This document shows positions 1 to 64,000 of a DNA stretch of 64,000 nt, in pieces. The stretch comes from Squalus acanthias (lineage: Eukaryota), in the NCBI GenBank assembly GCA_030390025.1, contig CM059430.1, positions 61,566,001-61,630,000 on the forward strand. Direction: 5' to 3'. The notes beneath the pieces were generated by a model, which was not told where the DNA came from, did no database searches, and saw nothing but the letters and a program-made list of their open reading frames with translations. The position numbers were made by a program, and so were the translations under genes. Numbering within the stretch: position 1 is the stretch's first letter; each line of letters begins with the position of its first letter.

Positions 1-219
1 TATATTGTTGGCCACGTCAATTGAGTTACCAAATAGAACTTTCTGAGACTGTCTGAACTTCGAATGCTGTTCGAACAGCTTTATACAAATGTAAAACAAA
101 CTCAAGCTGAGGAGAACAACCACTGGCCACAGAGCGACACAACAGTGATTAGATAATGACATGGTTTTCAAATCCTCACGATTATTGGATAAAGGAAAGA
201 CAGAACGATAAATAATTGG

Positions 220-1150
220 AGAAAATGCCGGAAATACTCAGTAGGGGAGGCAGCAGCTGTGGAGAGAGAAACAGATTCAACGGTTCAGGTCGGTGACCTT
301 TCGTCAGAACTGGAAAATCTTACAGCTGTAACAGGTTTTATGCAAGTACAGAGGCAGGGAAAGGGGGAGGAGAGGAAAGCACAGCAGTGTAGTCCTGTGA
401 TGGGATGGAAGGCAGGAGTGATTACATGAAAAAAGGGATGACGGTACAAGACAAAATCGGCTGGTAATGGGACAAGTAAAGAAATAATAGATATGTCTAG
501 AGGAGCTGTAAATGGCAACAAAAGAATCATTATCAGCAATTGCTGTCCGAAAAGAAATGGGAGCTGTGGTTATGATCTGAAATTGTTGAACTCGATGTTG
601 AGTCCAGAAGGTTGTAAAGTGCCTAATCGAAAGATGAGCTGCTGTTCCTCGAGCTTCCGTTGAGTTTTATTGGAACCCTGTAGGAGGCCGAGAGCAGAGA
701 GATCATAGTGGGAGTGGGACAGAGAATTAAAATGGCAAGCGGCCAGAAATTCAGCGTCATGCTTGTGGGCTGAATGGAGGTGTTCATCAAAGTGATCACC
801 CAATCTGCGTTTGGTCTCCTCAATGTAGAGGAGACCACAACAGAAAATGCAGGAAACACTCAGCCAGTCAGACAGCATCCACTATCTCCACGGATGCTGC
901 CGAACCTGACGAGTGTTTCCAGCATTTTCTGCTGGTATTTCAGATTTCCAGCATCCGCAGTATTTTGCTATTGTAGAGTAGTCCACATTGTAGCAAATAC
1001 AGTATACTAAATTGAGAGGAGTACAAGTAAATTGCTATTTCACCTGGAAGGTGTGTTGGGGCCTTGGATGGTGTGTAGGAGATGAATGGACAGGTGCTGC
1101 ATCTCTAGCGCTTGCACCGGGTAAGTGCTGTGGGAAGGAGAGCGGATGTA
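220..1150 (-). mobile_element. Penelope-like retroelement 3' fragment (GIY-YIG endonuclease remnant plus pseudo-LTR)
   Basis: ORF 570-878(-) LLYIEETKRRLGDHFDEHL...HFNS...RKLEEQQLIFRLGTLQPSGLNIEF resembles the PLE GIY-YIG C-terminus. Pseudo-LTR-type sequence at 220-310. A small inverted pseudo-LTR piece is inserted at about 838-971. Confidence 0.8.
268..310 (-). ncRNA. Degenerate minimal hammerhead ribozyme core in the Penelope pseudo-LTR
   Basis: The minus strand reads CTGACGA-A-AGGTC-ACC-GACCT-GAAC: CUGANGA box, perfect 5-bp stem II, and the GAAA box mutated to GAAC. Confidence 0.55.
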
Positions 1151-1189
1151 GGGCATAATTGAAGAGTGGCCCAGGGTGTCGCGGGGGTA

Positions 1190-2510
1190 ACATGGACATT
1201 TTAATTCTCCATCCCACTCCCACTTTAATCTCTGTCCTCTGCCTCCTACACTGTTCCAAAGAAGCTCAACAGAAACTCGAGAACCAGCACTTCCATTAGA
1301 CACTTTACAGCCCTCAATATTGACTTCCACGAATGCAGGTCATACCACTGCTCCAATTTTTTCGGACAACATGTGCAGGTAATGGTTCTGCTGTTGTAAT
1401 TTACACCTCCTCTAGACCCATCTTTTGTTTTTTTACTTTTACTTTTTTACTTTTCCGATTACCACACTTTTTGCCTTTCACCATCATCCTTTTTTTCATT
1501 TAATCACTCCTGCCTTCCAATCTTTCACGGACCTTCCCTTTTTTTCTTCCCTCCCTTTCCCCCTTTCACTGCCACTTACATAAAAGCTTAAATCGCTAAC
1601 TTTTTCCCGTCCTGACGAAAGGCAATCGAGCTGAAGCGGCCGCTTGGGAGCGGGTCAGCTGGTTTCCAGGTTCCAATACGGCCCCCAACTGCATCGGCGC
1701 ACAGACGTGATTTTACGTTAATTGGCCTTGTTAAGCCCACCCTGCGGGCTTGCCGGTCAATTAAGAGTAAGCCAGTCAGATGACGTCATTTGATGATGCA
1801 TCATCTGCCGGTTTTCTCCAAGGGAACACACACAATTTTTTTTGACTGATGATATCTCATTGTATGACAGCATTGAGCTGCTGCAAACACAGACAATCAC
1901 TGTACAAAGGTGACCACTTGCACCTAGGCACTCCAGTGACTCCACTCCTTATGATAGAACAGATGGCAGCTGCAGCTGAGATTACAGAAGCGATCTGTCA
2001 CTGGTGAGAGAGGTTCTCCCAATGAGGTGGGACTAGACATACAATTCAAAACTTGCTACTTACAGAAAAGTGAAAATGCATTAAAAATGAATTTCTCAAC
2101 ATTTTCTTGTCTCTGAAACTCACCAGTGCACCATTGAATCCTTCACACCACTTCTGCAGCTGTCATCAATGCAAAAACATTACGGCAGACTCACAACACG
2201 CCACACTTACCTGGCGTGGTGTCGAGATGTCGGGAAGCCCGAAGCAGAAGCGGCAAAATTGAAAAAGAGCCTGTTAACAAGTATAAAGTACCTGTTAACA
2301 GGCAGGTAAGTGGCTATAATCCATGCACAAATCGGCGATCCAGCACTTGGGAAGATTGATTGGAGTCGGGTTGACAGCGGGTTTCCTGAGCGCCATCTTA
2401 ATTCTGGCCAAATCTGTTTTTCTCCACAGATGCTGCCTGACCTGCTGAGCATTTCCAACATTTTCTGCTTTTATTTCAGAATTCCTGTATCCGCAGTATT
2501 TTTGTTTTTT
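1190..2510 (+). mobile_element. Second Penelope-like fragment in inverted orientation, split by a MITE
   Basis: 1190-1340 is homologous to the reverse complement of 570-750. Hammerhead box CTGACGA at 1612-1618. The pseudo-LTR resumes at 2412-2510 after the intervening element. Confidence 0.65.
1637..2410. mobile_element. Non-autonomous DNA element (MITE family C), left end eroded
   Basis: Ends in AATTCTGGCC. Shares the internal motifs GCCTGTTAACA...TTAACAGGC and TTAAGCCC...GCGGG with 56624-57457 in opposite orientation. Confidence 0.55.
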
Positions 2511-3241
2511 AACGGTAAGCAATTACCCGGTTATGAGACCCTGGAAAAGAACGAGTCGTTTGATGAGTCTGAAATTAAAAACAGCGAGAATATGGAAAGG
2601 AGAAAGAAATTCAGGACGCTGTGTTCTTATTTTGTATCAATGGAAGTGACTTTATAAAATATTAGTGTTGCATCCCAAACAAATCTTTATTGCTTCTGTG
2701 AATTAAAGGGAGGAGAGCGTTAATGTCACAGTGGTAATATTCTGATCCAAGCAGTGCAATTCAACCCCGCAGTTGCAGAAACGGAAGTGGACTTAAGAGA
2801 CGCTTATAGCACAAAAGGAGGGCATTTGGTCCATTGCTGGCTTAATGCTAGAGCAAACCCAAAACTAATTCCATCATCCTTTCGCTTCCTCCAACCGCTT
2901 ATCTTCTTCTGCTTCGAATATTTATTACCGTTTCTCTTAAAATCAGATTATGATTTTCGCTGTTATTCGGTGCTGTTGAAGGAGCAAAAGTACGTTTTAA
3001 TACATTTATTTGACCTACCAATTGCAAACACATTTTATACCATGAGCGAATCTAATTGAACGAAGGTCTGTTACGAAATCATATTTTAACAAGACAGAAC
3101 TGAATTTTCGCATATATGTGTACAATAAATATTAGGTTCCTGAAGTTCTTTAGAATAAACGTCCACATTGCGGGATTCAATGATTACAAAGAAAATGTGA
3201 ATCAGCTTTGTTTCCTGTATGCTTTATTTTTACAAAGCTTC

Positions 3242-3521
3242 TCAGGTGGACGTAAAAGATTCCATGACATTATTTCGAAGAAGAGCAGGGGATTTATCCC
3301 CGTGTCCTAGGCAATATTTATCCCTCAATCAACATCACTAAAACAGATTATCTGGTCATTATAACATTGCTGATTGAGGGAGCCTGCAGTGAACAAATTG
3401 GCTGCCGCGTTTCCTACATTGCAACAGTGACTATACTTCAAAATGTACTTCATTGGCTGTAAAGTGCAGTGGGACGTCCTGAGGTCGTGAAAGGCGCTAT
3501 ATAAATGCAAGTCTTTCTTTT
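3242..3521 (+). mobile_element. DeuSINE-type SINE (SacSINE1/AmnSINE-like), 3' part
   Basis: Deu-domain-like text (caggtggacgtaaaagat..., caaattggctgccgcgtttcctaca) and tail gtgaaaggcgctatataaatgcaagtctttcttt. Recognised from memory of these consensus families. Confidence 0.7.
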
Positions 3522-4082
3522 CCTTATTGAGCCACCTGCTGAAATGGAGGCATTCCTGGAAATGGAGAAGGGAAGCTAGATTTTTACATGAAGAGAGGAA
3601 CAGATTGCAATACATCCACAACCTGGGTTGAAGTTTCTCCAAGCACTTGAAGTAAAGACTGGATTCCAATGGTACCCTGTTATAAACCGTCTGGGCATCC
3701 TTTGTAAATGAGAACTAGTTTCTGTCTTAGACAGCTGTAATCGTGAGAACTGTAGTATGGATTCCATGCTTGTCTTTGGGTAGGGAGAGGAGTGCAACAC
3801 AGAAGGAAGAAGTTTGCGAAAGTAGGGACTGGCGCTACTTTGTTCATTTTTTTTCTTGCTGTGGCAGTCCACATCTAATGAGGACAACGGGGTTTGGAGC
3901 AACTGTGTAGAGCAATATTGCTGAGATTTACGATAGGCTTTGCAAAGACATGGACTGTTTATGGACTAAAACAAGGAAGCAAGTGCCTTAAAACTGGCAC
4001 TGAAATTATGAGGAATATTTGGCACATATTTAAATTAAATGTGGGGAAAAAGGTAGAACAATCAACATTTAATTTTCTAAAA

Positions 4083-4162
4083 AAGCAAATACCGCAGATG
4101 CTGGAAATATGAAATAAAAACAGAAAATGCTGGAAATACTGAGCAGGTCAGGCAGCATCTGT
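4083..4162 (-). mobile_element. Penelope-like pseudo-LTR fragment
   Basis: gcagatgctggaaat...aaatgctggaaatactgagcaggtcaggcagcatctgt matches the copies at 220-260 and (reverse complement) 2420-2505. Confidence 0.65.
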
Positions 4163-4544
4163 CGGCTGTTTGGAACAGTTGTCCAATTAGTCTCCCTCCC
4201 TGCTCTTTCCCCGTAGCTCAGCAATTGTTTTCTTATTTAATTAATAAATACATTAATACTTGTGTGTATGTGTGCGTGTGTTTATAAGAACAGAATCATA
4301 GGCAATATGTTCTTAAAGTAGAATCTGTGCCTTACTCCTATAATGTTATAAAGGGAAATACTTGCACCCTAACTTGTCTTCCATTCAACCCTTGTTTTGA
4401 TGATCAACTGCTGAATACAGGCAGCCTGTGAACAGACGACTTATCTGGAAGTACCTCCATAGTTATGTTCCAGATAAATCACTCTTGTCTGCATCGTAAA
4501 CAGGATCCATCGCGTCTTCTTCCTCATCCTTTCCCCACAAATCA

Positions 4545-4854
4545 TGGGCAGACATGGTGGCATAGTGGTTAGCACTGTTGCCTCGCAGCGCCAGGGGCCT
4601 GGGTTCGAATCCGGCCCCGGGTGACTGTCTGTGTGGAATTTGCACATTCTCCCCATGTCCGCGTGGGTTTCCTCCGGGTGCTCCGCTTTCCTCCCACAGT
4701 CCAAAGATGTGCGGGTTAGGGTAATTCGGCTATGATAATTTGACCCTTAGTGTTAGGGGGATTAAATACGGGGATAGGGTGGGATATGTGTCGGTGCAGG
4801 CTCGATGGGCCGAAATGGCCTCTATCTGCACTGTGGGGATTCTGTGATTCTGTG
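4545..4854 (+). mobile_element. Full-length tRNA-derived V-SINE (HE1-like)
   Basis: A box TGGCATAGTGG, B box GGTTCGAATCC, V-domain text (gtgggtttcctccgggtgctccg...ttcctcccacagtccaaaga), CR1-type tail with (GATTCTGT)n. TSD AAATCA at 4539-4544 and 4855-4860. Confidence 0.9.
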
Positions 4855-5539
4855 AAATCAGAATATTGTCCAATTCATCACATTTGTTGCGCTTTTTAAC
4901 TATAGTTTCAATTAGAGACCTGTCTTCTGCCCAGTGTCCTTTTGCTGAGGTGGTTACGGGGCGTGTCATGATGTTCCTGAGGAGAACTACGCAAAATCTC
5001 CTCCATGATCGCCTCCCACCTGCAGTTCGAAGGTGCAACACACGGTACACACCTGCTGTTTGATCTAGATTTTGTATAATGTCGATAAATATAAAGAATG
5101 GATCAGATATAGCGTCTTCAGGCGAAGTGATTGTACATTCTAGATGTTTGGAAATGTTACAGGGCAAATATGACGTTAAGTTGCGGTTCAATGTGACCTT
5201 TACACGTATGCGGCGCTTTCGCAGGCTTTTGCAAAGAACAGAGCTAAATTTAATACTTAAACTGCTGCTGTGTGGAGGTGAATTGATGAGCCACATTCTT
5301 CGTTTAGCTGGAGAACGTGATGCGCTCGTGTCACTATTTCCGAACATGTTTAAGTACTGCAAAAACCACACGGTCAAAACCTTCGTTATTTCCTGACATT
5401 TCATCAGACTACGTGATAAGTCGAACATACAGACATTTCACGCTGCTGTATCTGAATTGCTTATTATTCCGGTATCGGGTTATTAAATTAATCCTTACCC
5501 CAATTATATATTCTCCAACTTGAAACGGTTGGTCGGTAA

Positions 5540-5800
5540 CCATAGATCACATATTTGGAATAATTGGCAAAAGAACTAGAGGGTAAATTAGGTAAATTGT
5601 TTTAATTCAGAGGTTTGTTAAGATCTGGAATACACTACCTGAAAGTATGGTGGAAGCAGTGTCCATAGGAACTTTCAAAAGGCAATTGGAGATGTACTTG
5701 AAGAGGACTAATTTGCAGGGTACTGAGGAAAACACTGGGGTGCGGCACAAAGAGCCGGCACAGGCACACCCGGCCGAATGGCCTCCTTCTGATCTTAAGA
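5540..5800 (+). mobile_element. Old CR1 3' end fragment
   Basis: Diverged match to other CR1 tails in the window (atctggaatacactacctgaaa...gtggaagca...ggccgaatggcctccttct). Confidence 0.6.
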
Positions 5801-6138
5801 TACGCAGTGATCGCCCCCCCCCCTCCCCCCCAGTCCGATAGATCCGGAAATCTCTGTAATCAGGGAAATCGGCAGAAACTTTGGCTCTTCCGCAGTAAGT
5901 ACGCTGTTAAATTCCGTACTAAAAGTTAGACCAAAAGGGATTAAGTATAACTGGGGTTTTTGACTGCATTATTAATGCTAAACAATTTTGTGCACCCCCA
6001 GCAAACACCCACCAACAATCTCTACCTAGTAACACTCACCCACATTTCACACCTTGCACACAATCACAGCTATTCAACTATGGAAGGCACAACACCAAAA
6101 CACATTACTCCACACTCACTCACAATCTTTACTTTATC

Positions 6139-7440
6139 TTGCAGGCCAAGGTGGCTCACAACAGTAGGGACAGGAGCGCACAGGAGGGGGACAAGCCGAC
6201 ACCCAACCACTGTCTGCACTGGAGAATCGAGTGCTGTAGATCATTGGGCGCCAGGTTGTGGGCGCCATGGCGACCAGTGACGTTGACCCCCTTCCTGGCA
6301 TTTCTCCCTTCCTGCTCCCCTCTCCTCATCTTAACCAGACACTTGTGCCTTTATGCTTTCAGATAATCAACAAGCACCTGAGCAGCTTGTCCCTGAGGGC
6401 ACCACAGAGAGCGAGGCGGGAGAAGAGGAGGAGGAAGAACACACTGCATCTCTCCCCCGAGACACCAGCTGAGATACTTGCACTACGTGTTCTTTAGAGG
6501 CTAGTATAGGGCGAGGTACTGGGGACGAGTGGGCTGCAACAAGGCCAAGGGGAAAGGGTAGCTTGGGGCTCAGCTCCCCAGAGGGAGAGTTCAAGCGTGA
6601 GTTCTGCTGCACAGGATTCAGATGAGGACCTCGATGGGGAGGCCTTTAGAAAAAGGGTGTTGAGCATGCACACAGCAATGATAGGTGCAATGGTAAGAGT
6701 GCCCGAGAGCCTCTTGGCAATGGTAAGAAGCATGGAGTAGTCCACCTCCAACATTGCACAAGGCTCTGCACATACTATGGAGCCCATTTTTTCCAGTCTG
6801 CAAAGGCTGGTAGACTCTCAGAGAGACCATGGTGACCCAGACCTGATGCTGCGTGTGATCAGGCGATCTGGCAACTTCCATTGCTGCACAGGCGGAAGTG
6901 ACACAACATCTTAGTGTTGTAATGCAGTCTTGCTGTGGCATCCAATCTCAGACTGCTCTCATGCAGTCTCAGCTTGATGCCTCGCAAGATCTGACTGCTG
7001 CCATCGTGGCTGGGTCTACCACCGTCGACCAGGGGCTTTCATGGTGTTGCAGCAGGCCAGCAATCTGTGCTCTAACAGATTGCTAGCGTTGCTGAGGTGC
7101 TGCGCCGGGGTAGTTGCAGTGGGTCAGTGGAGCAGGAACCTGCTGTCATCTCTCAGGATGACAGCATTCCTGTTCCCACCACTGCCAGTCTGCCATTGCC
7201 CTTGTTGCTGCCTATCATCGAGCCAGCCCAGACTGCTGAGGTGGTGCAGTCTACAGCCAGGCCTTGCAGGTCCAGAGCTGGTCGAGGGCTTCCTGCAAGG
7301 CCATCTGAAGCCTTCTGCACGGACGCTTAGCAGCCTTCCACTAGCCCTGCTGCAGCCACTGGGCCATCACTTAATAGGAGCACTAGAGTAGGCAAAGGCA
7401 CAGTAAGGAAAGGAACTAAGGGATTGTACAAGGCTGAACA
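6139..7440 (+). pseudogene. Decayed Harbinger second gene (Myb/SANT-like DNA-binding partner), spliced remnants
   Basis: Acceptor atcttgcag| followed by AKVAHNSRDRS, typical of the post-Myb segment. Acidic and low-complexity segments with frameshifts follow, converging on the transposase remnant. Confidence 0.5.
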
Positions 7441-7601
7441 GTTAATATTTCTGGTGTAAATATGTGTTCACTGATTTTTGATAAATGTATTAATACTCTT
7501 ACCATTCTTTTGTGGTGTCTGTCATTTCAGCTTTGCGGTATCATGCGGCCTGCGAGAGGGATGGAATGATAGGGATGTGGTAAGCAAAGGGGACACGGGC
7601 T

Positions 7602-7880
7602 TTAAGTCATCCTGGTGTGAGGCTGAAGGTCTGGTTGGAGGAGGTGGCAGAGTTCTGTGACCACCTTCTTGGTGAGGCGGAGCCGTCTAATACTCTGCTT
7701 CTCGATTAATTGAAGGTAGGAGAAGTGCTCTCAGAATACCCTCGGAGGGTAAGGCTTCCTGGTGAGAGCCCTGAAGTTCCTCCGCATCTCTCTGTGCACA
7801 CGTTCCCATGTTTCTCGCTGCCGACGCTCCCTCTGCTGTAGATCCTGCAGGGCGAGGTGGCATGCCAGTACAGCCCCCAT
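7602..7880 (-). pseudogene. Harbinger transposase (HARBI1-like) N-terminal fragment
   Basis: Manual translation from ATG at 7880: MGAVLACHLAL...RKPYPPRVF*EHFSYLQLIEKQSIRRLRLTKKVVTELCHLLQPDLQP. There is an internal stop at 7731-7733 and the DDE core is missing. Confidence 0.7.
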
Positions 7881-9299
7881 TAATGTTACCAAGTGTAGCA
7901 GTTTGAATCTTTGAAGAATAAATGTAGCTACTTTTTAGTTGCCAGAAGACTCCTGATACAAAAGAACCTTCAAATTACTGAATGAAACTGTTGCAGTGGG
8001 TGAAACTGACAAGAAACCACTGAAACTGCACTAACCTGACAGCTGCGAGTCATTACTGATGAACCCTTTAAATAACGTTCCTGGAGCCGGCTTCCTGGTG
8101 CTTCACACCAGCTCTCCCTGTTGGTGTTTACTCCAGGTGCTGAGGTAGGTGGCAAGAATACATTTAGCAAATTGGACAGTCAGTGAGCGTTCCACACTCA
8201 CTGATGTCATGATATACCTGGCTTTGACGTTCCTGGTGATACCTCCGGCGGTGCTACGTGGGGGTGGGGGGAATGGTGGGGATTTGGCATGTGGCACTGG
8301 ATTTGCCTCGCCACGGCGATACTCGTCTAATGCCCCATTAGCACCGTCTACTAGCGCTAATGGGAGGCGCTAAGGGGACGTATATTTCCTCCCAGGTGTC
8401 TATTGGAAGTTTTGTAGCTTTAGAATGGAATCTGATTAAGCAGCATTCAGGCAGCCCTGAAATCTGGGAGCATTCGGAATATCAGGGTTTTAAAATTATT
8501 TGGATGGGATCTAGCTGTATTTTGAGGGTCTCGGAATCTGACAGAATTGAGAGAGAGCCCAAGTATTCTGGAAACATTAGACTGCTTCTGGCAATACTGG
8601 TGCAGGACCTGCCATACTGTGATGACTGTGTTAGATAGATGTTGGCTTTCACTCAGGGTCTAGCAGTAATGATGGCATTTGCAGGATCAGGGAGCTTTGA
8701 AAATGTGGTTGAAGGTTTTGGGAGCAGTGTCAGGGGTTCCCAATATCTTAAAGTTTGGTCAGAAACCCCAAGAAGAGGAACCATGTCGTCCAACAGGAAT
8801 GAGGCAGAGGTTTGGGAGCATTGGGGGAACAGACCTGTGCACTATTTGATACTGTTTAGAGCCGGTAGCAATAGGGAGCAAGCTCTAGCAGCCGTGTAGG
8901 AGATGGGGGCTCAGAGGAATAGGACCTAAACTGCCCTTGTTCCCTTTCAAACCATCAGACCACAACTTACCACTATTGTTCTGGCTTTTAGCCTGCTCCA
9001 CCAACAAAACTACATGTCCTTTTGTACCCTTAGGCACCCACTACAATTTTCCCCGTTGTCAGCCAGTATCTGCCTTAAAGCACCTAAATATATCTATTCT
9101 ACTTCTTACAATGATTGGGCACCATAGAGAGGAGGTGCACAATTTCATAATTTTCTCTCTCAGCCTATGCCCGAAGCACAAGCATGACAAGTTCGTCCTT
9201 TAGTGTGCATGTCATCTTACAATCAATAAAATTTCACATCGAATGCCCCAGTCTTTCAGCCAGTAACACCATTTCTCTAAGCTTTTTGCCAGTCTATTG

Positions 9300-12200
9300 C
9301 AGAAGCAGAGGCGGATAAAAGAAGGACTCGAAAGCGAGAGAGCTGAGCTAAGCGAGATCGGAGACAGATAAAAGGAGGACTCGAGAGCAAGAGAACTGTG
9401 CTAAGCACAGGCAGAAACTCGAAATAGGAGTGACAGGTAGAGAATTGGTTGGTGAGCCTTACCTTTTTCTTTTTCTCTCTCTAAGTTAGGGGAGTGGATT
9501 AAAATAAGAAGCTTAGTTATTGGTCTAATAAATAGAGGCATGGCAGGGCACTTCAGTTCCATCGAATGCAAATCCTCTGCCATGTGGGAAGTCCAGGATG
9601 CTTCTCGTGTCCTGGACAGTCACTTGTGCAGGACGTGTCATCAGCTGCAGGAGCTCGAGCTCTGCGTTTCGGAGATTGAGCATTGGCTGTCGTCTCCTGT
9701 GACCACCTCCTGAAATGTGCTATCCACGAGGCTGAGAGCTACATGGATAGCACGTTTCAGGAGGTGGTCAACCTGCAGCTTAAGAGTGTGCAGGCAGATA
9801 GGGAATGGGTGACAACCAGACAGACAAGGAGAACCAGGCAGGTAGTGCAGGAGTCCCCTGAGTGCTTCTCGCTCTCTAACCGGTATTCAATGATTACTGG
9901 TGAGGGAAATTGTTCCTTTGGGGAGTTCAGCCAGCGCCAAGTCCATGTGGGTGGCTCAGCTGTACAGGGAGTGGGTGGGGGACGGGGTGGGGTGGGGGGG
10001 GGGGGGCGCTGGCGGTGGTGGGAGAGAACATGAGAACATAAGAAATAGGAGCAGAAGTAGACCATTTGGCCCTTCGAGCCAGCTCCACCATTAAAAATGA
10101 TCATGACTGATCTTCTACCTCATCTCCACTTTCCTGCACTATATCCCTTGATGCCCTTAATATTCAAAAATCTATCGCTCTCTGTCTTGAATATACTCAA
10201 CGACTGAGCATCCACAGCCCTCTTGGGGTAGAGAATTCCAAAGATTCACCACCCTCTGAGTGAAGAATCTCTCCCCAGCTCAGTCCTGAAAGGCCGAACA
10301 CTTATTCTGAGACTGTGACCCCTGGTTCTAGACTCTGCAGCCAGGGGAAACATTCTCCCTGCATCTACCCTGTCAAGCCCTGTAAGAATTTTGTATGTTT
10401 CAATGAGATCACCTCTCATTCTTCTAAACTCTCGAGAATATCGGCCTATTCTACTCAATCTCTCCTCATAGGACAATCCCCCCATCCTAGGAACCAGTCT
10501 GGTGAACCTTCGTTGCACGCCCTCTATGGCAAGTATATCCTTTCTTAGGTAAGGAGACCCAAACTGTATACAATACTCAGGTGTGGTCTCAACAGGGCCC
10601 TATATAATTGCAGTAAGACATATTTACTCTTATACTCAAATCCTGTTGTAATAGAGGCCTAATTGGTTTCCTAATTGCTTGCTGTACCTGCATGTTAAAT
10701 TTCAGTGATTCGTTAACAAGGACACACAGGTCTCTCTGAACACCAAAATTTCCCAATCTCTCACCATTTAAAAATACTCTTCTTTTCTATTTGTCCTACC
10801 AAAGTGGATAACTTCACATTTCTCCACGTTATATTCCATTTGCCATAATCTTGCCCTCGCACTTAGTCTGTCTATATCCCCTTGAAGCCTCCTTGCATCC
10901 TCCTCACAACTTACATTCCCACCCAGCTTTGTATCACTGGCAAACTTGGATATATTACATTTGGTCCCCTCATCCAAATCATTGATGTAGTTTGTGAGTA
11001 GCTGAGGCCCAAGCACTGATCCTTGCGGTACCCCACTAGTCACAGCTGGCCAAACCGAAAATGACCCGTTTGTTCCTTTTGTCTGTTTTCTGTCCGTTAA
11101 CCAATCCTCAATCCATGCTAGTATATTACCCCCAATCACATGATCCCTAATTAACCTCTTGTGTGGCACCTTATCGAATGCCTTCTGGAAATCCAAATAC
11201 ACCACATCCATTGGTTCTCCCTTATCTATTCTGCTCGTTACAACCTCAAGAAACTCTAACGGATTTGTCAAACATGATTTCCCTTTCATAAATCCGTGTT
11301 GACTCTGCCCAATCCTATTATTATTTTCTAAGTGCCCTGTTACCACGTCCTTAATAATAGATTCTATCATTTTCCCTACTACTGATGTCACGGAGGTCAG
11401 GAAACCAATAGTAATAGGGGATTCAATAGTTATGGGATCAGACAGGCTTTTCTGCAGCCGCAGATGTGATTCAAGGATAATATGTTGCCTCCCTGGTGTC
11501 AGGGTCAAGGATGTCACTGAGCGGCTGCAGGACATTCTTCGGGAGAAGGGTGACCAGCCAGAGGTCGTGGTCCATATCAGTACCAATGACATAGCTAGGA
11601 AGAGGGATGAAGTCCTGCATGCAGATTTTAGGGATCTAGGTAAAGATTAATAAGCAGGATCTCAAAGGTTGTAATCTCTGCATTAATCCTGCTGCCACAC
11701 GGTAGTGAGTACAGAAATAGGAGGACGGAGTAGATGAATGCCTGGCAGGCGAGATTGTGCAGGTTGGAGGGCTTTAGATTCTAGAGGCATTGGGGTCAGT
11801 TCTGGCGTGGGTGGGACCTGTACAAGCCAGATGGGCTGCACCTCATTAGAGTTGGGACCAATATTCTTGTGGGGTTCGGGGGTGGGGGGTGGGGGTGTTG
11901 CTGGTGCTGTTGGGGTGGTATAAACTTGCTTTGCAAAGTGATGGAACCTGAGCGTAGATTCAGAAGGGAGAGAAGCAAACCTGGAGGTGGCTGGCTGAAA
12001 AATAGTAAGCGAGTTTGGAATGCAGAGGAAACAAAGGCCAAATATAGAGAAGAAGGGAGTTCGGCCTAATGGTATATACTGCAATGCAAGGAGTGTAACG
12101 AATACGGGAGATGAGCTGAGGGCACAGTTCGAAGTGGAAGTGGAAGTATGATATCATTGCTATTCCTGAAACATGGCTTAAAGGAGGGCAGGAATGGCAG

Positions 12201-13980
12201 CTCAACATTCCTGTTTACAGTGTGTTCAGATGAGATAGAGAGGGGGATAAAAAAGGAGGGGAGGATTCGCAATATTGTTTAAACAAGAATTACAACTGTG
12301 AGGAGTGCTGATATGTTAGAAGTATCATTAAATCAAGGTAGAACTGAAGAACAAAGCAGGGGCAATCACACACCTGGGAGTGTACTATAGACCCCCAAAC
12401 AGTCAGAGGGAGATAGAAGAGCAAATGTGTCGGCAAATTTCTGAGAAGTGCAAGAACAATAGGGCAGTGATAGTAGGTTATTTCAAACACCCTAATATTA
12501 ACTAGGATAGAATCAATGTAAACAATATAGAGGACGTAGGATTCTTAAAATGCATTAATGCGAAGATTTTTTAGCCAGTACGTAGCAAACCCAACAAGAG
12601 AGGAGGCAGTTCTGGACGTAGTTTTAGGGAATGAAGCTGGGCAGGTGGAAGGGCTATCATTGGCAAAAGATTTTGATGACAATGATCATGTTTAAGTTAG
12701 AATTAGCGTAGTGATGGAAAAGGACAAAGATAGACCAGGAGTAAGAGTTCTCAATTGGGGCAAGGCCAATTTTATGAGGCTGAGACGTGATTTAGCAAAA
12801 GTGGATTGGAAACAACTACTTGAAGTTAAATCAGTGTCAGAGCAGTGGGAGGCATTCAAGGCGGAGATAGTGAGGGTTCAGAGAAAATATGTTCCCACAA
12901 GATAATGGGTGGGATTCCCAAATCTAGAGAACCCTGGATTTCAAGGGGCATACAGGGTATGATAAGGAAAAAAAGGGAGCTTTTGTCAGCTCCGAGAGCT
13001 CAATACTGCAGAAAGCCTAGAGGAGTATAGAAAGTGCAGGGGTGAAATTAAAAGCAAAATTAGGAAAGCAAAGAGAGGGAATGAAAAAATATTGTCGAGT
13101 AAAATCAAGAAAAACGCAAAGATGTTTTATAAATACATAAGGAGCAAATGGATAACTAAGGAAAGCGTAGGGCTTATTAGAGACCAAAGAGGTTCCTGTG
13201 CGTGGAGGCAGAAGACGTGGGTATGGTTCTGAATGAATACTTTGTGTCTGTTTTCACAAAAGAGAGGGACGATGCAGACATTATAGTTAAGGAGGAAGAG
13301 TGTGAAATATTAAATGTGATAAACATAGTGAGGGAGTAAATATTGAGGGGGTAGCATCTTTGAAAGAAGATAAATCGCCAGTCCCGGATGAAATGTATCC
13401 CAGGCTGTTAAGAGAAGCAAGAAAGGAAATGGCGGAGGCTCTGCCCATCATTTTCCAATCCTGTCTGGCTACAGATTTGGTGCTGGAGCACTGGAGCACT
13501 GGATGACTGCTAACATTGTACTGTTGTTTAAAAAGGGAGAAAGGAATATACCGAGTAATTACAGATCAGTCAGTCTAACGTCGGTGTTGGGCAAATTATT
13601 GGAAAAACTTCTGAGGGACAGTATTAATCATCATTTAGAAAGGCACCGACTAATCAAGGATAGTCAGCATGGATTTGTTAAGTGAAGATCGTGTCTGACT
13701 GATTGATTGAATTTTTTGAGTAGGTAACAAGGAGGGTCGATGAGGTTAGTACATTTGATGTATTCTACATGGATTTTAGCAAGGCTCTTCATAAGGACCC
13801 ACATGGCAGAGTGGTCAGAAAAGACAAGTCCATGGGATCCAAAGGAAAGTGACAACTTGGAAACAAAATTGGCTCAGTGGCAGGAAGCAAAGGAAAATGG
13901 ACGCTAGGTGTTTTTGTGACTGCAAGGCTACAGGGCTCAGTACAAGAACCCTTGGTTTTTGTGGTATGTACCCATTATAG
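9300..13980 (+). mobile_element. Decayed CR1 LINE with 5' UTR, ORF1 and 5' half of ORF2 (split by a - strand CR1)
   Basis: ORF1 start MAGHFSSIECKSSAMWEV...LCRTC near 9540, esterase-like CCLPGVRVKDV...VVVHISTNDI at 11432-11650, APE/RT fragments at 12060-13950 with many stops. A roughly 52-bp tandem duplication lies in the 5' UTR (about 9312-9408). Confidence 0.85.
10027..11390 (-). mobile_element. 5'-truncated CR1 (RT domain to 3' tail)
   Basis: ORFs 10768-11390 and 10246-10518 carry RT motifs. The tail repeat is at about 10027-10043. Confidence 0.9.
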
Positions 13981-13982
13981 TA

Positions 13983-14297
13983 ACATAGAAACATAGACAA
14001 ATAGGAGCAGGAGAAGGCCATTCGGCCCTTCGAGCCTGCTCCGCCATTTAATATGATCATAGCTGATCCTCTATCTCAATATCATATTCCCGCTCTGTCT
14101 CCATACCCCTTGATGCCTTTTGTGTCTAGATATCTATCTATCTCCTTCTTAAATATATTCAGTGACTTGGCCTCCACAGCCTTCTGTGGTAGAGAATTCC
14201 ACAGGTTCACCACCCTCTGAGTGAAGAAACTTCTCCTCATCTCAGTCCTAAATATCCTACCCCATATCCTGAGACTGTGACCCCTCGTTCTAGATCC
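13983..14297 (-). mobile_element. CR1 3' tail fragment
   Basis: Reverse complement of the tail seen at 21010-21260 and 22021-22090, with a (TTTCTATG)-type terminal repeat. Confidence 0.85.
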
Positions 14298-15889
14298 AGT
14301 TGTCGTGGTCTACGTAGGAACCAATGACATAGGTAGGACAAAGAAAGAGGTTCTGCTGAGAGATTTTGAGCAACTAGGGACTAAATTAAAAAGCAGAACC
14401 ACAAAGGTCATAATCTCTAGATTATTACCGGAGCCACAAACAAATTGGCATTGGGTCAATAGGATCAGGGAGATGAATGCCTGAATGAAAGATTGGTGTG
14501 GGAGAAGTGGTTTTCGATTCGTGGGTCACTGGCACTAGTACTGGGGTAAGAGGTAGCTGTTCCGTTGGGATGGACAACACCTAAACCATGCTTGGACCAG
14601 AGTTCTAGCGAGTCGAATAACTAGGGAGGTAGATAGGGCTTTAAACTAAATAAGGGGGGGGGGGGGGGAAGAGTCCCGGTGGTGAGAAATCTAGAATGCT
14701 AAAGAGAAAAGACAAAGAAGCATTGCAAGAAATTGATTGTGTTAAGGACAACCAGATTGTTTCAGGAAGGGACAGAGCGTACAAACAAAGGAGTGCACTG
14801 CAAATAGAATCCGATAAGGAAAAAATGGTAATAAGACAAATAGGGCCATAGTACAAAACATGTTAAAATGTCTAAAAATTTTAAAAAGACAAATCTAAAT
14901 TGAGCTGAATGCATGAAGCATTTGTAATACGGTAGACGAATTAACAGCGCAAATAGATGTAAATGGATACGATAACATTGTGATTATGGAGACATGGCTG
15001 CAGGGTGCCAAGGCTGGGAGCTGAATATCCAAGGATATTCGATATTTAGGAAGGACAGGCAAAAAGGAACATTAGGTGGGGTGGCGTTGTTAGGAAAGGA
15101 TGAAATCAGAGCAATAGTGAGAAAGGATAATGGCTCAGAAAATCAAGATGTAGAATCAGTCTGGGTGGAGCTAAGGAACACCAAGCGGCAGAAAACATTG
15201 GTGAGAGTTGTCTATAGGCCTCCAAACAGTAGTGGTAATGTCGGGCATTGCATCAAACAGGACATTAGAGATGCATGTAATAAAGGTACTACAGTAGTCA
15301 TGGGTGACTTTAATCTACATATAGACTGGCCAAACCAAGTTAGAAATAATACTGTGAAGGATGAATTCCTGGAGTGTGTACGAGATGGTTTTTCAGACCA
15401 GTACGTTGAGGAGCCAACTAGGGAACAGGCTATCCTAGATTGGGTATTGTGCAATGAGAAGGGGTTAATTAAGAATATTGCTGTGCAGTGTCCTTTAGGG
15501 AAGCGTGACCATAACATGATAGAATTCTTCATTAAGATGGAAAGTGAAAAAGTCCAATCCAAAACTAGGGTCCTAAATCTAAGCAAAGGAAACTACGAAG
15601 GAATGAGGAGTGAGTTGGCTATGATAGATTGGGGAGCTTTACTAAAAGGCATGACGTTGTATAGGCAATGGCTAACATTTAAGGAACGAATGCATGAATT
15701 GCAACAGGTATACATTCCTTTCGGGTGCAAAAACACTAAAGGATAAGCGGCCCAACCATGGCTAACAAAAGAAAAGAAGGATAGTCTTAGATCCAAAGAG
15801 AAGTCATATAAAGTTGCCAGAAAATGTAGCAAGCCTGAGGATTGGGAGTAGTTTAGAGATCAGCAAAAATGCACCAAGAGATTGATTAA

Positions 15890-18800
15890 CATAAGAACAT
15901 AAGAACATAAGAAATAGGAGCAGGAGTAGGCCAATCGGCCCCTCGAGCCTGCTCCGCCATTCAATAAGATCATGGCTGATCTGATCCTAACCGCCAATCT
16001 ACTATCTATCACAGAACCATCTCCTGCATCTAACAGAATTGCACACACGAAATAGGAGCAGAATCAGGCTACACAGTCCCTGGGCCCGCTCCACTACCCA
16101 CAGGGCCATGACCGATCCGAACCTAGACTCATGTCCAAATTCCTGCCCGCTCCCCGTAACCCTTAATGCCCTTTACTTCTAGGAAACTGTCTATTTCTGT
16201 TTTAAATTTAATTAATGTTGTAGCTTCTACAGCTTTTTGTGGCAGCATATTCCATGGACCTACCACCCTCTGAGTGAAGTAGTTCCTCCTCATCTCAGTT
16301 TTGAAAGAGCAGCCCCTTATTCTAAGACTATGTCCCCTAGTTCTCGTCTCACCCGTCATCGGGAACATCCTCCCCGCATCCACCCGATCCAACCCCTTCA
16401 CAATCTTATATGTTTCAATAAGATCGCCTCTCATTCTTCTGAACTCCAATGAGTAGAGTCCCAATCTACCCAACCTCTCCTCATATGACCACCCCCTCAT
16501 CCCCGGGATTAACTGAATGAACCTTTTTTGCACTGCCTCGAGAGCAAGGATGTCTTTCCTTAAGTAAGGACACCAAAACTGTATGCAGTATTCCAGGTGC
16601 GGTCTCACCAATACCTTGTACAACTGAAGCAATACCTCCCTATTTTTATATTCTATCCCCCTAGCAATGAAAGCCAACATTCCATTTGCCTTCTTAATCA
16701 CTTGCTGCACCTGCATACTAACCTTTTGAGTTTCGTGCACCAGGACCCCCAGATCCCTTTGCACTTCAGTACTCTCCAGTTTCTTGCCATTAAGATAATA
16801 AATTGCTCTAGGATTTTTCCTGCCAAAGTGCATCACCTCACACTTTCCAGTGTTGTATTCCATCTGCCAAATCTCTGCCCACTTACTTAGCCTGTCTATG
16901 TCCCCTTGCAGGTTTTTTATGTCCTCCTCATTCACTACTTTCCCTCCCATCTTTGTATCATCTGCAAATTTTGATATGTTACACTTGGTCCCTTCCTCCA
17001 AATCGTTAATATAGATTGTGAAGAGTTGGGGACCCAGCACTGACCCCTGTGGAACACCACTAGTTACTGATTGCCAGTCTGAGAATGAACCATTTATCCC
17101 AACTCTTTGCTTTCTGTTAGATAGCCAATCCTCTATCCATGCCAGAATATTACCCCCAATTCCGTGATTTTTTACCTTAAGCAATAATCTTTTGTGTGGC
17201 ACCTTGTCAAATGCCTTTTGGAAGTCTAAATACACTACGTCCACTGGTTCCCCTTTATCCACTCTATATGTTACTTCCTCAAAGAACTCCAGCAAATTTG
17301 TCAAACATGACTTCCCCTTCGTAAAACCATGCTGACTTTGTCCTATTAAATTATGATTATCCAAATGTCCTGTTACTGTTTCCTTAATAATGGACTCCAA
17401 AATTTTACCTACCACAGATGTTAGGCTAACCGGTCTATAGTTACCAGCCTTCTGTCTACTGCCCTTTTTAAATAAGGGTGTTACATTAGCAGTTTTCCAG
17501 TCTGCCGGGACCTTAGCGGAATCCAGGGAGTTTTGAAAAATTATTACCAATGCATCTACAATCCCTACCGCCACTTCCTTCAAGACTCTAGGATGTAAGC
17601 CATCAGGTCCAGGTGATTTATCCGCCTTGAGTCCCATTATTTTACCGAGTACCACTTCCTTAGTGATTTTGATCGTGTTTAGCTCCTCTCCCCCTATAGC
17701 CCCCTGTTTGTCCAGTGTTGGGATATTCTTAGTGTCCTCTACTGTAAAGACTGATACAAAATATTCATTCAGTGTTTTTGCCATCTCCATATTTCCCACC
17801 ATTAATTTCCCGGTCTCATCCTCTAAGGGACCAACATTTACTTTAGCCACCCTTTTTCTTTTTATATAACTATAAAAACTCTTACTATCTGTTTTTATAT
17901 TTTTTGCTAATTTACTTTCATAATCTATCTTCCCTTTCTTAATCAATCTTTTTGTTATTTTTTGCTGCCTTTTAAAGTTTTCCCAATCCTCTGTCCTCCC
18001 ACTAGATTTCGCTACCTTATATGCCCTTGTTTTTAGTCGAATACTATCCTTAATTTCTTTACTTAGCCACGGATGACTGTCCTTTCTTTTACACCCTTTT
18101 CTTTTCAGTGGAATATATTTTTTTTGGAAGTTGTAAAATAACTCCTTGAATGTACACCACTGATCATGTGTCGTCTTACCCTTTAATCTATTTTCCCAAT
18201 CCACTCTACTCAATTCCGCTCGCATACCTTCATAGTCTCCTTTATTCAAGCTTAGCACGCTTGTTTGAGATCCAACCTTCTCACCCTCTAATTGAATATG
18301 GAATTCAACCATGTTATGGTCACTCATTCCAAGGAGATCCTTTACTAGGACATTTTTAATTAATCCTGTCTCGTTACACAGGACCAGATCTAAGGTTGCT
18401 TGCCCCCTGGTCGGTTCAGTTACATACTGCTCAAGAAACCCATCCCTAATACACTCAATGAACTCATCCTCAAGGCAGCCCTGCCCCATTTGATTTGTCC
18501 AATTAATATGATAGTTAAAATCCCCCATAATTATAGATGTTCCCTTATTACATGCCTCAACTATTTCCTGATTGATACTCCGTCCAATAGAGTTGCAACT
18601 GTTCGGAGGCCTATAGACTACGCCCACTAATGTTTTTTTCCCCTTATTATTCCTTATCTCCACCCAAACTGTTTCATTATCATGATTTTTTGACCCAATA
18701 TCATTACTCTGTATTACAGTGATTCCTTCCTTTATTAACATAGCCACCCCACCTCCCCTTCCTTCCTGCCTGTCCTTCCTGATCGTTAAATAACCTGGTA

Positions 18801-19442
18801 TGTTTAATTCCCAGGCATTGTCACCCTGCAGCCATGTTTCTGCAATGGCCACAATATCATAACCATATGTAGTTATTTGTGCCATTAACTCATCTATTTT
18901 GTTACGAATGCTACGTGCATTCAGATAGAGGACTTTCAAATATGCTTTGTGGCACTTAGTTCCTGCTTTTTCACTTTTTACCAGTTTACCTTTTACTCCA
19001 CACACTCTGTCCCTTCCTGCCACGCTCTGATTTGTGATTCCCCTACTGCTACCTATGTCTATGACCCTCTCTGTTGTCATTTTTATTTTTTGCTCTCTTG
19101 AAACCTCCCCCCCACTAATTAGTTTAAAGCCCTCTCCACAGCCCTAGTTATTCGATTCGCCAGGACACTAGTCCCAGCACTGGCCAAGTGAAGTCCGTCC
19201 CAACGGAACAGCTCTCTCCTGCCCCAGTACTGGTGCCAGTGTCCCAAGAAGCAAAACCCATTTTTCCCACACCAGTCTTTGAGCCACGCATTCAACTCCC
19301 TGATTTTATTTACCCTAGCCAAATTTGCTCGTGGCTCAGGTAGTAATCCAGAGATTATTACCCTCGAGGTTCTGCTTTTTATTTTGGCCCCTAGCTGCTC
19401 AAACTCCCTCAGCAGAACCTCTTTCCTTGTCCTATCTATGTC
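15890..19442 (-). mobile_element. Young 5'-truncated CR1 LINE inserted into an older CR1
   Basis: (TTCTTATG)n tail at about 15890-15912, intact ORF2, C-terminal part of the SGNH-esterase-like ORF1 (19119-19442). ATTAA is duplicated at 15885-15889 and 19443-19447, and the host CR1 reads through once the insert is removed. Confidence 0.95.
16129..19080 (-). CDS. CR1 LINE ORF2: intact APE endonuclease plus reverse transcriptase (983 aa)
   Basis: Uninterrupted ORF with APE motifs (YLNARSIRNK, AETWL, GVVYRPP, MGDFN, SDHN) and RT motifs ([37 protein letters not shown]), plus the CR1-type C-terminus (RPHLEYC, RRMRGDLIETYKI). Confidence 0.97.
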   Translation of the reverse strand: MTTERVIDIGSSRGITNQSVAGRDRVCGVKGKLVKSEKAGTKCHKAYLKVLYLNARSIRNKIDELMAQITTYGYDIVAIAETWLQGDNAWELNIPGYLTIRKDRQEGRGGGVAMLIKEGITVIQSNDIGSKNHDNETVWVEIRNNKGKKTLVGVVYRPPNSCNSIGRSINQEIVEACNKGTSIIMGDFNYHINWTNQMGQGCLEDEFIECIRDGFLEQYVTEPTRGQATLDLVLCNETGLIKNVLVKDLLGMSDHNMVEFHIQLEGEKVGSQTSVLSLNKGDYEGMRAELSRVDWENRLKGKTTHDQWCTFKELFYNFQKKYIPLKRKGCKRKDSHPWLSKEIKDSIRLKTRAYKVAKSSGRTEDWENFKRQQKITKRLIKKGKIDYESKLAKNIKTDSKSFYSYIKRKRVAKVNVGPLEDETGKLMVGNMEMAKTLNEYFVSVFTVEDTKNIPTLDKQGAIGGEELNTIKITKEVVLGKIMGLKADKSPGPDGLHPRVLKEVAVGIVDALVIIFQNSLDSAKVPADWKTANVTPLFKKGSRQKAGNYRPVSLTSVVGKILESIIKETVTGHLDNHNLIGQSQHGFTKGKSCLTNLLEFFEEVTYRVDKGEPVDVVYLDFQKAFDKVPHKRLLLKVKNHGIGGNILAWIEDWLSNRKQRVGINGSFSDWQSVTSGVPQGSVLGPQLFTIYINDLEEGTKCNISKFADDTKMGGKVVNEEDIKNLQGDIDRLSKWAEIWQMEYNTGKCEVMHFGRKNPRAIYYLNGKKLESTEVQRDLGVLVHETQKVSMQVQQVIKKANGMLAFIARGIEYKNREVLLQLYKVLVRPHLEYCIQFWCPYLRKDILALEAVQKRFIQLIPGMRGWSYEERLGRLGLYSLEFRRMRGDLIETYKIVKGLDRVDAGRMFPMTGETRTRGHSLRIRGCSFKTEMRRNYFTQRVVGPWNMLPQKAVEATTLIKFKTEIDSFLEVKGIKGYGERAGIWT

Positions 19443-21260
19443 ATTAAGAGGCGAAAAATAGAGTTTGTGAGTAAACTTGCAAGGAACATAAAAGCAGACT
19501 GTAACAGCTTCTACAAGTATGTAAAAAGAAAAAGATTAGTGAAGACAAATGTAGGTCTCTTACAGTCAGAAATGGGAGAATTTTTAATGGGGAACAAGGA
19601 AATGGCAGTGCAATTAAACACATAACTTGGTTCTGTCTTCACGGAAGAGGACACAGATAAATTTCCATAAATACTAGGGAACCAAGGATCTAGTGAGAAG
19701 GAGGAATTAAAGGAAATTAGTATTAGTAAAAAAATAGTGCTGGAGAAATTAATGAGACTGAAAGCCGTTAAATTCCCTGGGCCTGATAATCTGCATCCCA
19801 GAGTACTAAAAGAGGCAGCCATGGAAATATTGGATGCACTGGTTGTCATCTTCCAAAATTCTGTACATTATGGAACAGTTCCTGCAGATTGGAGGGTGGC
19901 AAATGTAACCACACTATTTAAAAAAGGAGGGAGAGGAAACAACAGGGAACTACAGACCGGTTACCCTAACATCAGTAGTAGGGAAAATGCAAGAGTCTAT
20001 TATAAAGGATGTGATAACAGGACACGTAGAAAATATCAACTGGATTAGACAAAGTAAACATGGATTTATGAAAGCGAAATCGTGTTTGACAAACCTACTG
20101 GAGTTTTTGACGATGTAACTGGTAGAATAGATAAGGGAGAACCAGTGGATGTGGTGTATTTGCATTTCAGAAGGCCTTTGATAAAGTCCCACATAAGAGG
20201 TTAGTGTGCAAAGTTAAAGCACATGGGATTGTGGGTAATATACTGGCATGTATTGAAAATTGTTTAACAGACAGGGAACAGAGAGTAGGAATAAATGGTT
20301 CTTTTTCGGGGTTGCAGGCGTTGACAAGGGGTACTGCAGGGATCAGTGCTTGGGCCCCAGCTATTCACGATATATATTAATGATTTGGATGAGGGAACCA
20401 AATGTAATATTTCCAAGTTTGCTGACGACACGAAACTAGTTGGGATTGTGAGTTGTGAGGAGGGTGGAAAGAGGATTTAAGGCGTTTTAGACAAGTTGAG
20501 TGAATGGGGAAATACATGGCAGATGCAGTATAACGTCGATAAATGTGAAGTTATGGCAGAGTATTATTTAAATGGTGATAGATTGTGAAATGTTGATATA
20601 CAAAGGGACCTGGGTGTCCTTGTACACCTGTCACTGAAAGCTAACATGCAGGTGCAGCAAGCAGTTAGGGAGGCAAATGGTATGTTGGCCTTCATTGCAA
20701 GAGGATTTGAGTACAGGAGCAAGGATGTCTTACTACAGTTATGCAGGGCCTTGGTGAGATCACACCTGGAATACTGTGTGCAGTTTTGGCATCCTTATCT
20801 GAGAAATTATATATTTGCCATAGAGGAAGTGCAGCGAAGGTTCACCAGACTGATTCCTGGAATCGCAGGACTGTCATATGAGGAGAGATTGGGTCGACTA
20901 GGCCTGTATTCGACTAGATTAGAAGAATGAGAGGGGATCTCATTGAAACGTATAAAATTCTGACAGGGCTAGGCACACTGGATGCAGGGAGGATGTTTCC
21001 CCTGGCTGGGGGTTCTAGAACGAGGGGTCACAGTCTCAGGATGCGGGGTAGGATGTTTAGGACTGAGATGATGAGAAATTTCTTCACTCAGAGGTAGGTG
21101 AACCTGTGGAATTCTCTACCACAAAAGGCTGTGGAGGCCAAGTCACTGAATATATTTAAGAATGAGATAGATAGATTTCTAGATACAAAAGGATTCAAGG
21201 GGTATGGGGAGAGAGCGGGAATATGGTATTGAGATAGAGAATCAGCCATGATCATATTGA

Positions 21261-22020
21261 CAGAAATTCAGCTCTCCGGCTTCCAGCGGGTGTAAGAATC
21301 GCGCACGTAATTACATACCACGCCTGCTGTTGTGCTTTGGGCCCGCATGGAATTCGGCTCGTTGTCCTCCTGCAGCTGCCAGCGCGCAGTGCTTGCGTAT
21401 CCCAGGGCCGTAGTTAGTTCGAAGCATCGCCTGGGATCACGTGGGCCATGGAGAGCCAATCGGAGCAGGGAATTTTCATTCATAGATTTGACAGGAAGAC
21501 CTGTCCAATCTATAAAGAGAGATCGGCCCCAAAACCACACTAAAACTTCAAATAAATTTAACGAAGCATCACATTTTTAAAATAACTATAAATTACATAA
21601 ATTAACTACTTAAAAAAAATTAAATTTTTGAAATAATTAATTATACTTTTTAACGGTGCTAAAAATAAACTTACCTTTCTTTAACGTATGTAAAAAAGAT
21701 AAACCTGTTGAAAAAATGTTTAAATTTTACTTAATTCACCACTTACCTTGTTAAAAGCAGGCCTTGCACCTCCTTTTTCCCCCGCACAGCTTCTCCGTAC
21801 TTACCTGCACGGAGAAACATGAAATCAAAAAAACGAAGTTCGAGGTCTACGCGCTGCCTCTCCGGTGCACGCGTTCAACCTCTGAACCCCTTCCTTCAGG
21901 GGAACCGGAAGTTCCGGTTTCCAGCACATGCGCAGTGCATGCAGGAAACCGGCACTTTCGTTGGGTCTAAGGGTGAGTACCCAACGCGTGCTCAGCCGTG
22001 GAGACCCGAATTTCTGGCCC
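21261..22020 (+). mobile_element. MITE family A (Harbinger-type termini GGGCCAGAAATTCGG)
   Basis: Right TIR ccgaatttctggccc, eroded left TIR cagaaattcag, AT-rich middle, internal hairpins. Interrupts a CR1 tail. Confidence 0.8.
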
Positions 22021-22129
22021 AATAAATGGTGGAGCAGGCTCGAAAGGCCGAATGGCCTACTCCTGCTCCTATTTTTCTATGTTTCTATATTTGTAAACAT
22101 ATTATCCTCACCTCACCTCTGGTACATTT

Positions 22130-22500
22130 GACAATCACCTTAAATCTGTGTCCTCTGGTTTCCGACCCTTCCATCAGTGGAAACAATTTCTCCTTATTTA
22201 CTCTAGCAAAACAGTTCATGATTTTGAACACCTCTATCTAATCTCCTCTTCACCTTCCCTGCTCTAAGGAGAACACGCCCAGCATCTCCAGTCTGTCTGC
22301 ATAACTGAAGCCCCACAACCCTGGTACCGTTCTAGTAAATATCTTCTGCACCCTCTCTTCGGCCTTGACAGTCTTCCTAATGTGTGGTGCCCCAAATTGA
22401 ACACAATACTCCAGCTGATGCCTAACCAGTGTTTTATAAAGTTTTAGCATACCTTCTTCGCTCTTGTACAAGAGCAAAGAAGTTATGCTAAACCTTTTTA
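22130..22500 (-). mobile_element. CR1 ORF2 C-terminal fragment
   Basis: ORF 22250-22534(-) LYKTLVRHQLEYCVQF. Confidence 0.75.
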
Positions 22501-22520
22501 AAACTATGTGTCTATTGTTA

Positions 22521-24428
22521 GGGTATGGTAGCATATTGGTTATTTTACTGGACTAATAATCCAGAGGCCTGGACTAATAATCCAGTGAGGTGAGTTCAAA
22601 TCCCGCCATGGCAGCTGGGGGATATAGATTCAGTTAATTAAATAAATCTGGAATTTAAAAAGATAGTATCAGTAATGGTGATCATGAAACTACCAGTTTG
22701 TCATAAAAGGCCATCTGATTCACTAATGTCCTTTATGGAAGAAAATCTGCTATCCCTAGCCTGGTCTGTCCTATATGTGACTCCAGACCCACAGCAATGT
22801 GGTTGACTCTTAACTGCCCTCTGAAATGGCCTAGCAAGTCACTCAGTTGTACCAAACCGCTACGAAAAACAATAATAAGAATAAAACTGGATGGACGGCC
22901 TGGCATCGACCGAGGCACCAGCTTCAGGCACGACAAAGGGACACCCAGCCCAGTCGACCCTGCAAAGTCCTCCTCACCAACATCTGGGGCTTTGTGCCAA
23001 ACCTGGGAGAGCTGTCCCACAGACTAGTCAAGCAACAGCCTGACATAGTCATACTTACAGAAGCATACCTTTCAGCCAAGGTCCCAGACTCCTCCATCAT
23101 CCTTCCTGGGTATGTCCTGTCCCACCGGCAGGACAGACCCACAAGAGATTGCGGCACAGTGGTATACAGTCAGGTGGGAGAGGCCCTGGGAGTCCTCAAC
23201 ATTGACTCAGGCTCCATGAAGTCTCATGGCATCAGGCCAAGCATGGGCAAGGAAACCTCTTGCTGATTAACACCGACCGTCCTCCCTCAGCTGTTGAATC
23301 GGTACTCCTCCATGTTGAACATCTCTTGGAAGGAACACTGAGGGTAGCGAGGGCACAGAATATACTCTGGGTGGGGGACTTCAATATTAATCATCAAGCG
23401 TGGTTCGGTAGCACCACTACTAACCGAGCTGGCAGAGTCCTGAAGGTGGTGAGAGAATAAACACGAGCGAAAACCCTACTTGACCTCGACCTCACTAATC
23501 CGCCTATCGCAGATGCATCTGTCCATTACAGTATTGGTAGAAGTGACCACCGCACAGTCCTTGTGGGGACAAAGTCCTGTCTTCACACTGAGGACACACT
23601 CCATCGTGTTGTGTGGCACTACCACCAAGCTAAATGGGATAGATTCAGAACAGATCTAGCAGCTCAAAACTGGGCATCCATGAGGCGCCGTGGGCCATCA
23701 GCAGCAGCAGAATTGTATTCCACTACAACCTGTAACCTGGAATATCCCTCATTCTAGCATTACCATCAAGCCACAAACGAAGTCTAGTTCAATGAGGAGT
23801 GCAGAAGGGCATGCCAGGAGCTGCACCAGGCATACCTAAAAATTAGGAGCCAACCTGGGGAGCTGCAACACAGGACTACATGCATGCTAAACAGCAGAGG
23901 AAACAGGCTATAGACAGAGCTAAGTGATCCCACAACGAACGGATCAGATGAAAGCTCTGCAGTCCTGCCACATCCAGTCATGAATGGTGGTGGACAATAA
24001 ACAACTAACAGGCGGAGGAGGCTCCTTGAACATCCCCATCGTCAATGATGGCAGAGTGCAAAAGACAAGGCTGAAGCATTTGCAACCATCTTTAGCCAAA
24101 AGCGCCGAGTGGATGATTCATTTCAGCTTCTTCATGAGGTCCCCACCATCACAGAAGCCAGTCGTCAGTCAATTCGATTCACTCTACGTGATATCAAGGA
24201 ACGGCTGAGAGCACTGGAAACAGCAATGGCTATGGGCACCGACAGCATCTCGGCTGATGTGCTGAAGACTTGTTCTCCAGAACTAGCTGTGCCTCTAACC
24301 AAGCTATTTCTGTACAGCTACAACACTGGCAACTACCCGACAATGTGGAAAACTGCTCAGGTATATCCTGTCCACAATAACAGGACAAATCCAATCTGGC
24401 CAATTAACGCCCCTACAGCCTACTGCCA
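22521..24428 (+). mobile_element. Second LINE family (APE-RT, CR1/L2-group-like, not assigned): 5' half with tRNA-like head
   Basis: A-box-like TAGCATATTGG (22529) and B box GAGTTCAAATCC (22592), then a UTR, then APE motifs VLLTNIWG...QQPDIVILTE...VGDFNI and an RT-proximal region with frameshifts. Confidence 0.75.
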
Positions 24429-24429
24429 A

Positions 24430-26230
24430 TTTTTTGTATTTTTTCCTGGGATGTGGGCGTCCCTGGCAAGGCCAGCGTTGATTGCCCATCCCTAATTAAC
24501 CTTGAGAAGGTGGTGGAGTGCCGTCTTCTTGAACCACTGCAGTACTTGTAGTGAATGTACTCCCACTGTGCTGTTAGGGAGGGAGTTCCAGGATTTTGAC
24601 CCAGCGACAATGAAGGAATGGCGATATACTTCCAAGTCAGGATGGTGTGTAACTTGGAGGGAACTTGCACGTGTTGCTGTTCCCATGCGACTGCTGCCCT
24701 TGTCCTTCTAGGTGGTAGAGGTCGCGGGTTTGGGAGGGACTGCTGAAGAAGCCTTGGCAAGTTGCTGCAGTGCATCTTGTAGATGGTACACACTGCAGCC
24801 ACTGTGCGCCGGTGATGCAGTAAGTGGATGTTTAAGGTGGTGGATGGGGTGCCAATCTAGCGGCAGCATTGTCCTGAATGGTGTCAAGCTTCTGGAGTGC
24901 TGTTGGAACTGCACTCATCCAGGCAAGAGAAGAATATTCCATCACACTCCTGACTTGTGCCTTGTAGATGGTGGAAAGGCTTTGGGAGTCAGGAGGTGAG
25001 ACACTCGTCGCAGATTACATAGCCTCTGCCCTGCTTTTGTAGCCACATAATTTATGTGGCTGGTTCAGTTAAGTTTCTGGTCAATGGTGACCCCAGGATG
25101 TTGACAGTGGTGGATTCGGTGATAGTAGTGCCGTTGAATGTCAAAGGGGGGTGGTTAGACTCTCGCTTGTTGTAGATAGTTATTGCCTGGCACTTGTGTG
25201 GCGTGAATGTTACTTAACACTTATCAGCTCACGCCTGGATGTCATCCAGGCCGTGCTGCATTCGGGCATGGACTGCTTCATTATCTGAGGAGTTGCGAAT
25301 GGAACTGAACACTGTGCAACCATTAGTGAACATCCCTACTTCTGACCTTATGATGGCGGAAAGTCATTGATGAAACAGCTGAAGATGGTTAGGCCTAAGA
25401 GACTGCCCTGAGGAATTGCTGCAGCGATGTAATGGGGCTGAGATGATTGACCTCCAACAACCACAACCGTCTTCCTTTGTGCTAGGTATGGCTCCAGCCA
25501 GTGGGGAGTTTTCCCCCTGATTCCCATTGACTTCAATTTTACTAGGGCTCCTTGATGCCACACTCGGTCAAATCTTAGAATAAGCGGCTGCTCTTTCAAA
25601 ACTGAGATGAGGAGAAACTTCTTCACTCAGAGGGTAGTAGGTCTGCGGAATTTGCTGCCCCAGGAAGCTGTGGAAGCTACATCATTAAATAAATTTAAAA
25701 CAGAAATAGATAGTTTCCTAGAGGTAAAGGGAATTAGGGGTTACGGTGAGCGGGCAGGAAATTGGACATGAGGCTGAGTTCGGATCGGTCAGGGCCCTGT
25801 GGGTGGCGGAGCGGGCCCAGGGGCTGAGTGGCCGGGTCCTGCTCCTACCTCTTGTGTTCTTTAGATTTGAGTTTAGGATCAGATCAGCCATGATCTTATT
25901 GAATGGCGGAGCAGGCTCGAGGGGCCGATTGGCCTACTCCTGCTCCTATTTCTTATGTTCTTATGTTCTTATGTAAATCCTGCCTTGATGTCAAGGGCAG
26001 TCACTCTCACCTCACCTCTGTAATTCAGCTCTTTTGTCCTTGTTTGGACCAAGTCTGTAATGAGGTCTGGAGCCAAGTGGTCCTGGCGGACTCCAAATTG
26101 AGCATCGGTGAGCAGGTGAGTAAGTGCTGTTTGATAGCACTGTCGAATACACCTTCCACCACTTTGCTGATGATTGAGAGTGGACTGATGGGGCGGTAAT
26201 TGGCTGCATTGAATTTGTCCTGCTTTTTGT
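24430..26230 (-). mobile_element. Second LINE family, RT to 3' end, split by a CR1 tail
   Basis: NYRPISPLSIISKVVEG, FDRVWHQGAL, IPQGSLLGLTIFSCFIND and AAVCTIYKMHCSN fragments. The 3' end is homologous to 32210-32280. Confidence 0.8.
25575..25974 (+). mobile_element. Short young CR1 3' fragment (same subfamily as 15890-19442)
   Basis: Closely similar to the reverse complement of 15890-16325, with a (TTCTTATG)3 tail. TSD AAATC at 25570-25574 and 25975-25979. Confidence 0.9.
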
Positions 26231-26578
26231 GGAGCCTTGTCTTGTGCACTTGCATGAGAAACGTATCTTCGAACCCCTGTTTCCCATTTCCACCGAAATT
26301 TTCCTAGTCTCTTCTCGATAAATGAAGCTCCACATTATCACTACTCTAATCGTCTTGCAGCTTTCTGCAATTTGCCTGCACATTTGCTGCTCTATCTCCT
26401 TCCCACGTTCTGGTGGCCAATAGTGTACACCCAGCAGTGTAATGGCTCCTCTGTTGCTCCTTAATTATAGGCAAATAGATTATGTCTTTGAACCCTCAAG
26501 TACATAATCCCTTTCTACTTCAGTAACAGTATCAATACTGTCACCGCACCCCTCTTTTTTCCTTCCCTATCTTTCCTG

Positions 26579-27806
26579 GGGAGTTTGTCCTATAAGGAGA
26601 GATTGAGTAGATTAGGCCTATATTCTCTAGAATTTAGACGAATGAGAAGTGATCTCATTGAAATATAGAAAATTCTTACAGGGCTTGACAGGGTAGATGC
26701 AGGGAGGATGTTTCCCCTGGCTGCAGAGTCTAGAACCAGGGGTCACAGACTCAGAATAAGTTGTTGGCCATTTAGGACTGAGATGAGGAGAAATTTCTTC
26801 ACTCAGAGGGTGGTGAATCTTTGGAATTCTCAACCCCAGAGGGCTGTGGCGGTTTAGTCATTGAGTATATTCAAGAGAGAGATCGATAGATTTTTGAATA
26901 TTAAGGGAATTAAGGGTAATGAGGAGAGTGGAAGAAAGTGGAGTTGAGGTAGAAGATCAGCCATGATCTTATTGGCCCATATTTTCCGAACCCACGGGTG
27001 TGTACAAGCTGTGTACACACCCGTAGGGGCCTCGCAAGTGCCGGTTTCAGACATACGAAGTGCATGCGCTGAAAACTGGAACTTCTGATCTGTCAAGAAT
27101 TCTCTTGACAGATCACTGCCTGCCCGGGAGAAAGGCCTCCGTGGGCAGAGAGTTCCGCTTTCTGCACAACCTCCGGCCGCTGAAAACTTTAAAAATCTTA
27201 CGCCTGGTAAAAGCAGGCGTAAGGCCTGCTTTTCCCAGCCTAAGAGTTTAAAAAAGTGAAAAAATAAATGTTTTCACTCATTTATAATTAAAAAATACTT
27301 TAAAAAAAGGTAAGTTTATCTTTTGCCGAGTAACATTTTTTTAATTTTAATTATCAAAAAATTAAATTTTTGTTAGAAATATTTAATTTAATGAAATTTA
27401 ACTAATTTTAAATACATGATTTATTAAAAATGTATTTAATGTTTTACTGTGTTTTTTGAGTTTTCCCCATTCATACTTTTGATAGATCTATCCGGAGAGG
27501 ACTGTCAAAAGTGTGAAGGGGAATTCCCTTCTTTGATTGGGTCCCCATGGCCCACGTGATCCCAGGGACACTTGAGAACTGTCTGCGCCCCTGGGATACC
27601 TGGGCCTCTGCATGCGCGGACCAGGATCGGCCCAGGATCGGAAGTGTCGGGACCTACGGAGGCAGCAGGTAAGTACGTAGATTTTTTCCAGATCGGAGGC
27701 ATCCGTAGACTGGAAGCCTCCGATTGGAAAATCTGGGCCATTGAATGGTGGAGCAGGCTCGAGGGGCCAAATGGCCTACTCCTTCTCCTATTTATTATGT
27801 TCTTAT
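26579..27806 (+). mobile_element. CR1 3' fragment split by MITE family B
   Basis: Matches the reverse complement of 10030-10490. The tail resumes at 27740 after the MITE. Confidence 0.85.
26974..27739. mobile_element. MITE family B
   Basis: TIRs GGCCCATATTTTCCGA / TTGGAAAATCTGGGCC with an exact 3-bp TSD ATT (26971-26973, 27740-27742). Confidence 0.85.
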
Positions 27807-27831
27807 GAATACATTGTAGCCAGGAATAAAT

Positions 27832-29361
27832 GGGCCAGAAATTCGGCTCTCCGGCTTCCTGCAGGTGCAAGCATCGCGCACGTGCTTACCTACCGGGCCT
27901 GCTGTTGTGCTTCGGGCCCACGAGGACTTCGGGTCCTGGGCCTCCTGCAGCTGCCGGGGCACAGTACTTGCGTATCCCAGGGGCGCAGTTAGTTCGAAAC
28001 GTCCCCTGGGATCACGTGGATCATGGAGAGCCAATCGGAGCAGGGCATTTTCATTCATAGATTTTACAGCAAGACCTGTCAAATCTATGAATAGAGATCG
28101 GCCCCAAAACCACACTTAAACTTCAAATCATTTTTTTTTTAAATCACATTTTTAAAATAACTAGGGCCCAGAAATTCGCGTGGCCGACTTGCCGCGGGGG
28201 TAAGGATCGCGCGCGCTCTTACCCACCGTGCCTGCCATTGTGTTTTGGGCCCACAGGAACTTCGGGTCCTGGGCCTCTCCCAAGAGCCAGCGCGCAGTGC
28301 TTGCGTGTTCCAGGGGTGCAGTTAGTGCGATGCGACCCCTGGGATCACGTGGGCCATGGAGAGCCAATGGCAGCAGACCATCTTTCATTCATAGATTTGA
28401 CAGGAGATCTATCAAATCTGTGAATTGAAATCGGCCCCAAAAGAACAGCTAAACTTAAAATAAATTTAAAAAAAACCATCACATTTATAAAATAACTATA
28501 GTTAAATAAATTAACCAGTTTAAACAATAATTAATTTAAATTTTTGAAAAAATTAAAATACTTTTCAAAAGTTATAAAAATAAACTTACCTTTCTTTAAA
28601 GTATCTAAAAAAGATAAACCTGTTGAAATTTTTTTTAAATTATACTTAATTAACCACTTACCTTGTTCAAAAGGACTCTTACGCCTCCTTTTTATTAGCG
28701 TAGAATCTTCAATACTTACCCTCGCGTAGAAACCTGAAAAAAAATCTAAGTCTGCTGCGTGCTCGCAGCCTCTAGCGTGCACGCGGTTCACCTAGGAACC
28801 GCCCACTTCACCATACCGGAAGTTCCGGTTTCCCGCGCATGCGCAGTGCATGCAGGAAACCGGCACTTCGGGAATCAATACGGTGAGTACACACTGTGTA
28901 CTCACGCGAGAAGGGCCGAATTTTTGTGCCAATTTTTACATAAATTAACTACATTAAACAAAAATTTTAATTTTTGAAAAAATTAATTATACTTTTTAAC
29001 GGTGCTAAAAATAAACTTACCTTTCTTTAAAGTATGTAATAATGATAAACCTGTTGAAAAAATGTTTAAATTGTAATTAATTTACCACTTACCTTGTTAA
29101 AAACAGGCCTTGCGCCTCCTTTTTAAAAGTGCAGCTTCTCCATACTTACCCTCCCGGAGAAACCTGAAAATAAAATGAAGTTTGCTGCATGCGCGCTGCC
29201 TCTATCGTGAATGCGTTCGACTTCTGAACCCCTTCCTTCAGGGGAACGGAAGTTCCGGTTTCCCGCGCATGCGCAGTGCATGCGGGAAACCGGCACTTCA
29301 GGTGACCTTACGGGTGAGTACACAACGCATACTCACCTGACATCAGCCGAATTTCTGGCCC
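27832..29361 (+). mobile_element. MITE family A containing a second family A copy
   Basis: Perfect TIRs GGGCCAGAAATTCGGCT / AGCCGAATTTCTGGCCC. The outer halves 27832-28163 and 28931-29361 are collinear with 21261-22020. Confidence 0.85.
28164..28930 (+). mobile_element. Nested MITE family A copy
   Basis: Has its own termini (gggcccagaaattcg ... ccgaatttttgtgcc) and a full internal sequence, inside the AT-rich middle of the outer copy. Confidence 0.8.
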
Positions 29362-29732
29362 ATTAAGTTCCCAATTCTCCCCTTATTTGAGCCAGGTTTC
29401 CGTTATTGTCGTCATTTTATATTCCCATGTGGCTAGTTGTGCTTGCAGCTCACCAACCTTATTTACCACGCTCCATGCACATGCTCGCCAAACACTTCTT
29501 CGTCTGCCTCGCATTTCCACCCTCTCTAATCCCTCCTATTTCGAAACTGCTCTTTATTTTAATGCGGGTTGTCTCTCCCAACCCTCTGTGCACCTTGTAT
29601 CCCCTCTCCAATGCTTCATCCTGGTGCCACTCCCCCACAGCACTAGTTAACTTCCCTGCGAGGAGACTGGTCCCAGCCCTGTTGAGGTCAACCCTTACAT
29701 GGACGGAAGGACGAAAGCTAGAAAGAAAGAAA

Positions 29733-29876
29733 NNNNNNNNNNNNNNNNNNNNNNNNNNNNNNNNNNNNNNNNNNNNNNNNNNNNNNNNNNNNNNNNNNNN
29801 NNNNNNNNNNNNNNNNNNNNNNNNNNNNNNNNNNNNNNNNNNNNNNNNNNNNNNNNNNNNNNNNNNNNNNNNNNNN
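29733..29876. other. Assembly gap (144 N)
   Basis: Run of N preceded by a (GAAA)n-like repeat. Confidence 1.
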
Positions 29877-30028
29877 TTAACGTCTCACCTGAAAGACGGC
29901 ATCTCCGACAGTGCAGCAGTCCCACAGCACAGCACTGAAGTGGCAGTCTAGATTATGTGTTGAAGTCTCTGGAGTAGGGCCTGAACCCACAACTGTCTGT
30001 CACGGATGGAAGAGTGCTACCAATGATG
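29877..30028 (-). mobile_element. DeuSINE-type SINE 5' (tRNA-derived) part; remainder probably in the gap
   Basis: The minus strand reads ggtagcactc...gttgtgggttcaggccctactccagagacttc...gctgcactgtcggagatgccgtctttcaggtgagacgttaa. The (GAAA)n before the gap fits a (CTTT)n tail. Confidence 0.7.
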
Positions 30029-30369
30029 GAGGCCTAACAGCACTCTTGTTAGATTTTACTTTGAGTATAAACATGGGAGATTCATAAATTAGCAAATTTT
30101 GCAGGGCGAATAAGAATTCTCCAGCTTTGTACCAAGGTGAGTTGCTGAATGTGCAAGTGGAAACAGTGCACATCTCCAATGAAACTATTTGAAAATCTGT
30201 TTATAAGAAACATAAATTAAGATTAAGCACATATTCCGAGCAAATCCTTCACTCTCTGCCATTCTGGTTATAACCCTGGGGTGCTCTTTATCTTCACCTC
30301 CTCAAGTCCAAGAGGAGCACACTTGCAAACAAAGGAGCTGAATTCCTGATGTGAGGTGAGAGTGACTGT

Positions 30370-32290
30370 ACTTGACATCAAGGCAGCATTTGACCGAGTG
30401 TGGCATCAAGGAGCCCTCGTAAAACTGAAGTCAATGGGAATCGGGGGAAAATCTCCACTGGCGGGAGTCATACCGAGCACAAAGGAAGATGGTTGTGGTT
30501 GCTAGAGTTCAATTATCCCAGCCCCATTACATCGGTGCAGCAATTCCTCAGGGCAGTCTCCTAGGCCCAACCATCTTCAGCTGCTTCATCAATGACCTCC
30601 CTTCCAACATAAGGTCAGAAATGGGGATGTTCGCTGATGATTGCACAGTGCTCAGCACCATTCGCAACTCCACAGATATTGGGGCAGAAATTCGGCTGTT
30701 GTCGGGTGAGTACTCACTGTGTACTCACCCGTGGACAGTACGAAAGTGCCAGTTTCTTGCATGCACTGCGCATGCATGGGAAACCGGCACTTTCGTTCCC
30801 CTGAGGAAAGGGGTTCAGAGGTCGAACGTGCACGCCGGAGGGCAGCGCGTTCGCCTCGCACTTCGGATTTTTTTACATGTTCCTCCGTGAAGGTAAGCAC
30901 GGAGAAGATACACTTTTAAAAAGATGCGCAAGGCCTTCTTTTAACAAGGTAAGTGTTGATTTTTTTTAAAATTTAAACATTTTTTTCACTGATTTATCTT
31001 TTTTAATTACTTTAAAGAAAGGTAAGTTTAGTTTTAGCCCCGTTAAAAAATGTAATAAATTTTTTCAAAAATTTAAATTTATGTTTAAAATAGTTAATTA
31101 ATGTAATTTATAGTTATTTAAAAAATGTGATGTTTTTCTTAAATTTATTTGTAGTTTTAGGGATGTTTTGGGGCCGATCTGTATTCATAGACTTGACAGG
31201 TCTTCCTGTCAAATCTATGAATGAAAGATGGTCTGCTGCCATTGGCTCTCCATGGCCCACGTGATCCCAGGGGACGCATCGCACTAACTATGCCCCTGGG
31301 ATACACAAGCACTGCGCGCTGTCAGTTGGGGGAAGCCCAGGAGCCGAAGTCCCCATGGGCCCAGAGGTCAACGGCAGGCGCGGTAGGTGCGCGCGTGATC
31401 CTTGCACCTGCGGGAAGCCAGGGAACCGAATTTCTGGCCCAATGAAGCTGTCCATGCCCGCATGCAACAAGACGTGGACGACGTTCAGGCTTGTGCTGAT
31501 AAGTGGCAGGTAACATTCATGCCACACGAGTGCCAGGCAATGACTGTCTTCAAAAAGCGAGAGTCTAACCAACGCCTCTTGCCATTCAACGGCATTACCA
31601 TCGCTGAATTCCGCACCATCAATATCCTGGGGGTCACCACTGACCAGAAACTTAACTGGACCAGCCACATAAATACTGTGGCAACAAGAGCAGATCAGAG
31701 ACTACGTACTCTATGGCGAGTGCCTCACTTCCTGACTCCCCAAAGCCTTTCCACCATCGACAAGGCACAAGTCAGGATTGTGATGGAATACTCTCACTTG
31801 CCTGGATGAGTGCAGCTCCAACAACACTCACGAAACTCGACACAATCCAGGACAAAGCAGCCCGCTGGATTGGCACCCCATCCACCACCTTAAACATTCA
31901 TTCCCTCCACCACCGGCATACCGTGGCTGCAGTGTGTACCATCTACAAGATGCACTGCAGCAACAAAACCAGGCTTCTTCGGCAGCATCTCCCAAACCCG
32001 TGACTTCTACCACCTAGAAGGACAAGGGCAACAGTCGCACGGGAACACCATCACCTGCAATTTCCCCTCCAAGTCACAGACAATCCTGACTTGGAAGTAT
32101 ATCGCCGTTCCGTCATCGTCACTGGGTCCAAATCATAGAACCCCCTCCCTAACAGCACTGTGGGAGTACCTTCACCACTCAGACTGCAGCGGTTCAAGAA
32201 GGCGGCTCAGCACCACCTTCTCAAGGGCAATTAGGGATGGGCAATAAATGCTGGCCTTGCCAGCGATGCCCACATCCAATGAACGACTAA
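30370..32290 (+). mobile_element. Second LINE family, RT to 3' end, split by a MITE
   Basis: IPQGSLLGPTIFSCFINDLPS...MFADDCTV at 30489-30680 continues as EAVHARMQQD...KWQVTF at 31441. Confidence 0.85.
30681..31440 (-). mobile_element. MITE family A (reverse orientation)
   Basis: TIRs GGGGCAGAAATTCGG / CCGAATTTCTGGCCC, flanks ATT and AAT. The internal sequence is the reverse complement of the other family A copies. Confidence 0.85.
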
Positions 32291-32299
32291 ACAAAACAC

Positions 32300-32880
32300 A
32301 AGTGCTGTCGTGATCCAAGGCCTTTCCTGGCTGGACCAAGTAAAGCATTGTAGAGTCGCAATGTTCTATGCTACAACTGCCCATTGCTCTGTAATTGTCC
32401 TGGAGAGCAATGTTAACCCATCATTTCGTTCCCCCTCTACCAATCACCTGCTGAAATGTTTCTCCCCTAATGACAAGTTAAAGAGCTCATGGATTTATTT
32501 TTCATCAAATAGAGGCCATCCGCTCAGCTACCTCTACTGCTTCCTCCTTACCCCTTGCACACCAGGCCAAATCTCTCCTCATACTGTACCCCTGAATACT
32601 TGTTTCCCTGTATCTTCTCTTCCTTCTTCCCTGCATGCACTCGCTAAATTTATCTAATCCGCATGAACCACTTCCTGCTCCATAGGCACAAACCGGTGAC
32701 CACCCAACTTCCGTTTCTGGCCCCCATGATAGCTAAAGTTATAAGTGGCCGCGTCTTCTCAGAGACTGTCCCCTATCATCTGGAAACCGTTGTCATCTCC
32801 ACTTCCCAATAAACTCACACTCGACCGCTTTCTCCATGCAAACTGCCACCACATCTCTGAACTTCATTTCGTCCTGCAAG
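32300..32880 (+). mobile_element. Highly decayed LINE (L2-like) fragment
   Basis: Pyrimidine-rich sequence with degraded RT-proximal motifs (PLPNKLTLD...ANCHHISELHF, compare PLLKKPTLD...NYRPISNLPF). Confidence 0.45.
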
Positions 32881-33084
32881 ACACTGGGCCAAAAATTGCG
32901 GCCAGCGGTGGCGTACCTCCGGAGTACGCCGCTGATGTGTGAAAATAATACGCATCTACCTGAAGGCGGCCCTCCTGCGATAACTTGTCATCTGATGCTG
33001 CGAGTAGGAGGGCAGCGTAATGGCCACAGATCCAGGGATGCAGCCTGCGTGGAAGCGTACCTGGGATTACGTGGACATGGTCCT

Positions 33085-34510
33085 CCAATAAGAAAATAGA
33101 ATTAGATTGTACATAACTTCAGAAGGGAATCCTGTAATCCTGTAACTACAGGCCGGTCAGTTTAACATCAGTGGTGGGTAAAGTTTTAGAAACAATAATA
33201 AAGGAAAAAAATTATGAGCACTTGGAGAGGTTTAAGCTAATTAAGGAGAGCCAACACGGATTTGCAAAAGGCAGATCATGTTTGACTAATCTAATTGACA
33301 TTTTTTGATGAAGTAACAGGGAGGATCGTTGAAGGGAATGCAATGGATGCTGTCCACATGGATTTTAGGAAGGCGTTTGACTAAGTACCACATAGAAGGC
33401 TGGTTAACAAAATTGAGGCTCATGGAATAGATGGGTCACTGGCAGCTTGGATAAGGAATTGGCTTAAGACAGCAAACAGCGAGTTGTGGTAAATGGCTGT
33501 TTTCAGACTGGAGGATGGTAGACAGTAGTGCTCCCCAAGGGTCAGTGCTGGGGCCACTGCTTGTTTATATATATAAATGATCTGGATATTGGAATACCAA
33601 GTAGAATTTCTAAATTTGCCAATGACACCAGACTTGGGAGTGTTGCAAACAGAGATGATGATACCAACCGACTGCAACAGGATGTAGAAAGGCTAGCAGA
33701 ATGGGCAGACAAGTGGCAGATAGAATTTAATGCAGAGAAGTGTGAGGTGATGCATTTTGGCAGAAGGAACAGGGAGAGGCAATATACACTTAATGGCACA
33801 GTTTTAAAGAGTGTGCAGGGACAGAGCGACCCGGGAGTTAATGTGTATAGGTCCCTGAAGGTGGCAGGACATATTGAGAGAGTGGTTAGCAAAGCATATG
33901 GGATCTTGGGTTTCATAAATAGAGGTATTGAGTACAAAAGTAGAGAGGTTATGCTGAACTTTTATAAAGTGCTGGTTCGGCCACAACTGGCGTATTGCGT
34001 CCAGTTCTGGTCACCACACTTTAGGAAGGATGTGAAGGCCCTTGAGAGGGTACAGAGGAGATTTACCAGAATGGTTGCGGGGATGGGGAATCTTAGCTAC
34101 AAGGACAGGTTGGAGAAGCTGAATTTGTTTTCATTAGAGCAAAGGAGGTTGAGGGGTGATTTGATAGAGGTGTACAAGATTATGACGGGTTTGGATAGGC
34201 TAGACGGGGAAAGCTGTTCCCACTAGTTGATGGTACACGGACTAGGGGACACAGATTTAAGGTTTTGGGCAAGATATACAGTGGGGAAGGTGAATAAAAA
34301 CTTTTTTCGGACCTGTAACTCGCTGCCGACGGAAGTGGTGGAAGCAGACACACTCACTGTTTTAAAGGGAGGACTGGATAGGCACTTGAGGGAAACAAAC
34401 TTGCAGTGCTACGGGGATAGAACGGGGAATGGGACTGGCTGGATTGCTCTACAGAGAGCCGGCAAGGACTCGATGGGCCGAATGGCCTCCTTCTGTGCAG
34501 TTGTGACTCT
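33085..34510 (+). mobile_element. 5'-truncated CR1 (RT to tail) ending about 0.8 kb upstream of the IgSF gene
   Basis: ORF 33528-34226 (IYINDLD...KFANDT...RPQLAYCVQFWSP) and a tail at about 34470-34512. Confidence 0.9.
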
Positions 34511-35310
34511 ATTACTCGATAATCAAAATTAATGGAATCCCGTAATCCGATTTAGTTATAATATACAGGATTGGAATTTAATTCCTAATTAGCTTCGTTC
34601 CACCAACTTCACTAAAAATTTAATTTTGCTGATAATAATTATCGACATGATGAAGACTCTAATATTTCAGAAACAAGACTGATTCGATACGGTTAAACTA
34701 CATGATTTCCGAGATGAAAGTGTTTAAAACATGTCTGAGGTATCCTCTTACGCTGATGCAAACAGCACCTGAATCATTTTGCATCAACCGTCACATTTCC
34801 GCATGCAATTGCTGGTCATTTGTTGGGAAAATAGTCCAACTCTGCGCCAGCAATTGGTTTTTCTTGGGCCGTGTGGATGGTCGGTGAACGCGCGGTGGAT
34901 TGCAAAGGAGGTAGGATGGCAACTCTGAGAGTACGCAGCCATACCCACCGCAAATTCCGGGCATGGTTAACCAAACCTCCATTCTCCAACTCTTCTCCTC
35001 TGTATCCAACCTGGTTAGACTGCCGTTACTTATCAGGAAACACTCCGCTTGTGTTGGCAAATTCTGCCCATGAAAATCAAATATTTTCCCTTACTCTTTG
35101 CTGTCCGTCACACATGTAGTCCAAGCAGTTGAATAAGCGCAGAATCTAGAAAATTCCACTTCACAAATTAAGCTAAATTTCTGAACCCGCAATTACAGGA
35201 TGTCAAACGTCATTGCGACCTATCTCATAGAAAACTAACCGCAAACCATTCTTAACAGTTGCAAACTCGCAGTTACTGCAGAGAATCATCAGTTGAATCT
35301 GTTGCTCAGA

Positions 35311-35365
35311 ATGTCGGCGAGTATGCTTTTCTTGTGCCTGACTCTCCGGGGGATTATTTACACAG
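35311..35365 (+). CDS. Exon 1: signal peptide MSASMLFLCLTLRGIIYT
   Basis: ATG at 35311, hydrophobic leader, phase-1 donor ACAG|GTACC at 35365/35366, typical of an IgSF leader exon. Confidence 0.8.
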
Positions 35366-38300
35366 GTACCTCTTTATTCATTGTCCCAGCTACTTAAATT
35401 TATAAAATGCTTCCGAGGTAGTTTTCACATTAATTTAGTGAACTGTAATTCCTCTATCTAGATTATATTTCTCTCTTCCATCGCCATGACGTGTCTAATA
35501 CAATTAACCTGTACTTGACTATATTTTCTGACAGAAGCGGACCAGATTTCGTTCAGTGTAACTCAAGCGCCCAAACAAGCGACTGTATCCAGAGGGGGAA
35601 ACATCACCTTCCACTGCATATTCCCCATCTCCCAGGACCATTCCTGGGCAAGAGTGCATTGGTGGAAACAGGGTGAGAATGAATACCTGCGCACAAGCAC
35701 CGACAACAGAAAACGATTTGGTCTGACAAGTAAGGCGAGCGGGTTCTTTCAGTTGCTGAGCGCGACTTTCCAAGACTCTGGAGTTTATCAGTGCGCAGTG
35801 TCCCATCGGGGAATAATTCGAGGAAATGGAACCGGATCACATCTAATTGTGCATGGTAAGTGTGAAACACAGCGAGCGGCACAGTCGAATATATATCGAA
35901 CATATCAAACAGGGATGTTCTGTGATTGTTTTATTGCACCGCTTTTGGCAGTATACACATATGTATTGATACATTTCGCGATAAGTAAAATTGTATGTTC
36001 GTGTTCTCTGTGTAGAACTGCTTATTAGGCATTCAATATTACAGGCAGAGTATTGCAAAATTTATCAATATTATCCAATTAGACTATAACTCCAAAGACA
36101 ATTTACACACCTGCAGTCTGACAGCGGAAGTTCGGAACAAATTCCAAGCATATAACTGACTGAAAATCGTTTATATTAATGCATCTCTCCCAACATATAC
36201 ACGGCTCTCAGCCCATTTCTGATTTTCTGTCTGCCCTCATCGCTGTCTTTGCGGTTTAGCATTCCTGAAATTAATTCTCACATAATGTTAGCATCAGGGA
36301 TTATAAAGCTAGCGTGAAACTAACTGTTGATCAACGGCTTCACTCAACAAACTGGAGCTTGGAACACACAGCATTGTCACCTCATTAACCTCCAATAAAT
36401 AAAACAATACAGAGGAACTGTGTTACCGAACCCTCCTGAGGTTCAACCGAGCATAATTTCGTTCAACAATTGTCATGCTTCGGCTGTGGAATCTGTCCAA
36501 TACCGATTAAGGCCCTCATTTTGCCATCCACAATGTGCAGATTACTCGTCACTGTCTATCTGTTCCTAACACGGAGGGACTCAGCGCGCACACTTCCCTC
36601 GAGGTTTATTTACTTAATTCTTTCGATTATGAAAAGCAAACATTGATTAGCAAATCGTGGCGACTTGTCTGCTGAGTAACTCTAAGTCTTAGACTTGATA
36701 GCGCAGGTAAACTTGAACAGATGCGGGTCTCTATGAGAGATATGGATGAGTTGCGTGTAGTTGATGAGCGGAACATTAAAAGGACAGAGGCTGCGCTTTC
36801 GAATGGTGCTATAATAATAAAAAAGAAACATAGAAAATATGATAATGGCTGATCCTCTATCTGAATACCATATCCCCGCTCTCTCTAATGGACGGTACGT
36901 AAATCAGAATCATATTTAATCTCCCAATGGTGCCCAGTAACTCTACTTAATTCAATCTCTGTTCCACAGCGGCCCCGACCCCACTGAAGATTGTCTCCAC
37001 TGAAGGGATTCACCTGCTTCACTGACTCTTGTGTGTAAAACGGCTGCGTTTTATCCGGAGAATTTCACCCTCACTTGGTATAAAAATTGCGTCGAAATTG
37101 CATTAGGAATACATACCAGGAAAGTGCAGAACACGGAGGGACTGTATGAAGTTTCCAGCTCTTTGACTGAGACGAAGCCTGTCCCGAGTGACGCCAATTA
37201 TATATGTTTGGTTTCTCATGTCTCCCTCGAGACTCCAGCTGTTGTCACCCATACTCTTTCTAAATCTAACCAAGGTATGAGGCAAAAAGACCAAAATCGT
37301 AGAGAGATATATCGGACAGTTTGTACATATTAATAGTCATGAAGCTAGTCCACGGAAATCTTAAGGGAAATATCAACGAAAGCATTAAATTCGTGTTTTA
37401 ATGTATAATATAGTTCAACCTGACGAGTTGTAAAACCGGGTTATATCTCAGTTATATTATCAGTCAAAATATTTTTGGTTTCAAATTCCTGTATTTGATA
37501 TATACAATTATAAACTGAAGTTTAACTTTTCTATCCGATTATATTTCCGCATCTGCTTATTATTAATAATGTTTCAGTTTCTTTTATTTCAATTATAAGA
37601 TTGCTTTATTCTTTACCATTGCCTGCTCTCCTTGTATCAAGACTGTTACCAAAAGCTGCAGTCATGCACTTGGGCTTCTCCCAATGCAGTTCCTGATCCT
37701 GATCCCCCTATCGGCTAATTCTACTGCAGAGATCTGAAATTAACCCCCCAGCCAGCTTTTACCCCTCATCTGTTCCTGCCACAACGGGTTTAATTGGAAT
37801 CTGTCTCATAAATCTCATTGAAAGTGTGCCCGCAAACTGGCGACAGTACAGCCGGCACAACACATCTTTGTCCCGCAAGACAATAATCAATGAGCCATCG
37901 CCCGTTGATATCCTTTACTATTCAGTGACATTCTTACTTTAATAAACAGTTCGGATAATTGAAAGGGGATTTTTAACAGATTGCTGCAATCCGGAATTTC
38001 GTTTGGGCATCGAAGAAACGCTTGTGACAAAATTGCCTCCAATTTCATCAAATTATATGTTAATAAATAAGAAAGGGTAAGAAGAAGAACACATCTTTTG
38101 GTCATGGGAAATTGATCTCTCTCGTGTTCTACCTCTCCTAAAACAGTGTAGTGCGATGCGCAGATAGATCCAGAATGTCAGATCTATATACGAAGAAGTT
38201 ACTTCAAATATCTAACAGAAGTAACATTTTGTATTTAATCTTTCTTATTGCCGTTCTATACCGCGGAGTTACTGAAAGAAACATCATAGTTTAACCAATA

Positions 38301-40197
38301 AACTATCTTGAGGCCTATTTTTAACCAACGCCCTCCATAACTTAATGTTCCTATTAATCTTACAGATAGCGTCGATAAGTCACTTTACTTCTGGGCTTCT
38401 GGGTGTGTGGTGGGTGGATTGGCGTTTCTGGTGCTAATGATCTTCATTGGGACGCGGTGCCGACTGCTGAAGAATGAAGGTAAGATCAACTGTAAGCCCT
38501 TTATTTTATTACAAAACCTCCGGGTTAGTGACAGACTCCGGGTAACACGAGGGAAGCGGAACTCGATTAGGACTTAAAGTTGAAAACCGTGTTATCTGTT
38601 TCAGGAAGCGCCGATTGTTCCAAATGCATTTTAAAATGCAGAAATGCTTACAGAATCGTAATAAAAATTGAAATAAATATCTGGATATTTGCAACAAAAA
38701 TGCCCCCTTTGCAGCAGAATAAATGACATGTACCCTGACACACAATCACTTTCCAACCCATTCTGTTGTGGATGCGCAGCGAGTTTGAGTGAAGGAGTGC
38801 GAGGCTCCGGCCGGGGATTGGTTGCACACATAAGAACATAAGAAATCGGAGCAGGAGTAGGCCGTACTGCCCTCGAGCCTTCTCCGCCATGCAATAAGAC
38901 CTTGGCTGATCATCTACCTCAACGCCACTTTCCCGCCCTATCCCCATATCCCTTGATGCCCTTAGTGTCAAAAAAGATTCCCTTAGTTTCCGAGAAATAT
39001 CCAAAAAGCCACCATTGTTGATCGCTACCAGGGTTGGGATTTCAAACACTGTCGGCACAATCCGGAATTGGAAATCATGTTCTGCTTTGTTCTGACTCTA
39101 GAAATGTTTTTGCATTAAATTAAATTTCATTAATTTCCAGGTAAAGAAGAATGCGTAACCGGACCGAACTGCAGCCAAGAGCTGGTAAGTTAACTCATTC
39201 ATCCCGGCAGACGTTTGAAATGGCAAGAAAGATTGCAATAATGGAAAGATAATATCATAGTCATGTCAGAACAGTTTAATTCTATTTATTGAAAGTATTT
39301 ATCCGGTCTTAGTGAGTCATTCAAATCGTGGTTAGAAATGTACTTGACACCTGGTGCGTTGCTGGTAAAAAATGTTAAATGGCAGACAAGAAAACTGCGT
39401 GTTTCGTTGAAAATGCACCTAGGTAATAACTGTCTATAGATTCATCGATTGTTTGGATTTGAAAAAAAAACTTTACGTTCGAAAGATGCCGCTCATTTAA
39501 ACATTTCTGTAACACTGTGTTGTAGTGTGAACATTGACATGTTTAAATATTATAGTGATCACAGTTCCTTAATATTCACACCTATGTAAATATATCTGAA
39601 TTAGGGTTTGTGCACTTGATCTTTAGCCCAGTTCTACGTGTGCAATGTTTGATCAGCGGCATGTAAACTGGTGAAGGCAATGAACTAGCCACATAACCAA
39701 ATAATTTTCTTTCTGACCCATGCAGGGAGCAGCGGCTGAGACCGTGCATTATGCTGCATTAGATTTGAGCAGAGCCAGGAAAACTCCAAGACCTAAACGT
39801 GAAGAGCAGAGAACCGTGTCCGCTCAGGTAGGACTGAGTAAGAGATCAGAGAAAAATAGATCACCGGTGTTACATCAACATTCATGCGATAGCGGAGGGC
39901 ATTTGTTTGTGCTGACTTTGATCGTGTGTTGTATATAAGGCTATTTGTGTGACCTTCTGATGACTGCTTTGAACAGCAGTCCACAAAACAACCAATTAAC
40001 AATATTTCCAAACATTGCCTTCACAGACCGAACAAGGGACAGGCCGTGACAAGATGACGTACGCGACTATAGCATTGACTGGCTCAGAGAAAACGGGGAA
40101 ATGCAAAAATAACGAAAGGACAGAGTATGCCCAGCTGCGGACAAAAAAACAAAGAGGAGTAACAGAGGCTGTCTACACAGAAGTAAGAACAAATTAG
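35311..40197 (+). CDS. Multi-exon immunoglobulin-superfamily inhibitory receptor (leader-VJ-C1-TM-ITIM/ITSM tail; SIRP/NCR3-like, non-rearranging); C1 exon has a 1-nt frameshift as assembled
   Basis: Seven exons with canonical GT-AG junctions and matching phases: 35311-35365, 35535-35855, 36970-37274, 38366-38479, 39141-39184, 39726-39827, 40027-40197. The product is 370 aa if one base is restored in exon 3, or 268 aa if exon 3 is skipped. AATAAA at 40491-40496. Confidence 0.9.
35535..35855 (+). CDS. Exon 2: V-set Ig domain with built-in J-like G strand
   Basis: Acceptor ttttctgacag|, 321 nt, donor G|GTAAGT, phase 1-1. Translation EADQISFSVTQAPKQATVSRGGNITFHC...VHWWKQ...DSGVYQCAV...GNGTGSHLIVH shows the B-strand Cys, C-strand Trp, D-x-G-x-Y-x-C and a G-x-G-S-x-L-x-V motif. 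Confidence 0.95.
36970..37274 (+). CDS. Exon 3: C1-set Ig domain (frameshifted by -1 near 37001-37007)
   Basis: Acceptor ctctgttccacag|, donor G|GTATGA. Motifs LTLVCKTAAFYPENFTLTWYKN, NTEGLYEVSSSL and YICLVSHVSL are C1-set signatures. The exon is 305 nt (not a multiple of 3): the spliced-in frame reads AAPTPLKIVSTEGIHLLH* while the C1 frame resumes at DSPASLTLVC. Confidence 0.9.
38366..38479 (+). CDS. Exon 4: transmembrane exon DSVDKSLYFWASGCVVGGLAFLVLMIFIGTRCRLLKNE
   Basis: Acceptor tcttacag|, 114 nt, donor G|GTAAGA, phase 1-1. About 23 hydrophobic residues with no charged residue, followed by a basic stop-transfer segment. Confidence 0.9.
38828..38975 (-). mobile_element. CR1 tail fragment in intron 4 of the IgSF gene
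   Basis: cataagaacataagaaatcggagcaggagtaggcc... matches the other CR1 tails. Confidence 0.85.
39141..39184 (+). CDS. Exon 5: short cytoplasmic exon GKEECVTGPNCSQEL
   Basis: Acceptor taatttccag|, donor CTG|GTAAGT. At 44 nt it converts phase 1 to phase 0, exactly as needed to join exons 4 and 6. Confidence 0.8.
39726..39827 (+). CDS. Exon 6: cytoplasmic exon with ITIM VHYAAL
   Basis: Pyrimidine tract plus tgcag|, 102 nt, donor CAG|GTAGGA, phase 0-0. Reads GAAAETVHYAALDLSRARKTPRPKREEQRTVSAQ. Confidence 0.85.
40027..40197 (+). CDS. Exon 7: terminal cytoplasmic exon with MTYATI, TEYAQL and AVYTEV tyrosine motifs
   Basis: Acceptor ccttcacag|, phase 0, stop TAG at 40195-40197, polyA signal about 300 nt downstream. 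Confidence 0.85.
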   Translation, partial: TEQGTGRDKMTYATIALTGSEKTGKCKNNERTEYAQLRTKKQRGVTEAVYTEVRTN

Positions 40198-40490
40198 CAA
40201 TCTAAGTTTAGATGAGGAATTTACTTTTTTGGTGTGTACTGATCGCATTTCGCTGCCATATCACGCGTATGTATACCGTGCGATATCATCACTCCGAGAG
40301 GTAACGCATTCCGTTGATACATCAGAGAATACAGTCTATAGTTATTACTTACTGTTTTCGTAAAAGTAACTTTCCTGACATACTTTGATGTTAAATCGGT
40401 ATTAGTTAGCTGATGACAAATCTATGCTCATTCGATTAGAATGATACGCTAATATCCTTGCTGTACCTAATTATCATTATACATTAATTC

Positions 40491-40496
40491 AATAAA
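40491..40496 (+). terminator. Polyadenylation signal AATAAA of the IgSF receptor gene
   Basis: Canonical AATAAA about 295 nt after the stop codon, followed by a T-rich stretch. Confidence 0.6.
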
Positions 40497-43419
40497 AATA
40501 GATTATATACGATCTCTTACAAGTCAACGATTGGTACTCATTTTTTGCGAGTAAAACTGCAAAACCTGTGTGTTGGTTCATGTGTGGCGTCACTGCACCC
40601 TGACTTCCAGTCCAGGTGACGCTCCTGATGTGAAACGGGTGAAGCTCCAGTCTATGGATTCGCCCATCAATCTACTGAAAGCAGCTACCAGTTGTTTTAT
40701 ATCTTCCAAACATCTGTCTATGCATGTGGCCAAGTAGAATCATAGAATCTTACAGCACAGAAGGAGACCATGCTGCCCATTGTGCCCGTGCTGGCACTTT
40801 GAAAGATCTATCCAATTCGTCCAACTCTCGCGCTCTTTCCCTAAAGCCCTGCAATTTTCTTTTTTCCCCCTATATATCCACTTGCGTTTTGAAAGTTCCC
40901 ATGTATTCTGTTTCCAAGACTCATTAACTTCTGTTGTCACTATCGCTACCGATGGGAATGTGTAAACGCTTCGCCTTAAGGCGTTTGTCCCTCTTTTATT
41001 CATTCCATTTTCATACATTAATCTAAGTGTATTACTGAGTACATTTTCTGCCTTTTTGTTTTATATATCCACACACATTTCAGTACAGTTAAATTGGTTA
41101 AATCTCTGAAACGCACTGCAATTTCTTCATGTCCTACAATATTGTAACATTGGTCACATGGGCTCACAAATTGTAGGTTCTGCATATTGTCTAAAATATC
41201 AAGAGAGTTCGGCCAATAAAGCACCTTTTATTAAAGTTCTGCATAATTGTAACTATTTTGTGAGGAATGTTGCTCATTCAAGTTGTTCCTATCACACTGT
41301 TTGACAACATAGAACTGGATTTTGGAGGTGATGAAGGAGCAGATTTGCAAAGAATATCTAACGTGTCATCTAGTCGACCCGTTCCAATCACATCGGGACA
41401 TTGAGCAGAGGCAAGAAATCCCCATTCGTGATGTCACAGGGGAGGCACTTCCATACGGAATTCCTGCTCACAGACATCATGCAACCGGCAGATTAGTATC
41501 ATAATAAAGGGGACTGGAAGACTGTAATAAGTGGAGAGATATTTTCCGTTACAACATTGAAGGAATATCAAGCAGTTCTGAAGCGTCGAGATGTTTGCAT
41601 TCCCCTTAAATAATACACATTCTATGATTATGCACAAGATGGTTGAAAAGACAATGCGCAGGCATATGCGCAGAAGCAAATATACCGACCAACACATGCA
41701 CAGCAAATGTATCGTGACTGTGGATACTTATTGACAAAGTATCCAACTTCGAATGCCAATGGGAGCACATCTTGGCTCTCTCCGTCCAGGTAAATTTGCA
41801 GATTAGTATTTTGCTGGTGGCTTAATGTAAAGGTAATCCTTGCTGCAAGTAAATAGTTTCGGTTTATATTACAATTAATACATAATCAAAGTAAAGATAT
41901 GAATAGGAATGGATAATTAGCTCAAGGGACTCAAACACGATGATTTTTTTCTTATTTTCTGATCTCTATGTTACCCAGTAAACCCGTTTAACTTTCTCAC
42001 CCCCTCTCCCCCAATCAGAATTCAGTTTAATTCGCCGATTCTCTATTAATCGCTTGCCACACATTATCGTTAGAGGTCTGAGTCAGAAAAATTGGGCTTT
42101 CAGTTATATTCAGAACACCTCTGATTCTACAGAAGCAACCGGCTTTCCCAATGCGATTGATTTGCCACATTAATCAGTCGACGTGAAAAAGTGGTTGCAG
42201 CTAACTCTATGGGATGTATCGTTTTATATTGACAACACTCGATAAAAGCACTGTTCACATTAAAACCACTCTCAATAAGACCGTCTACTGCCTTACATGA
42301 TGAAGACTGTACTTGCAGCCGCTGAGCATTTGTTTTCACTGCGAAACACAAGTGCTAATGTTGGTCAGTACAAAAAGAGGAAATAAACAACACCACAATG
42401 GAATCCATGGGAACATTATCTTTTTTACATAATTTCCCATCCCACTGCAGTTACACTTAGAGTGATATCGAACCCCATCCCTGTGAGACCTACTCCACCT
42501 GTTCAGGCTGTGACTTGGATTGATGCTACAAGTTTAGCATGGCTGGCAAACGGAAACCCCTTCACCTGGAGCGTAATTTGGCGACAATGAAATCTGACGG
42601 TGTATGATCATTACCTATGAACCATGTTGTGTTTGAAAGACCCAGGAAAAACTGATAATTCTCAAAGATTCAACGATTCCCGCGACATTTTTATGGCAAA
42701 AGGTACCAATGGTTTTCGTAAAAAAATTCACTGTTAAACAAAGAAATTGTTCATTATTGAAAGAGCTTGTGTTTTATTTTAATTAAAAAAAATGCATATT
42801 TGCTCAAATGCATCGCCTTGGTTGTACAGCTATCCTGTTGGGTTACTCTCTCCATGCCCTAAAACGAATATACAGCACAGAAACAGGCCATTTAGCCCAA
42901 CTAGTCTGTGCTGGTGTTTATACTCCACACGAGTCTCGTCTCATTCCAGCGACCTCATCTCAGCCTTTCAGCATATCGTTCTATTCTCTTTGCTCTCATG
43001 TACTTGTCACGTTTTCTTCTGAAAGCCTCTAAGCTACTTGCGGCAACCTGTGGTAGCCAGTTCCACATTCTAACCACTCTCTGAGTAAAAAAAAATCTCC
43101 TTATTTCTCTATTGTCTATTGTATTTATTATTAACTATTTTGTATTTATGGCCCTTAGATTTGGATTCTCCCACAAGTGGAAACATTCTTTCACATATAC
43201 CCTGTCCAACCCATTCATAATTTTAAAACCTCTGTCAGATCATCTCTAAGCGCTCTCCTTTAGTCGAAAAAGCCCTAACCTTCGACAACCACAACCATCT
43301 TCCTTTGTATGACTCCAGCCAGTGAAGTGTTTGTCCCCGATCCAGATTGACTTCAATTTTATTAGGGCACTTTGGTGCCGCACTCGGGAAAATGCAGCCT
43401 TGATGTCAATGACATCCAC

Positions 43420-45330
43420 AGGCAGGGGGTTACTTAAAAATTAAATTAGGAGAGCGAAGAGGGGGCATGAAAAAACACTGGCGAGCAAAATAAAGGAAAA
43501 CCCTAAGGTGTTTTATAAGTATATTAAGGGCAAGAGGATAACCAGGGAAAGAGTAGGGCCCATTCGGGACCAAAGTAGCAATCTGTGTGTAGAGCCGGAA
43601 GATGTGGGTGAGGTTTTAAATGAATATTTTGCATCTGTGTTCACTATGGAGAAGGACGATGTAGCCATATAAATCAGGGAGGGGGATTGTGATATACTTG
43701 AACAAATTAATATTGAGAGGGAGGAGGTACTAGCGGTTTTAGCGGGCTTAAAAGTGGATAAATCCCCAGGCCCAGACGAGATGTATCCCAGGCTGCTGTG
43801 TGAGGCAAGGGAAGAGATTGCAGGGGCTCTGACACAACTTTTCTGAACCTCTCTGGCCACAGGGGAGGTGCCAGAGGACTGGAGGACAGCTAACGTAGTA
43901 CCATTTTTCAAGAGGGTAGTAGGGATAAACCAGGGAATTACAGGCCAGTGAGCCTAACATCAGTGGTAGGGAAATTATTGGAAAAAATTCTGAGGGACAG
44001 AATTAGTCTCCACTTGGAGAGGCAAGGATTAATCAAGGACAGTCAGCATGGCTTTGTCAGGGGGAGATCATGTCTGTCCAATTTGATTGAATTTTTCGAG
44101 GGGGTGACTTGGTGTGTGGATGAGGGTTGTGCAGTTGATGTGGTCTACATGGATTTCAGTAAGGTTTTTGACAAAGTCCCACATGGGAGACTGGTCAAGA
44201 AGGTAAGAGCCCATGGGATCCAGGGCAACTTGGCACATTGGATCCAAAATTGGCTTAGTGGCAGGAGGCAGAGGGTGATGGTCGAATGTTGTTTTGCTGA
44301 CTGGAAGCCTGTGTCCAGTGGTGTACCGCAGGGATCGGTGCTGGGTCCTTTGCTGTTTGTAGTGTACATTAATGATATAGATATGAATGTAGGAGGTATG
44401 ATCAGTAAGTTCGCAGATGACACGAAAATTGGTGGAGTGGTAAATAGCGAGGAGGGAAGTCTTAGGCTACAGGACGATAGAGACGGGTTGGCCAGATGAG
44501 CAGAACAGTGGCAAATGGAATTTAACCCTGAAAAGTGTGAGGTGATGCATTTTGGGAGGACTAACAAGGCAAGGGAATACACAATGAATGGTAGGATCCC
44601 AGGAAGGACAGAGGATCAGTGGCACCTTGGTGTGCATGTACATAGATCCCTGAAGGCAGCAGGACAGGTAGATAAGGTAGTTAAAAAGGCATATGGGATA
44701 CTTGCCTTCATTAGCCGAGGCATAGCATATAAGAGCAGGGAGGTTATGTTGGAGCTGTATAAAACGCTAGTTAGGCCACAGCTGGAATACTGTGTGCAGG
44801 TCTGGTCGCCACACTATCGGAAGGATGTGATTGCATTGGAGAGAGTGCAGAGGAGATTCACCAGGATGTTACCTGGGCTGCAGCGCTTCAGCTATGAAGA
44901 GAGACTGAACAGGCTGGAGTTGTTTTCCTTAGCACAGAGAAGGCTGAGGGGGGACCTGATTGAGGTGTACAAAATTATGAGGGGCATAGATAGGGTAGAT
45001 AGAAAGGAACTTTTCCCCTTAGTAGAGGGGTCAATAACCAGGGAGCATAGTTTCAAGGTAAGGGGCAGGAGGTTTAGAGGGGATTTGAGGAAAAACATTT
45101 TCACCCAGAGGGTGGTTGGAATCTGAAACTTACTGCCTGAAAAGGTGATAGAGGCAGGAACCCTCACAACATTCAAGAAGCATTTAGATGAGCACGTGAA
45201 ACGCCATAGCATACAAGGCTAAGGACCAAGTACTGGAAAATGGGATTAGAATAGACAGGGCTTGATGGCCGGCGCGGACACAATGGGCCGAAGTGCCTCT
45301 TTTGGTGCTGTATAACTCTATGACTCTATG
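43420..45330 (+). mobile_element. 5'-truncated CR1 (RT to tail)
   Basis: ORFs 43948-44499 and 44515-45126 carry RT motifs separated by single stops. Tail (ACTCTATG)n. Confidence 0.9.
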
Positions 45331-46161
45331 ACCTCACCTCTGGAATTCAGCTATTTTGTCCATGTTTGGACAAAGGCTATGATACGGTCTGGAGCTAAGT
45401 GGTCCCGGCAGAACCCAAACTGAGCATCGGTGAGCAGGTTATTTGTGAGAAAGTGCCACTTGACAGCACTGCCGACGATACCGTACATCACTATGCTGAT
45501 GATTGAGAGCAGGTTGATGAGGCAGTAAATGGGCGGATTGAAAATATCCAGCTTTTTGTGGACAGGACATACCTGGGCAATTGTCCACATTATTAGGTAG
45601 ATGCCAGTGCTGTAGATGCCAGAGGCGCGGCTGATTCTGGAGCACAAGTCTTCAGCACTACAGCCGGGATGTTGCAGGGACCCATAGCCATTGCTGCATC
45701 CACCAGACTCAGCCATTTCTTGATATCACGTGGAGTGAGTCGAATTGGCTGAAGACTGACACCTGTGATGGTGGGAATCTCAGGAGGAGGCAGAGATGGA
45801 TCTTCAACTGGGGACTTCTGGCTGAAGATGGTTGCCAATGCTTCACCCTGTCTCTTGCACTCACGTGCTGGGTTCCACTGTCGTTGAGGGGGACGATGTT
45901 CATGGAGGCATCTCCTCCCGGTAATTGTTTAATTGACCACCACCATTCACGACTGGGTGTGGCAGGACTTCAGAGATTTGATCTGATCTGGTGTTTGTGG
46001 GATCGCTTAGCTCTGTTTATCGCATGCTGCTTCTGCTGTTTAGAATGTTGTAGCTTCCCCAGGTTGGCACCTAATTTTAGGTACGCCTGGTGCTGCTCCT
46101 GGCATGCCTACAGTGCTCCTTGAAACAGGGGTGGTGGCCTGGCTTGATGGTAATATTAGAG

Positions 46162-46291
46162 AAGTCGCACAACACCAGGTTATAGTCCAACAGATTTATT
46201 TAAAATTACAAGTTTTCGGAGCTGTCGCCCCTTCCTCAGGTAGAGTTACTGTGAGACAATCTAACCGAATTCACAGCATCTCCACATCATG
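46162..46291 (-). mobile_element. 130-bp Penelope-derived insert with a hammerhead core
   Basis: 13-bp direct repeat GGTAATATTAGAG at 46149-46161 and 46292-46304. The minus strand reads CTGAGGA-A-GGGGC-GACA-GCTCC-GAAA. Confidence 0.7.
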
Positions 46292-47112
46292 GGTAATATT
46301 AGAGTGCGGGATATGCTGGAGCATAAGGTTATATTTCGTGGTGGAATACTATTCTGGTGCTGCTTATGGATGCCAGTTTTGAGCTGCTAGATCTGTTCTG
46401 ATATGCATAACACGTGTCCTCAGTGTGAAGACAGGATTTTGTTGGTCACTGCTACCAATGTCATGGTGAGTTTTTTCAAGTTTTACTTGGTCAAATAGGA
46501 TTTTCCCTCGTGCTGGTTCTCTCACCAGCAGCCACAATCCCAGTCAGCCAACTCGGGCAGTATTGGTGCTACCGAGCCACTCTTGGTGATTGAAGTCCCC
46601 TAGCAGTACATTCTGTGCCCTCAGTGTTTCTTGCAAGTGCTGTTCAACATTCATCAGCTGAGGGCAGTAATCAGCAGGAGGATCCATGCCATGCGGAGTC
46701 AATGTTGAGGAATGCCACTCCCTTCCACTGGTGGTTCTGTCCTGCCGGTGGGACAGGCCGTACCCAGAGACTTTGGCTGATAGGTCAGTGTAGTCGGTCG
46801 GACAGCTCTCTCAATTTTGCCACAAGTTCCCAGATGTTAGTGAGAAGGACTTTGCAGGGTTGATTGGCTGGGTGTGCCTTGGTCAGGTCTGAATCCAATG
46901 CCGAGTGGTCCTGCTGCTTTATTCTTAATATAATTTTTTGTAGCAGTTTGATACAACTGAGTGGCTTGCATTTAAGAGTTAACTACATTCTATATTCCCC
47001 GGCACATGGGTCCGGAGTCACTTGTGGGCTAGACACGGTAAAAACAACCGGTTTCCTTCTCTAGAGGACATTAGTGAACCAGTTGGGATTTTACGACAAT
47101 CCGATAGCTTAA

Positions 47113-50100
47113 TAGAATCATAGAATGGTTACAGCACAGAAAGAGGCCATTCAGCCCGCCGAGCCCGTGCCAGCTCTGCAAGAGCACTTCAGCTTGTCCC
47201 CCTCCCCCGCCCTTTCTTCATAGCCCTGCAGATGTTTTTCGTTCTGGTACTTATCCAATTCCTTGTGAAAGTCACGATTGAGTTTGCCTCCATTAAACTT
47301 TCAGGCAGTGCATTCCAGATCCTAACCACTCGCTGTGTAAAAAAGTTTTTCCTCATGTCACCGTTGGTTCTTTTGCCAATCACCTTAAATCTGTGTCCTC
47401 TGGTTCTCGACTCTTCCACCAATGGAAACAGTTTCTCTCTCTCTACACTGTCTAGACCCCTCATGATTTTGAATACCTCTTTCAAATCTCCCCTCAACCT
47501 TTTCTGCTCTAAGGAGAACAACCCCAGCTTCTCTAGGCTATCCACGTAACTGAAGTCCCTCATCCCTGGATTCATTCTCGTAAATCTTTTCTGCACCCTC
47601 TTCACATCCTTCCTAAAGTGCAATGCCCAGAGTTGGACACAATACTCCAGTTGAGGCCGAACCAGTGTTTTATAAAGGTTCATCATAACTTCCTTGCTTT
47701 TGTACTCTATGCCTCTATTTATGAAGCCCAGTATCCGATATGCTTTTTAAACTTATTTCTCAACCTGCCCTGCCACAATCAACGATTTGTGCGCATATAC
47801 CCCCAGGTTTCTCTGTTAATGCACCCAGTTTAGGATTGTACCCTTTAGTTTATATTGCCTTTCCTCGTTCTTCCTACCAAAATGTATCACTTTGCTTTTT
47901 TCTGCATTAAATTGCATCTGCCATGTTACCGCCCATTCCTCCAGCCTGTCTATGTCTTCTTGAAGTCTCTCACTGTCCTCCTCACTGTTCACACTATAAT
48001 TTCAAGTTTTGTGTCATCTGCAAATTTTGAAATTCTTCCCTGTACTCCCAAGTCCAAGTCATTAATATATATCAAGAAAAGCAGTGGTCCTAGAACCGAC
48101 CCCTGGGGAACACCACTGTATACCGTCCTCCAGTCCGAAAAACAACCGTTCACCACTACTCTCTGTTTTCTGTCAATTAGCCAATTTTGTATCCATGCTG
48201 CCACAGTCACTTTTGTCCGTGGGCTTCAACTTTGCTGGCAAGCCTATTATGAGGTACTTTATCAAACGCCTTTTGGAAGTCCATGTACACCACCTCAACC
48301 GCATTGCCCTCATCAACCGCTCTGTTACCTCATCAAAAAACTCGATCAATTTAGTTGAACACGATTTGCCTTTAACCAATCCGTGCTGGCATTCCTTAAT
48401 TAATCCACAATTGTCCAAGTGACTGTTAACTTTGTCCCTGATTATGGTTTTTAAAAGCTTCCCCACCACCGTGGTTAAACTGACTGGCCTGTAATTGCTG
48501 GGATTATCCTTAGACCATATTTTGAACAAGGGTTTAACATTTGCAATTCTCCAGTCCTCTGGCACCACCACCATATCTAAGGAGGAATGGAAGATTATGG
48601 CCAGTACCTCTGCGATTTCCTCCTTAATATCCCTTAGCATCCGAGGATGCATTCCCACCGGCCCTGGTGACTTATCAATTTTTAGTACAGACAGCCTTTC
48701 TAGTACCGCCACTTTATCATTTTTTATCTCATCTGGTATCTCCACGACCTCCTATTTCACTATGACTTGGGCAGCATCTTCTTCCTTGGTGAAGACAGCT
48801 GCAAAGTACTCATTTAATACCTCAGCCATGCCCCCTGCCTCCATGCGTACGGCCCCTTTTTGGTTCCTAATTTGTCCCACCACTCCTCTTTCTACCCGTT
48901 TATTATTGATATGCCCATAGAAAACTTTTGATTCCCTTTTATGTTAGCTGCCAATCTATTCTCATACTCTCTCTTTTATTCTCAACCTGACATCTGTCAT
49001 ATGCGTGCTTCTTCTGCTTCATCTTACTCTCTATCTCCTTCATCATCCAGGGAGCTCTGGCTTTAGTTGCCATACCTTTCCCCCTCTTGGGAATGTACCT
49101 CGACTGTGCTCGAACCATCTCCTCTTTAAAGGCAGCCCATTTTTCGATTACAGTTTTGCCTGCCAATCTTTGATTCCAATTTACCTGGGCCAGATCAAAT
49201 CTCAACCCACTGAAATTAGCATTGCTCCAATTAAGTGCTTTTAATCTAGATTGCTCGCTGTCGTTTTCTATAGCTAATCTAAACCTTATGATACTATGAT
49301 CACTGTTCCCTAAATTTTCCCCAACTGATACTTGCTCCACTCCCCAGAACCAGATCCAGGAATGCCTCCTTCCTCGTTGGGCCAGAAACGTACTGATCAA
49401 GAAAGTTCTCTTGAACACACTTCAGAAATTCTTCCCCATCTCTGCCCTTTACACTATTACTATCCCAGTTTATATTAGGATAATTGAAGTCCCCAACAAC
49501 TTGGGAGCTTGGTAAGTGTGGGAGTTTTAAGGGTTAATCTCTTTTAAAATCTAGTGTTAATTGCTAGTAGCTCTTAAGTAAGATCAACTGTTTAAGTTAA
49601 ATTTTAAACTTTAAATTTTTAAGTTTCTTTCAGGCTTAAGCAGTGAAAACTTGAAGCTCTCCTACTGGAGAGCTGCTGTAGTCAGTTAAATAGCTAGCTA
49701 GATTAAACTGGTTCCTGAAACAATACCAGAGCAGTGGTGACTCACTTGAGTTACAAAAAGTATAAATACAGGGGCTTATGAGTGCAACCGGCACTAGGTG
49801 CAGTGGGCACAGAGTGAACAACTTGGGAATTTGGTAAGTGTGGGAGTTCGGAGTAGTGGGGGGAGGAGGTGCTGCTTTGCCTTGCTTTTCCTAACTTCTC
49901 CCGCAGAGCGGCGGCGGACCTGAGCGGGAGCAGCCCGAGGCCTTAGAGCGGGGATAAAAGCAGCAACAGACCTGCATCAACAAGAGAAAACGGCAGTGTA
50001 ACGTTACAGGTAAGGCAGGTAATTGATTGGTCGTGACTGTGGGCTAAGTTTTAAGTTAGCATATAGGATATAACTATATTTTTAAACCTAAACATAAATT

Positions 50101-53100
50101 AATTAATTTAATAAACTAAACAAAGTAAATAATTTGCTTAACACTAAACTAAATAATAAAATAAATAAAAGAAATGGAGAACAGGAGATGTGTTGCTGCT
50201 GCAATATGTTGTAGCTTGTGGACATTTTTGTCCATGGTGACTACATCTACGGTAAGTGTCTGTGGCTCGAGGAAATTCGGCTCCGAGTTGAGGAGCTGCA
50301 GACATTGCGAGACATCAGGGAGGGAGAAAGTTTATTGGACCTTTTGCTGCAGGAGGCAGCCAGACCCCTTAGATTAAATACTTTAGAATTGACACGTGGT
50401 CAGGGACAGGAGGGTGTCACTGCGAGTGAGGCAGGTACGGGGATCCAGCAGGGATTATTGCAGGAGCCTCAGTCCCTGCACTTGTCCAATAGATTCGAGG
50501 TTCTTGCAAACCTTGTGGACACGTTTGGGACTGCAGGGAGGATGAGCAAACTGATCACGGCACTGTGGTACAGCAAACCTTTCAAGTGGGGGGAGTAAAA
50601 AGGAAGGTGGTTGTAGTAGGCAACAGTATAGTCAGGGGGATAGACACTGTTCTCTGCAGCCAGGAGCATGAGTCCCGAAGGCTATATTGCCTATCCGGTG
50701 CCAGGGTGAAGGACATCTCCTCCGGGCTGGAGATTAACTTGGAGTGGGAGGGAGAGGACCTAGTTGTCGTGGTCCACGTAGGTACCAACGACATAGGTAG
50801 GATTAAGAAAAAGTTGCTGCTGAGAGAGTTTGAACAGCTAGGGACTAAATTGAAAAGCAGAACCACAAAAGTAATAATCTCTGGATTATTACCTGAGCCA
50901 CGAGCAAATTGGAATAGGGTTAATAGGATCAGGGAGATGGATGCATGGCTCAAAGATTGGTGTGGATATAGTGGGTTTCGATTCGTGGTGCACTGACACC
51001 AGTAATGGGGAAAGAGAGAGCTGTTTTGTTGGGACGGACTACACCTGAACCATGCTGGGACCAGAGTTCTAACAAATCGAATAACTATGGAGGTAGATAG
51101 GCCTTTAAACTAAATAAGGGTGGGGGGGAGAGTCCCAGTGGAGAGAAACCTAGAATGTTAAAGAAAAATACAAGGAAGCAGTGCAGGAAAGTGATTGGAG
51201 AATGGATAACCAGATTGTGTCTGGAAGGGATAGAGCGTACAAACAAAAGAGTGCTCTTACAAATAGGCTCCGGGTAAGAAAAAATGGTAATAAGACAAAT
51301 AGGGCCATAGTATAAAAAAATGTTAAGATGTCTAAAAATGTTAAAAAGACAAATCTAAAGGCACTGTATCTGAATGCACGAAGCATTCAGAATAAGGTAG
51401 ATGAAAATAACAGCGCAAATAGATGTAAACAGATGCGATATAATTGCGATTACGGAGACATGGCTGCAGGGTGACCAAGGCTGGGAGTTGAATATCCAAG
51501 GATATTCGATATTTAGGAAAGACAGGCAAAAAGGAAAAGCAGGTGAGGTGGCATTGTTAGTAAAGGATGAAATCAGAGCAATAGTGAGAAAGGATATTGG
51601 CACAGAAAATCAAGAATCAGTCTGGGTGCAGCTAAGAAGCACCAAAGGGCAGAAAACATTGGTGGGAGTTGTCTATAGGCCTCCAAATAGAAGTGATAAT
51701 GTAGGGGACTGCATCAAACAGGAAATTAGAGATGCATGTAACAAGGGTACTTCCGTAATCATGGGTGACTCTAATCTACATATGGACTGGCCAAACCAAA
51801 TGAGCAATAATACTGTGGAGGATGAATTCCTGGAGTGTGTACAAGATGTTTTTTTTAGAGCAGTACGTTGAGGAGCCAACTAGGGAACAGGCTATCCGAG
51901 ATTGGGTATTGTGCAATGATAAGGGGTTAATTAATAATCTTGTTGTGCGGGATCCTTTAGGGAAGACTGACCATAACATGATAGAATTCTTCATTAAGAT
52001 GGAACATGAAGTAGTCCAATCCGAAACTAGGGTCCTAAATCTATCCAAAGGCAACTACATAGTTATTAGGAGTGAGTTGGCTATGATAGATTGAGGAACC
52101 TCATTACAAGGCATGACGGTGGATAGGCAATGGCTAACATTTAAGGAACGAATGCATGAATTGCAACAGTTATACATTCCTTTCTGGCGCCAAATCACAA
52201 AAGGAAAAGCGCATACAACCATGGCTAACAAAAGAAATTAAGGATAGTATTAGATTCAAAGAGGAGTCATATAAACTTGCCAGAAAAAGTAGCAAGCCGG
52301 AGGATTGGGAGCAGTTTAGAATTTAGCAAAAAAGGACCAAGAGATTGATTAAGAGGGGAAAATAGAGTATGAGAGTAAACTTGCAAGGAACATAAAAGCT
52401 GACTGTAAAAGCTTCTACAAGTATGTAAAAAGAAAAAGATTAGTGAAGAGAAATGTAGGTCCCATACTGTCAGAAATGGGAGAATTTATAATGCGGAACA
52501 AGGAAACGGCAGAGCAATTAAACAGATACTTTGGTTCTGTCTTCATGGAAGAGGACACAAATAACTTCCCAGAAATGCTACGGAACCAAGGGTCTAGTGA
52601 GAAGGAGGAATTAAAGGAAATTAGTATTAGTAAAAAAATAGTGCTGGAGAAATTAATGGGACGGAAAGCCGATAAATCCCCAGGGCCTGATAATCTGCAT
52701 CCCAGAGTACTAAAAGAGGTAGCCATGGAAATAGTGGATGCTTTGGTTGTCATCTCCCAAAATTCTATAGATTTTGGAACAGTTCCTGCAGATTGGAGGG
52801 TCGCAAATGTAACCCCACTATTTAAAAAAGAAGGGAGAGAGAAAACAGGGAACTACAGACCGGTTAGCCTAACATCATTAGTAGGGAAATTGCTAGAGTC
52901 GATTATAAAGGATGTGATAACAGTACACTTAGAAAATATCAATGGGATTAGACAAAGTCAACATGGATTTATGAAAGGGAAATCGTGATTGGCAAACCTA
53001 CTGGAGTTTCTTGAGGATGTAACTGGTAGAATAGATAGGGAGAACCAGTGGATGTGTTGTTTTTGGATTTTCAGATGGCCTTTGATAAAGTCTCACATAA

Positions 53101-55780
53101 GAGGTTAGTGTGCAAAATTAAAGCACTTGGGGTTGGGGGTAATATACTGGCATGGATTGAAAATTGGTTAACAGTCAGGAAACAGAGAGTAGGAATAAAT
53201 GGGTCCTTTTCGGGGTGGCAGGCGGTGACTAGTGGGGTACCGCAGTGATCAGGGCTTGGGCCCCAGCTATTCACAATATATATCAGTGATTTGAATAAGG
53301 AACCAAATGTAATATTTCCAAGTTTGCTGACGACACGAAACTAGTTGGGATTGTGAGTTGTGAGGAGGATGCAAAGAGGCTTCAAGGCGATTTAGACAAG
53401 TTGAGTGAGTGGGCAAATGCATGGCAGATGCAGTATAACGTGGATAAATGTGAAGTTATCCACTTCGGTAGGAAAACCAGAAAGGCAGAGTATTATTTAA
53501 ATGGTGATAGATTGGGAAATGTTGATGTACAAAGGGACCTGGGTGTCCTTGTACACCAATCACTGAAAGTATACATGCAGGTGTAGCAAGCAGTTAGGAA
53601 GGCAAATGGCATGTTTGTCTTCATTGCAAGAGGATTTGAGTACAGGAGCAATGATGTCTTACGAGCAAGGATGTCTTACTACAGTTATACAGGCCCTTGG
53701 TGAGACCACACCTGTAGTACTGTGTGCAGTTTTGGGCTCCTTACGTAAGAAAGGATATATTTGCCATAGAGGGAGTGCAGCGAAGGTTATCCAGACTGAT
53801 TTCTGGGATGGCAGGACGGTCGTATGAGGAGAGATTGGGTCGACTAGGCCTGTATTCAATAGAGTTCAGAAGAATGAGGGGATCTCATTGAAACGTTTAA
53901 AATTCTGACAGGGCTAGACAGACTGGATGCAGGGAGGATGTTTCCCCTGGCTGAGGGGGGTGGGGGCGGTCTAGAACGAGGGGCCACAGTCTCAGGATAC
54001 GGGATAGATCATTTAGGACTGAGATGAGGAGAAATTTCTTCACTCAGAGGTTGGTGAACTTATGGAATTCTCTACCAGAGTCGGCTGTGGAGGCCAAGTC
54101 ACTGAATATATTTAAGAATGAGATAGATAGATTTCCAGACACAAAAGGCATCAAGGGGCATTGGGAGAGAGCGGAAATATGGTATCGAGATAGAGGATCA
54201 GCCATGATCATATTGAAAGGCGGAGCAGGCTCGAATTGCCTAATCCTGCTACTATTTTTCTATGTCTATTTTTCTATTACTACTCTTTGGTTCTTGCACC
54301 TCTCTGTAATTTCCCTGCAAATTATGCTGCTCTATACTTTCCCATTAGCTGGTGGCCTGTAAAATACATCAAGTAGTGCAATGGCACCGCTATAACTTCT
54401 TAACTCTAACCAAATAGAACCCGTCCTTGACCCCTCCAGGACGTTCTCTTTCTCCAGTACTGTAACATTCTCCTCAACTAATACTGCCACCCACCTCCTT
54501 TCTTTCATTCCCTTTCTTTCCTGAACACCTTATATCCAGGAATATTTAAAAACCAATCCTGCCCTTTTTTGAGCCAGGTCTCCATAATCGCTATGACATC
54601 ATATTCCCATGTGGCTATTTGCGCCTGCAGCTCACCAACTTTATTTACCATGCTTCATGCGTTTAACCACATGCACTATAAAGCTGCCTTAGATCTTCTT
54701 GTATGCTCTCCTGTTCTGACCCCACCTAATACAATACTCTTTCTTACTCTAGTGCCATCTGTTCTCCCCATCCTATGTGCACTTTGTTTCTTCTTTCTAA
54801 TGCTACATCCTGGTCCCCAGCCCCCTGCCAAATTAGTTTTAACTCTCCCCAACAGCGTTAGCCCCCACCCCGCGAGGCCATTGGTTCCGGCTCTATTGAG
54901 GTGCAAACCCGCCCGGCCTGTACAGGTCGCACCTCCCCCAGAACCAGTCCCAATCTCTCAGTAATCTGAAGCCCTCCCTCCTGCACCATCTCTCCAGCCA
55001 TGCATTCATCTGCTCTATCCTCCTATTTCTATACTCACAAGCTCGTGACACAGGGAGTAATCCAGAGATTACTACTTCTGAGGTCCTGATCTTTAATCTC
55101 TTTCCTAGCTCCCTTAAATCTACCTGCAGGACCTTCACCCTTTTTTTCTACCTATGTCCACGACCTCTAACTGTTCACCCTCCCCCCTCAGAATGTTCTG
55201 CAGCCGCTCGGTGACATCCTTGACCTGGTACCAGGGAGGCAACATACAATCCTGGAATCAAGTCTGTGGCTGCAGAAACGCCTGTCTGTTCCCCTAACTA
55301 TCGAATACCCTACCACTATTGCCTTCCCAATGTTCCTCTTCCCCTACAGCTGAGCCACCCATGGTGCCGTGGATTTTGCTCTGGCTGTACTCCCCAGAGG
55401 AACCATCACGCTCACCAGGAAAGCGAGATGCACTCATGGGATGCCTGAGCTACCTGCCTGGTCCTCCTTGTCTGTTTGATGGTCACCAGTCCCTATCTGC
55501 CTGCACACTCTTATGCTGCGGGGTGACCACCTCCTCAAACTTGCTATCCACGTAGCTCTCAGCCTCAACGATGCACCGCAGTGACACCAGCTGCAGCTCA
55601 AGCTCCAAAACACAGAGCTTGAACTCCTCGAGCTGACGACACTTCCTGCACATGTGATTGTCCAGGACACGGGAAGCATCCTGGATTTCCTTGCATGACA
55701 CAGGATGTGTATTCCACGGGACTGAGGTGCCCTGCCATGCCTCTATTTATTCAACTTTTAACTAACTTAGAGAAATAAAC
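47113..55780 (-). mobile_element. Near-full-length decayed CR1, host of a + strand CR1
   Basis: Tail at 47113, RT at 47189-48745, APE to 49494, resuming at about 54270 (gaagtcccc|attactactct). ORF1 at 54840-55738. Confidence 0.85.
49495..54270 (+). mobile_element. Full-length decayed CR1 (5' UTR, ORF1, ORF2, tail)
   Basis: 5' UTR at 49495-50173, ORF1 fragments at 50174-51110 (VVVVHVGTNDIG), ORF2 fragments at 51350-54190 with stops and frameshifts, tail to about 54268. Confidence 0.9.
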
Positions 55781-55790
55781 TTAAGACCTA

Positions 55791-56567
55791 GGGCTAGAAA
55801 TTGGCCTCCTTTGCGCTTCCCATTATCGCCTCCGGGGAGTGATAACGGGGCACTAATGACTTACCGACTGGGCGGGGCGATAGAAACGACTCCTGCAAAA
55901 TTCAATCAGGGGATAGCGCTAGTGGTAATATTTATCACCTCGATCTGCTCTGCCCTGGAGATCGTGATGTTATCCGGTCTGCGTTGCCCCGTTACTGCGC
56001 AAACTGATCACAAATTCACTTCCGCCCCCTGCAGCTTTGCCGGGTGTCACCAATGGCAGCTTCAGGAGCCGTTGTGACCTCGGCTGGCTGCTTGGCGAAT
56101 GGCAATTAAAGGGATTCGTGGTCAGGTAGGCCAAAAAAATGTTCTCACCTCTTAGTGCTGTTTGTTTAAATTTTTAATTGCTGCAATTGATCAGCCTTGC
56201 ACTCTCTTAGAGTGCTTGGGGCTGCTCCACATGGATAGTGCATGACATCGCTGACCCATCCCCAGCCTTACCTTTAACTGCTGTGAGCATTGGCTGTTCC
56301 CTTTAAAGGAGAGATTGAGCCTGTGAATCCAGCAGCGCTGCACGGAACATTGATTAGCATTCCGCCGATACCACTCCTCTCACTCCGATACCACCCCTCT
56401 TACTCCCTTCCGCTAAGGGAAGTGGTAGCGCTTGATTTAGCGCTCCACTTCCCTCTGGAGTGCTAATTGAATTTCGCAGGAGCCTCTCATCACTAGAGCC
56501 TGGTGATAATTTTTCCGCTTCCATAGTTTTAGCGCCCCAAACCAGGCTATAATGAATTTCTCCGCCC
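55791..56567. mobile_element. Non-autonomous Harbinger derivative (MITE family D)
   Basis: Imperfect TIRs GGGCTAGAAATT / AATTTCTCCGCCC. The left subterminal sequence is the reverse complement of the Harbinger end at about 8355-8390. Confidence 0.7.
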
Positions 56568-56623
56568 AAGAGTCTTAAAAGTCGGGCCTACCTTTATTTC
56601 TGGCCGCTTCTCTCGCTTTCTTT

Positions 56624-57457
56624 GGGCTGAATTTTGTCAGCCCTGGGGAGGTGGGTTTGGAGGCGAGACTACCGGGAAAATGGCAGAAATTGGGGGTGCA
56701 GAACTTGGGGGTGGGTGCCCAACCCGCCTCTGTGCCATCTTGCCAGGAGGCAGGAAGCCGTCCCGCACGGGGTCCCGTCTCCTTGGAGGTGGGAATGGAT
56801 TTTAGCCAATTAATTGCCTGTTAACAGGTAGTTAACAGGCAGTTAAGAGGATAATCCCCATTTTGCCCACACAAGTGCGGGCTTCCCGAAGGCTCCAATA
56901 CCCGCCAGGGTCACCGAGGCAAATAGTGGGTCTGCAGGGGTTGGAGGGGTCCAAAGGTGTGCTCTGGAGGTGAGTGATGGGTGCAAGTGTGGAGAGGTGA
57001 TTATCTGAGGTAAGTGGAAAGTGTAGGAAAAAGTGTACTTACCTTTGTTTCTTCCTGCAGGCTTCAGTCAGTGGGTATGTGGAGAGTCGCGGTAGAGATG
57101 ACAGATGGCCGTTGCATTCTCCAATGCAACAACCATATAATTTCTGCAAAAGAAAGAGGATTGATGAGGTCTTGAATTCAAGAACTCATAAAACTACAGA
57201 GAATGTCAGTGTTTGACAGCTTCACACAGCTGTCAAACGATGACAATTCATCCGTCAAAAATTTTTGACAGATGAAACATCACACGTTGACGTTCTCTGT
57301 AACGGCTTTCCCGTAATTGGCCTGCTAAGCCCGCTGGGCGGGTTTAACAAGATCAATCAAGGGAAAATAGCGTGGGTTGGCCAGAAGTTGATGGAGGCGG
57401 GACTGAAACCGGACAAGTCGGAGTCCCGCCTCCAAAAGCTCCCCATTGGCAAAAACC
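56624..57457. mobile_element. MITE family C
   Basis: Starts GGGCTGAATTTT, has subterminal inverted motifs TTTGGAGGCG / CGCCTCCAAA, and is homologous to 1637-2410. Confidence 0.6.
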
Positions 57458-58688
57458 AGAGTCTTTATTCACGCAGTTAAGTTAGTGAGACTAAAACGCT
57501 AATACTCACCCACCAATCACATATCTGCTGACCTGTGACGTCACTCCTTGATTTTTTACCTTTATTGTCTATGAATTTATCTGATCTCTGGCTATTCGTG
57601 TTATCTTTAATCCTTCCTTTAGTTTGTCCTTTACTCTCTTTTCTTGATTAATTTATTGTTCGGTTTTTGTAATTTCTTGCATTCCCCCCCCCCTCCTTCC
57701 ATGTTATTATTTTAAAGTCTTATTTACAGTCCTAGTTATCCTTTCCTCTAGGACCTCGGACCCAGCCCGGTTCAGGTGCAGCCCGTCCCAATAGTACAGC
57801 TCCTTCCTGCTCCAGTACTGGTGCCAGTGTCCCATTAAATGGAACCCATCCTTCCCACACCACTCCTATAGTTAAGTATTGACTTTCCTAATCTGTTTGT
57901 CTCTATAACAATTTCCACGTGGCTCAGGTAATAATCCGAACAAAAGTGAAAAACCGGACCTCACACGTAATAATCCCGAGATTATTACCCGTGCAGTCCT
58001 GGTTTTCAAGTTAGCTCCTAACTCTTGATACTCTCTTAGATAAAGTCTTTATTCACGCAGTTAAATTAGAGAGACTAAAACGCTAATACTCACCTGCCAA
58101 TCACCTACCTGCTGACCTGTGACGTCACTCCTTGATTTTTTTACCTTTATTGTCTATGAATTTATCCGATCTCTGGCTATTCGTGTTATCTTTAATCCTT
58201 TCTTTAGTTTGTCCTTTACTCTCTTTTCTTGATTAATTTATTGTTCGGTTTTTGTAATTTCGAGCATTCCCCCCCCTTCCATGTTATTATTTTAAAGTCT
58301 TATTTACAGTCCTAGTTATCCTTTCCTCTAGGACCTCGGTCCCAGCCCGGTTCAGATGCAGCCCGTCCCAATGGTACAGCTCCTTCCTGCTCCAGTACTG
58401 GTGCCAGTGTCCCATGAAATGGAACCCATCCTTCCCACACCACTCCTATAGTTAAGTATTGACTTTCCTAATCTGTTTGTCTCTATAACAATTTCCACGT
58501 GGCTCAGGTAATATTCCGAACAAAAGTGAAAAACCGGACCTCACACGTAATAATCCCGAGATTATTACCCGTGCAGTCCTGATTTTCAAGTTAGCTCCTA
58601 ACTCCTGATACTCTCTTAGATAGAGTCTTTATTCACGCAGTTAAGTTAGAGAGACTAAAACGCTGATACTCACTCACCAATCACCTAA
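57458..58688. repeat. Tandem repeat, about 580-bp unit x 2.1, built from CR1 5' UTR and ORF1 pieces
   Basis: GTCTTTATTCACGCAGTTAA recurs at 57461, 58045 and 58625 (periods 584 and 580), and the units are nearly identical. Confidence 0.95.
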
Positions 58689-58689
58689 T

Positions 58690-59320
58690 CTTTCCTTTAT
58701 TGGCGAAGGCATGCAATATAAGAGCCAGGAGGTTATGTTTGAACTGTATAAAACACTAGTTAGCCCACAGCTAGAGTATTGCGTACAGTTGTGGTCACCA
58801 GATTACAGGAAGGATGTGATTGCTCTGGAGAGGGTACAGAAGAGATTTACGAGGATGTTGCCAGAACTGGAGAATTTCATCTATGAGGAGAGATTGGATA
58901 GGCTGGGGTTGTTTTCTTTGGAACAGAGGAGGCTGATGGGCGACCTGATTGAGTTGTATAAAATTATGAGGAGCCTAGATAGAGTGGATAGGAAGGACCT
59001 ATTTCCTTTAGCAGAGAGATCAATAACTAAGGGGCATAGATTAAAATAATTGGTCGAAGGATTACAGGGGAGTTGAGGAGAAACCTTTTCACTCTGAGGG
59101 TGGTGGGGGTCTGGAACTCACTGTCTGAAAGGGTGGTTGAGGCAAAAAGCCTAATCACATTTGAAAAGTACTTGGATATGCAATTGAAGTGCCAGAACCT
59201 ACAGGGCTACGGACCAAGAGCTGGAAAGTGGAATTAGTCTCGACAGCTCCTTTTCATCCGTCACAGACGCAATGGTCCGAAAAGCATCCTTCTGTGCCAT
59301 AAATATCTATGATTCTCTGT
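58690..59320 (+). mobile_element. CR1 3' fragment
   Basis: ORF 58711-59049 (YKTLVSPQLEYCVQLWSP) plus tail. Confidence 0.85.
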
Positions 59321-59859
59321 TGTTGGTTCCGACATCGAGCACAACAATGAAATCCTCCTCTCCACTTCCAGTATATTTACTATCCATTTCGAGATTTCCC
59401 TTACTCTAGCACCGGGTACGCAAAATTCCCTTCGGGAATCTGGATCCCTGGCTGAGATGACCTAATTATAGAATCCCCCATAACTTCAACCTTTCTATTC
59501 TGCTTCTCCTCCTTTGGAGAAGTTTCTGCTCCATAGTGCCTTGTCCGGCATTCTGGCTGTCCTTCCCACAGTCTTCTACCTTATCCTCACAGGTATCAAC
59601 TACTTTGTACTGATTGGGTAATTCTGATGGACCTCCTTCACTACCTCTCCTACGTTGCTCTTACTCAGTTGACTGACAGTCGCACTCGCCCCTTCCTGTA
59701 CCTATTCTTTCCTCTGATGTGTAACTGTATTCTGGCGTAAATTAGGCAGTAATTCCTCCGCCTCCCTTATGTGTCGGAGTGTTTCTAGCTCACACTCCTG
59801 CTCAGTGATTCTGAACCAGAATGTCTCGAAGCAGAGACATTTCTTGCAGATATGTTTTA

Positions 59860-61030
59860 TTCGGTTATGGTATGTGGGCGTCGCTGGCAAGGTCAGCATT
59901 TATTTCGCATCCCTAATTGCCCTTGAGATGGTGGTGGTAAGTCGCCTACTTGAACTGCTGCATTCCGTGTGATGAAGGTACTCCCACATGGCTGTTTCGG
60001 GGGGAGTTCCAGTATTTTGACCCAGCAGCGATGAAGGAACAGCGATATATTTCCAAGTCAGGATGGTGTGTAACTTGGAGGGAACTTGCAGGTGATGGTG
60101 TTCCCATGAGCCTGCTGCTCCTGCCCTTCTAACTGGTAGACGTCACGGGTTTGGGAGGTGCTGTCGAAGAAGCCTTGGTGAGTTGCTGCAAAGTATCTTG
60201 TAGATGGTATACATTGCAGCCATGGTGCACCGGTGGTGGAGGGTGTGAATGTTTAAGGTGGTGGGTGCGGTGACAATCAAGTGGATGCTTTGTCCTGGAT
60301 TGTGTCGAACTTGTTAAGTGTTGTTGGAACTGCACTCACACAAGCAAGTGGAGAGTATTCCATCATACTCCTGACTTGTGCCTTGTAGATAGTGGAAAGT
60401 TTTTGAGGAGTCAGGACGTGAGACACTCGCCACAGAATACCCAGCCTCTGACCTGCTCTCGTAGCCACTGTATTTATGTGGCTGGTCCAGTTAAGTTTCT
60501 GGTCAATGGTGGCCCTCAGGATTTTGATGGTGGCAGCTTCGGCGTTGATAATGCCATTGAACATCAAGGGTGGGGGTTGGTTAGACTCTCTCTTGTTGAA
60601 GATAGTCATTGTATGGCACTTGTGTGGTGCAAATGTTGCTTGTCACTTATCAGCCCAAGCCTGAATATTGTCCATGCATGCGGGCACGCACTGCTTCATT
60701 ATGTGTGGATTTGCGAATGGAACTGAATACTGTGCACTCATCAGTGAACGTCCCCAATTCTGACCTTATGATGGAGGGAAGGTCATTGATGAAGAAGCTG
60801 AAGATGGTTCGGTCTAGAACACTGCCACGAGGAAACCCTGCAGCAATGTCCTGGGGCAGTGATGATTGTCCTCCAACAACCACAGCCATCTTCCTTTGTG
60901 CTAGTTATGACTCCAACCAATGGAGAATGTTCGCCCTGATTCCAATAGCCTTCAATTTTACTGGCGCTCCTTGATGCCACACTCGGTCACATGCTGCCTT
61001 GATGTCAAGGGCAATTACTCTCACCTTACT
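59860..61030 (-). mobile_element. Second LINE family, RT to 3' end
   Basis: ALDIKAACDRVWHQGA, FPRGSVLDRTIFSFFINDLPS and QKLNWTSHINTVATRAGQRLG fragments, collinear with 24430-26010. Confidence 0.85.
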
Positions 61031-62639
61031 GTGGCAGTCTGGGATAGTCTCGTTGTCCACAAACTCCCACATACTAAAATCCCGAGACAGTGCCTGTACT
61101 GCCATTTCTAATTAAACGTATTTATTTGTTGGTTATCTGTAGTTTATTTCTTGAACTATTTGGTCACTTGAGGTCTAGATTGAATAAATAGGTGGATTTA
61201 GCTCGATGTTAAGTAAATTAGCCGTTAGTTACTGTGATTAACGAATTCACTATTTATAACAGTCATTATTGCCTTTAAATTGCCCTAGTGCAATAAGATG
61301 TATTTGGGTCCAAATGGTTGGAGCCTCTCAAGTTTAGTCGAGGAATGACTACGGGTGGACGAATATTATTTCACTGTTCTCGTCGCAATTACTGCTGCGC
61401 TCCGCCCATTTGTTTCCGTAGATATGCCGAATACGATGTATCCCACAATGGGACCGCGTAATTTTAACCATTCCAGGTTCACAGTGTCCAACTTTCTCTT
61501 CAAAGAGCAAACTTTCATTTGAATTGGCTTCGCCCTTGACATAAATTCTGATCGTGGATTTTGAGTACAAATAAATGTCAGATGTTAATGGGCCTCCAAC
61601 GTGTCTCGTATTTATAATTCTATGACCAGAACTTTCTCTCTCTGTCACTTCATTTTACATCAGTAAAATATAAGACATATGATAGGTTTACACACTCGAT
61701 ACAACTTGACACATATAAATACCAGCACTTAGATTTATTGAAAAATGTCGTCAGCTGGAAACATTGATCCATCAAGATACATGTCAGCCTGCAAAAATAC
61801 TAACATGAAGTGTCAGCTACAACCCGCATCCCCTTCTTAACACTGCATTTACATAGAAAGCAATAAGCTCATTATATACAGGAGCCAACTACCAGTTACC
61901 TTTGTATAATCTAATGCTGCAGAAAGAGTGCGTAGCGAAGTATAATGGAAACCGGCTGTAAGCGAGTACTGCAGGAAACCTTTATCCGTTTCGATTGCGG
62001 CTCCTTCATCGCATTCCCTGCTTTCGTATGTTGCTGCTTTTAATTCCCAGCTGTGCCTGGACACGCGTTATTCTTTCCCAAAGGCTAACCTATTGCTCTC
62101 GTGGAACTGTGAGCAGCGGAGGCAGAAATTATCAGCAGTTCTTTACCTGGCCATTAAAAACAACATTCAAAATCATAGAATAATAGAAATTTACGGCACA
62201 GAAGGAGGCCATTCGGCCCATCGTGTCTGTGCTTTTAAATAATGTAATTACCTTGTTTATTTTTTCTATTTTCCACCCACACGCGGTGCCGTTTAGAGCA
62301 CGTCAGCATCAATATAAATAGACTCTCAGACACACTCACAACTGCATAAATAATCAACTATTATTAAATTCAAGAAACGTTCTTCAATTATATCCTTGCA
62401 TTGTGATTCGACAATAATTATCAAAACAATCTTACATTAAATCATTCTAGGACTGAGGCAAACTTTCCTCAATTTTAAATAACTATGCCGTCATTTCAGG
62501 ATGTCACAACATATTAGGTACAAAACTTACATTTGTGTTTAACTTTCATTCGGCGATATTCTTTCTCTCATGATTATTGTGTATGTGTAATTGTGCACTT
62601 TATCTTTTCTATATTAAAATTACCTAATATAAGTACAAA

Positions 62640-62960
62640 AGACCATCGGAAATAGGAGTAGGAGTAGGCCATTCGTTCCCCCGAGCCTGCTCCGCCATTT
62701 AGTGGGATCATGGCTGATCCGATTTTGGCCACTTTCCTGCCCGCTCCCCGTAACCCGTGACTCCCCGATTGCTCAAAAATCTGTCAATCTCCGCTTTGAA
62801 TATATTCAATGATTTAGCTTCCACAGCTTTCTGGGGTAAAGAATTCCAAAGATTCACGACCCTCTGAGAGGACAAATTCCTCCTCATCTCCGTCTTAAAT
62901 GTTGACCCCTTATTCTGAGACTATGCCCCATCATTCTAGATTCCCCCACGAGGGAATTAA
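62640..62960 (-). mobile_element. CR1 3' tail fragment
   Basis: gaaataggagtaggagtaggccattcg...ccccttattctgagactatg matches the other tails. Confidence 0.8.
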
Positions 62961-63439
62961 CAACCGATTACTTAAATCATAACCGATGTCGCAGTGAATC
63001 GTTTCCACTGCACTTAATGTAGAATGATATTGATATAAAAATACTACTCTTATTTATATGAATATCTGAATGAAAACCTTCGAACCGTCTGCACTCACCT
63101 GATGTCCAATACTCTCTTGCACACATTTCACTGAATAAATCCACATCTTAAGGAACCCATGGGTTTGGCACCGACCCATACATATCAGAAGATGCCAGGT
63201 TGGATTGCCTGTCAGTTTTATGTTAAATGATCACAGTTCCGGCAGCAGTTGAAACGCTAAAACTGGCCTAAGCATCCAGGGAGAGGAAAAGGGCAATTAG
63301 CCTGCCAACCCAAAAATGACCCGCTTATTCCTACTCTCTGATTTCTGTCCATTAACTAATCCTCAATCCATGCTAGTATATTACCCCCAATCCCATGAGC
63401 CCTAATTTTGTTTAATAACCTCTTGTGTGGCACCTTTAT

Positions 63440-64000
63440 GAAATTTAATACAGAGAAGTGTGAAGTGCTGCATTCTGGCATAAGGAACAGGGAGAGGCAA
63501 TATAAACTTAATGGCACAGTTTTAAAGAGTGTGCAGGGACAGAGGGACCTGTGAGTTAGTGTGCATCGGTCCCTGAAGGTGGCAGGACTTATTGAGAGAG
63601 TGGTTGCAAAGCATATGGGATCTTGGGCTTCATAAATAGAGGTATTGAGTACAAAAGTAGAGGAGTTATGCTGAACGTTTATAAAGCGCTGGTTAGGCCA
63701 CAACTGGAGTATTGCATCCAGTTCTGGTCACCACACTTTAGGTAGATATGAAGGCCCTTGAGAGGGTGCAGAGGAGGTTTACCAGAATGGTACCTGGGAT
63801 GGGGGATCTCAGCTACAAGGACAGGTTGGAGAAGCTGGATTTGTTTTCATTAGAGCAAAGGAGGTTGAGGGGTGATTTGATAGAGGAGTACAAGATTATG
63901 ACGCGTTTGGATAGGCTAGATGGGGAAAGGCTGTTCCCACTAGTTCATGGTACAAGGATTAGGGGACACAGATTTAAGGTTTTGGGCAAGAGATACAGGG
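63440..64000 (+). mobile_element. CR1 ORF2 C-terminal fragment running off the window
   Basis: Closely similar to 33722-34280, preceded by a short - strand CR1 piece (63300-63435). Confidence 0.85.

What the first reader, a model, noticed from the sequence alone, without database searches (positions are those of the whole stretch)
35311..40197. Non-rearranging VJ-C1 inhibitory receptor with antigen-receptor-like architecture in a cartilaginous fish
Seen in sequence: seven phase-compatible exons give leader + V domain + C1 domain + uncharged TM + tyrosine-motif tail. The J-like G strand (GNGTGSHLIVH) is encoded contiguously in the V exon with no recombination signal. Established: C1-set domains are largely confined to Ig, TCR, MHC, beta2-microglobulin, tapasin, SIRP and B7-H6-type proteins. 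Germline-joined VJ domains occur in NKp30/NCR3, SIRP and teleost NITRs, and germline VJ-C1 genes have been proposed to resemble the pre-RAG antigen-receptor ancestor. Inference: this is a member of a shark SIRP-like or NK/myeloid inhibitory receptor family. One V plus one C1 differs from mammalian SIRP (V-C1-C1) and NKp30 (V only). The ORF track misses most of the gene because the exons are short.
Basis: partly seen in the sequence, partly recalled or inferred. Interest (0 to 1): 0.85.

Follow-up and report, generated by a model that had tools for sequence, protein, structure and literature searches.

The report
Frameshifted shark SIRP-like receptor gene
A cartilaginous-fish gene for an inhibitory immune receptor with one V and one C1 domain is really there and belongs to a large SIRP-like family already auto-annotated in other sharks, rays and chimaeras, but this copy has a one-base break in its C1 exon.

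Summary
The seven exons exist at the stated coordinates, all with AG/GT borders, and they match intact chondrichthyan proteins exon by exon and in order. The V exon is V-set and carries a contiguous J-like strand with no RSS heptamer. The C1 exon is C1-set. The claim "phase-compatible" fails for exon 3. It is 305 nt where a multiple of three is needed. The frame entering from V stops at TGA 37023-37025, and the C1 body lies one frame over. Everything else looks healthy: 12 of 12 invariant and 30 of 30 near-invariant family positions are kept. The gene belongs to a chondrichthyan V-C1-TM family that RefSeq names SIRP-alpha-like, SIRP-beta-like or tapasin-related. Some members have long tyrosine-motif tails and others have an Arg in the TM segment. 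A family profile ranks human SIRP-alpha third and SIRP-gamma fifth among PDB sequences. No RNA evidence was obtained. Unchecked first-reader notes of the scan report the same family many times elsewhere in this genome. I found no paper describing the family.

The parts
35311..35365 (+). Exon 1: start codon and split leader (MSASMLFLCLTLRGIIYT), ending in phase 1
   Evidence: Read. It is 17 of 18 identical to the leader of Heptranchias P0162. The donor is acacag|gtacct.
35535..35855 (+). Exon 2: V-set domain with a germline-joined J-like G strand (GTGSHLIV fits G-x-G-T/S-x-L-x-V); 321 nt, phase 1 to 1
   Evidence: Pfam V-set E 4.3e-9. It is 75-76% identical over 106 aa to P0161 and P0162 and hits P0001 at E 1.4e-42. 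No CACAGTG lies in or next to it.
36970..37274 (+). Exon 3: C1-set domain, 305 nt, with an internal one-base frame break
   Evidence: Pfam C1-set E 6.4e-10 on 37004-37273. The A strand APTPLKIVS is in the entering frame and the body is in the next frame. The body is 79% identical to P0161 over 90 aa.
37002..37010 (+). Site of the frame break (GAA GGG | AT..., a run of three G)
   Evidence: Homologues align to the G codon at 37005-37007 in one frame and to the D codon at 37007-37009 in the other. Stops lie at 37001 in the body frame and at 37023 in the entering frame.
38366..38479 (+). Exon 4: stalk, uncharged TM segment (LYFWASGCVVGGLAFLVLMIFIG) and stop-transfer TRCRLLKNE; 114 nt, phase 1 to 1
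   Evidence: Translation. It is 56-70% identical to P0162, P0161 and P0166.
39141..39184 (+). Exon 5: short cytoplasmic exon (KEECVTGPNCSQEL), phase 1 to 0
   Evidence: It is 11 of 14 identical to P0161 residues 265-278.
39726..39827 (+). Exon 6: cytoplasmic exon with the ITIM VHYAAL. The family's conserved TVYAQ tyrosine is Ser here (TVSAQ)
   Evidence: It is 76% identical to P0162 residues 284-317.
40027..40197 (+). Exon 7: cytoplasmic exon with MTYATI, TEYAQL and AVYTEV, then TAG
   Evidence: It is 76% identical to the tail of P0166. The stop codon was read.
40491..40496 (+). Possible polyadenylation signal AATAAA, about 295 nt after the stop codon
   Evidence: Read only. It was not tested.

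Best explanation
This is the inhibitory-type member of a local cluster of chondrichthyan SIRP-like paired receptors. The gene encodes a split leader, a germline-joined VJ-type V domain, one C1-set domain, an uncharged TM segment and a tail with several tyrosine motifs.

How an intact protein would work (all inferred):
- The V domain binds a still unknown ligand, and the C1 domain acts as a stalk or dimer interface.
- Src-family kinases phosphorylate the ITIM and ITSM-like tyrosines.
- The phosphotyrosines recruit SH2 phosphatases of the SHP-1/SHP-2 type and damp the cell.
- Neighbouring family members with an Arg in the TM segment would give the opposite, adaptor-coupled signal.

In this assembly the C1 exon lacks one base at a GGG run. 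Translation from the ATG therefore ends 18 codons into exon 3, and the full receptor cannot be made.

My estimates for the frame break:
- About 55%: a real, very recent lesion (young pseudogene or null allele).
- About 35%: an assembly indel.
- The rest: a real lesion bypassed by splicing.
For: - Exons, borders and domains.
- Colinear match of the exons to intact proteins P0162, P0161, P0166 and P0001.
- Family membership: the window keeps 12/12 invariant, 30/30 near-invariant and 79/83 of the columns that are at least 70% conserved in alignment A1. The 23 members keep 62-81 of those 83.
- The V exon sits in a 15-row elasmobranch clade with SH-aLRT 98.
- SIRP likeness: RefSeq names. Profile A1 against PDB gives SIRP-alpha E 5.5e-30 in two stretches, 62.7 bits over V+C1 and 45.2 bits for D3, and SIRP-gamma E 1.7e-26. 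Atlas score 0.97 to SIRP-alpha clusters for P0162.
- Paired design: TM segments with Arg in P0005, P0152, P0170, P0038 and P0164, against long tails with ITIM-type motifs in P0162, P0166, P0173 and others.
- SIRP signalling logic: passages of the SIRP review PMC12975943.
- Frame break.
Against: - No transcript evidence. None of the 3 listed runs holds the stretch, and no contig crossed a predicted intron.
- Searched singly, neither the V exon nor the C1 body lists a SIRP chain among the 60 best PDB hits shown.
- The Atlas puts the V exon next to generic V-set fragments.
- The top PDB score of the profile is UrIg2, not SIRP.
- No bony-vertebrate SIRP sequence could be brought into a tree, so orthology is untested.
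- Real lesion versus assembly error could not be tested, because the one read-laying run gave no usable cover at 37005.
- Two changes at conserved places (Gly to Cys in WYKNG, Tyr to Ser in TVYAQ) hint at relaxed constraint but are also compatible with a working gene.
- Ligand, phosphatase binding and cell type are all inferred.
Confidence: 0.75

Rival explanations
1. The frame break is an assembly or consensus indel at the short G run. The gene is intact and encodes a working V-C1-TM-ITIM inhibitory receptor.
For: - Both sides of the break still encode family-typical residues: APTPLKIVS before it and DSPASLTLVCK after it.
- All 42 invariant or near-invariant positions are kept.
- All splice sites are canonical.
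- There is only one lesion in about 1.1 kb of coding sequence.
Against: - A run of three to four G is short for a homopolymer error.
- No near-identical protein turned up; the best matches are 75-79% identical. The window's genome may simply not be in that collection.
- A family-conserved tyrosine is Ser here.
- Young pseudogenes are common in multigene immune-receptor clusters (general knowledge).
Confidence: 0.35
2. The damaged C1 exon is bypassed by splicing. Skipping exon 3 (35855 joined to 38366) keeps the frame and gives a V-TM-ITIM receptor. Alternatively a cryptic donor at 35860 joined to the acceptor at 37006 restores the C1 body without its A strand.
For: - Exons 2 and 4 are both phase 1.
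- Family members with V spliced straight to the TM exist: Callorhinchus P0013, whose V is identical to that of the C1-bearing model P0188, and Narcine P0008.
- A passage of the SIRP review says some SIRP splice variants contain only D1.
- One search found only one acceptor (37006, phase 2) that reads the C1 body open, and a phase-2 GT at 35860.
Against: - No junction-spanning contig was seen.
- The normal exon 3 acceptor has a strong pyrimidine tract, so inclusion, and then nonsense-mediated decay, is expected.
- The cryptic sites are weak. A C1 domain without its A strand may not fold.
Confidence: 0.12
3. The family is a relic of the antigen-receptor lineage (UrIg/UrIg2, IgL or TCR-like chain) and not SIRP kin. 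The SIRP-like tail would then be convergent.
For: - The C1 body's best PDB hit is UrIg2 V-C1-C2-C3 (E 1e-13).
- The family profile's best total score is also UrIg2 (E 4.9e-32).
- The 50 Foldseek rows shown for the model of P0162 are, by their titles, antibody Fab entries or complexes that hold a Fab (E about 1e-16).
- The Atlas's first named cluster for the V exon is 'putative Antigen receptor (Fragment)'.
- Unchecked scan notes place other family members inside IgL arrays.
Against: - UrIg2's score is the sum of three C-domain stretches (47.8, 27.5 and 35.9 bits). SIRP-alpha's single V+C1 stretch scores 62.7 bits and its D3 45.2 bits.
- UrIg2 has 9-11 C domains (section 7 of PMC12227049), and that paper has no occurrence of 'ITIM' or 'inhibitory'.
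- The whole-protein Atlas search favours SIRP-alpha clusters.
Confidence: 0.12
4. It is the shark orthologue of NKp30 (NCR3).
For: It has a non-rearranging VJ-type V domain with a G-x-G-T/S-x-L-x-V strand.
Against: - It has a C1 exon and an uncharged TM with its own tyrosine tail.
- No NKp30 chain is among the 60 best PDB hits listed for the V exon. That NKp30 structures are in the PDB is recalled, not checked.
- An unchecked scan note places NKp30-like single-V genes on another piece of this genome.
Confidence: 0.02

Closest known systems
Mammalian signal-regulatory proteins (SIRP-alpha, -beta, -gamma)
   Same: - V-set domain with a J-like G strand followed by C1-set.
- Uncharged TM plus a tail with several tyrosines of ITIM type.
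- Kin with a basic TM residue, i.e. a paired-receptor design (review passages).
- The family profile ranks SIRP-alpha third and SIRP-gamma fifth in PDB.
- RefSeq auto-names the homologues SIRP-alpha-like or SIRP-beta-like.
   Different: - One C1 domain instead of two.
- Single exons do not single out SIRP.
- The ligand is unknown.
- Orthology and synteny are untested.
- This copy has a frame break.
UrIg and UrIg2 (elasmobranch non-rearranging antigen-receptor-like genes; PMC12227049 abstract, sections 7 and 12 part 1; passages of PMC10751288)
   Same: - Germline-joined VJ exon with a split leader, followed by C1-type domains, in cartilaginous fish.
- UrIg2 is the best PDB hit of the C1 body and of the family profile by total score.
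   Different: - UrIg2 has 9-11 C domains and forms disulphide-linked homodimers.
- That paper has no occurrence of 'ITIM' or 'inhibitory'.
- The gene here has one C1 and its own tyrosine-motif tail.
Immunoglobulin light chains and TCR chains
   Same: A two-domain V + C1 ectodomain. The model of homologue P0162 has confident V and C1 domains (10-residue pLDDT blocks of 73-96 over residues 21-220). The 50 Foldseek rows shown are, by their titles, antibody Fab entries or complexes that hold a Fab.
   Different: - There is no RSS and no separate J segment.
- The TM is uncharged and the chain carries its own signalling tail, rather than relying on CD3 or CD79 partners.
NKp30 / NCR3
   Same: A non-rearranging VJ-type V domain on an innate receptor.
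   Different: NKp30 has no C1 domain. That it signals through a charged TM is recalled, not checked. It is not among the listed PDB hits.
Teleost NITRs and chicken PRARPs (both recalled; no paper was read here)
   Same: Germline-joined VJ-type V domains on ITIM-bearing or charged-TM receptors in multigene clusters.
   Different: As recalled, NITRs have an I-type second domain or none, and PRARPs have only the V domain. Neither has a C1-set domain. Not tested here.

Membership tests
Chondrichthyan V-C1-TM family (RefSeq 'SIRP-alpha-like / SIRP-beta-like / tapasin-related-like') | Same exon order and content: leader, VJ, C1, TM, cytoplasmic tyrosine exons | tested here: met
   tblastn of P0162, P0161, P0166 and P0001 finds the exons in order. 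Exon-wise blastp agrees.
Chondrichthyan V-C1-TM family (RefSeq 'SIRP-alpha-like / SIRP-beta-like / tapasin-related-like') | Family-invariant residues | tested here: met
   12/12 invariant, 30/30 near-invariant and 79/83 columns at 70% or more are kept.
Chondrichthyan V-C1-TM family (RefSeq 'SIRP-alpha-like / SIRP-beta-like / tapasin-related-like') | Placement inside the family in domain trees | tested here: met
   The V exon sits in a 15-row elasmobranch clade with SH-aLRT 98. The C1 body lies beside P0161, P0001 and P0165 without a starred branch (quick trees; only labelled rows were used).
Chondrichthyan V-C1-TM family (RefSeq 'SIRP-alpha-like / SIRP-beta-like / tapasin-related-like') | Intact reading frame | tested here: not met
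   Exon 3 is 305 nt and the entering frame meets TGA at 37023.
SIRP family | N-terminal V-set domain with a J-like strand | tested here: met
SIRP family | [quoted passage not shown] | tested here: not met
   There is one C1 exon and no second C1-like exon in the window. The close homologues also have one.
SIRP family | ITIM tail that recruits SHP-1/SHP-2 | tested here: inconclusive
   The motifs VHYAAL and TEYAQL are present, plus two near-consensus tyrosines. Phosphatase binding cannot be tested with these tools.
SIRP family | Paired activating members with a basic TM residue | tested here: met
   Family members P0005, P0152, P0170, P0038 and P0164 have Arg in the predicted TM and short tails. 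Neighbouring Arg-TM genes are known only from unchecked notes.
SIRP family | Sequence kinship closer to SIRP than to other IgSF | tested here: inconclusive
   The profile ranks SIRP-alpha third and SIRP-gamma fifth of 11,110 matches, and the Atlas gives 0.97. Single exons show no SIRP in the 60 listed, and no tree with SIRP sequences could be built.
SIRP family | CD47 binding and conserved synteny | not testable with these tools
The window holds no flanking non-family gene.
UrIg / UrIg2 | VJ exon followed by several C domains (UrIg2: 9-11) | tested here: not met
   There is one C1 exon. The UrIg2 architecture is from PMC12227049 section 7.
Rearranging antigen receptors (Ig, TCR) | V exon ending in an RSS, with separate J segments | tested here: not met
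   The J-like strand is contiguous in the V exon, and no CACAGTG lies in or beside it.
NKp30 / NCR3 | Single V domain, no C domain | tested here: not met
   A C1-set exon is present.

The most novel reading that the evidence does not exclude
The chondrichthyan V-C1-TM family may be the cartilaginous-fish counterpart of SIRP that keeps the simplest 'one V, one C1, own signalling tail' layout. That would make it a living, non-rearranging, paired activating/inhibitory relative of the chain type from which antigen receptors are thought to derive. It is expanded into a family spread over many megabases and, as far as my searches reach, has not been described in print. On this reading the copy studied here is a freshly disabled member showing birth-and-death turnover.
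Probability: 0.3. Interest if true: 0.65.

Novelty: new member of a known kind. Interest (0 to 1): 0.4.

Why it matters
C1-set domains outside Ig, TCR and MHC are rare. SIRP has been discussed as a link to antigen-receptor origins, and UrIg and UrIg2 are now put forward as non-rearranging relics in sharks (PMC12227049). A large chondrichthyan family with a VJ-type V, a single C1 and a SIRP-like paired activating/inhibitory design would add a third kind of non-rearranging V-C1 gene in the oldest jawed vertebrates. It would also give a testable system: ligand, phosphatase recruitment, cell type.

This one locus adds little. It is one more family member, and as assembled it is broken. Its main value is as a dated example of gene turnover in the cluster, or as a flag for an assembly indel.

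Tried and rejected
- **Chance ORFs:** rejected. Pfam and homologue E-values are strong, and the exons match intact proteins in order.
- **A second paralogue in the window:** none. In tblastn of the exon peptides only the self-hits were significant; the next best had E 0.05 or worse.
- **Canonical rescue of the frame:** I listed all AG acceptors in 36900-37060 and GT donors in 35800-35900. The strong phase-1 donor at 35856 has no acceptor that reads the C1 body open. Only the cryptic pair 35860/37006 does.
- **The search for homologous proteins with the V exon alone:** 1 candidate, none scored, because of the tool's length window.
- **RNA evidence:**
  - 3 runs were listed and none holds the stretch.
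  - Laid contigs covered mainly two high-copy intronic repeats. There was slight depth on 35592-35762 in 2 of 3 runs and a trace on 36960-37301.
  - No joint lay at any predicted intron. One joint (36859 to 38927) runs from the first repeat to the second and has extra letters between its sides. I take it for a repeat chimera.
- **Foldseek on the P0162 model:** swamped by antibody Fab entries, so it cannot tell SIRP from light chains.
- **Synteny and MHC linkage:** The rest of the window holds LINE-type ORFs: 7 of the 9 ORFs scanned have RT and/or endonuclease domains. The 8 MHC notes shown, of 98, are all on other pieces.
- **Literature:** nine searches found no paper describing a chondrichthyan SIRP-like V-C1 family.
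  - 'PRARP' returned 106 papers; all 15 listed use the term in other senses.
  - The UrIg paper (PMC10530332) and Ohta et al. 2019 were not held.
  - Subscription journals and supplements may describe the family. I did not open supplements. The supplementary tables and figures of PMC12227049 and the supplements of PMC10751288 could list such genes.
- **NKp30 orthology and a rearranging receptor:** both rejected on architecture.

Full report
**What is in the sequence.** On the + strand, from the ATG at 35311 to the TAG at 40195-40197, there are seven exons: 35311-35365, 35535-35855, 36970-37274, 38366-38479, 39141-39184, 39726-39827 and 40027-40197. Every internal border is AG|exon|GT behind a pyrimidine tract.
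- Exon 1 is a split leader.
- Exon 2 translates to a 106-residue V domain. Pfam gives V-set at E 4.3e-9 and Ig_3 at E 3e-9, both above their curated cut-offs. Its last strand, GNGTGSHLIVH, contains GTGSHLIV, which fits the J pattern G-x-G-T/S-x-L-x-V. It is encoded without interruption after YQCAVS.
- None of the 13 CACAGTG heptamers in the window lies in or next to this exon.
- The body of exon 3 is C1-set (E 6.4e-10, 39.7 bits against a cut-off of 21). The next family, C2-set_3, stays below its cut-off.
- Exon 4 has an uncharged TM segment.
- Exons 6 and 7 carry VHYAAL (ITIM consensus), MTYATI, TEYAQL (ITSM-like) and AVYTEV.

**The flaw in the observation.** Exon 3 is 305 nt, but a phase-1 to phase-1 exon needs a multiple of three.
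- Read from the V donor it gives APTPLKIVSTEGIHLLH and then TGA at 37023-37025.
- The C1 body, DSPASLTLVCKTAAFYPENF..., is in the next frame, which is closed upstream by TGA at 37001-37003.
- Intact homologues align with the first frame up to the Gly codon at 37005-37007 and with the second frame from the Asp codon at 37007-37009. One base is therefore missing in or beside a GGG run.
- I listed all AG and GT sites around the intron. The strong phase-1 donor at 35856 has no acceptor that reads the C1 body open. Only a weak phase-2 GT at 35860 paired with the AG before 37006 would do so, at the cost of the A strand.
- Skipping exon 3 keeps the frame, because exons 2 and 4 are both phase 1.
- A separate first-reader note on this window (s1-889570) had already flagged the frameshift. 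I confirm it.

**Relatives.** I made no joined cDNA or protein.
- The V exon alone finds 215 proteins at E 0.001 or better among 1.84 billion representatives, 94 of them at 1e-10 or better. The best are 250-400-residue proteins of cartilaginous fishes.
- Look-ups and two further searches give their RefSeq or UniRef names: 'tyrosine-protein phosphatase non-receptor type substrate 1-like' (that is, SIRP-alpha-like), 'signal-regulatory protein beta-1-like', 'tapasin-related protein-like', and odd ones such as 'CD276 homolog' or 'MHC class II beta-like'.
- The species include Mustelus, two Scyliorhinus, Heterodontus, Heptranchias, Chiloscyllium, Stegostoma, Hypanus, Hemitrygon, Mobula, Pristis, Narcine and Callorhinchus.
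- In one search, 23 of 33 hits were this family (22 carry chondrichthyan names, one is unnamed) and 10 were weak matches to multi-V reptile proteins. In one search all 42 hits were chondrichthyan. That search scored only the 8000 candidates sharing most words, so it says nothing about bony-vertebrate kin.
- The closest proteins are Heterodontus P0161 (V 75%, C1 79%) and Heptranchias P0162 (V 76%, C1 75%, leader 17 of 18).
- Quick maximum-likelihood trees put the window's V in a 15-row elasmobranch clade (SH-aLRT 98) and its C1 beside the same proteins.
- Against a 23-member alignment the window keeps 12/12 invariant, 30/30 near-invariant and 79/83 columns that are at least 70% conserved. The members themselves keep 62-81.
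- Two departures stand out. Cys replaces the usual Gly in WYKNG. Ser replaces the tyrosine of the TVYAQ motif, which 11 of the 12 aligned tails that cover it keep.

**Comparison with known families.**
- A profile of the 23 members against 177,635 distinct PDB sequences gives UrIg2 V-C1-C2-C3 first (E 4.9e-32; stretches of 47.8, 27.5 and 35.9 bits). An IgA1 entry is second.
- Human SIRP-alpha ectodomain is third (E 5.5e-30). One stretch of 62.7 bits covers the whole V+C1 unit and one of 45.2 bits covers D3. SIRP-gamma is fifth.
- Per-stretch scores were printed only for the top four, so I claim no more than that ranking.
- The Atlas puts the intact homologue P0162 next to 'SIRP-alpha' clusters (0.97, 215 of 256 features).
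- Against this, the window's V exon and C1 body searched singly list antibody, TCR, PD-L1, UrIg2 and IgH chains but no SIRP among the 60 shown. The Atlas neighbours of the V exon are generic V-set fragments.
- An AlphaFold model of P0162 has confident V and C1 domains, a TM helix at 233-269 and a disordered tail. Foldseek returns antibody Fab entries at about 1e-16 with poor global superposition. The ectodomain is therefore light-chain-like in fold.
- The family works like SIRP and is plausibly SIRP kin, but it fails the V-C1-C1 criterion, and orthology is untested.
- It is not UrIg or UrIg2, which have many C domains. It is not NKp30, which has no C1, and it is not a rearranging receptor.

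**How it most likely works.** What is shown: the domain order, the uncharged TM, the motifs, and the existence in the family of both long-tailed members with ITIM-type motifs and short-tailed members with Arg in the TM. What is inferred from the SIRP paradigm (passages of PMC12975943):
- ligand binding by the V domain;
- tyrosine phosphorylation and recruitment of SHP-type phosphatases;
- inhibition of the cell, opposed by Arg-TM kin that pair with ITAM adaptors.

Unchecked scan notes report Arg-TM V-C1 genes 29 kb before and 8 kb after the window, and many SIRP-like genes from 0.18 to 13.9 Mb further along the same piece.

**Status of this copy.** As assembled, translation ends 18 codons into exon 3, and the message would be a candidate for nonsense-mediated decay.
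- The otherwise perfect conservation means the lesion is either very young or not real.
- I put a real lesion (young pseudogene or null allele) at about 55% and an assembly indel at about 35%. The remainder is a real lesion bypassed by splicing.
- A V-TM-ITIM product has precedent in Callorhinchus P0013, which has the same V as the C1-bearing model P0188, and in Narcine P0008.

**Expression.** None of the 3 listed runs holds the stretch.
- Their contigs lie mostly on two high-copy intronic repeats, in the depth bins 36789-36959 and 38670-39011.
- There is slight depth on part of the V exon in 2 of 3 runs.
- There is no joint at a predicted intron.
- This neither supports nor refutes transcription.

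**Novelty.** The architecture and the family are already in public protein sets under automatic names. The scan's first readers noted it many times in this genome: 92 notes hold the words searched and 17 hold 'SIRP'.
- Nine literature searches found no paper that describes the family.
[quoted passage not shown] It has no occurrence of 'SIRP', 'ITIM' or 'inhibitory'.
- Papers in subscription journals and supplements that I could not see may cover the family.
- This locus is a new, and probably broken, member of a known kind.

**Limits.**
- No SIRP, TCR, IgL or NCR3 sequences could be brought into a tree.
- The window's own reads were not available to check the G run.

Noticed in passing
window 16132-19080 (- strand): A 983-aa open reading frame with endonuclease (Exo_endo_phos E 2.3e-12) and reverse transcriptase (RVT_1 E 7.6e-31) domains: an apparently full-length LINE ORF2. 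Six further RT or endonuclease ORF fragments lie at 10771-11592, 14994-15743, 33528-34223, 43948-44496, 48176-48745 and 52443-52985.
   Followed up: partly
window 36789-36959 and 38670-39011 (depth bins in introns 2 and 4): Two high-copy repeats. Contigs of all three runs pile up here, with summed depth in the thousands to tens of thousands, while the exons have almost none. One joint between them (36859 to 38927, with 11 extra letters) looks like a repeat chimera, not splicing.
   Followed up: no
window 39820-39822: The tyrosine of the family's TVYAQ tail motif is Ser here (TVSAQ). 11 of the 12 aligned tails that cover it keep Tyr and one has Phe.
   Followed up: partly
window 37085-37087: Cys replaces the Gly of the WYKNG turn of the C1 domain, adding an unpaired cysteine. 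Gly is the residue in at least 70% of the family rows.
   Followed up: partly
stored proteins P0188 and P0013 (Callorhinchus milii): The RefSeq model P0188 (489 aa) reads V-C1-V-partial C1-tail without a TM segment. It looks like two neighbouring genes merged. P0013 uses the identical V spliced straight to a TM exon.
   Followed up: no
window 29733-29876: A run of 144 N (assembly gap or masked stretch).
   Followed up: no
window 20382-20443 and 53293-53348: Two near-identical reverse-strand stretches gave the same weak tblastn hits, probably copies of one repeat family.
   Followed up: no
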